Positions 1 to 49,846 of a DNA stretch of 49,846 nt are shown one piece after another. The stretch covers positions 11,579 through 61,424 of the forward strand of contig MQRK01229401.1 in assembly GCA_001938485.1 (NCBI GenBank), in the 5' to 3' direction. A program made the translations under genes and the position numbers. The stretch comes from Girardia tigrina. Its lineage: Eukaryota. Under the pieces are notes generated by a model. That model searched no databases, was not told the DNA's origin, and worked only from the letters and a program-made list of their open reading frames with translations. Position 1 is the first letter of the stretch. Each line of letters starts with the position of its first letter.

Positions 1-31
<31 letters not shown>
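1..31. repeat. (TA)n microsatellite; further (TA)n tracts at ~4301-4317, 13523-13557, 15722-15757, 18301-18331, 34198-34307 (partly N), 34484-34513, 37350-37378
   Basis: Pure AT dinucleotide runs read directly. Confidence 0.95.
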
Positions 32-33
<2 letters not shown>

Positions 34-39
34 AATAAT

Positions 40-2060
40 TATAACAGCAAATCGGCTCCTTCTCTCGTATCGCGGCCCACTAGAAGGTCCCCAGCAGTTG
101 GGAAAAGGCCATTAGCCTGAAAAATTATCGGATTAATTGTGTACGAACCTGAAAATTAACAAAATAGCTTACCGAGCTTCCCAGTGGTCGAAATCGAACA
201 ACAAAAGCCCTCCGTGTAGGTCATGTTAAGGACTATCCTAGACGTGGAGCCGTTCCACCATCGAACCTTCGGGCGAGGAGTTATAATCCCTTAAAAGAAA
301 TACAAGAAATTAAATTAATTATAAAGGTTAAATTAAAAACTTACGTGAGTCAACATTAGAATTGTTAGTCACCGGATAATCCTGAATCACCATGAATCAT
401 AAGTATGAAGGTAACCTGGCCAAACACGATTTTCTCTGACAAACATAAACACACACTAGCTATCGCGACCAGAGGTCTGTGCGGTGTGTAAGTCCAGAAT
501 GAAGAATACAGGTTATGTGAGTAATCAACCCACACTAATCAGCAGAGAAAATCTGAGCTGTCCAGTAATGATTGGTTCAGCCACGAAGAATGGAAAAATA
601 GCTACAGTATAAATAGTGTAGCGATTTCACTAGGTAATAACAATTTTTGACACACATTTTTTGAGACACAAAAATTTTAAGAAGCAAAATTTTCACCAGA
701 CAGTGTAACATACTTTGACACATTAGAACCAAACACAGGCCATTTTGAATTACGTACGAATCGATTCTATCAGAACTGATTCTAGCAATAGCAAATAACA
801 ACCCGAACGATTTGAAGAAAAAATAACTTGAAACCAAGGATCGAATGAAGTTAATTGCGAAACTTTCCTCCGGCGCCAGAGAATTAAATCGGATGTAAAT
901 TTTATTCTTATATTGTATAATAAAATCGGTTTAATAAATGTATAAAATTATATCAACGTTTTCTATTTTATTATATTAGTAAACCAATTTCTAACCTCTT
1001 TAGCTTTTAGTAGATAGAGTAAGTTCGTCGTCGCCGCAATCGTCGTCCACCTAGAAAATGTCACAAGAGAATTATAATTCCAAAAAGAACGACCTCGAGA
1101 TCGTATGTAACTCGAGATTGAATGTAGATGATTAGAATCTCGTTGAGGAACAGGATAAGCTCCCGATTATCACCGACGTAAGGTCAGTACAGTTGAGCTA
1201 CGTACCGGGGACGATCGCATTATGCTTTGATGAACCGGTGTGGCTCTTGAATGATGATAAGCTTGTTGATGCAGCCGATCAATAAATCCAATCAATTCTA
1301 CTCAATCGTAGCATAACCACTCAGAAAACACGTCACGACTGGATGAACCAATGACCTTAGAATGTGTTTAATAACAATATATTTATCAATAAATTGCTTT
1401 ATTTATATAAGTATGAATGATGCTGACCGAAACTGATTATTAAGGAAAGCGTGACGAAAATGTTAATATATAAATTGATATATAGAACGATGCGACTAGA
1501 CCTGTCATGGATTGATAGGATTGATGTGAGTTAAACCGATGCGTAATTAGTATGTGATTTAAAAATCGGTTGATATTATTCTGTTGTTGATAAGTCTAGT
1601 ATATTGATACAATATGAAATTTTAGTGACAGTATAGGTAGATAATGTAAATTTATGAACACAATGTCGACACGAGATAATTGATAAATTGGTTAATAAGT
1701 CGATATAAGGTGAAGTGATAAATCGACCTAAAGAAATGGATTGATGTGAGGTAAGGTGCTACTTATATAAAGATGCATAATTTATATGGATTTGTTAGAC
1801 ACACGATGTCAAAAGTTTAACAGGATTTAACAGTGCCGCAAGTCTCAAAATCGACATAAAGACAAAGAATAGAGTCATGAGCAACGCATTCGTCGAGAGA
1901 TCCCTTAACTATTACACGACAGTGCCACAAGTCATATTACACAACATTGCCGTAAATTCAATACAACATGACACAGTGCCGTAAGTTATAAACCACCACG
2001 ACAGTGCAGCAAGTTTTCCCATATTACATACTGAACACAAACATGATTAATAAGTTGCCA
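40..2060. other. Copy 1 of an unidentified ~2-kb dispersed module (minus-strand spliced mini-gene remnant, plus-strand ORF remnant, CAGTGCC repeats)
   Basis: Minus-strand GT-AG introns 290-344 and 117-172 around a 117-bp exon; plus ORF from 1058 (MSQENYNSKKNDLEIV...LPIITDVRSVQLS) with in-frame stops; collinear with 47730-49846. Confidence 0.5.
1829..2016 (+). repeat. Cluster of 4-5 direct repeats ACAGTGCC(G/A)(C/T)AAGT
   Basis: Copies near 1830, 1919, 1942 (degenerate), 1973, 2001 (degenerate); same motif at 49781. Confidence 0.75.
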
Positions 2061-2610
2061 AGGAATATACAAATGCATGTTTTAAATCATCCCCGAGCGA
2101 CACTAAGCTAGGTTGGAGGCCCATAGCCTATCCCGTCTTTAACTGAACCCGAAGGCCCCTTGAGCTTGGTACTGCTAGGCAGATGCCAGACAAGAAAGGA
2201 GGCGTCCGACCCTACATATAATGTCATTAAAATCAGAATACAATTACAGTGGGTTGTGGTTGACCCTTAACAATCACTGGGGGCTCATGAGCTTTTAAAA
2301 ATGTTTCAACTCAGAAGGGTCGTGACAGATTGGTGAAAATTGGCTTTGTTATGATTCAAATACAATAAAAAACAATAACTATTTTCTTCTTATTTTTATT
2401 TTTTGTATAATTTTTCTTCTTGATATTATTAAAAATATCTAAGCAGAAAAATAAAAATATCTGGTAAAAATAATTATGCAAATCTTTTTTGTGGTCTCAA
2501 TCGTGCAAAAAATTCAATTAATTGTGATTATGTTTATTATTAGAGTTTATTTAAAATACTTACTAATGACTGAAATGTCTCAGTAACTATTTGATTTTTC
2601 AAAAATTTAA

Positions 2611-2810
2611 TAAAATTTTTTATTTTCTAAAATTTACTTGAATTTAATAATTTTTTTAACATTTTATTTGAATTTAACAATTTTTCTAAAATTTTACTTG
2701 AATTTATACATTTTTCTAAATTTTATTTGAATTTTTCTAATATTTACTTAAATTTAATAATTTTTTTTTAATTTTAATTGAATTTATAAATATTTCTAAA
2801 ATTTACTAGT
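2611..2810. repeat. AT-rich minisatellite, ~30-bp unit (aatttaataatttttctaaaattttacttg), about 6-7 degenerate copies
   Basis: Period-30 recurrence visible at 2641, 2671, 2701, 2751, 2781. Confidence 0.75.
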
Positions 2811-3370
2811 AGTTTTCATTTTTATAAATTTTATTTGAATTTCAATAATTATGGTCTCATTTTACATAGTCTCTTTTTTCCTTGGTCTCCTTTATCCTGG
2901 TTTCTTTTTTCCGCGAATCAATTAAGGTATAAGCAAGTCTCTCTTCACTTTGTTAAAAGTATTTTACTCGCTATGGCGTTACTTCATTACGAAATCAGCA
3001 TTTTAATGCATATAATGTGGAACAATTTCAGTAATTGTTTTTCTGAAGATGGCGGACATTCTGTGATGACGAATATTAATGAAACAACGAATTCATTAAA
3101 ATCTGAAAGTGAATTTTGCTAGAGAGTTTTTCACCAAAGGTGGGCAAAAGTGTTGATCAAAATATAAATTTATCCGGTTTAGGATTCTTCTCTTTTAATT
3201 TTCTGTATATTAGCACAAACATTACACCAAAATATTTTACATTAATAAATTTTTAAATTTTAAATAGGGTTTTTAATTTCAGTGGAAAATATTTGTTAGA
3301 ATTTTTAAATAAAATTGGGTTGTATCTCTTTATTATATTCTCAACAAATGTTTTCATATATGAAATGTTG

Positions 3371-3823
3371 CTAAATTTGATGTGGTTTTAAATGAATATG
3401 ATAAACTTTCGAACTCGATTTCAAACATTTTTCTGAAAGGATCTTCAAAACGATCGGAATCAAAAGTAACAGAAGAAAACCTAAGTATAATATCATAGTA
3501 ATCAGATATTAACTAATTATTACCAATAAATGAAATTAATATTGCCCAACACCAATTTTTGCCGTTTTTTGTAATTTTTGGAGGAGACAAGAATTGGCAT
3601 TCTAATTAAAGTTTTTTGTATTAAATTTTTACAAATATTTTTTACTTGGATCCGAAATTCTGTGGCAATACGTCAAGATTGGATCACCGCATGAATCCCA
3701 GTTAGCGATGTCGGAACAGGAATAGTCGGCCCATGAAGCATCTGCGTACGTATAGGAACAAAATTCATTTGCGTCCGAATGATTTGGTTCATATTTGGCC
3801 CACCGGGAATAATTAAATTTTAT
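3371..3823 (-). CDS. 3' exons of a type-I membrane C-type lectin (exons 3823-3646, 3601-3524, 3480-3371)
   Basis: Spliced translation IKFNYSRWAKYEPNHSDANEFCSYTYADASWADYSC...YCHRISDP-KCQFLSPPKITKNGKNWCWAILISFI-GFLLLLLIPIVLKILSEKCLKSSSKVYHIHLKPHQI*; EPN and W-x-D-x-x-C CTLD motifs, hydrophobic TM, phase-compatible 44- and 43-bp GT-AG introns. Confidence 0.8.
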
Positions 3824-4752
3824 CTAAAATTCAGTTAGTTTTTTTAAAGATTTTTGTTTTACATTTTTACAAATACCTGTATTAAAAAATAGAACTTTTT
3901 CTCGTGGTTCAAAAAATAATTTAATCTCATTCAGTTTCAAAAATTATTTAAAATTATACATTCAAAATAAAAATATTATAGAGAACGTACAAATTTAAAT
4001 GTACAAATATCAAATTAAAAAAAACATTTTATAGCCCCAAGAAAGAAAGGATATTATTTTTGTCGATAATACTCGAGGCAACTTAAACGCGGTTTCAAAA
4101 AATTGCTATTAAGTTTTTATAATAATTTTAATTTTTTCACTAATTATATCATATTATGAAATTTTTTTAAAATAATGATATATTTTTATAATGATATAAA
4201 TATACTGCTGTCTGACATCTTATATTTATTTATACTAAAACTCATATATTCATATATTTAAATACATAGCTTTTTCCATTATTTTTACTACCTTACTTTC
4301 TATATATATATATATATGGAATTTACAAACCTATTTTTGAAGGCTTTTCATTTTCGATGAAAATAAAGGATAAAGTGAAACTTTGATCAAAAAAACGTTT
4401 AAGGTCCCAAAATATATCAGTACAATATCAATAGAAAAATTTTACTTATAAATTATAAGTAGTTTATATTACGCAAAAAAATAAAAAATAAAAAAGTAAA
4501 TGTAGTAGTCATTTTCCATTTTACAAAAGATAACAAAAGATTATCCTCGCCAAATTGAGTTCTGTCAGCATAAAGAATGGATATAACAATTTTTTTGATT
4601 TACTATTTAAATGAATTAAAATTGATGTTTCAAATATTTATTTTTATATAAAAGAACGTTTAAAAAATTTTTTAAAAGATTTAACCATTTTTTTAAATTG
4701 AATGTCAGGTGTCAAAATTTAAGGTTTAGTATTACGATTTAAGTTATAAATA

Positions 4753-5956
4753 TTAGGTGTATAACTTAGTTTTTTGGATTTTTTTGCAGTACAGACAAGT
4801 TTATTTATATGACATAATAAGTTTTATTCTAATCAAAATATTTTCCATCGTTAATTATGACTTTCGACCATCTTTCAAGCAAATTATGAATTCCATCGAA
4901 AAAAAAGTTTTGATCTTTTGATGCGATCCATTGTTCCAGCCATTTTTTATATGTTCCTGGTTTCTGAAGTGCTGGTCCCGGAGAGCGCTTTGCATTGATC
5001 GGAACAGATGATAATCTGATGGGGTACAATCTGGTGAATAGGCAGCATGCGGTAGAATTTCCCACTTAAGTGCTTCCAACGTGTTTTTTACTTGTTTTGC
5101 GACATGTGGCCGAGCATTGTCATGGAGCAAAATCACTGTGCGCTGTTTGTTGGCTGGAATAGGACGTTTTTCCTTCAATGCATCNNNNNNNNNNNNNNNN
5201 NNNNNNNNNNNNNNNNNNNNNNNNNNNNNNNNNNNNNNNNNNNNNNNNNNNNNNNNNNNNNNNNNNNNNNNNNNNNNNNNNNNNNNNNNNNNNNNNNNNN
5301 NNNNNNNNNNNNNNNNNNNNNNNNNNNNNNNNNNNNNNNNNNNNNNNNNNNNNNNNNNNNNNNNNNNNNNNNNNNNNNNNNNNNNNNNNNNNNNNNNNNN
5401 NNNNNNNNNNNNNNNNNNNNNNNNNNNNNNNNNNNNNNNNNNNNNNNNNNNNNNNNNNNNNNNNNNNNNNNNNNNNNNNNNNNNNNNNNNNNNNNNNNNN
5501 NNNNNNNNNNNNNNNNNNNNNNNNNNNNNNNNNNNNNNNNNNNNNNNNNNNNNNNNNNNNNNNNNNNNNNNNNNNNNNNNNNNNNNNNNNNNNNNNNNNN
5601 NNNNNNNNNNNNNNNNNNNNNNNNNNNNNNNNNNNNNNNNNNNNNNNNNNNNNNNNNNNNNNNNNNNNNNNNNNNNNNNNNNNNNNNNNNNNNNNNNNNN
5701 NNNGTCTGCAGCTTTTTTCTTTTGATTAAAGCAAAACAGTAGTGCTTCCCGCAAATGCTGTTTTGTTAGTATGAAAGTTGTCATGCTAAAACGTGATTAA
5801 AAATATGTTTATGACGCATTTAGGGTCAATGACCTCCTTAATTTTAATGCCTCGATTTCAGCACTTTAAAATCTGTAAGTAGGACTGTAAAATAATGCTT
5901 ATTACAAAGGTTACACCATCTCTTGGAAAATCAAAAAAACTAAGTTATACACCTAA
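4753..5956 (-). mobile_element. Mariner transposon, Mos1/mauritiana-like, with both TIRs and TA target duplication
   Basis: TIR TTAGGTGTATAACTTAGTTTTT at 4753 and its reverse complement ending at 5956; TA at 4751-52 and 5957-58; centre is an N gap. Confidence 0.92.
4829..5784 (-). pseudogene. Mariner DD34D transposase with a frameshift near 4945
   Basis: MTTFILTKQHLREALLFCFNQKKKAA, LLHDNARPH and HAAYSPDCTPSDYHLFRSM in one frame; WLEQWIASKDQNFFFDGIHNLLERWSKVIINDGKYFD* in another. Confidence 0.88.
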
Positions 5957-6969
5957 TAATTCCATCACGAATTGATAGAAATTACAGAAAAATCATTATC
6001 GTTTATAGTGATAATTTGACAATAAAAAATTATTGATAAAAAAAATTTAAAAACAATCATTAAATCGGAAAATCATCAGGAATTTATCAAAAAAACAAAA
6101 ACGAAATAACTAGGGCACAAGTTTCCGATTCGATCGCCAACAAAAAAAATAATAAATTATAAATATTCAAGAACCAAACATTTACCGATTCGGTTCCAGT
6201 TATTCTTGACCAAAGATTCTCAAAAGAGATTAGTTTAATCCTCACAAGTTAACGAAATAATCTCGAGATTAGCAATAAAAGCAGATTAGATAACAATGGA
6301 TAATATCTCCTAATTTAAATTCGGTTGCAGATTCATTCAACAAAAGACTTTACTGTATACTATGTATTTCTGCACAAGACTACGAACCTTACTAGTTAGT
6401 ATAATTCGCAGTAATGTTATCGTCCTTGTAATCTCTTCCTTTTACCATGATCGTAAGATTTATTTCATTTTATTCCTTAATTTTATATTTTATATAATAA
6501 ATTTCTTTTAAAAAAACAATTTTGTTAACTTTATTTACATATTGATAATAGCGAGTAGGATTCGAAAACCCATAAATTGATATTTTAACCCTCTTACAAT
6601 TTCCTTACATTATTATATTATAAAAATTATTAAATTTAATAAAATATTATAAAAAACCGAAATAGGATCGGATAACCAGTAGTAAACCGAATTGTCATTC
6701 TTCTTCAAGCCCAACCAAGTTCTTTGAGTGAGGGCGAGTTCTAAATGAAAAAGATACTTTTTACTTACTATTTTATAATAATACATTATTGTTGCATGTA
6801 AATGTCTTTTTAAAACGTTTAAGTAATCATTAGAAATAATTTATAGTTAAACTTCAATATTAAAATCATCTGATTATAATTATTATAACTGGTGCTATAA
6901 AAAACCTCATCGGCTAACTCAGAAAAGCGCAATAAAACATATATTTTTAAACTAAAATTTATAAAAGTT

Positions 6970-7830
6970 TTTTTAATGTATGAACGATTACAATCATCAT
7001 ATTTTAAAAACATTTTTGAAGTTCAATAAATATAGACGGGAAATTTTCATCAGGTAGTGCATTATAATATATTTCCAGACTGCTCTTCATTTCATCTTCT
7101 GAGCTTAAATGAGTTCAACAAAGCAATTTTTTCATAGTTGAATAAATAAAAATCTGTCACAGCAAGACCTTGGTGGTAAGATGAATGCCACACATCCACC
7201 ATACCCTGTTGTTCCAATTAATCTTCGACTTAACGGCCTACATAAATACGGGAATTACCCTGCAATAATTAATGTTGTAATCGACTAGGTTTCATTAGTT
7301 CCTTCCAAACTTTTCAAAACAGTTCCATGTTGTATGCTAAGTTGGTATCCACTTCCCGATTTGGAAAATCTATCAGTACTTTTCCTTAGAAATCTAAAAG
7401 AAATTGTTAGCATGAAACAATGTAGATGTGTCAGACTAGTCTTCAGTTTTCGATTTAAGGTTTCATTTGGAAACTTCCACTCTTCAATTTCCATTTTCAT
7501 TTGGACAAGTATAATTATAAAAATTTTGCACTTTCAGTAAGAATGTTTTTTTAAATATACATCTCCATATTGCTGCAACACATTGAGACTTTGTTAGAAA
7601 GATTGACCTTGAGTATTCATCAATGCAAATGGATGCGTTTGAGTGGCAAGTTTTAATGAAGGAGCTTATCCAAATAAGAAAGCGTGATTCCTAGATGTGA
7701 TCACTATTTCGATGATCGACATTTTATCGCACTTTTTGGACAGTGTAGAATTTTCCTGTTAGAAATCGATTGATTGTTGCTGTTAGATGTGTTTGGAACA
7801 TCTCCAACATTATTCACATTTAAAAGAACA
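6970..7830 (-). mobile_element. Highly degenerate mariner transposase remnant
   Basis: Minus-strand pieces GNSRIYVG..., WHSSYHQGLAVTDFYLF (HPPYSPDLAPSDFYLF-like), SEDEMKSSLEIYYNALPDENF; many stops and frameshifts. Confidence 0.65.
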
Positions 7831-8289
7831 TCAATTTTCAAGTTTTTATTAATCCAAAAAAATGTTCTAATAATCTTTATTTAAACAAATTTAATCGAAA
7901 TTATATTCATTCTTTTTAACTTTGTGAAACTATTTGTTTTGTGAATCTCAAGTCGCTATAATAAAAACAGATATAGTATTAATAATTCATTTAACTTTTC
8001 TTTAATTTCCGACGATTAAATAATTTCATTTTCTTTTAATAAACCTCTGAAATTTTATCATACTTAATATAAACTTTATTTAGTTCTTGATTTTTTTTAA
8101 ATTTATGATTCTATTTTTACTTCAAAATTTTTAAAATATTTTCTTAAAATTCCTAACAGTCGCTAAAGAACAATCGAGTGACATGTTGTTCATTTTCACA
8201 TTTCTTTAAAGAATGTCTCAGAAATATTCACCAAGAAGTTTAAAAAAGCGTCTAAATGATTATCTGTTATGACATATTTCCTATGATTA

Positions 8290-8760
8290 TGATTAGATAA
8301 ATGTAATGCCTGGGCAATTTCGCGAGTTGTTATTCGCTGGTTTGAATCAATTAACGCCTTTATTATGTCTTCGTCGGCCTCAATGGGCCTTCCGGAACGT
8401 GAAGAATCTTCAACACCAAAATTTCCGCATCTAAATTTTTTAAACCAGTTTTGGCATTGGCTTTCTGTCAACACATCTTCTCCATACACTTCGCATAATT
8501 TTCTTCTTGCTTGTACAGCATTTTTACCTTTTCGAAGTAAAAAAAGTAATACATGCCGTAAATGCTGATTCTTGCTTTCCATCTTTGATAGGTCAAAAAT
8601 AAAATATAAATGTTTTTAATTATTCCAAAATTTTCCAAATCTAACTTTGATTACCAACTGTTAAAATAAATAATATAGTCAATGATTATTAATGATTATT
8701 AATATAAAAAATACATTTAAAACAAGTATTAAAAAAAAAATGACTTTCAGAACAACCGAA
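8290..8760 (-). mobile_element. 5' fragment of a mellifera-subfamily-like mariner (TIR plus N-terminal HTH domains), truncated
   Basis: ORF 8582: MESKNQHLRHVLLFLLRKGKNAVQARRKLCEVYGEDVLTESQCQNWFKKFRCGNF...RSGRP...TTREIA; TIR-like TTCGGTTGTTCTGAAAGTCATT next to TA at 8761-62. Confidence 0.85.
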
Positions 8761-10220
8761 TAGTAATATAATTGATATGGCCTTCATTGAATGTCATTGT
8801 TGGAAGTATTTATGCTATTTTCTTTATTTAACATTTGAGAGTCAAAATTCTTCTTTATTACAAAAGTTTATTAATGAAAATAAGACATATATTTAAACAA
8901 ATTTCTCTTTAATTTAATAATTTTACCAAAATCCATTTATTAAATTTTCTTTAACTTTAATTTATAAATTTAAATTATAATTTATAAATTATAATATTTT
9001 TTTAAATTCATTTTATTTATAAATTTTAAAATTATTAAATTGAATTTATAATAAACTTTTTATTTTCAAAATAATTTCGTAAAAATATTAAAAAATTTTC
9101 AGCCTTTATTATTTATTTTAAAATTCTTATTTTAAATCTTTTTTATTTATAATTTTCTTATTAGAGTATATCCATCATAATTAATGCAAACGTTTTTGTT
9201 TTTTGCATAATTATTTAATTTATTTTGGTTTTTTTAGAAATTCATTTTTAACTTTTTTCAAACTTTTATAAACTTTATATATTTTTAATATTATATTTAT
9301 ATAAAAATTCATAAATTATTTGGGGAATCGACATTTTTAGCTTACTCATCATAGTCCTATTTCATTTATTGTCATTTATACTAATCATATTCCGGATAGT
9401 CACTAATATTTGCAGGGTTATACAAAATCATAAAAAAATGTTTATATAGACAGTCAAATATAATAAATATATATTAATAAAGAATAATAAAAAGAAATTC
9501 AACTTATTTAAAATCTTTATTAATTACATTTAGTATTTTGTAAAACCTCCATCGCAAATAATTGCTATCGTCAATATGGGCTTATATAATTAAATTGTCA
9601 TTTGACTTCAGGAATTAAAACAATTATTTTTTGTAAATTATAGGATAAATCTAGGAAAAAGATTTTCAGAAGATTTTTTTAACAGCATTTTATTTCAAAG
9701 ATTAAAATTGATTTTAAAAGAAATTTTCTGAAAAGTTATTTTTCTACTAATTTAATCACATTACTTTGATTGTATTTAAGCAAAACCTTATTTTTCATTA
9801 AAAGAAATATGGTCATCAATTTAAATATTATTTTTAGGACTTTATCAATGCATTCAAATTAAAAAAGTTTGACAGAAATAAAAATGACCGTAGTTTCATT
9901 ATAACCCTTTTTAATTATGCATTGTATTTCTATTTAAATTATGATTCTCTGAATGTTTTCCGACCATTCCTCGGTCATATAGACGCTTCTATCATTTTTA
10001 AGAAATTCACAATTTTTAATCAAATTAAAAAAAATTAAATTGCCAAAATTTATTGCGATTAATTTCGTAGGATCAACGGTCATCATCATGCGAAACTAGA
10101 TCAATATTTATAAACTGACTTTCAAATATCGAAGATTTTTTCCGTAATAATTTCATAATTATTAAAACCTCAGAATATTTTACTGAAAACGTCAGTTTAG
10201 ATTGTCAATTAATGAAATGG

Positions 10221-10252
10221 CTCGCTCTGATTGGTTGACCAATCAGAGCGAG
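10221..10252. repeat. 32-bp palindrome with two opposed CCAAT boxes; degenerate copies at 12864-12895 and 13733-13763 (dispersed repeat family)
   Basis: CTCGCTCTGATTGGT-TG-ACCAATCAGAGCGAG, perfect 15-bp arms. Confidence 0.8.
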
Positions 10253-11498
10253 TCTTGGGACAGACATATTTGGAAATCGTGAAACTTTTAATTTATCGGA
10301 AATTCTGAGTGAAATTTTGTCAAACCTTTTAATTGAAATTTTGTTGAGCATTTAATTTAAATTTTGTCCAAAATTTGATTGTATTTTTTGTCGAACGTTG
10401 AGAGATATTTATTGCTGAAAGTGAGTTGTTTAAGATTTTTATCGAATATCAATTTGCTTTTTGAAAGTCGTCAAACAGTAATTTTTTGTAATAATTTTGA
10501 ACGTTTGTTGCTGATTATTTGAAATTTTGTCAAACATTGATTTATTTAAAAAATGAATAGAACTAGTATTTTGAATTTTTATTACGAATATTACTGAATC
10601 AGATAACAAAATTAATATTTGACGAGTGAAAATTTAATCTCTAAAATAAAATGGGCCCAGCACGAACACAAATTTCTCGAATTTCAAATCCGACACTGCC
10701 ACTCTATTGGTACCACTGTCCGGTCTTCGGAGCAACCGGGAGATCAGTGAGACATTATGTTTCAATTATTCAACCTTAACTATGAAATATAAATATATTG
10801 TGGCATTAAAGAAAATCATAGACCTTTATTACCTTTCATCAATTACATTTATTAATAAATTTATATGATTAATTAAATAAAAAACAATATTTATAGATAG
10901 TTATAAATATAAAATTTTTAAAAATGAATAATTTTTATAAAATTATTGAATGTTTGATGATAAAACTTGTGAACGGATGAAAGAAACAATTTACAATTGT
11001 CTGCATGTCTGTATAAATGTTGAATAGAAGGACGAATATTTGAGAATCATTATTATTTTTATGATTAATCTAACCATTTTTAATATTTAAAAATACAACA
11101 AGAAGTTATACACCTATCTTGTTTAATTTATTATTAATTGGTTAAAATTTTTAATTTCTCTATATTTTGACAAAATTTCGGAAATGAATTATCATCTTCA
11201 TTATTGTTAAATAATGTTTTCTACTTAATTTGTATTTTTAATAATTTTTTAAAAATATTATCATAAGCTGGAAATAAAATACATTATTTTTTATTACCAC
11301 TCTGGGGATAACGTTAATTATAGCAAAAGAATACTAAGTCTTTCAGTATAATAAGTCTCTTTACAACCAGGAAAATATTGTAATTATAAAACTCTTTAAA
11401 AGTATTATTATTTTACCATAAATTTCAATCAATACGATCAGGTCATTAAAATATTATTTTTAAATATTTATTTACAAGAAATGTGACAATAAAATTAC

Positions 11499-11808
11499 CT
11501 TTAAATGCTTTGACAGACCAGTTATTATGAAGAATTGGTAAGGTTGCATTCATTTGCTTACAGGAATCATATGCTATTTCCCAAGTCACAAAAACCGAAG
11601 AGTGATTTTGGTAATAAATTCTATAGAAACAAGAATCTTTTTTTGTTTTATTAAAATCCGCCTTTGGTTTTCTTTCGAAGCCTGAAATGACCATGGTTTA
11701 TTAGGTAAAGTTAACAATAGAACTTTACAAACATTTCTTATAAAAGTTCCCATTGTAAATCATGTAAATAATTATTATAAAAGAAATGCGCAACAATGAT
11801 TTAGACAT
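11499..11808 (-). CDS. 5' exons of a C-type lectin-domain gene (exons 11808-11733, 11681-11499); downstream exons to ~10930 look degenerate
   Basis: MSKSLLRISFIIIIYMIYNGNFYKK-CFERKPKADFNKTKKDSCFYRIYYQNHSSVFVTWEIAYDSCKQMNATLPILHN: hydrophobic N-terminus, CTLD W-x-x-A-x-x-x-C...L motif, 51-bp phase-1 GT-AG intron. Confidence 0.65.
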
Positions 11809-13517
11809 AATTCATAAAATTATCGAAAAAATATTTTTATGTCATTTTTTCTTTTAAAACTCAAATTACTTTCATTTAGCAAGAAATATAATCCATAATA
11901 TTATTATTTTCATGTCATTTATAATATGGGATCAAAAATGATGGAAAAAATAGTTATTTAATAAAGAATATATTGTTAAAATGTAAATTAAAAAAAACAA
12001 TTTTAAACATATTAATTGATTATTAATGATTTTTTATTAAAAATAAATTTATAAAAATAACAAAAATAAATAATTGAAGTTTATGGAAGAGTTAAATTTT
12101 CTAAATTATAATTTTTTGTTTACTCTTCTGAATTTATTTTAATTGTAAGAATCAAATCTAAAATAACTAAAGGATTTCGAAAAAAAACGGAAATTTTTTG
12201 ATTTTATATATCCGGGGAAAATTTTATAAGGCTTTATTCATTTATAATACATATATAAAAAATTAATATTAAATAGATATACTTATATATGTATTTATAA
12301 ACCTTTCACACTGAAAAATTTTGTGAAATTACAATATTTATTAAAATGATGTTTTGGGGGTCCCTGAATTGCCTTATGGAGCTGCCTTAAAGATCAGAGT
12401 CATGTGCCTTTATTTTATAGATTACTATATTTGAAACCATTTTGATCAGTTTTGAATCGTAAAATTCAAATTATCAAATTTCTTTTAAATGACAAAATTT
12501 TATTCTTGAGAAGGCGATCAATTATTTTTATCAGTATAAAACATTTCAAGAAAAAATCACAAATTTTGTTCGTCAAAAAAAACCAGACAACATTTAAAAG
12601 TGTCTCGTTCAAATTCTTTTCAATCAGTAAATTTAAATAATAACTCAGAAGAATTTCGAAATCAGCAAATGTGTTTTTTATGAGTCAAAAGATAATCGTC
12701 TCTTTTAAATCAGCAAATTCCCGAATTTATCAATCGACAAAATAATCCCTGTGAAATCAGCAAAGTTACGATTTTCAATCAACAAAATATTCACAAAATT
12801 TTCACGAATTTCAAAATAAAAATAACAAAATAATTACATTTTAAAAATAATTCTCACTAATAACTCATTTTGATTGGCTGGCCAGTCAGAGTGAGCTTAA
12901 TCGAAAAAAATCATCTCTTTTCTAAGAACAAATGATTGGCAATCCATGTACAATGACTCGGTAATCCACATCAAAACCAAAAATTTAAATCTTTTTCCGA
13001 TTTGAATTTCATAATAAATTTATTTTAAGTATTTTAATTTTTGTTATTTTTCTTAATTTATTTATTTTGTTATATACAATATGTATAACTAAAGCAAGCA
13101 TTAAATAATTTAGCGATTTTTCTTAATTCAAATCTGAGTCTTGAAAATAAACAGAAAATTTCTGAAGATCTAAACAATTAGTCTTTGATTCAAAGAGAAG
13201 AATATTGAAATATAAATATAAATAAATAATTATTGTTTGGGATTCAAATGAAATTATTATGTTTATTATTATTATATTATTATTATCGTTATTATAAAGA
13301 ATACTTCCTTCCTGTACCCTATCAGATCGAAAATTTCTCATAACAATTCAAATCGAGAAAATCATCATTGGTTTTGAATGACAATCTCTGATAATTTTAT
13401 TTCTGTTATTTGCCATTTTGCTTGCACATTTATATAAGTATATAAATAATGTGAAATAATTATAATTAAAAAGAATTAAATAAAGAAATTAAAATATAAA
13501 TAAAAGTATTAAATAAA

Positions 13518-13561
<44 letters not shown>

Positions 13562-13981
13562 TCGAAATTTTTGATCTTTGAAAAATCCGTATATTAAGAA
13601 AATATGACTCATCGAGTCAATCATTTTCATCGAATGAATATGTCTGCCGGAAGTAGAGACATGTGTCGAGTCGATGTGCCAGATAATTGAGGGAGAGACT
13701 ATGTCAATTTGATTGGTTTAAAGAATGAAATACTCACTATGATTGGTTATTCATCAGAGCGAGTATTTTCTTACAAAATAAATCATTCATTATTATTTTT
13801 TTGATTTCGAATTACAAATTTCTCGATTTGAAATATGGAGAGCCAAATACATTTGTCTTGAATTATTATTTTTTTGTTGATTGAAAAACGAAATGCTGGC
13901 TATTTTTTAATGAAAGTTTATAATCTTAATTATATTTTTTGAAAGACTCGAATTAATTTTCCCCATATTTTTAATGATGAT

Positions 13982-14631
13982 TGGGAGAATTAGAATAACT
14001 CTTAGATTTTCGAAATAAAAAAAGAATCACAACGATAAAATATTTTAAATTAATTAACAATTAAGATTATTAAAATAGATTTTTAAATCATATAGTAAAA
14101 TAATTTAAAAGATAATAAAAGTTATAGTATAACATTTTAAATTAATGAAAATATAAGTTGTTGAAATTTAATTTTTTAATTATAACGGAAAAGATACGGT
14201 TATATAAAGTTATGAATTGTGAATTATAGATTATAAATTAGAAATTATGAATTATAAATTATAACTTATGAATTATAAATTGTGAATTATAATTTATAAC
14301 TTGTAAATTATTTTGGAAATAATAAGAAACAGAACGAAATTAAAAATCGAATATAAACAATTATTTAAAAATGTAAATTGTGAATTAATTTAGAAATAAA
14401 AGAAAATTAACCAACCGAAATTAAAATTTTAATTTAAAGTAATGATTTAAAATCGTAGAAAATTATAATACATAAATATTGAAATTATGTTTTTATTATA
14501 TTTTGTTTAAATCTGGTTCGTATAATAATTAGGAAGATTGTTCCTCAAAATTTGTTTAAGAAATTTGAATTGTTATATTAATAAATTGTTTTGTTATCTA
14601 ATGAATTTTAATTTTGATATCGAACCTAACA
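13982..14631 (+). repeat. 5' LTR (TG...CA) with internal 7-bp TTATGAA/TTGTGAA tandem repeats
   Basis: Aligns with 26168 onward; ends GAACCTAACA directly before the TGG of the PBS. Confidence 0.8.
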
Positions 14632-15690
14632 TGGTGACTATGGCCATTTGTTCAGATCATTTGATCTCGAGGCTATTAATAGATAGATATAGTAAAGAAG
14701 ACAATATCGAAACTTTTATATCGGCGTGTGCACGATATTTTCAATTGTCCAAAATACCGAATAATGTCCAGGAAATAGTGATATTTGGACTTCTGTCAGA
14801 TGATCTTATACCGATGTACGAAGCTAGATTACGGGAAACCAATCAGAAGAAAAAATCATCAATGGAGGACTTAATCGAGGCTTAGAATATCGAAAGAACG
14901 GAAGAATCGGCGGAAGAATTCTTCACAAAAGCAAATATGTTTGCTTAAAACTAGCAAAATGGACAGAATTAGGTTTATAAACATGTCTCCTCCTCCATGG
15001 AGCCAAAAATAGAGATGTTGTAAAAGAGATTAAACTCAGAGAAATAAACGAACTACCGGACAAACAGACCTTGAGCAAATAGGTAGACGAGGTACAGGAA
15101 ACAGAAAAAAACAATACATACAATACGACCAACTTATAGAGATATGTTAAAAAAAGGAGCGATGACAAGAAGCAAAACCAAAAGAGAAACTTTTGAAGGA
15201 CAACCTTCGGTACAGAACAACATCACATGTTAAAACTGTCAGGAAGGGGATACAAAACTAGTGAATGTAAAGGATAGAAAAAAATCACATGTTATGCGTG
15301 CAGAGAACAAGGTCATATCCGACGCTAATGCAAAAACATAAGATGTGGAAGATGCATTAATTCATGTCATAGAACAGAAGAATATAACACAAATCTAAAT
15401 AAAAGATTTCAAATAAGAACAGAATATCAAAAAGGAACACAGAGAGGAAAAAGACGATATTTAGTTGAACAAATGAGAATCAGACGGAAATCAAAGGAGA
15501 AATCAAGAAAACAGTAGACGATATCCAGATTAACAAAGGAGAAATACAAGAGACGAGTGATCGGATGAATTCCGAAGAGGATTCGAAAGAGGCAGACAGA
15601 TAGCGATGATGGAGAAAGAAGAGATTGATGAACAACAAAAAAACGATTCAGGCCAAGTCGACGAGGAACCGATCTTGGCGTTGGAGTAAA
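14632..15690 (+). pseudogene. gag remnant with up to three CCHC zinc knuckles
   Basis: IDRYSKEDNIETFISACARYFQL...; ITCYACREQGHIRR*CKNIRCGRCINSCHRTEE at ~15285-15385. Confidence 0.75.
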
Positions 15691-15715
15691 TTTTCTTGAA
15701 TACGAACCAGACTAT

Positions 15716-15760
<45 letters not shown>

Positions 15761-16199
15761 GTAATAATAATAATAATATAAATAAAATAAATGATAAATT
15801 TGATAATAATATAGATTGTAAAAGTATTAAAAATAAACCAGAAAATCAGAGTGAACCAAAATTGTATCAGAATCTGGAAACGAATCAAGAAGTTATAAAA
15901 GTCATGAAAAAAGAAATGGTTAACATAGGTGAATTATTGATAATTAATAACAATGAGAATGTCCCAATCATTTACAATAAATTACAAGTATAGTATAGAA
16001 ACCATTAACAGCCAATTCCAAAATTGAATGAACAATTTATGTAGTCTGGATATTGAAATAGAATATAGGTGTATTAAAGTGAGAAATTAGTTGTAATTTC
16101 TTTTTCCATTAAATCTACTGAATAATCTATATAAAGAGATGAGTAATTTTTATTGGCCTCCCATTTTTTTCAATGGTATTGATTCGTAGGCTCTTTAGA

Positions 16200-16810
16200 A
16201 GGTCCACCCCAACTAAAAATCACTAGCAGCTCCCGATAGGCTTCCTACGAGGTTGTCAGCTTTCCACTTACAATGTCTCTTCGGACTCCCAGTAAAAAAC
16301 GACCAACCATGTTCGGATGTTCCTTGATTTAGCATTCCTTTGGCCGTTCCTGTGGACTTTGAACAGCCAGCGAAAGGACAGTTGAAATTTTCTTTTCAGA
16401 TAAATCCTTTAAACGGAAATTTAACACTTCTATGGAGATCATTTCCGAGAGATTGGTTGAAACATTCGTATCGACAGTCCGTACCTGAATACAGCTTGTA
16501 ATTGTTGAATTGTCTTTCTTCTTCCTGGTATTGCCGATCAATTTTACCCCACCACACAAATCGCCATCACAGCAGTCACCTGCTTTTCTTTGATGCTTCT
16601 GTTAGATTTGAATGGATTGATTTGCTTATTCCGTGTGATCTGTCTTGTAGTGTCTGGTTAGCCACCCATTGATGCATACTGACATGCATAAGGTTTTTGC
16701 TTGTCCGGTGCCGCTTCATGATCAATTTTAATATGTCTATTGCGTTCCTTTTGTTCTACAATGGCCTTCTTGCAAAGCTCGTAGGGACACTGGGATTGAA
16801 AATTGTGATC
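16200..16810 (-). pseudogene. C2H2 zinc-finger coding remnant, probably the C-terminal end of a LINE ORF in inverted orientation
   Basis: CPYELCKKAIVEQKERNRHIKIDH (C-x4-C-x12-H-x4-H), PYACQ.../GWLTRHYKTDH, FNCPFAGCSKSTGTAKGMLNQGTSEH. Confidence 0.6.
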
Positions 16811-16880
16811 TGATGTTACTCTCCTCGTCGCGGTTGGTCCTGGTAACTAGTCGATGCAAATCGGTTAGGCTAATGAGTAA
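16807..16880 (+). ncRNA. HDV-like self-cleaving ribozyme remnant at the LINE 5' end
   Basis: P2 TTACTC/GAGTAA, L3-like TCCTCGT, GG-TAAC junction, P4 hairpin CTAGTCGAT-GCAA-ATCGGTTAG, J4/2 GCTAA; P1 and P3 not cleanly formed. Confidence 0.5.
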
Positions 16881-18062
16881 TCTGCCAAATAGGGTCAGCA
16901 CCCCTATGCGCAGTATATTTACCGCTTCTACTTCCCTAACTAGGAATCTGGCAGGAATCGCAGTCAATAAGCTCCCGAAGCGTGAACCACTTGAGAACGG
17001 TTCCAGTGTCAAAATGTAGCTTGGAAATTGGAACGTCAGAGGATTAACGGATGAGAAACTCTTTAATCTGATCGTGATTCTGGAAAAAATACATCTGGGG
17101 ATTTGTATTTTGAAAGAAACCTACTATGGCTGAAATGCTGTGCAGGAAATTGGAGATTGGGTGATTCTGCACAGCGGGAACGCCTAGGAAGATAGGAAAA
17201 TACGAGGTGTTGCATTAATGATCAGAAAGCGGATAATCATAACATCGAGACAATGACGAAAAGTGATCGTATACTAGTATGTCGGATTCCAGAAAGACAT
17301 ACAACAATCATCGCTGTCTGTAGTCCTACGGATTGTGGATACTCTCCAGATGAGAAATCCTCATTTTACTCGGATCTCAGACGCCCAATAGCCGACGAGA
17401 AAGGCTCGGCTAAATCTACTCATCATGAACTCTTCATTGGAGTGATTTTAATTGTCGTGTTAAACGCACAGATATGAACACAACACATGTTGGTCCCTAC
17501 TATGGGGAGACAACTTATCAGAAAACGGATCAATAATTATAAAGATTGCTGCTTCTTGCTGTTTAAGGATAGAGAACACGTTCTACAAGCATTCCAAGGA
17601 TCAGAAGACAACCTGGATGCATCCGGGCAAAAAAAGAAAGAGATGCTTGATTTGTTTTTGACTGACCAACATCGATCGAGACTGATATCCGACGTCAAGA
17701 GTTATCCTAAACTTGATTGCGCATCTGACCATGACCTTTCAATGCTAATTGCATGGCTCAGAAAGAGAAATAGGCCCAGAAAGAAAACTTGCAAGAAACG
17801 GAAAGAAGAGAAGATACATAACATAATCTTATTAGTGTCCCATAATCGAAGAATCGCTAAAAGCTACAAGCCAAAATATGGAACCCTGCTGGACTGGTTT
17901 TACAGATGGTATTATAGCAGCGGCTTGTAGTTGTGGAAAATCAAGCAGGCAAATTCTACTTAGCCAGAGATGGTTGCAAGACCATCAGAATGAACTAATG
18001 AAAATATTACTGGAAAATTGGATAAAAGAAAGAATTTTGTCAACAACAGGAATGATACAAAT
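16813..18062 (+). mobile_element. RTE-like non-LTR retrotransposon 5' part (APE endonuclease), degenerate, RT absent
   Basis: LGNWNVRGL, LKET, HSG...RGVALMI, VCSPTD, G(V/D)..NCRV, LDLFL, CASDHDL motifs across frames. Confidence 0.8.
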
Positions 18063-18295
18063 GATTTTTTATTATTCCTTGTGACTTATCTCCTTTGTGA
18101 TTTATTGATTACCTTGTCAACTTTTACCTCCTTCCATTAACCGTTTGGTTGTATAATTATAGTTTAATCATTTATATTTTCTTTTTATTTATTGTATTAA
18201 TAACAAGATTACGTAGACGAGCTAACGAAGTTCTTCGACCTCATTAGCTCGCTACCTTAATAATTATTATTGAATCGATCGATAATAATTATTAT

Positions 18296-18334
<39 letters not shown>

Positions 18335-18822
18335 TAATATCTGGCTACTACAATAGGAAAGGAGAACTAAACATGTGGACATGTTATCGAGACGAAATTG
18401 CGAAACGTGTACTCAATGTGAAATGGAACACGATGATGCTAAAATGGTAAAAATAAGACCAGATTATTAGTGGTGATTACAAGAAGTGAAGCTAAAGCAG
18501 GTAGAAAAGAATGGGTAAGCAAGGAGAAACGGAGTGAGTTGATCATACATACACATAGATTGTCTTGCTGGAGCGGAAAACGCATAAGAATATTTAAAGG
18601 ATAAGTTCGACATGGAGGAGGAAATGAAAATGATAGAAGAGGTAGTAGGAACATGCACAGATTGCCAACAGAAAAAAACGATTACCACAAAGACAAAGGA
18701 AGAAAAAGTAAAATAAACAGCATTAGAAGGATTGGAAAAGGTTTATATAGACATCTATGGACCATGGAACGAGACGATAAGAAGAAAAAGATACATCCTA
18801 AGAATAATAGGCCACTACAGTA
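18335..18822 (+). pseudogene. Gypsy pol remnant: RNase H end and integrase N-terminal half
   Basis: HVDMLSR, CTDCQQKK, LEKVYIDIYGPW, IIGHYS; continues in frame as KYVSL after the hAT. Confidence 0.75.
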
Positions 18823-19186
18823 CAGTGGCGTCCCTAGAGCATTGAAGCCCGGGGCGGAAATATTCGTGAGGCCCTATATATATTTATGTATATATATACT
18901 CATATCATTGGAAAGAATCAATAACAAATAAGATCTATCAATTATCTCTAAGAATATTTTTATTTATTTATTCTTTAATTCAAAAACTACAAAACAATAA
19001 TATAACATGGAGAAAGGTGTTAGAAGCATGATTCATACATACAAACATGCATAAATATGTTCAGGTCTGTATGCTAATATACATACTAGAACATTAGTTT
19101 ACATAGATATCAACGCACATTCTATCCCACACATGTATATCCGTAGGCAAGAAATTAAAAGAATCAACTAATCAAAGAATAACAAA

Positions 19187-22100
19187 TTAAAACTGTTTTT
19201 TACGAGTTTTCACTTCAGAAAATAATTTTATTGTCTCATCAAAGTTAATATTTCGTGCTGTTGTGTTTTCAATTGATATAATTGCTAAGCTATTAAGTCT
19301 TGTTTGATTCATTGTCGAACGAAGATAACTTTTAATTAGCTTTAACTTTGAAAAGCTTGTTTTGCAAAAAGAAATTGAAACGCACACTGTCAAAAAAATC
19401 TTTAAAGCTAAATTTAAGTTTGGAACCGATTCCTGTAAATCTATTTCTATTATAAAAGTTAGCATTTTCAGTGCAGACCATTTGTTAGCTTCCTCTATTT
19501 CAACTTTTCCTGCTGGAAGATGACTTTTAATTTCAGGTAAAATTTCATTTTCTTGTATTTCATCAAAAGTTTCCGTGAGACTTGAAATCAGCATTGGAAG
19601 TTCTTCAATCTCTGTTCCAATAAGATGCGATAATTGAACGGTTGCAAACTTTACATATAAATTTTGCATTGACTCTATCCTTTTTTTAAGATCTTGATAA
19701 AATTATCAAGTGACTGAAACATCGACCTTCTCAATTCTTGCTTTAATGTTAAAGCTGCATCTTTTAACTCTTCTCCATGTATCGCCTTTTTACGACTTTT
19801 TCGGTTAACAAATTAAAACTGTTTTTACGAGTTTTCACTTCAGAAAATGAAAAGTAAGAGGATGAAATCCCAAAATCGATTCTCTTACCTCTACCTTGAC
19901 TCTCTTCCAAAAAAAAGTTATCAGGCATCTAATTTTTGTACAGTTTTGTCAAAACTAATTCCTTCGGTTTGTAAGTATTTTTGAGTATGATTGATTTCCT
20001 CAAGAGTACTACTCCAGAAATGAAGATAAGCAAGAAAACTGGAAAAATAAATGTTTTTCATTAAAATTTCAGCTGTACCCCTCGTATCTAGATTTTCTGA
20101 TGTATCGCATAATTTTTCTAAAGCCTGTATCAACTTTCGAAAATATTTCACCACAGGTTTCACAGCATTATATTGTTCGCTCCAACTGGTTCCTGGTAAC
20201 CTTTTGATAGTTATCCCGACTATTTCTAACAATATATCCCACCTATGAGTTGATGAAGAAAAAAGTTGTAAATGCTTTCAATTGTTCCAAAAAACGTTAC
20301 ACAATATGGAATGCTTCCAAATGCATGAATCCTGCTCAAGTTAAGCGAATGATTAGAACATGGTACAAATAAAACTTTCTTATTAATTTGCTGGATTCTG
20401 GCCTGTACTCCAGAGTGAATACCTAATATAACCGAAACATTGTCATAACCTTGACTTCGACATAGGTTTATATCCAAACCCTCTTCATTAATGACATTTA
20501 CAATTTGTTGTGTGATATCAACAGCTTTCTTTCCAGTAAGAGGATGAAATCCCAAAAACGATTCTCTTACCTCTACCTTTTTGTTTTCAATATGAACATA
20601 TCTAATAATCTCTCATCATTGGTCTTGGTGAGATGCATCAGGTGTTGAATCAAACATTTTCCCATAATATTTTGCTTTTTTACATCTTCAATAATCTTCT
20701 GCTTCACCGCATCTCCCAATATAGAAATAAAATCATTTTGAATTTTAGGGGAATGATGCGAAATCATGTTTCCTGCTTTACTATTCTGGATCCTTGCCAA
20801 ATGTTCTTTTAAGACAGGATCGTAGTGTGAAATTATTTCAACTAACTCTAAAAAATTGCCTTTATTCTCAGAAAATTCATGTTCTCTGTGACCACGGAAA
20901 GCTAAATTTTGTTTAGCTAGAAACATGGTGACATCTAATAAGCGATGTAAAATGTCATTCCATTTTTTAGTTTCTAGTTCCCGATTTTTTTGATGTACAG
21001 CATCAATAGTTTTATTAAGATTTAATCTTAATTCTAACGTTTTCCATGTCTCAAGATTGTTTAAGTCAATCTCAGAAATTTCATGATGTGATATCTTAAG
21101 GTTTAATTTCCACTAGTTAGAAAATCCAGTAACAAAACTTGATTCATTATTACTTTTCTTGTCACAAACTGCAAAAAGCCGACAACAGAAGCAAAATAAA
21201 CATTTCTTGGATAGAGAATAAACCATTCATTTTCTGAGAACTTTTTTACCATTTGAAAGATTTTTGTAGAACCAATGCTTAGTAAACTGTCGAGTTTGAC
21301 CCTTTATTTGTTTTCCTACTCTTTGAACCACTCCAAATGGACCATCTTTGTTTTTTATTTTTTTTTATTCGAAAAAAATATTTTAAAAAAATTTATAAAT
21401 TTCTATAGTTTTTGTTTTTCTAGTCTTCAAAAGTTATAATAAAAGGACATCAAAACAAATTATTATCAAACTGCATAAACAATAAAAAATTTTAAAAAAT
21501 ATTTACAAAACGTTTTTGAAAATACTCAGAAAAAAAATTAAAGTATGCTAGTAAAAAGATTACCATTAAAAGCTCGGATAAATGTAATGGCTGAGAAAGA
21601 GGAATGTCAACATCGATATCATCAGCTCGAAGTGATGTATTCAGGATATCTTTCATAACTGTGTTAATGAGAGAAATGTTTGAAATGATTTTGTTATTTT
21701 CTCTTATTATTATGCATACTTCTACATGCAAATGTGGAATATTGTGCTGTTGATGAAATTCTATTTGGAATCAATTTAAATGTTTTGTTCTGATTTTAAA
21801 GAAAAATTTTAATCAACAGACAACAATTTATCAATATGCACGATTCTGGAATGTATTTGAAATGTTTTTACATTCAAATTAACTTAAATTAAATGTATTA
21901 ACTTAATGTATTGATATTTTAGGTACGTTTGTGAATAAACTGGAGAAATCAAATGAGACCATTTGATAGTGAAATTGGATAATCTGATAATGGAATTATC
22001 CAATTTCCCACATCAAAATTTAAAAATTGAATATCATTTTCATTGGATAGACTGATTCCATCTGCTTGTAGCATTTTTCTACCTAATTTTTCATTTTGCA

Positions 22101-22374
22101 AAATTACGTTTGGCGTATCACATTGTTGGGCTAACGTTTCAGTGAGTTTTATGCCTTGTTTATCTGTATTATTATTATCTTTTCTCTGTTCTTGAAAAGA
22201 TGCAACCGCTGGATCCAAATAAATCTGTTCACTTGATGGACCAACAAAGATAGATTCTGGTTTGGGAACTTACTTAACAAATTTCAGCAGTGATCCTGTC
22301 AGTGCCTCGGTTTCATCTCTCCTACATTTCAAAATTTTTCTTTTTTGTGCTCCACTTGGATGATGCCTCTTCAT
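19187..22374 (-). pseudogene. hAT transposase pseudogene
   Basis: MKRHHPSGAQKRK start; LAKQNLAFRGH...GNFLEL (DUF4371-like); CRSQGYDN; VPCSNHSLNL; SFSKLKLIKSYLRSTMNQTRLNSLAIISIE dimerisation domain; multiple stops and frameshifts. Confidence 0.9.
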
Positions 22375-23067
22375 GATGCGGTATCTAAAATTAAAATTAA
22401 AAACTTATTATAATGTTCCGCTGAACGTGTTAAATCAAATAAATAATTCATCTTTTCTTCGTCCGCTAAACCATCGTATACCACAAATTCTCCTTTTGTC
22501 AAAAAAGCGGCAATATGGCTTCTAATTATAAAATCAAAATTATAAATCAACTCGTACTTTTCCTGCCTTAATTAATATAAATTTCCTGTCTAGAAATAAA
22601 TATAAACAGAATTGAACAACTAAAAAAGTATATTTGTTTCAACACAAAGTTTGCCTCACAAAATCCAAAAGTTGCTAAAATTTTCGTTTCCGAGTACATT
22701 CAAATAACATATTTTAAAATTAAGTGTCTTTTTATTCATCACAAAATTTACTTTATACTTTTCAATTGAGGATCTATTTATTTTGATAGTGAAATTGAAT
22801 GATTTTTTGTGAAGTTAATTTTACTATTTATAATATACTATTTTGGCCGGTCATTTTTAAAAATTAGTCCTGTTTAAGATGGTCACAAATACTAAATTTT
22901 ATTTATTTTTATCAAAATTAACTGTTAACTCCAAATCTAAAACAATTCAAAATAAGAAGTATCTTTTACTAATAATTTATATTTACTATATTATAAAAAT
23001 ATTAAAATTACTCTAAAAAAGTGTTTGTGATTTTCAATTCAAGTATTACAATGATATTTATTAAATA

Positions 23068-23466
23068 CTAGCGCGCTCGGCCCGCTTCGCGGCCCTCTCT
23101 TGCCGGGGGTTCAATTTTTTTTATATTATAAAAGCCCAAGTCACTCACTGCCTGCCTCACTGCCTCACTAATGCTATAAGGTAAATTTTTGAAATAATAA
23201 CAGAATTTTTCATAATAAATTGATATTTTTCCACATTAAATACAGAATTTTTCATAATAAATTGATNNNNNNNNNNNNNNNNNNNNNNNNNNNNNNNNNN
23301 NNNNNNNNNNNNNNNNNNNNNNNNNNNNNNNNNNNNNNNNNNNNNNNNNNAAATTGATATTTTTTCACATTTATTTTTCAACAAATAATACTATTATTAC
23401 ATCAACAATTATTACGTCAGCGTTAGTGAAGCAGGCAGTGAGTGACTTGGGCTTTTATAATATAGA
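23068..23466 (-). mobile_element. Non-autonomous Helitron with an internal inverted copy of its 5' end
   Basis: 5' TCTATATTATAAAAG, 3' GC hairpin GGCCGCGAAGCGGGCC then CTAG; inserted in A|T with no TSD; empty site CGATAA|TATTTAAT present in copy B at ~41399-41412. Confidence 0.9.
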
Positions 23467-23844
23467 TTATCGTTAAATGTTATTATAAAAAAAGTAATAA
23501 TTTTTTATATAAAAGTAGTGTTGAAAATTAAACAAATGAGAGGAAAGCAAAATGATTATTAACTTTTGTAAGGTATGACTGCAATTACAAGGACATTAAA
23601 AAACTTTTATATTTTTTATTAATTTATTCCACAAGATTCTCATTGAAAGTCTGTGAGTGTCCTTTTAATATATGTTAAAATTATTCATAGAGATCTTTTC
23701 TAACATTAGAAGTTACAGTTCAAGTTACGACTGTTGGCGATTGATGACAAACACAAAGTAGAGGGAAATTCCACGGTGAACTGCATTTCTCTATAATATT
23801 GTTTTTCAATATAAATTTAGTATTTTCGTTATTCCTAACAATCA

Positions 23845-24786
23845 TTATTTCAATTTATAAATCATAATATATGCTGTTTTACTTGGTGTTTCCAAAACAG
23901 CTTTTTTATCCGTCAAACTACATTTTTCGTCATCCATCTCGATCCAACGGCTGTATTTTGTGAAACATTGTGATATATAATGACCGGAGGTTGTCCTCAA
24001 TCCTCGATGATGAACGACTGCAACAACATCGAATTGACGAAATTGTTCTGTACTCGTCTCCACAGAAAGACTTTCTTCTATGTGATGAGCTGAACTGTTC
24101 TTTTCTATCTTCATGAGATTAATATTCGTTTCGAATCTCATCAATGTACAAATTAAATATTTCGGAATTCGAATTAGTTTGAAATATTTTGTAGCATATG
24201 TTGTTCGTTTACAATGTTCACAATTAAAACAATCAATTGATTCTTTTTCAAACACGACTTTCGAATCCAATTGTATAAATGTCGTCAATTCTTCATGTTC
24301 CTGAACTGTTTCACTGTTTGCTTGGTGACATTCTTCACAAATATATCGGTTGTCGTATGAGAATTTGTATAATAATCTGATGGGATTATTCTTGCCCGAG
24401 AACGGTTTATAACGGTCGAATTCTTCTTCCAAACGAGATAATAATCCTACAAGGAATTCTTGTGCATCTTGCATTTGATATTGAGAAAAACTTGGAGAAT
24501 AATATTTGATATCGGTAATTGCTTTTCTTAAATTCCATGAAGGTTTGTTGTCTTTCAAAGTATCTAATAATTCGTTCATCAAATAACATGCTGGAACTTC
24601 TTCTTTCTCTTTGAAAATATTTCTCATGACCCTCACTTTGATGATTAATTTTGATTCAAGTGTAACAATCAAAGCTTGCATAACAGAATTCATGTAACAA
24701 CTAACGGAACTGTTGATCAACCCTATAGAAGATTTGTAAGGGGTCATATCAAATTTAGATTCTAAATCATCCCATATTAAATTCAT
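23845..24786 (-). CDS. Ubiquitin-specific protease (peptidase C19), minimal intronless catalytic domain, 313 aa, copy A
   Basis: Cys box GLINSSVSCYMNSVMQAL (C30), QDAQEFL, CxxC...CxxC zinc ribbon, His box VVHHRGLRTTSGHYIS (H269), WIEMDD (D285/286). Confidence 0.93.
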   Translation of the reverse strand: MNLIWDDLESKFDMTPYKSSIGLINSSVSCYMNSVMQALIVTLESKLIIKVRVMRNIFKEKEEVPACYLMNELLDTLKDNKPSWNLRKAITDIKYYSPSFSQYQMQDAQEFLVGLLSRLEEEFDRYKPFSGKNNPIRLLYKFSYDNRYICEECHQANSETVQEHEELTTFIQLDSKVVFEKESIDCFNCEHCKRTTYATKYFKLIRIPKYLICTLMRFETNINLMKIEKNSSAHHIEESLSVETSTEQFRQFDVVAVVHHRGLRTTSGHYISQCFTKYSRWIEMDDEKCSLTDKKAVLETPSKTAYIMIYKLK

Positions 24787-25695
24787 TGTTTATTATTAAT
24801 TGCTTTTTGTTTTATAATATTTTCTTTTTTCATTTATAATACGGTAAAAAATTATTTATAAATTTTATTTTCTAATGAAATAATTGGATAAAATGTTTTA
24901 TTTGATTATAAAAATCATTGTTTTTAAAGTAAATATTTCTTTATGAACTCAATTTTGAGTTTTGAGTTTTTGTGTTCTTCATAAATATGTTTATTGTTGT
25001 TAATAAAATAAAAGTTTTTATCGGAAAACAACCACAAACCCAACGAACGTAATTCAAAATAATGTGAATTTAAAAGTTATTTCATGATCATTTATGCGAG
25101 AGAAAATTCTGAATTTGGTTATATGCTGTTTGGATTGGTGATTCTCAATTCAGATGGGATTGAGATGTTATTGAATAATTATTTAAATCTAATGAGATTA
25201 ATTTAATGAGCTTAATGTTTAAATATTAATTAATTAAAAGTTTTCTAATTATAAATTTTATTAATATTGTTTAGTAAAACGATTTTAACTTTATGAGGAA
25301 TATTTGGTGTGTTGATGTTTTTGTGTAATGTTTGCGTGTTTAAAATGTGTTGTGTCGATTTGGGATTGTGCCTCTCCTAATCAGATTTATTCTAATCAGA
25401 TTTATTCTAACACAAATTTACAAACAAAGTTAAGTACTTTAAATAAAATTTTTTTTGTATATATATATATACTGATAAATGTTATAAATATTTATTTTTA
25501 CCAATATGCTACAATATGATATATTTCAAAGTGTATAAATATATGATCCCTGTGTGGATTCGACAATAATTAATAAATTACCTATTTTAAAATTTTTGTA
25601 TATTAGCATTTTATCTTTTTGGAGCCCCCCTTCATCAGAGGCCTGGGGCGGTCCGCCCCAACCGCAACCCCCCCCCCCNCCTCAGTACGCCACTG

Positions 25696-26090
25696 CTTCA
25701 GTAAATACGTGAGCTTGATGGCAATTAGAAGACTAAAAGGGGAACAATTGTATAAATGATCTTACAGAAATGAATATTAAAATTCGGAGCACCAAAGGAG
25801 ATACATTTGGACTGTGGTAAGAGTTTTTAATCAAAAAGGTCAAAGAGATATTAGAAGCAAGAGGTGTTAAGTTGATTTTCTCCAGCCTATATCATCATAA
25901 CTCTAACGGAATGATTCAGAGACAATTCAGAACAATTTATTCAGGTTTAAGTTTTAAAAAAAGAAATAACACGAATTGGGCTGATTTATTACCGGAAGTG
26001 GAATTTGCTATTAATGCAACTAAATAAAATAGGCAACATCCCAGCGGAAGTTATATTTTGCAAGAAAATATATCGACAACAGTGGTAAGA
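25696..26090 (+). pseudogene. Gypsy integrase core remnant (second half)
   Basis: KYVSLMAI, KFGAPKEIHLDCGKSF, FSSLYHHNSNGMIQRQFRTI, WADLLPEVEFAINAT. Confidence 0.8.
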
Positions 26091-26167
26091 AGACAGTAAA
26101 GTAAATCGAGAAGGTATAATACTAAAAATAAAAGTAAAAAGATAAAAATCTCAAAACAAAGGGGAAA

Positions 26168-26480
26168 TGTGAGGATCGGAATAACTCTTAGATTTTCGAA
26201 TTAAAAAAGAATCACAACGATAAAATATTTTAAATTAATTAATAATTAAGATTATTAAAATAGATTTTAAAATCATATAGTAAAATAATTTACAAGATAA
26301 TAGAAATTATAGTTAGTATAACATCTAAAATTAATTATAATATAAATGGTAAAAATTATTTTTTTAATTATAAAAGAAAATGATACGGTTGAATAAAATT
26401 ATGAATTGTAAACTAAAAATTATAAATTGTGAATTATCAATTTCAAATTGCGAATTATAAATTGTCAATTGTGACAATTT
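26168..26480 (+). repeat. 3' LTR of the gypsy element, truncated
   Basis: TGTGAGGATCGGAATAACTCTTAGATTTTCG matches 13982 onward; similarity lost after ~26480. Confidence 0.8.
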
Positions 26481-27637
26481 CACATTGACGTTTACCTTGA
26501 CGAAACAACTCCACAATTTTACTATGTTTATTCGACATGCTGAAAATACCATAAGTTAGCACACAATGTTATTCAAAATACAGTACACAAAAACATGGAA
26601 AATCCGATAAAGTAATTATTATTTGGATACGTTACAATAATTTTGAGTTAGGAAGCATTAAACTGTGTAACGTTTTTTGTTGCCGCACCTTTTTTAATAT
26701 AAGTACCACATTATGTATTGTTAGATAAGAAAACATGGTCTGAATATGAGATTTATTTTTGAAAACTCATTCTAGTTTAGCTTCTACAACTGTATAAATT
26801 ATTTTAAATGATATATTGTAAAAATTTCAGTCGAAAAATCTTTACTTTTCTATTTTGATGTTAATCTATTTATAAAAATCTTTTACGTAGTTGTTCTTTT
26901 TTATAAACTTTTTCTTCTATATTATTTGTATTAAATTGTTTAATTATTATTTTTTAAATTAAAAACTTTAGAAAATACTATTTTATTTCATAACATTAAA
27001 TTAAAAAATTAATTCTTATCAAAATTTTATTTTAATATTTCTTTTGTCTTATTTTTAAAATGAAATTTTTTAAATTATTTTTTCTTTCGATATAACATTT
27101 AATGAGACTTTTTAAAATTATAATTAAAATATTGTTAAAAATATATTAAATAAACATAATTATTCATTTCACTGTTTTAAAAATAAATAATCCAATTTTA
27201 TTTACTGAAGTTATTATTTTTAAATAATAAATCATTTTTTATCTTAAATAAATTATTATTTGTCAAATGAAATTTTATATAATTTAATTATAAATATTAT
27301 TTTTAATTGTTTTTGACAAAATTTTAATATTTTCAGTTTTTAGCTGAAAATTTTTAATGAAGATCATTATATGATTTGTTTTCATTTTACGCTATTGATT
27401 TGGATTCCATAGAAAGAATATTCTTTGTATAATAAATTTTAGTTCTTCATTTGAAGTTTAATATTGTATAATTAAAAGAATTTTTTGATGTTTAATTGTA
27501 AAAAAAATAATAAATCAATTCATTATTGTATACTTTAACTTTAACCTTTACCTGTCGTTGTATAAACCTAAGACAATATTGGTGCGGTTATCAACTACCT
27601 GGCCTCAGGTAAGACCATAATTAACTGTAGTTAATTA

Positions 27638-28100
27638 TACAGATGTGGTCAAAATAATTAAGATAAATTACAAATTTTTCAGAATTACACAAAACTCTAA
27701 GCATAAAGTAGACTTGACGAAGTCAATCAAATGTTGTATATTACTGGAATGATTACCTCTTAACTTTCTCTTACGATGTTGTTAGGTAAACCCCTTTTTA
27801 TTCTAAGACGAATAAATTTTAACTGTATAACCGAACATTTTACAGGTCGTGAGTTATTTCCAAAAACTAGCAGAAATCATACATCAATCTTTCATCATCG
27901 CGTCTTATGGGGCTGAAATTCAAAAACTCGCAGTTTAAACCGCATTAATTCGTATACTTCCCCGATTGTATAGTACGTTGTCTACAAACGATAAATAAAG
28001 AGTTTTTGATAAAACCTTTCACCATGTTCATTGCAGATTTCTCTTAAATCTTTTGAGAAAAAAATCAAGGTAGCTTTAAAGAAATAAATTTTAAGTGACA
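27638..28100 (+). mobile_element. Possible Tc1-like remnant
   Basis: TA-CAGATGTGGTCAAAATAATT resembles a Tc1 terminus; weak VLWG motif; no partner TIR found. Confidence 0.3.
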
Positions 28101-28753
28101 TTTATTTTAACTTCCATTTGTTGGGTATTTGTTTTTTTATTTAAAATAATAAAGTTGTTTAATATGCAACTTTTAAATAAGTAATTCTCTGACTGACTCC
28201 AAATAAATCAAAAGATTCTTCCAACAATTTCTAGGTCTTAACTTTCAAATAAATGAACTTAATGACTTTGAAACCAAAATTGATTGATATAAAAGTAAAT
28301 CAATTATCTTATCAAGTTGTGATCTTAATAATATTTTAAATAATTGAATCAATTGAACAACAACAATATATTTATTGAATGAATTGAGATACAATGTGAC
28401 CTTGATTTGAGATGAAAATTTACCACACTTTTGAATTTGACACAATATAACTGATAATTAATTTTAATTTATAAAGTTTACACTTTTTAATTTCAATTGT
28501 CAATTTATTACTTTTTTCTTCTTTTTTAAAATTTCGATTAGCAATTTTTTCATTCTTTTCAAAATTTCATTTTTACGATTTTTCCCTTTTTGTGTATCTG
28601 CCGTTTTTTTTATTTGAAAATTGTATTGGTATTTATACTAAAAATTTATTATAATAAAATTTTATTCAAGTCATAAAAAAGATTATTTTCAATTATTTTT
28701 CAGGAGTCTTTTGACTCATAAATGATTTTTATTTTTTTCCAATTTGACAGTTT

Positions 28754-28866
28754 TGACAGTGCACTATGGCCTTATCTGGTTGCACGGTCAAACTGCTATG
28801 ATTTTTTTGGATTTTCAATCTGGGGGAATCTGACAATGCACCATCTTTATCACAAGTGCACTGTCA
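28754..28866. repeat. 12-bp inverted repeat pair TGACAGTGCACT/AGTGCACTGTCA with a third partial copy at 28831
   Basis: Read directly. Confidence 0.6.
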
Positions 28867-29100
28867 GTTCGCAATTGATGTGACAGCCAATTTCAATCTG
28901 GGCGTGCGAGAAAAGATTTATTCAACTTGTACTTGTGCAGAATTTCATTTTTTTGAGACATGAATTTTTTAATTTTTTAATTAAAATTTTTATTTTAATA
29001 AATAATTAAATATATTAAATATAATACTAATTAATATAATTTTATTAATATAATATTAATAATAATAAATTAGTAATTATAAATTAAGTTAATATTATTA

Positions 29101-29167
29101 TTACCGCTGACGAGCCTTTCTAACCGAAACAGGATTACCCCCATAATGAATGGGTGCCTGTGGAAGG
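29101..29167 (+). ncRNA. Degenerate hammerhead-ribozyme-like motif
   Basis: CTGACGA (29107) and GAAA (29126) cores; stem III ACAGG/CCTGT plus ACCC/GGGT; stem II poor and cleavage triplet GUG. Confidence 0.35.
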
Positions 29168-29702
29168 AGGAAAATTTGCCAAAACGGAATTATAATAATA
29201 GTGATAATAAAAATGACAATAATAAATAATAAATAAAATAATAATAATAATGTGAATAATTAAATATTAATAATATTTTACTAATAAATGATAATAATAG
29301 TAAAAATAAAATATGATAATAGTAAATTAATAATAATAATAATAAATCAATAATGATACTTGTGAGGAATATGTTTGAATGGTGTTTATTGTGTGTTGTT
29401 TGGTATGTTGTTTTAGGATTGTGTTTCTCCCACCCAGATGTAAGATTGATATTTTAAATATTTTAAAATGTCGGGTTGTTTAATCAAGTATTAAAATTTA
29501 AATAATCACTTTAAAATTAAACTAATATTTCATAAATAATATTTTAATAATATTTTCTAAAAATAAATAAAAATTATTTCAAATTTAAAGTATAAATTAT
29601 TTTTGTAATAATTAAATTGCAATTTAAATTTGTTTGAATAATAAGACGTCAAAGAATATTATGAAAGATTATCAATCAAGAACGATGACAGTAGGGGGAA
29701 AA

Positions 29703-30423
29703 TGGGTATTCGGCCCCACCCCCCTGGGGGAGGCCGTTGCTATGGCAACGGTTACCATAGCAACGGTCGCGATCACCTTAACAACGCTTCTGATTGGTTT
29801 CTTGGTTCCCTAGCAACGGTTGCGATCACCTTATGAATGCTTCTGATTGGTTTCCGGTTCCTTAGACTAGGCAGCAACGGTTTCGGTTCCCAGGGTAACG
29901 GCAACCAAGGACGTTTTTCATTAGCAACGGATACAGTGTTCCAAGGCGGTTCCCGTATCCATAGCAACCGTGACCCCATCACTAAGGACCTTAGAAAAAA
30001 GTGCTAATCAGTCACTGCACAATGCTTAGATCGGTTCTAAAAGCGAAAATACCGAAAAACCGGTATCGAAAATTTTTAACGATATTACATTCCCTAATTA
30101 TGATTAAGTTCACATTTGTATAGATTTCATTAGACAGACTTCTTATAATCCCGAACCAGATTTCTTCTCGAACTGTTCTTTTAATGAAACAGTTAGCTTT
30201 AATAGTAAATTGAGGATCGATATTTTCAATGAATTCGAAATACGAATGGAAATATTTTTGTTTAAAGAAAATCTTATCTAATTTAATGTATTCATTTGTA
30301 AATGTAATTTTCTTTATTAAAAATTTCAATGATAGAATAAAATTAATTGTATATTTTTTATTCAATTTTCGTTTTACCATACTTTTGGTGTTGTAACTTC
30401 AACTTTTGATATTGGACCTAACA
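29703..30423 (+). mobile_element. 3' LTR of a second, related gypsy-type element
   Basis: Purine tract AGTAGGGGGAAAA then TG at 29703; ends TTTTGATATTGGACCTAACA, matching TTTTGATATCGAACCTAACA at the end of the 14631 LTR. Confidence 0.65.
29736..29968. promoter_or_regulatory. Cluster of RFX X-box motifs with two CCAAT (Y) boxes in a ~53-bp tandem duplication
   Basis: GTTGCTATGGCAAC 29736, GTTACCATAGCAAC 29751, GTTCCCTAGCAAC 29805, GTTCCCAGGGTAAC 29886, GTATCCATAGCAAC 29955; CTGATTGG at ~29790 and ~29843. Confidence 0.7.
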
Positions 30424-30924
30424 ATCGTTACGTGATCCAACTGTCTTTGGTTAAGAAACATTAAAAATTTAATTTTGTTGATCATTTTATTCTTATTCAA
30501 ATATTTAAGTCATCAACAACCAATGTTATGTATTCGCAAATTCAAAATCGTTTTACAAAATGTATATGGTATAAAGATTAAAAATAGAAAAAATCAGAAA
30601 ACATAAAATTTCATAAAAAGAAGAAATCAAAAAATTTAAACTAGCTCGAGGTTATTTGCGTTTCATGTTCTCATTAATGAATATTGAAATTAAACCAAAG
30701 AAAATCTTTAAAAAATAATTAAAAAATTGAAATAAATTACAAATTTTGAATTATCTGAGTGAATCAAGCATAAATGTTCAAATATTTCGTAAATTTGAGA
30801 ATTCAAGAAAACCAAAACACTGTGTTTTTCAGATAGGTATTTCTGTGAAAAACCAATAATAATGATTAAATTAATTATAAAATTAATAAATATCTTAATA
30901 TGACATTATAATAAATTAGAATTA

Positions 30925-31175
30925 TACGTTGTGCGTTCAATAAGTACCTGGACTTGACCACAAAGCAAAATATAAGAATAAAATTACTTTATCCTGTAAA
31001 TCTTTGGTCGTGTTATGTAATGAAAATTTTTTTAAAACACTGAGGTGCCGACCACCGGATAGAGCAGTGGCAGCTGGCGCCCTTTTATTGTGCGGGCGGA
31101 TTCTTCCCAACGAGAAAGATCGTACAGTTCAGTCGATCCACACGGTGATACATGTTGATCAGCAGTGCGCCATCG
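30925..31175 (+). mobile_element. 5' end fragment of a mariner-type element
   Basis: TA-CGTTGTGCGTTCAATAAGTACCTGGACT TIR-like start; ends at a transposase-start-like DQQCAI. Confidence 0.45.
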
Positions 31176-34100
31176 GATCGAGTGCTTCGGAATCAAATTT
31201 GATCTGATTTTATTAATAGTTCTTTTGTTTCAAAGTATATATTTATTAATGTCAAATAAACACATAAAAATGTTTAGTTTATTTCATGAAAAAATCCATA
31301 TTATTTAAATTTTGCACATTTCGTTATATAATTCAAGCGAAGTTAATGTTTTAATTCTTTTCACAAATTTTTTTTTGTTTTTTCTCAGGGTCACCACAAA
31401 TACCATTCCTTGTTTTCTGCATACTGACGCAATTTTTATGTTTGCAATATAATTTATTTTGCAATATAATAATCGAGTTAACGAGTCCTATTAAATTCTC
31501 AGTTTTGGATGGTGATTATTTTTAATCAGAAAAACTAGCTGAACATAAGATAATAATTATTTGACGATTTTCCCTGATTTAACTGTAGTGACCTATAACA
31601 TATAAAATACATTAAATTTTTATATTGTCTACGTAGAATGAGACATTAATATTTGTTTTTCTGAGTTATTGAAATGTGTGTTTTAATATTCATTATTTGT
31701 GTTATGTTCAAATTGAATTGATTTTAATAAATTTAGAATAAATATATATTTTCCGTCGTTCGAAGTATAGTCTATTTTGTTGGACGAAGATAGGATGCAA
31801 AAGCCCCGTTATTATTATGGATCCCTAGTCACCAGCACATTTTTAGAAATTTAATGAGAAAAATCATTCAAACGATTAATCAGTATTCGTAAAGTGAAAG
31901 ACCACTTTACTTGCGTGCAACTGCATATTTGTCAAGTGTTTAGTTATTTAATAGATTTAGACGCAGATTTATTTTTGTAATTCTTATTTTATTATTCAGT
32001 GATTTCATTAAAAAAATCACAGGATTAAATGTATTTTAATAATGTATTCGAAAGTTTTCTGAAGACATTAATTTGTCAATTTTGTTCTGTAAAGTGAATT
32101 TTTCATGAAATTAAGTGTTGTTGTATAACGTTTTTCAAAAGCATTTATTTATAACTTGTGGTAGACCTATTTTATTAAAGTTATAACATTTACCTGAGTC
32201 TTCTTCACAGAAGGTAATTATAATAAAAGGTTTTGAAAACCACATAAAAATATGAATAAGATTATATTTGAATATTTGTGACGTGATAACAGTGGAAGTA
32301 AGTGTTTCGGTTGCATTTAGGAGTCTGGACTACATACATTTGAACTGAGTTATTTAATCAGTGTTGCTGTCAATAAAATTTATAAAAAATATAATAAAAT
32401 ATACTTTATGAATATCAGATCGGTCTCAAAGTTCTCAGACCACAGTTTGACTTTATTATAAGAAGATGGCAAAAATAAAATAACGAATGTTGATTCTTTG
32501 TTGCACTAATATCATTTATTACTTCATTTTTATTTGTATTGACATTTTATTTACTTTGAGCAAGGACTGTTAGTTATGGCTGAATGTTTTTTGTACACAT
32601 GATTTGTTTAAATCATAGCTGTTTCTAAAATTAAAATATGGTAATTAAAATATATTTAATTAGCCTTTTTTTAATGAGAGAGAACGTGTGAGAGCCCTCA
32701 TAAGGGTTATTAACCATGATTGTGGATGAGGAAAACTCGAGATTTGAGCAATAATGCTGAATTTGCAAAGAGCAGAGTGCCGAAAACCTCATTGTAGTAG
32801 GGTTACGTGGCCAATTTTGTTCGAAGAGTTGAAAGCCTAAAATCCCGAGACTCGAGAGGTACCGCCGAATCTGTGCAGAGTGTAGGGAGGCTTCGAAACC
32901 GAGTGGTGAGAACCCTCACCTAAGGTGAATTGTCTTAGCCACCTGATCAAAGTTCTCGATAGACCTTTTAGACCTCATTGATTGTGATGTTTCGGCAAGT
33001 TCTTTGACTTAAATTGTTGTTTTGATTGTTGAGCGTGTGAATGATATGAATGACACGGATCCTTAACTCACGAAATCTTCCCCTCTTAATTTGAATTATG
33101 TAACTGATTTTCATCATGATATGTTAATTTTTGAGAAAATCCAATTTTCTTTGGTGTTGTCGGAGGGGAAGAAGGTATTCGCGCCCTTTCAAGTTCAAAA
33201 AGAAAAGAGTCAAGCCTTTCATACACTCATTCTCCAAACATCAGTTTACTGATCTAGAACAGAAGTTATCATCCTCCAAACATTGTTTGATAGATCTAGA
33301 CGATCCACCACAAATATGTTCACTCTACCACAGCCCACGGCCGCGCCAAGGACCATGAGTTCTTTTGAAGGAAGTCTTTCCTATTATAATGCCTCTCAAT
33401 ATTTCAATGATTACTATAACCAAAATATTTATCCTCACAAAATTTTTACTTAAATTTGTTTTATTACTCCTTCAAATTGTATTTTTATTTTCCATATATT
33501 TCTTGTTTTATTTTAAATACAAAAATAAACCCAAGAAAATAATTTCTACATCAATTTTATTTAATTAACACTTATTTCTCTCTAACATCAGATTTTGTTT
33601 CCAAAATCACAAAAAAACTGTTATCGAAATTCAAAATAGTTTTTACTTTGAAAAAAAATAATTTTCTCAATTTTGCTCTTTTGATGATCATCAACAATTT
33701 GAATTGTTTAGATGGATTTTCGGTATTTTTATTCTCCGGTTTGATTTATGCTTGAACTATTCTCAATATTTTCTAAAATTATTTTTTCAGGAAAAACTGA
33801 TTTTTTCTTTAAAAATGGTAACTTTTCGTCATTTAATTAAAATTGTGATTAAATATTTTGTTTTTTTGTTTAATGATTTAAATTATTTTTAAATGAAAAT
33901 GTCACTATAATCATTACTTGAATGATATTGTTTTATTTTTTTATTTTTATTTTTTTTGCTAGACAGTCTATTGTAAAGAACTTTGTGGTTTATCTGTGTA
34001 TTTATTTATTTTATTTTATTTTATTTATTTATTTATTCCGTCTAAAATATAAAAATATATAATACCATTTTATCACATTTTCCAGTCAAACACCAAATTT

Positions 34101-34259
34101 TTTATAATTCTATAAAATAAGAAATCCATTTAAATTATTAAACTTATATATAAATTAGTTGAACAAAGATAGAAATTAGGGAATATTTGAAGAAATTATA
34201 TATATATATNNNNNNNNNNNNNNNNNNNNNNNNNNNNNNNNNNNNNNNNNNNNNNNNNN

Positions 34260-34314
<55 letters not shown>

Positions 34315-34480
34315 TATTAATTATTATCGCTGCCCTACTCTTTCCATTTTGGATGTTATAGTGTATAATTAACAATGATTTACGATATAAGATCTCATTA
34401 TGTGAATCAAAGTTAATTTGAAGAAAAGAAAACTCATCTTTTGAAAAGAGAGAGGTTCTATTCTTGCAACAAACACAATG

Positions 34481-34517
<37 letters not shown>

Positions 34518-34806
34518 AAAATAAATATTTAATACAATTATCAACCTTTTCATAATTTCTTCTAAAATAAATACTAAACATGAAATTTTAATAATTTAAA
34601 TTCATTTATAAATTGCAAATATGAGTTTAATTGAAGGTAGTTTTGAAACCTGTCAGACCGGATTTACGAGAATCTCTTGACTTTTGGAAAATAATTATAC
34701 ATTCTTTAAAAAAACTGACAATTTTAGTTCAACAAGAAATGTTATACAATTTGGCAAAACTAAAACAAGTTTTATATTTAATTAATTGAGAAAAAAATTA
34801 TTTTTT

Positions 34807-34955
34807 TTATTTTCCGTAACCGGAATACCACGATTGTTCGTTAAAGGGGTTTCTCTTCTTTCCATAACCAGAAAACCAGGCTTGGTCCGCCCATCTTTGG
34901 GTATTTTTATCTGAGAATCTTTTTACGGCGAGGTACAACTTCCTATCATTGAAAT
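34807..34955 (-). CDS. Neuropeptide precursor, exon 2 (two amidated W-[FY]-S-G-Y peptides)
   Basis: Acceptor TTTTTTTAG at 34956; (D)FNDRKLYLAVKR-FSDKNTQRWADQAWFSGY-G-KKR-NPFNEQSWYSGY-G-K*; repeated peptide with Gly amide donors and basic cleavage sites. Confidence 0.85.
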
Positions 34956-36359
34956 CTAAAAAAATAATTACATTTTTGGTGAAAAATATTTTAATAAATA
35001 GATTCTGAATAGATTCAGAATATAATTTAATTTGTATATTTTTATGCATAAATTACTTCATTTGAAATCTTTCATAAAACAATTATAACATCACCTACAC
35101 GTATACTAAAAAGGTTTAGAAATTAGTACTTGATCTAATAGATTCTTTGACTTCTCTTTAAAATTCGTCTGAAATGTTTGTTTCTTAATAAGAAGATTGC
35201 ATAATTATTACTCGGAATATCAAAGATTTCCTATACAACACACAAAAAGCATTTATATTGGAAACCCACAAACGGGTCTCTCCTGTTTTGTCAAACGGTT
35301 ATAAAGCAGTTCATTTAGGAGGCTTTAATTTGTTGGATATCTGATATTCCAGAATCTGTCGTTTAAACCTAACAACAACAGATAGGAAATGATTTTACTT
35401 ATGGATTTTAATTCCACTGAATTTAGAAGCATGTTAGGTTACTCAAGGTAAAGATAAAAATTTTATTCAAAACCAAAAATGAAGGACAAAAAAACATTTA
35501 TGGTTGTTTTCACAAGTATTACGAAAATATGATCATGTCTTCCTAATTTTGTCATTTCAGGAAATTATGAAATGCTTTTCAAATGTTTTTTGGTTTTAAA
35601 AGCCTTGCATACCAAGTCCCTTACTCAATCAATAAGTGTTTGGTAATAAATATTTTAAGAATAAATATAAGCTCGGCTCACTAAGCCATCTAAAGACCAA
35701 TGAATGAAAAATTAATGAAACCATTCAAAATGTTAACGACAAAGCATAAATAGCTTATAATATTTGGTCTGATCAATCTTTAATCGTATGAAAGTATAAA
35801 AGGTTAGTTGGTTAATATATTGGCTACAAGTTTTCCATTTATGAAGACTGTTTTAAAGTTATAAACTTTGTGAACAAGAGCTCATAGAATAAAGCAGAAT
35901 ATGAATAAGAATTAAATATTCATGTTTTTTAGAGTATTAAGATTCTGATTTTTAAAACTATAAGTTGTACATCAATAATTAATCAATAAAAATCAGATAA
36001 TGTACATACAATGGGAGCGGTTTTAATTGCATAATCCTGAAAATTCATATATAATATCATTTTCCTGGTCAATGTGTTGTAAAAATGATTAAGTTGATGT
36101 GTCTACTTGCAGTATACATTAATCAAGCAACTCAATTATAAAGGGTGCGAAATAACATCATAATTCTACTTTTAGTTTTTTTCTAAGAATTCCAAATATT
36201 GACATTATCATGGACTTCGTTGTATCTCAGCAGAGGGTTTTTTGGTATTCATTATTGACAATTCTTTTCCTGAAATTTTTCTGATCTTAGGGTGATTGAT
36301 TCATCACCAGTTGCAACAAATGATGAGGATTTAATAAACGAAACAACACAGGTTTTCTG

Positions 36360-36959
36360 TCATAAATGGATTTGAAAGTTAAATAAGCAACAGAATCGTG
36401 AAAAGACGATTAGAGAAGATGTCGATATTGATTTTACACCCGCGGTTGTTGAATTATTATCATTTTTAGCAGATGGTGGAAGAATTTGGTTTGTGCTCAA
36501 AAGAATCAAATTAAGAATAGTTCTCAATATCTCACAAACTAATTGACAATGCATACGTTCCATTTTAGTTCCGCAAACGTAATAAATTTCGACCGATTTA
36601 TCAACTCGTATGTCCATATAACGCATCACATCTAACACTGATTTAAAAAGAGCAATTGATCGAGTTATTTCGTCAAGATGTTTTTTATTTGCTTTTAATT
36701 CAGCAATATAACAATTATAACATTTTGGAATTAATTCAACATTATTTTTGGAATTTTTATTCAATTCCGAAAATTGATCAATACGCTCCGCCGATTTCAA
36801 ACGACTGATTTCGTCTGTTAAAAGAATTTCATCGATATTCAATGATTTATGTTCCGCGTATTTGATCATTTCGACAAATACATATGCATATGACGTTAAA
36901 TTAGTTTCTCCGCGTAAGTTTGCCAAATTCCTTTCAAAAGGTTGCCAAGATTTTGCCAT
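36360..36959 (-). CDS. 199-aa chimeric ORF: TRAPPC5/Trs31-like N-terminal ~45 aa fused to unrelated sequence; may be a non-functional chimera
   Basis: FERNLANLRGETNLTSYAYVFVEMIKYAEHKSLNIDEI resembles the TRAPPC5 N-terminus (LERALARPRTEVSLSAFALLFSELVQ, from memory); similarity stops at an acceptor-like TTCTTTTAACAG. Confidence 0.45.
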   Translation of the reverse strand: MAKSWQPFERNLANLRGETNLTSYAYVFVEMIKYAEHKSLNIDEILLTDEISRLKSAERIDQFSELNKNSKNNVELIPKCYNCYIAELKANKKHLDEITRSIALFKSVLDVMRYMDIRVDKSVEIYYVCGTKMERMHCQLVCEILRTILNLILLSTNQILPPSAKNDNNSTTAGVKSISTSSLIVFSRFCCLFNFQIHL

Positions 36960-37346
36960 TTAAAATTTGATTATAATTAAATGGAATAATTCAAAATCAA
37001 AAGGCAATTTAAACTTTTTCCAAACTTTATTTATCTTAAATTAATCGATTTAATTGTAATTTGTAATTATTTTCAAAAATTGTTTTATGATACAGTTTTG
37101 TTACAAAAATAATATTCACACAGAAAACATTACACACACGCATGTACGAATCAGAATTAACAAAAACATACATATCACACTTTATTAACAATCTCACCCC
37201 TCACACACCAAAAACACATTCAATGCAAATATTGATGTGAAATCAATTCAATTGTTTTTAAAAAAAAGATATTTTCCACTTTTTACAAATGATTCAAGTG
37301 CCACAAATTAAAAATTGATTGATTAACAAAGTGCCATTGATAATAA

Positions 37347-37381
<35 letters not shown>

Positions 37382-37559
37382 TTTAATTTATTTGTTTAAA
37401 TTACTTTTAATTATTTTATTTAATTGATATTTTAATTTAATTGCTTTTTTTACATTTATTTTTAACTGAATACTGTATTTAATTTTTTAATTTCTTTTAC
37501 TTATTTCATTTAATTTTACTTAATTTTATTTATCTAATATTTTAATTTAAATTGGACTC

Positions 37560-38380
37560 AAGTAAGGGTAATCACAACGCGAACAGACTTGACTGCTATA
37601 CAGCGTACGCAGAAAGTTACTTTGGTTACCCACACATCCCAAACACAAGTGGAAATTGCTGCAAATGTAGGGTTCTCCCAATTTGCAGTGCCCTGTCTGC
37701 TTAAACAACATCAACAGACTGGGAGCATTGCAATTCAGAAGAAAGGTCAGTGTGGAAGAAAGAAGCTCATTGGAGAGCAAATTTCAAATCGCATCATCAT
37801 ACACAGCAAGATGGATCAGAAAATGACATCAGTGGAAATGAAAGAAAGAATTGGCGAGCCTGCATCAAATGTGTCAGCACATCGAATCAGAGAGCATTTA
37901 TAACATGCAGGAAATTGTTAGCAATAAAACTTTTTCATCTAGACTGTCTTCTCTCAATTGTAAAACATGGTGTGGATTATGAGATGATCTGTTGTGTGAC
38001 TTCTTGGATATCCACAGACCAATAATTTGTATTTATGGAAGAATCAACATTTTAAATTCGACTTTTTAAGAGTTTTGGGCGACCAATTTTACCCTATGTT
38101 CCTAGAACACAATTTTTCCAGAATTTCACGAGCAAAATTCTGATGAACTTGAGCATCTCATCTGGACACTTTATTCCCTAGATATCAACATTATTATGCA
38201 GTTATTATCGATTTTAAAAGTTTAAGTAAAACGTTAATTTCCAATGCCATCTTATCTTAAAGGATGTTTTAACTAAAAAAGGGTTAAAATTCATTTTGAA
38301 ATAATTCTCAATTTGTATAGGTCAATATTTCAGAAAATGGAGGCTGTAATTGTCGCAAAAGGTAAACCTACACTAAATTT
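37560..38380 (+). mobile_element. Degenerate Tc1-like transposase remnant
   Basis: HTH with TQVEIAANVGFSQ...TGS...CGRKK; C-terminal MEAVIVAKGKPT at ~38337-38375. Confidence 0.75.
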
Positions 38381-39863
38381 AAATGTATTTTTTATTATTA
38401 TTTTATCCATTCCCTACATTGGAATAATGTAAAATTAATTTTTGTAATTGTGGATAATAATTAAATTATGATTATTTTTTGACTTTTTGATAATTCACTT
38501 ATATAGGTTAGTTTTTATCCAGTCAACTTTGCTGTTTGATTATTTCGCAAAGATGTTGGGAACTCTTTCCAACTAAAAGTATAATTATAAACAAGATCAG
38601 AACCTAAAACGAGAGGTATTGAAGACTTATTGTTGAACATATTCTCAATTTTAAATTATTAGCAACATCATAATTTGAGTGAACACTTTATTTACATCAC
38701 AGAATCATTTTCAATAGAAATATCTGCGGGAAGCTTAGTTCCTGATTAATATGGTTTTTGTATCTAAATTCAAATCTTTGATTTAAATAATGAGATGAAA
38801 ATAATATTAACTTTTAATGTCTCAAAATTTTATTGTATAAAAATGGATTAAGTAAATTTAAAAAAAATAAACATTATTTTTAAAATTATATTAAATTTAG
38901 TAAGTTTGTCAAGAGAACTCACACATTTGATGGAACATTAATTACATTGACAATTTTGATCATCCCTATGACAATCAATAGTATTGCTCACAATTAAATC
39001 CATCACTCAATGTTTAATACCCATCCTTAAAATCTGAACTAACCTGAAGAAAATTATTTTATTTAACTTAAATTTAATTGTCTAAAATAAAATTACTTTT
39101 TGTAATCATTTTTAAACATTAATTGGATTTTAATTATTTAAAAATTTACAAAAATAAAACCGATAAAATTCTTTAAAAGTTACAATAATAAAAATTCAAA
39201 ATTTGAATATTAAATCTAAATTTTGAATAAATTAGTTTCAGAATATAAGAATTAAAATATTAATTATCCATCTGATTAGGAGAGGCCCAAATCGACACAA
39301 CACATTTTAAACATGCAAACACTACACAAAAACATCAACAGACCAAATATTCCTCATAAAGTTAAAATCGTTTTACTAAACAATATTAATAAAATTTATA
39401 ATTAGAAAACTTTTAATTAATTAATATTTAAACATTAAGCTCATTAAATTAATCTCATTAGATTTAAATAATTATTCATTAACATCTCAATCCCATCTGA
39501 ATTGAGAATCACCAATCCAAACAGCATATAAACAAATTCAGAATTTTCTCTCGCATAATTGATCATGAAATAACTTTTAAATTCACATTATTTTGAATTA
39601 CGTTCGTTGGGTTTGTGGTTGTTTTCCGATAAAAACTTTAATTTAATAAACAGCAATAAACATATTTATGAAGAACACAAAAACTCAAAACTCAAAATTG
39701 AGTTCATTAAAAAATATTTACTTTAAAAACAATGATTTTTATAATCAAATGAAACATTTTATCCAATTATTTCATTAGAAAATAAAATTTAAAAATAATT
39801 TTTTACCGTATTATAAATCAAAAAAGAAAATATTATAAAACAAAAAGCAATTAATAATAAACA

Positions 39864-40805
39864 ATGAATTTAATATGGGATGATTTAGAATCTAAATTTG
39901 ATATGACCCCTTACAAATCTTCTATAGGGTTGATCAACAGTTCCGTTAGTTGTTACATGAATTCTGTTATGCAAGCTTTGATTGTTACACTTGAATCAAA
40001 ATTAATCATCAAATTGAGAGTCATGAAAAAGATATTCAAAGTGAAAGAAGAAGCTCCAGCGTGTTATATGATGAACGAATTATTAGATACTTTGAAAGAC
40101 AACAAACCTTCATGGAATTTAAGAAAAGCAATTACCGATATCAAATATTATTCTCCATGTTTTTCTCAATATCAAATGCAAGATGCACAAGAATTCCTTG
40201 TAGGATTATTATCTCGTTTGGAAGAAGAATTCGACCGTTATAAACCGTTCTCGGGCAACAATAATCCCATCAGATTATTATACAAATTCTCTTACGACAA
40301 CCGATACATTTGTGAAGAATGTCATCAAGCAAACAGTGAAACAGTTCAGGAACACGAAGAATTGACGACATTTATACAATTGGATTCGAAAGTCGTGTTT
40401 GAAAAAGAATCAATTGATTGTTTTAATTGTGAACATTGTAAACGAACAACATATGCTACAAAATATTTCAAACTAATTCGAATTCCGAAATATTTAATTT
40501 GTACATTGATGAGATTCGAAACAAATATTAATCTCATGAAGATAGAAAAGAACAGTTCAGCTCATAACATAGAAGAAAGTTTTTCTGTAGAGACGAGTAC
40601 GGGACAATTTCGTCAATTCGATGTTGTTGCAGTCGTTCATCATCGAGGATCGAGGACAACCTCCGGTCATTATATATCACAATGTTTCACAAAATACAGC
40701 CGTTGGATCGAGATGGATGACGAAAAATGTAGTTTGACGGATAAAAAAGCTGTTTTGGAAACACCAAGTAAAACAGCATATATTATGATTTATAAAATGA
40801 AATAA
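39864..40805 (+). CDS. Ubiquitin-specific protease (peptidase C19), 313 aa, intronless, copy B
   Basis: Same Cys, His and Asp boxes; 13 aa differences from copy A (~96% identity). Confidence 0.93.
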   Translation: MNLIWDDLESKFDMTPYKSSIGLINSSVSCYMNSVMQALIVTLESKLIIKLRVMKKIFKVKEEAPACYMMNELLDTLKDNKPSWNLRKAITDIKYYSPCFSQYQMQDAQEFLVGLLSRLEEEFDRYKPFSGNNNPIRLLYKFSYDNRYICEECHQANSETVQEHEELTTFIQLDSKVVFEKESIDCFNCEHCKRTTYATKYFKLIRIPKYLICTLMRFETNINLMKIEKNSSAHNIEESFSVETSTGQFRQFDVVAVVHHRGSRTTSGHYISQCFTKYSRWIEMDDEKCSLTDKKAVLETPSKTAYIMIYKMK

Positions 40806-40973
40806 TGATTCTTAGGAATAACGAAAATACTAAATTTATATTGAAAAACAATATTATAGAGAAATGCAGTTCACCGTGCAATTTCCCTCTACTTTGTGTT
40901 TGTCATCAATCACCAACAGTCGTAACTTGAACTGTAACTTCTAATGTTAGAAAAAATCTCTATGAATAATTTT

Positions 40974-41372
40974 AACATACATTAAAAGGACACTCACAGA
41001 TATTCAATGAAAATCTTGTGGAATAAATTAATAAAAAATATAAAAGTTTTTTAATGTCCTTGTAATTGCAGTCATACCTTACAAAAGTTAATAATCATTT
41101 GCATTATTCCTCACATTTGTTTAATTTTCAACACTACTTTTATATAAAAATTTATTACTTTTTTTATAATAACATACATTAAAAGGACACTCACAGATTT
41201 TCAATGAGAATCTTGTGGAATAAATTAATAAAAAATATAAAAGTTTTTTAATGTCCTTGTAATTGCAGTCATACCTTACAAAAGTTAATAATCATTTGCA
41301 TTATTCCTCACATTTATTTAATTTTCAACACTACTTTTATATAAAAATTTATTACTTTTTTTATAATAACAT
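40974..41372 (+). repeat. Two tandem copies of a ~197-bp unit downstream of USP copy B
   Basis: AACATACATTAAAAGGACACTCACAGA at 40974 and 41171; single copy in cassette A. Confidence 0.9.
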
Positions 41373-41888
41373 ATTTTATAATAACACAATTTATTCCACG
41401 ATAATATTTAATAAATACCATTGTAATACTTGAATTGAAAATCACAAATACTTTTTTAGAGTTATTTTAATATTTTTATAATATAGTAAATATAAATTAT
41501 TAGTAAAAGATACTTCTTATTTTGAATTGCTTTAGATTTGGAGTTAACAGTTAATTTTGATAAAAATAAATAAAATTTAGTATTTGTGACCATCTTACAC
41601 AGGACTACTTTTTAAAAATGACCGGTCAAAATAGTACATTATAAATAGTAAAATTAACTTCACAAAATAATTCAATTTCACTATCAAAATAAATAGATCC
41701 TCAATTGAAAAGTATAAAGTAAATTTTGTGATGAATAAAAAGACACTTAATTTTAAAATATGTTATTTGAATGTACTCGAAAACGAAAATTTTAGCAACT
41801 TTTGGATTTTGTGAGGCAAACTTTGTTTTGAAACAAATATACTTTTTTAGTTGTTCAATTCTGTTTATATTTTTTCTAATAACAAGCT

Positions 41889-42395
41889 ATGTCTTCGAAA
41901 TAATGTCGATGAAGTTTTTCTAGGCAGGAAATTTATATTAATTAAGGCAGGAAAAGTACGAGTTGATGGCGCGTCATCAGAAGTTTTATAATGAGAAGCC
42001 ATATTGCCGCTCTTTTTGACAAAAGGAGAATTTGTGGTATACGATGGTTTAGCGGACGAAGAAAAGATGAATTATAAAACGTTAAAATGCGAACCACTGG
42101 ATGTGTACGCGGTAGATATTAAGAGGTTAGTTCATTTAATTGATGCCAAGACAAGCTACATGTGGATGTAAATCGCTGTTATCCGGCGGTTATCGAACTC
42201 TATCTAGCGGTAAATAAAATCAGCGTGAGTGAAACACGACCTGAAACTGTGAAATATTACTTTTATGATGCGGGCGATGGTCAAACCAGATGTATACATG
42301 AGTGGACTGACTCAAAAACGACAGTCATGCAGTGGCTCGGGAAATTCATGGTGATTTCTACCCCATGGTTCGATTCAACAATCAAATACCGGTAG
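41889..42395 (+). pseudogene. Disrupted ORF of unknown function, second gene of the USP cassette (truncated in copy A at 22443-22590)
   Basis: Reading NVDEVFLGRKFILIKAGKVRVDG...EAILPLFLTKGEFVVYDGLADEEKMNYKTLKCEPLDVYAVD..., then frameshift to ...DVNRCYPAVIELY...WFDSTIKYR*. Confidence 0.45.
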
Positions 42396-42639
42396 AATTA
42401 TTGAACCAGTAAAAAATATTAAAATTTTAAAAAATACGAAAAATAAACCATATAAATATTTAAATTAAAAAAATAGGTTTTTTTAAAATTCTATATTTCA
42501 AAAAATAAAATTCATTTTTTTCATAATTGAAAAATATTTTATGAAATATAAATAATTTATTATTTTATTAATCTTTTTAATAATTTTAGAAATGTGAGGA
42601 AACAAAAATATTTTAACATATTTTGTAAAAACAAAATAC

Positions 42640-42718
42640 CTCGTATATCTGCACCGACCGATCGATTCGTTATCATCAATGCAACAGCAAAGCAAAGAAG
42701 AGTAAAAAGCAGCTTCAT
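42640..42718 (-). CDS. Neuropeptide precursor, exon 1 (signal peptide)
   Basis: MKLLFTLLCFAVALMITNRSVGA-DIR plus G, donor GTATTT at 42639; phase 1 matches exon 2 (G|AT = Asp); acceptor TTACAG 5 nt upstream of the ATG. Confidence 0.78.
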
Positions 42719-45331
42719 TTTTCCTGTAATGTAAAACTATCTTAAATATTGATAGAGCATTTCCTGTTTCATTATCAATATCTGTAATTTAATTTTCTTA
42801 TTTTTTTAAATAATTTTTATCAGTATCGAATGCCAGATTTAATTAATTAATATTAAATAATTATTCATCATTTCATTATTTTTTAAGTTTATTTTACAGA
42901 AAACTGACACTCGAACAAATAAAGAGTCAATTGTCGTATTAATGATAGATTGCTTAAATGTTTCGAGCAAACTGCTGAGAAAAATAAATAATCAGACTCG
43001 TTTATGAGTATTTATTTTTTGGTTAAAAAATAAAAAAACAATTTGTATGTTTTTAGTCTATTAATTATTCTTTTTAAAATTTTCTCTATATCCCAAACAT
43101 CATTTTGAAAAATCAAAATTCCAGCATTCTTTTTCGGTAAAAGAGTACACGTTTTTGCAAGTCTTAGTGAAGTAAAAAGAAAATTTTGTTTGTGTTTTTT
43201 TAATTTGAACAACAATAAAATATAAAATATAATATGATAATATTATAACAATATATAAAAAATTATAAAATTAAATCATATTTTAATAAATATTATATTA
43301 TATTATATTATGTTATATTACATTATATTATAATAATTAAATAACAATTGTTTAAAATATGAAATTATAATGTTTTGTAAGTATTTTCGGATCAAATAAA
43401 TATTTATGAATTAAAAGAAAGAAAATCATAATTTTAAATTACCTTTTTAAATTATAAATAAATCATTTTAATGATTATTTAATATTTATATTATATAAAT
43501 AACATAATATAATCGAGTTACAACAAAATGATATTATAATATCATAAAAATAAATATAAATAATACGTACAATTTATCGAAAGTAAAACTTTTTGTTAAA
43601 AATTAAACTTGTTTAAAAAATTGACAAACTAAAATATATTATTTTATTAAATTAATATCATTATTTAACGATAATTACAAATAATTTTATATTTTCTTTG
43701 TATTCAATTAGTTAATTTTTGTTATTCTTAGTAAAAAATAAATTTAATTATTTGTCACAATCGTTAAAAAATGAAACTAAATAAGAACAAAATATTATTT
43801 TAAAATATTAATTTTTGTAATTTTTATTAAAAAATTTTCCGAAAAATGTTATTTTTTTGAAATTCAAATTTGAAGATAAAACTTACAATTAAATTTTCAG
43901 ATTTCTAAAAAGTTAATTTGAAAATGTTAAATTCATTAATTTATAACGGCGGTCTCTCACGTCATTGGTTGAATAATTAACTTAAATTTAAATTTTCCCG
44001 TTTTATGATTGGTTAATTGTGTCAATTATTAATCATATTTTTCTATCTTTAATTAATAAAAACTTTCCGTCCTTTTTAAATTTATATAAATAATTATATA
44101 TTATCATTTAAAATATATAATTAGTATTTGTATTGGGTAATAAATATAAATAATAATATTTGTGTAATTTTTAATCAAATTTCAAAATGATAAATAAATA
44201 AATATTTTTATATTAAAAATCTAATAATTTAAAATATTTATTACTGAATCAATATTGTTCGATGTACTCAATACAGTAAATATGTTATAATTATTAATAG
44301 GAAACACATTAAATATTAATTATAAATTTCAATTCATAAAATCATTTGTGATAAATGTGATTTTAAAGCATGAAGATTATATTATTTCAAATTTAAGAAA
44401 TATTAAAATATATAAAAATAAATATTAAATATATATTATTAGATTTTTTCAACAATTTAACAATATTTTTTAAACAAACCAATTGTGATTGTTGTTGTTC
44501 ATCTTTAGCTTTGATTACTTCAAGAGTCTTTCTTCAACTATTCCGGAAGTTTAGGACGCGTTTGATTTAGGATCGTTGTAAAACTATGGAAAGAGTAAAA
44601 TATAACTTGTAATAAACCTTAATTAAATTATTAGTTCATCACGGTAAAAAAAATTTTATTTCGTTTTGTTAAAAAAAATTAATTTGAGATTTACCAAAAT
44701 TTTAACAAAATTTTATAATTTATTTTTGAATTTCATAAATTATTCTTTTTAGAAAAAATAAAAGTTATTTTTTTTTAAATTTTGATAATACATAATAATT
44801 TCAAAAAGGTGAGAGAAAAAATACAAAAAAATCATGAATTATTTATTTTTTAAAGAATATTTATAAGATTTGCTTTTTTAAGTCCCTTTTGTCTAATTTA
44901 AAAAGAATTTATAAAATAATGAAATTTATATTTCTAAAAATCATATTTAATATTTTTATTTATTTGCACTTTTTTCGAGACTAATTTTTCACAAAACATT
45001 CATGTATAAAATTAAAATAAATTTTCAATCTTATATTATTTTTGTTTTTGTTATATTTTTTATTCTTCTATTTGCTCTTTTATCATTTTGTTTTTTGAGA
45101 CAATTTTTAAATTAAATTATAATAATACTATAATATTGTATATTATATTATTAATTTATATTATTAATTATATTATATTGATAAAATATTAAACATATTA
45201 TTTTTAAAATTAATTTAAAATTAAGAATAATAATCATTTAAATGTTAATAATACATTTGAAATGAAATTTATAAGAACTAATATTACTTGACTGTTATAA
45301 ATTATTATTTTATTATTAGATTAAATGATAT

Positions 45332-45560
45332 TTATTCTGTTAATTTATAAATCAAAATATATGCTGTTTTACTTGATGTTTCTAATACCCATGTTTTATC
45401 CGTCAAACTACAATTTTCGTCATCCATCTCGATCCAACGGCTGTATTTTGTGAAACATTGTGATATATAATGACCGGAGGTTGTCCGCGATCCTCCATGA
45501 TGAACGACTGCAACAACATCGAATTGACGAAATTGTCCCGTACTCGTCTCTACAGAAAAG
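45332..45560 (-). pseudogene. Third USP copy, C-terminal fragment only (His box, no Cys box)
   Basis: FSVETSTGQFRQFDVVAVVHHGGSRTTSGHYISQCFTKYSRWIEMDDENCSL...; shares F240, G247 and S263 with copy B. Confidence 0.88.
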
Positions 45561-47729
45561 TATACCTGAAATTGATTTTTGTTGAAAAATGGGTACCTAT
45601 TAAATGCTTTATTTAAACATTTTAAAATTTTATTAAACAATTATAATTTTTATTATAAGATATTTCACTCAAAATTTTCAATCGAAAAGCTTTTCAAATT
45701 TGGAAAAAGGAAACACTAGCTAGTAAACTTTGTAATGAAATACTAATATATTCTTTTCCAAACATTTCCGTTATATACATATTTTTAATTGAAATAATTT
45801 TGATGTTTACAAATTTGATAATTAATGAATTTTTACGCAATAAATGTAAATTATATCTGAGCTAAGTTATAGAAAACCTGGAAATGGAGTTGGTTTGTAC
45901 TTATAGAATTTTTATGTTATTTTAGTCAAAAAAGTTAATTTATTAAAAAAGGAATTCGTGTTTTATTTTTTATTTAATACATATTAAATCCGCAAAATGT
46001 TGTATCTCTCAATAAACATTGAAAGATTTAAAACGTGTGACGATGAAAAGTGTAGAAATATGAAAATTGGAAACATACATAAATATCAGTAAAGGTTCGA
46101 AAATTCTCGAGGGCAAACATTAGAAATGAAGAAATCCGATGAAGTTTACTGTAATTATTATAAAGGAGTTCAGATGACGAAATAAAAAAAAGATTTTATT
46201 CTTTAAATAAAATAGTTATAATTATCAACAATCTTATGACGAAAGGACAAACGAAGAGTAATAGTAATATCACAATGCAAGGGAAAGAGATCGAGAAGAA
46301 CAACAAAATAAAAGAACTATAATACGTTAATATAGATATTATTCCAAAAATACTGCATAAATAAATGAATTAATGAATGAAGGGAAAGAAGGGAATGTTG
46401 ATTGAATTTGAACTGGAATGATTGGAAACTTAGATATTGAATAAGAGAGTGCGCGACACAAATAAATTCGAATGAATTTTTACAACTATCTTTTTTGCTT
46501 AATTAAATTATCTAAACTGTCATTAAAACTGGATTTCGATAATTTGGTTTCATTTGTTGAATTGACTTTGAGTTTTTGTGTTCTTATTGAAAATTGAGAC
46601 AATTCAATATTGCAAGAAGCTTTAATTATTCGACCAAAATATACCCGCAAAACAAAGTTTTTTAATAGAAGCAAGGTTAGAAACTCGACACTCATCCAGC
46701 CAGTAGTCGTCATCAAGCCGAATCGTTCTATGGATTCGACAATAAAAAAGACACCATTCATTTGCCATTTAAAGTTAATTTTGAATCAAATTCTTGATGT
46801 TTATGCTACATTCTTCATTAGCCAATTTTTCATGAATGATTTTTCAAAGGTATATTCTAGAACTGCCAAAAAAACATCGATTTTAACAGTGTCCATTGAT
46901 TTTTCGATTTAAAAATTTATTTAGACCGGTACTGCATTTTCAAGATGATAAACGTAAAACAGAAGAGGCATCTATTTTGTTTGATGAAGAACATTGTGAA
47001 GGTTCAAGTGAGATTTTGATGGAAAATCTGTGGTCTATCTAAATGTGTCTATCTATTTAGTCGTGCCAATGAAGAAAATAAATATTCTCTAAAACAGATA
47101 TTGCAGAATCAGAGGATTTACTAAAAGTCAGATGTCAGATTAAGAAGTTTAGTATAAATGTTTTAGAATTAGTGATAGTACTAGATTAAGTGAGCTGAAG
47201 TACAATCGAACTGTGAATATAAGGATCATTAAACGGTAAATTTAGCATTATTTTATCACAGTCTGGCGAAGATTGTTTTGGGAAAATGCTGTATATGGTC
47301 ATTAGGAAATCTTTTGATGGCATAGATGCGAAGACTAAATTCGGAATTAGGTGAAAGAATTAATGCTAATTTAAACTGAAAAGTTAGACTGACAAAGCTA
47401 TAATCAAGGCTGAATAAATTAAAATTTAATATATTTTTTATGAAATTAATAACAAACATTAATAAAGGATTGAAACAGAAGTATAAAGAGATTCATATTT
47501 TACAGAAATTCAATGTTAAAGCTTTTGGTATATATTCCCCATTTAAAATACTTTCTGGGCCAAAACGTTTTAAATTCTCTGAACTCAATTAAAGAATTAT
47601 TAGGAGAGAATAACATATGAATGTTACGGTTCAAAGAAGAAAAAGTTAGCAAAAACACACCCAAATTAGCAAAAAACACAGATTCGATAAAATACATATA
47701 TTCAAAAACATAAAGAAAAAAAAATGTAT

Positions 47730-49846
47730 ATATAAGGGAACGGTCGTCTTCTGATACGTCACCAGGATCCTTGTGGTGCCCCGTCCTAGCACCCAGAAAA
47801 GAGTTGACGACCCTAACAAAGGATAATTAATTAAAAAAATCCGATAAAAATAAATAAATCACCTGTAGGGCAATCCGTTGGACCTTCGGGGCCAGCCGAC
47901 CCTTCAGCGGAAGGTCCTGACGAAATCTGTAATTGGAGGACACCCACGAGTTCGTAGCAGGACCAGGAGCAAAGATATAACCCTGTAAAATAGAAAGAAA
48001 TTAATTAATAAGTACAAAGAAATTAATTAATAACTCACATGATCTAGGCCTCAATCTAAAAATAGCGCGGTGGCCTCATATGACCGCACACCGATTTCTG
48101 ACGTCGATGTATGTAAATCGACACACAGTCGCCAAATCCTATAGTAAAAAACAAAAATATCAAAAATTGCAAAAATCTAAATGACCTACATATTTGACCA
48201 TCCAATCGAAGAACTGGAAGAACCAGACGGCCCCGATCATTGGAGGAGTTTGGAGTCGGCGTGTCATCCTGTAAGTATAAAAGAAATAGTTAAAAAACGC
48301 AAATCGCAAAAAAAAACAAAATAAAAAACAACAACAACAAAGAAAAAGAAATTGAAATTGAAGCCCACGAAAACACAAATACGAAACAACAACGACAACT
48401 CAAAAACAAGAACACAAACACACGACATTAGAAAATCAAGAGCGCAACGCGAAAACCCGAAGTTTAAACGATCGACAATCATTTTACTCTCGACCGCAGG
48501 ATTTCAAAAAATGTAAAGGAAAAATTTTATTTTATTTGCTGTTATAATTGGATATTAATAATAATATTTTCTAACATTTTATTTGGTTTCATTTATTTAC
48601 TTTAAGCGTTTACTTTTATGATATTATATCTAATTTTTATTTACTTATTTTAAACATTTATCGGCTCAATTTAAAGTAAGGGAGTCACCTTAAGTTCCGT
48701 CGTCGTCCACCGTCATCCTCGTCATGGCAGAATCATTAGGAGGCACAGGCGCGCCGTCCGAGAATAGCGACGCCCCGTCGCTCGAGATCATCGAGGTGCG
48801 CTCCATCTCGATGTCAGNNNNNNNNNNNNNNNNNNNNNNNNNNNNNNNNNNNNNNNNNNNNNNNNNNNNNNNAACGACATTACCGAGGGATTGTATAGAA
48901 TCGACCTCGTTTAATGGACTACGTTGTTGAATGTGTACAGTTATGTTTAGATTGTATTAGTGTATTCAAACAAATGAGATAGGATATTGATTTATATCTA
49001 ATAAAAAATTTTTTCTTTAGAACGTTACTGGTTATCTTATTTTGACCGAATTCTAATAGTGATTTTAAATTTTTCTGAGTTAATTTTACGATATTTTATT
49101 TTTAAGTTGCGTTTTAATAACTTTTATAATTTCGGGATATTGAACGGTGAATTTTAGAATTCAGAATTAATTTAGAGGTATTTTCGTAATTAACTGAGAT
49201 TTGATAGTTTAGGACGAATTTCACGATTTATTCAGAGAGTAATTTCCTGATGAAATTCCATTAATTACATGTTGGATTTCGATTTTGAAGTTATAGTTTT
49301 AAACAGATATTTAATTGATTGCAAATCTATTTCACCGAATTTAAATTGTTAATTTTATTAATTTGAGTCAAACGAATTATAGATAAAATGATATTATAAG
49401 TTTTGTCGAATTAAAGTTAGAATTCTGCTCCTCCTGTAGAAACAATTTCCCTCTGAAGTCCGTTCTATAATTACGATTAATATATCTCGAACAATCGTTT
49501 ATTTTGATACTAACTTTGAAGGGAAAAGCAAAATTAGCGCAGTGAATTTCGAAAGATTTACCAATAAATAGTTTTATTATAAAGATGAAAATGGGCCAGC
49601 GGGAGCCTAAGAGTTTAGCAAATTGCGAATCCATACGGGTTAAAATTTGAAGTAAATTGAGTTATATAGGCAGGGGAGTAGGGTACGCAGAGCTGTTGTC
49701 GAGTATGGGTCTCCTGGAGTTATAATGCTCATTAATAGTGACTTTTTATGATATACTTTTCCTAGTTATGTAACAACACCCACAGTGCCACAAGTTAGTA
49801 AAGATACAACATACAAACGCAATAAGTCGCATTCAAACACAACAAT
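47730..49846. other. Copy 2 of the unidentified ~2-kb module (runs off the window end)
   Basis: Minus introns 47983-48038 and 47813-47862 around a 120-bp exon; plus ORF 48724 with LEIIEVRSISMS; CACAGTGCCACAAGT at 49781. Confidence 0.5.

Follow-up and report, generated by a model that had tools for sequence, protein, structure and literature searches.

Probable repair-made duplication of a divergent intronless USP gene into a dead hAT transposon of Girardia tigrina

Introduction

How does an open, intronless gene of the deubiquitinase type come to lie inside a transposon that is itself dead? The question is raised by a stretch of Girardia tigrina DNA (GenBank assembly GCA_001938485.1, contig MQRK01229401.1, positions 11,579 to 61,424 of the forward strand), the whole 49,846 nucleotides of which we call the window. 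The sequence is eukaryotic, AT-rich and interrupted by several assembly gaps. An initial annotation, made from the sequence, described a USP (peptidase C19) gene within a decayed hAT element and a second copy within a host intron. It proposed that the segment carrying the gene, hereafter the cassette, had arrived after the hAT decayed, and that it either moves on its own or spreads by repair-mediated duplication. A literature search found no description of a hAT-borne USP.

Results

The USP gene is the innermost of three nested layers

The outermost layer is an old LTR-retrotransposon-like element (13982-26474, + strand). Its LTR-like pair (13982-14285 and 26168-26474) has diverged by 13.6%, and its integrase, recognized by a weak rve match (E 0.017), is split by the hAT. 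The hAT DNA transposon (18823-25695, - strand) is decayed but complete. Its termini are perfect 9-bp repeats (CAGTGGCGT), bounded by an 8-bp target duplication, CT(A/T)CAGTA, at 18815-18822 and 25696-25703, in which seven of eight positions match and one is a mismatch. Pfam searches recover the Dimer_Tnp_hAT (E 4.7e-8) and DUF4371 (E 4e-10) domains. The transposase (19187-22374, - strand) is a pseudogene with several frame changes and internal duplications and an insert of ~0.6 kb near 21345-21965; five stops in 786 codons, spread over five frame segments, bear out its earlier description as decayed.

The captured segment, copy 1 (22443-25386, - strand; bounds from self-BLASTN), lies 309 bp from the hAT 5' end and 68 bp upstream of the transposase ATG. 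Its USP ORF (23845-24786, - strand) is open over 313 amino acids, as the initial annotation had it. The segment is flanked by a possible splice donor and a TTTTAG acceptor, the latter just downstream, and its location is probably the 5'-UTR intron of the hAT transposase. The segment that had been described as 2.9 kb long is present, but that size includes a non-autonomous Helitron-type insertion of ~0.4 kb (23068-23466, - strand) private to copy 1. This insertion has an A|TC start, a GC-rich hairpin, a CTAG|T end and a 40-nt inner inverted repeat; it contains an 84-N gap, and its empty site is visible in copy 2. Once it is subtracted, the captured stretch is ~2.5 kb long and comprises the whole open gene, its leader and its 3' flank.

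The gene encodes a minimal, divergent USP

By sequence and predicted fold, the encoded protein is a USP. The Pfam UCH profile matches both copies (E 1.2e-35 and 123.7 bits for copy 1, E 2.4e-34 and 119.5 bits for copy 2, against a curated cut-off of 23.9 bits) and is covered over positions 1-254 of 254. The catalytic residues C30, H269 and D286, the oxyanion residue N25 and four finger cysteines are all present; N25, C30, H269 and D286 are invariant in all 11 aligned rows and also align with USP4 and USP12. The predicted structure (pLDDT 77.9, pTM 0.80) finds its best PDB fold matches in USP35, USP46 and USP1 (TM 0.73-0.76). The protein shares with the catalytic domains of USP4, USP12, USP46, USP2 and USP35 the Cys and His boxes, the finger cysteines and the fold (TM ~0.74); it differs from the named USPs in having no accessory domains and in its identity to them, which is 17-24% in the structure matches listed. 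These features predict deubiquitinase activity.

A single ORF covers the whole domain, so the gene had rightly been called intronless. A six-frame profile scan of the window gave three significant USP matches in all, and thus no intron-bearing parent, for which a search had been proposed, was found in the window.

Relatives of the protein are distant. An exhaustive protein search returned 4054 matches at E ≤0.001; among those with a single domain, the best reach 25-32% identity. Its three top-scoring matches were rejected as nearest kin, their scores being due to multiple USP domains. A word-index search yielded one match among 589 candidates (31% identity over 40%), and an alignment-based search 31 among 4561, two of which, both unnamed proteins, belong to the near clade. 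Of 151 matches, 84 cover most of the domain in alignment. In a quick 85-row tree of these and the window protein, the gene stands on a long branch whose sister group consists of nine unnamed minimal USPs (SH-aLRT 90), and a quick 50-row tree again groups it with them. A profile built from ten minimal USPs, a set picked by similarity to the gene and with the gene itself left out, ranks the gene first among non-members (158 versus 125 bits; 181 scored). Two members of the clade lie on contigs of 2.1 and 2.5 kb, which is compatible with intronless genes or transcripts; our literature search found no description of this clade either. Judged from these comparisons, the gene appears to be a minimal, fast-evolving, long-branch USP without close relative.

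We considered two foreign sources. Seven loci in prokaryotic genomes reach 23-31% identity, and none of the five placed in a tree groups with the gene, so a bacterial origin was rejected. A viral origin is likewise unsupported: among the fold matches listed, identity is 10-22% for viral structures and 17-24% for cellular ones, so the viral ones are no closer.

A longer copy lies in a neuropeptide-gene intron

Self-BLASTN pairs 22443-25386 with 42075-39270 in inverted orientation. The second locus, copy 2 (39270-42400, + strand), carries its own 313-aa USP ORF (39864-40805, + strand). The two USP copies are 97.6% identical in nucleotides and 95.8% in amino acids, in agreement with the ~96% first reported. 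Copy 2 has a 197-bp tandem duplication (40973-41366) and runs ~320 bp beyond the end shared with copy 1. Into this extension continues a decayed second ORF (41866-42395, + strand; 39% GC, with stops and frameshifts), within which copy 1 breaks off and through which copy 2 carries on. This ORF has no match in Pfam, PHROGs, PDB sequences, longer proteins or, for its second piece only, the Atlas. It includes an H-x8-G-x4-YDGL stretch that may resemble the His boxes of cysteine proteases.

Copy 2 lies antisense within a 7.7-kb intron of a predicted neuropeptide precursor gene (34807-42718, - strand). The gene model, inferred from splice phase, joins exon 1 (42718-42640, signal peptide) to exon 2 (34955-34807) by a phase-1 splice that gives an open frame, and the intronic, antisense setting first suggested for this copy thereby stands. 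Exon 2 encodes two amidated W-x-x-x-Y peptides, a pattern that appears to fit the Wx3Yamide family, described from molluscs in the accounts we cite (PMC4200219, PMC5996578), and that points to a spiralian host. Host introns had been characterized as short; this is true of a 44-nt intron in a lectin gene, but not of the one that holds copy 2. A non-standard genetic code for the stops near 38.5-39.0 kb was considered and dropped: host exons read normally, and the frames match nothing.

The third fragment previously noticed was recovered by self-BLASTN at 45334-45559 (- strand). It is a 226-bp piece holding the last ~73 codons, inverted and 4.5 kb from copy 2. From copy 2 it differs at two positions over 140 bp and then at nine over 76 bp (p 0.002), a pattern suggestive of partial conversion of a paralog, or of a mosaic. 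Its flanks are no more like copy 2 than are shuffled sequences (P 0.35 and 0.53). A TTTCAG precedes the piece, and a role as last exon of a spliced parent was considered, but no upstream USP exon was found. It is best explained as what is left of an earlier local duplication in inverted orientation, or of a paralog that copy 2 has converted in part. Because no assembly gap lies between copy 2 and the third piece, the gene has been duplicated locally at least once.

The cassette is probably younger than the hAT around it

Copies 1 and 2 differ by 2.5% in the leader, 2.4% in the coding region, 3.5% in the near 3' part and 2.6% in the far 3' part. Set beside the 13.6% divergence of the LTR-like pair and a hAT decay of ~4%, these values of 2.4-3.5% suggest that the cassette is the youngest of the three layers. 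The transposase stops imply a hAT decay of ~0.04 changes per site (95% CI 0.013-0.094), against a cassette divergence of ~0.014 per lineage; the interval overlaps the cassette age at its lower edge, and the point estimates favor a later cassette. The evidence thus favors capture of the cassette by a hAT that was already in place, and the capture probably also followed the start of hAT decay, as had been proposed.

The coding regions differ by 10 silent and 13 replacement changes, an excess of silent changes (dN/dS 0.30; Fisher p 0.005; simulation P 0.02). Two neutral copies are rejected (P 0.016), as are two strongly constrained ones (P 0.002), while one neutral and one constrained copy fit the data (P 0.22), and mild constraint on both fits too. 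From these substitution tests it follows that the two copies include at least one that has served as a working gene; purifying selection appears to have acted on at least one of the two, and copy 1 need not be functional. The open frame of copy 1 is itself no evidence of function, because a single neutral lineage would stay free of stops and indels by chance with a probability of 0.18.

The junctions point to probable repair copying from the copy-2 locus

The 5' junction between hAT and cassette is spanned by a 15-bp tandem duplication (25379-25408, - strand) whose unit consists of hAT-side and cassette sequence. This is a templated-insertion signature, and a tandem junction duplication of such mixed sequence points to synthesis-dependent end joining.

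Copy 1 looks like a part taken from the copy-2 locus, for copy 2 runs on past the shared segment on either side. On the 5' side the extension can be compared with a third sequence. The outermost ~110 bp of the cassette leader have a diverged relative at 29345-29460 (- strand), found by an ungapped match and by nhmmer (E 0.027 and 0.068). The first 33 bases of the leader match it, from 29439 on the - strand, at 25 of 33 ungapped positions, a count that none of 200 shuffled queries reaches. Over the ~20 nt beyond the shared 5' end, copy 2 still matches this relative at 15 of 20 positions and copy 1 at 8 of 20; 0.05% of 20-mers sampled from the window equal the score of copy 2. As both stretches are AT-rich, this similarity past the 5' end gives moderate evidence that copy 1 is the shorter one at this end too.

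Intact hAT ends and a target duplication enclose a non-hAT insert, and a near-identical copy lies 13.6 kb from the hAT end, across a scaffold gap, which argues for gap-filling repair. In our view copy 1 is probably a single-copy Pack-TIR: a divergent intronless USP gene that repair has duplicated locally into a dead hAT. A break would have occurred within the already inserted, decaying hAT and been repaired by copying ~2.5 kb from the nearby copy-2 locus, the inferred donor, in inverted orientation. End joining would have left the templated duplication at one junction and, at the other, cut the copied stretch inside the decayed ORF; the small Helitron would have inserted into copy 1 afterwards. 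The hAT would be the recipient, not the vehicle. The second of the two routes offered by the initial annotation, repair-mediated duplication, is therefore the one that fits best.

The cassette lacks the marks of a self-moving element

Self-mobility of the cassette, the first of those routes, is not supported. The captured segment has no terminal repeats and is bounded by no target duplication, the one candidate being a 6-mer at chance level. Of the features of a retrogene, the intronless coding region is present and the poly(A) and target duplication are absent, with no A run of at least eight in 40806-42640. No transposase or RT is linked to the cassette, and no RepHel occurs among the window ORFs scanned. 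Ragged 3' ends and the local placement of all copies found in the window form a pattern that the initial annotation had itself named as speaking against a mobile cassette.

We nevertheless weighed the possibility that an unrecognized mobile element with a USP as accessory gene, be it Helitron-like, Penelope-like, a large multi-ORF element or an endogenous virus, inserted separately at the two loci and was truncated at each, and judge it unlikely. Its Helitron-like form draws on the shared 5' boundary, which reads A|TC as in Helitrons (ATC makes up 1.7% of trinucleotides) and coincides in copy 2 with a step in GC content from 0.14 to 0.38. When this boundary was compared post hoc with the 5' end of the nested Helitron, to which it bears a weak resemblance, nine of 1635 ATC-starting 30-mers, the test sequences included, scored equally. 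The case for a Helitron 5' terminus here is weakened by the donor similarity that extends past the boundary. Nor is there a matching 3' end: among the eight CTRR sites that copy 2 offers before the host exon is reached, none combines a stable hairpin with a following T, and the sole good CTRR 3' end in copy 1 is that of the nested Helitron. The cassette likewise shows neither the 11-18-nt terminal inverted repeats nor the T|T site of HLE2 (Helentron) elements, for all that UCH cargo has been reported in that group (PMC11417382).

A Penelope-like element could be suspected from a hammerhead-like motif at 29107, ~250 bp from the diverged leader relative at 29.4 kb. The motif is at chance level, at least one such motif occurring in 43 of 200 shuffles, and has no Rfam match; the link was rejected. 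Neither copy contains a hammerhead core motif, and there is no RT ORF within the cassette.

A larger element or virus is suggested by adjoining orphan intronless ORFs without family match (41866-42395, 36360-36959 and 30012-30380; the second has no match in sequence searches either), by the recurrence of the leader at 29.4 kb, and by the long branch of the USP, which groups only with nine to ten unnamed minimal USPs. Against this, searches for an endogenous large DNA virus or Polinton found no hallmark genes and, in the fold matches listed, a USP no closer to viral than to cellular proteins, and a motif scan of the 62 matches longer than 700 aa gave no notable Walker-A, Rep or RT pattern and no transposase polyprotein. 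In its fullest form, which we hold to be doubtful, the USP, the decayed ORF and the orphan ORFs would be what remains of a large mobile element or endogenous virus, as yet undescribed, of this invertebrate lineage, marked by the leader that recurs at 29.4 kb; its deubiquitinase, from a separate minimal-USP clade, would have stayed under selection after the element decayed, by domestication inside the neuropeptide gene, and would still be spreading. A sigma-70 promoter scan gave chance-level counts, and the method is not applicable here.

Two further readings concern the placement of copy 1. That the two copies lie close together depends on scaffolding: between them is a 50-N gap (34210-34259) with (TA)n runs on either side. 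Near-identical cassettes may have joined unlinked contigs, or the copies may be divergent haplotypes of one locus; we consider such an artefact quite improbable, even with the 84-N gap inside copy 1 added to the one between the copies. Simple alleles, raised at the outset as a possible explanation, are excluded by the unrelated flanks (hAT versus neuropeptide intron), the opposite orientation and the private insertions, and the gap-free stretch shared by copy 2 and the third piece stands against a scaffolding origin of the local pattern. That the hAT captured the cassette elsewhere and was then moved here in trans with its cargo, as in a multicopy Pack-TIR and possibly by local hopping, is very improbable: terminal repeats and a target duplication mean that internal cargo could once have moved, but the target duplication is already mutated (one of eight positions), the transposase looks older than the cassette, and the multicopy Pack-TIRs treated in PMC8277862 are described as distal to their parents.

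Discussion

Copy 1 of the USP gene, which we favor as a repair duplicate of the copy-2 locus, resembles elements already described. In the survey of animal Pack-TIRs by Tan et al. 2021 (PMC8277862), 160 of 281 lie within 15 kb of their parent, and most are attributed to transposition-independent gap filling. As outlined there, single-copy Pack-TIRs share with copy 1 both TIR ends and a target duplication, the copying of nearby sequence from a parent less than 15 kb away, and, probably, capture after the element had inserted; here, too, a parental copy of the internal segment is identified outside the element. Copy 1 differs from them in holding a complete open gene with leader and 3' flank, ~2.5 kb once the nested Helitron is left out. 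Most likely, the locus reflects gene duplication into DNA transposons by repair, a known route in animal genomes, and not a new self-moving element.

The association of deubiquitinases with mobile DNA has several precedents. According to the HELIANO report, HLE2 Helitron-like elements of subgroups c and d carry UCH (PF00443) domains as stable cargo (PMC11417382), so a USP carried by a transposon is already on record. That system and ours have in common a USP-family domain in a transposon setting, encoded by a separate ORF; ours differs in its missing RepHel, HLE2 terminal repeats and T|T site, a comparison made by features, not sequence (PMC11417382). According to the relevant sections of PMC2836005 and PMC9741609, OTU, Ulp1, VTD and peptidase C19 domains occur in Ginger1, Mutator, Helentron and Trichomonas transposase, Helentrons carrying active VTD and OTU-type domains (PMC9741609) and a peptidase C19 domain being joined to the Trichomonas transposase (PMC2836005). 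In these cases, as here, a deubiquitinase or deSUMOylase gene is tied to a DNA transposon; unlike here, the domains are built into active elements, whereas the transposon in our window is dead and the gene apparently a later passenger. For Burro giant LTR elements, the part of the review that treats them (PMC6431247) lists no USP.

A further analogy in gene structure comes from mammals. The mammalian USP17/DUB genes are intronless, near-minimal and duplicating, and they form head-to-tail arrays; the copies here are inverted and dispersed, and our trees show no special kinship with them.

If copy 1 is indeed a repair duplicate, the locus would be a clean case in which repair has duplicated a whole enzyme gene into a dead DNA transposon and both donor and junctions can still be read, a useful example of a kind already described. 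Should the copies instead be remnants of a mobile element or virus, they would reveal a new mobile element with a deubiquitinase gene and offer a way to test why deubiquitinases turn up again and again in transposons and viruses. The gene also draws attention to a clade of minimal USPs, divergent and so far unnamed, in an invertebrate lineage.

Sequences resembling the cassette or its USP gene, and weak RNA-motif matches

USP-like ORFs of 530-1600 aa are present in chlamydial genome bins (loci L002, L004, L005 and L007 of the prokaryotic genome search), and the window USP gene shares only 23-25% identity with them. Within the window, the cassette leader loosely resembles a stretch near 30480-30560, a likeness that is not significant by nhmmer. 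Nearby lies a GC-rich block of short GGCAAC/TAGCAAC repeat units (29690-30380), adjoined by an orphan 122-aa ORF (30012-30380, minus strand). At 29107-29165 (plus strand), AT-rich repeats flank a hammerhead-like motif (CTGACGA...GAAA; stem III of 5 bp); it had no match in Rfam, and comparison with shuffled sequence puts it at chance level. The weak histone 3' stem-loop match at 32224-32267 (plus strand), which at 23.8 bits falls below the gathering score of 34, is probably due to chance.

Host genes and transposable elements

The predicted neuropeptide precursor (34807-34955 and 42640-42718, minus strand) encodes two amidated W-x-x-x-Y peptides. Its intron also carries a fragment of Tc1-like type (about 37540-38350), together with an orphan, intronless 199-aa ORF (36360-36959, minus strand), which lies in sense relative to the host gene downstream of a TG-rich stretch and had no match in Pfam, PHROGs, PDB or Atlas. 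A C-type-lectin-like host gene has exons at 2900-3850 and 11446-11697 on the minus strand, one of them with a Pfam match (E 0.0037), and a 44-nt intron at 3602-3645.

Two mariner-type elements lie at 4748-5961 and 8196-8615 (minus strand); one contains a gap of 519 N and has inverted ends of 35 bp, and the second, which is truncated, carries an HTH of Mos1 type (Pfam E 6e-22). Inside the LTR-like element, a decayed, GC-richer segment (16700-18100, plus strand) shows likeness to a LINE endonuclease region.

The hAT transposase is itself interrupted by an insert of ~0.6 kb (21345-21965, minus strand) with similar short repeats on both sides and an A-rich end. The insert had no Pfam match, and it contains a peptide that resembles a Penelope-type RT motif. 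Two pairs of 44-45-bp direct repeats (19180-19223/19806-19848 and 19853-19897/20535-20579) are marks of internal rearrangements of the hAT.

Follow-up and report, generated by a model that had tools for sequence, protein, structure and literature searches.

A spliced neuropeptide precursor gene of Girardia tigrina, very likely the orthologue of Schmidtea mediterranea npp-8, with probable molluscan relatives

Gene structure and transcript

The locus lies within a stretch of Girardia tigrina DNA of 49,846 nucleotides (contig MQRK01229401.1), which is referred to here as the window. On the minus strand, two exons encode the precursor of two short peptides. Exon A (42640-42723) consists of a few nucleotides of 5′ UTR, an ATG at 42718, codons 1-26 and the first base of codon 27. 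Its 79 coding nucleotides, counted from 42718, end in a phase-1 GT donor after 42640, and its upper bound at 42723 is inferred from an AG directly upstream. Downstream lies a GT-AG intron of 7684 nt (34956-42639, minus strand, phase 1/1), which closes with a T-rich tract and an AG acceptor before 34955. Exon B (34750-34955, minus strand) is coding from 34955 to 34807, with an open frame to a TAA at 34809-34807, and continues as 3′ UTR to a poly(A) site at ~34750. The spliced product is 26 + 1 + 48 = 75 aa. A contig search of the genome (a 1.43 Gb assembly in 255,254 contigs) found each exon as a single copy. The window is AT-rich (~25% GC), and mariner and hAT remnants are plentiful in the genome. 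The intron itself holds inserted repeated DNA: a transposon-like fragment (37589-37903) and a USP-encoding segment (~39270-42075).

Pieces of exon B are present in 16 public sequencing runs, four of which (from 4 studies, with 4 organism labels) were aligned to positions 34560-35700. Within this region the contigs of all four runs were restricted to 34750-34957, and none covered the part of the intron at 34989-35700. Moreover, in every one of the four runs the contigs leave the window sequence after 34957 and continue with an identical stretch of 30 letters, which has one match in the window, with 0 mismatches, in the 3′-terminal part of exon A (42642-42671). The two extra bases carried by the contigs, 34956-57, are an AG common to both sides of the junction. 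At the other end of exon B, a contig from run X1 bears a 23-nt poly(A) tract at 34750, a position at which only three A are encoded in the genome. An ATTAAA at 34777-34782 (minus strand), 27 nt before the tail, is a candidate poly(A) signal judging by its sequence and by the position of the tail. The type of these runs was only guessed as RNA, but spliced and polyadenylated contigs make them RNA in practice. The gene, which we assign below to npp-8, is transcribed, spliced at 42640/34955 and polyadenylated. The original prediction had placed its two exons at 42718-42640 and 34955-34807 and had joined them by inference; both positions are confirmed here, and the join is borne out by contigs crossing it in four studies.

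Two contigs reach ~96 nt 5′ of the splice junction, whereas the acceptor-like AG before 42723 lies ~12 nt closer to it. The 5′ end of the transcript therefore lies upstream of the ATG. We also considered a hidden middle exon, which can be rejected since the contigs join exon A straight to exon B and the register of the Schmidtea precursor is kept without a gap. Unspliced read-through of exon A was likewise discarded, as it yields a stub of 36 or more residues that contains no peptides.

Precursor and predicted peptides

The N-terminus of exon A is hydrophobic, with 9-residue Kyte-Doolittle values of 2.0-3.0 across residues 1-17. A signal peptide is predicted at approximately residues 1-23 (42650-42718, minus strand) from this hydropathy and from gapless alignment to the 23-residue signal of Smed-npp-8. 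Together with the spliced, polyadenylated mRNA, this N-terminal signal supplies two of the general traits of a neuropeptide prohormone.

In prohormones, a glycine followed by basic residues marks convertase cleavage and subsequent C-terminal amidation. The first such peptide is preceded by a KR dibasic cleavage site (34918-34923, minus strand) that is also found in Smed-NPP-8. Peptide 1 (34864-34917, minus strand) is predicted as 18 residues ending in DQAWFSGY-amide and is followed by GKKR at 34863-34852. Peptide 2 (34816-34851, minus strand) is the predicted 12-residue NPFNEQSWYSGY-amide, which ends in EQSWYSGY and is followed by GK and the stop codon (34815-34807). The computed [M+H]+ values are 2206.01 for peptide 1 and 1490.63 for peptide 2. 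A 10-residue form of peptide 1, WADQAWFSGY-amide (computed [M+H]+ 1229.54), would require a cut after a single internal Arg. This Arg is conserved before two of the Schmidtea copies and is missing from peptide 2. Given that absence, and with Trp as the residue next after the Arg, monobasic cleavage is uncertain.

Across its six reading frames the window contains the motif Q.W..GYG[KR] at two sites, and none of 30 shuffled versions contained it. A chance or artefactual origin of the gene is rejected by these shuffle counts together with the splice-junction contigs and the poly(A) tract. Among known families, we take the buccalin and allatostatin A motif to be a C-terminal L-amide of the (F/Y)-x-x-G-L-amide type; this identity was rejected, as the Girardia peptides end in G-Y-amide. 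The motifs of the RFamide, MIP/Wamide, kinin and GnRH/AKH families presumably do not match these peptides either.

Relationship to Schmidtea npp-8

An exhaustive HMMER search of 1.84 billion proteins, in which the exons were searched separately, returned three matches to exon B. One of these, a small protein present at full length (E 1.2e-12, 60% identity), is named 'neuropeptide precursor 8 [Schmidtea mediterranea]'. In ungapped comparison with this protein, exon A fits best at offset 0, with 9 of 26 residues identical (4 at the next-ranked offset). For exon B the best offset is 27, with 19 of its first 32 residues identical (59%). The two offsets, 0 and 27 without a gap, give the register that the splice predicts. 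Moreover, the similarity extends to the signal and to a DRKL.LA.KR spacer, which argues for homology of the precursors and not for convergence of the motif alone.

The Schmidtea gene (GU295189, ADC84443.1, E3T7V1; PMC2953531) thus presents the same colinear arrangement of signal, spacer and KR site, followed by copies of Q-x-W-[HYF]-S-G-Y that lead into G and basic residues, the last of them at the extreme C-terminus. Peptide 1 aligns to Smed DQVWHSGY and peptide 2 to Smed GQAWYSGY-GR, and the peptides of the two species have Q-x-W-[FYH]-S-G-Y-amide in common; conserved between the two precursors are an aromatic at -10, Q at -7, W at -5 and the terminal S-G-Y-amide. They differ in length (93 aa in Schmidtea, 75 aa in Girardia) and in copy number, with three peptide copies in Schmidtea as against two here, after which come the stop codon and the poly(A). 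Within the first peptide Schmidtea has KK where Girardia has KN, and WHSGY in place of WFSGY. The two-exon prohormone layout and the W-[F/Y]-S-G-Y peptides with predicted amidation, both read originally from the Girardia DNA, therefore hold: the layout is colinear with Smed-NPP-8, and the peptides are of the same type.

Smed-npp-8 was cloned by 3′ RACE (GU295189; Collins et al. 2010, PMC2953531), and Table 1 of that paper marks it as predicted by McVeigh et al. 2009. In situ hybridisation located it to the lateral cephalic ganglia, nerve cords, pharynx tip, intestine and lateral sub-epidermal cells (PMC2953531). The supplement lists DQVWHSGY-amide and QAWYSGY-amide (Collins et al. 2010, PMC2953531). 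None of the peptides in this entry is in bold (apparently the mark of confirmation by MS), and npp-8 is mentioned neither in a 2016 planarian MS-imaging paper nor in the intestine atlas. Processing and amidation in planarians are thus predicted only.

A profile search of the Girardia genome placed the window gene as the closest family member to Smed-npp-8. It also recovered one further family member in two copies (L004 and L005) that are 95-96% identical, whose peptides end in QAWFSSY-G and QMWDSGF-G. This gene is only 26% identical to Smed-NPP-8, which marks the window gene as the orthologue. Peptides of the L004/L005 type are absent from the Collins supplement (PMC2953531), and this second gene is an apparently unlisted npp-8 paralogue. 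Two further loci, L006 and L007 (E 7.7), are not family members.

We conclude that the window gene is very likely the Girardia orthologue of Schmidtea mediterranea npp-8. It might instead be a within-planarian paralogue of npp-8, the true orthologue being absent from the assembly or missed. Such a reading could draw on the copy number of two against three, on the fragmentation of the assembly into 255,254 contigs and on the presence of at least one other family member in the genome. We consider it highly improbable, given that exon B is 59% identical over its first 32 residues, in an alignment that is gapless from Met1, and that no closer locus appeared in the genome profile search. The original prediction had gone further and proposed that the peptides may represent an undescribed signalling system, and had named beforehand placement in a described family as the result that would speak against novelty. 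Neither exon B nor Smed-NPP-8 nor the gastropod precursor discussed below has a Pfam family, motif searches of main texts gave only noise, and a word-indexed protein search with exon B came back empty, all of which would suit such a system. Nevertheless, the HMMER match is a named orthologue in UniRef/nr, and the 2010 paper reports cloning and in situ expression, with the peptides in its supplement (PMC2953531). The family is already described as planarian npp-8, and we give the idea of a new system practically no credence. The gene itself is not new, npp-8 having been described in 2009-2010. Thus, the locus adds an orthologue of a known gene and shows which residues are conserved.

Molluscan relatives and proposed mode of action

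The other two HMMER matches to exon B are limpet precursors (E 2e-26 and 4.5e-10), both annotated as hypothetical proteins. Lottia LOTGIDRAFT_170020 contains 14 copies of HQAWF[SA]GY-GKR and Patella caerulea SNE40_006638 contains 6. Their core, QAWFSGY-G-KR, is identical to that of peptide 1. They differ from the Girardia precursor in being 286-612 aa long, with 6-14 tandem copies and a His before the Gln. Published mollusc data include the Lottia precursor under the label 'buccalin-like' (PMC6425005), with which its Y-amide end is at odds.

A search with Smed-NPP-8 gave a further precursor, P0006 (E 0.035), from a metagenome contig. Its relative in the gastropod Gigantopelta aegis is 64% identical, and the source animal of P0006 is probably a gastropod. 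P0006 mixes copies of the NPP-8 type (DQAWYSGY, SQVWFSGY) with QQGWHVNY and QQGWYNPY, and the Gigantopelta precursor contains QQAWHVNY and QQAWHTSY copies. These copies closely resemble the QQGWHIAY-amide of oyster and scallop, the oyster pQQGWHIAY-amide (Wx3Yamide) having been confirmed by MS (PMC4200219, PMC5996578). The Girardia peptides fit the W-x-x-x-Y-amide pattern from which the Wx3Yamide family takes its name. Molluscan Wx3Yamides (Crassostrea, Pinctada, Patinopecten; PMC4200219, PMC5996578) share this C-terminus and the GKR sites, and usually carry Gln two residues before Trp, as in Girardia. In contrast, the bivalve peptides have I/M-A/S/T before the Tyr where S-G stands here, their copies are shorter (8-9 residues), and they lie in longer precursors whose spacer is not alignable.

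Between NPP-8-like and Wx3Yamide precursors only the motifs align, and the mixed gastropod-like precursors carry both motif types. These mixed precursors, P0006 and that of Gigantopelta, suggest that NPP-8 and Wx3Yamide are likely one family. NPP-8 would then be the flatworm branch of molluscan Wx3Yamide, and the lophotrochozoan W-x3-Y-amides would form a single family sharing a receptor. This reading is compatible with the orthology to npp-8, and we regard it as probable. The 6-14 HQAWF[SA]GY-G-KR repeats of the limpets favour it, as do Q at -7, W at -5, Y-amide and GKR, which are shared by all. Against it, the sharing is confined to motifs of eight residues, and such short motifs can converge; P0006 comes from a metagenome contig of only probable gastropod origin; and the Lottia precursor was published as 'buccalin-like'. 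Nemertean, brachiopod and phoronid supplements gave no matches, and the text and supplements of Thiel et al. 2021 contain no matching peptides. More tentatively, NPP-8, limpet HQAWF[SA]GY-amide and bivalve Wx3Yamide could constitute one unrecognised lophotrochozoan orphan family, with a Q-x-W-x3-Y-amide core, an undiscovered receptor and, in addition, the planarian paralogue; we hold this fuller proposal to be possible, at somewhat less than even chances. A link between NPP-8 and Wx3Yamide was not found stated in the literature searched, the coverage of which was incomplete. The same literature yielded no report of a receptor for NPP-8 or Wx3Yamide, no functional study of NPP-8 and no function for Wx3Yamide.

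What interest the locus retains comes from the unlisted paralogue and from this probable connection between flatworms and molluscs within a family of peptides still orphan in the two phyla. Should NPP-8 and Wx3Yamide belong to one family, its function and receptor could be sought directly in planarians, in which RNAi and whole-mount in situ hybridisation are routine.

As for the mode of action, the signal peptide would route the 75-aa precursor into dense-core vesicles, with signal cleavage near residue 23. A PC2-type convertase would cut at KR and KKR, carboxypeptidase E would trim the basic residues, and PHM/PAL would convert the C-terminal Gly to an amide. Two peptides built around the core aromatic-x-x-Q-x-W-[FY]-S-G-Y-NH2 are expected from this, together with an acidic/basic spacer. 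They may be released by neurons, and possibly also from the gut, and would act through an orphan class A GPCR. The expression of the Schmidtea gene suggests a role as a brain-gut neuromodulator and, as a guess from that expression alone, chemosensory or feeding circuits would be the most plausible site of action.

A repeated hydrolase segment and transposase remnants

The intron of the npp-8 gene contains an intronless ORF of 313 aa encoding a ubiquitin C-terminal hydrolase (USP; Pfam UCH, E 2e-34), which lies on the plus strand at window positions 39864-40805. A further USP copy is found at 23845-24786 (-) and a USP fragment at 45332-45640 (-). The intronic ORF is carried on a 2.8-kb segment that is repeated in inverted orientation at ~22443-25386 (97% and 89% identical), and a third, partial copy of this segment is located upstream of the npp-8 gene. 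Across the genome there are four full, near-identical USP copies, together with ~60 distant relatives lacking introns. The USP cassette looks to be mobile or amplified. Transposase remnants of the mariner (Mos1 HTH) and hAT (DUF4371, dimerisation domain) types are present at window 4855-5784, 8196-8582 and 19187-20926, and the npp-8 intron holds a possible Tc1-like fragment at 37589-37903. The same intron also contains, on the strand of the gene, a 199-aa ORF (36360-36959, -) with no match in Pfam.

Transcript ends and exon-like blocks

Positions 43966-43881 (-) of the window, approximately 1.2 kb upstream of the signal exon, include a putative promoter together with a putative short exon of the 5′ UTR. 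Here CCAAT, a CRE-like TGACGT and TATAAA are clustered, with a GTAAGT donor at 43886 some 55 nt further on; a 5′ UTR exon using this donor might be joined at the AG that precedes 42723. In the 3′ UTR, contigs from two public sequencing runs have an A-run one base shorter than the assembly at 34801, a non-coding site, reflecting either an allele or an assembly slip. Elsewhere, several short GC-richer blocks at 47750-48290 (-) are set in pyrimidine-rich sequence and bordered by AG and GT. Adjacent to them, where the assembly has a gap near 48800, the DNA is GC-rich. The blocks resemble exons, either from a repeat element or from a further spliced gene.

Npp-8-like sequences elsewhere

A second npp-8-like terminal exon, diverged from that of the window gene, occurs in the genome at two loci, L005:1429-1677 (G000:C213782:2186-2359, +) and L004 (G000:C226727:11826-12002, -). 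The two copies share 95-96% identity and are probably alleles. The predicted peptides of this paralogue, whose C-terminal ends are QAWFSSY-GKR and HQMWDSGF-GK-stop, are absent from the supplement of Collins 2010 (PMC2953531). Lastly, a gastropod-like precursor on a metagenome contig (P0006, L008:3001-3423) combines NPP-8-type with Wx3Yamide-type peptides.
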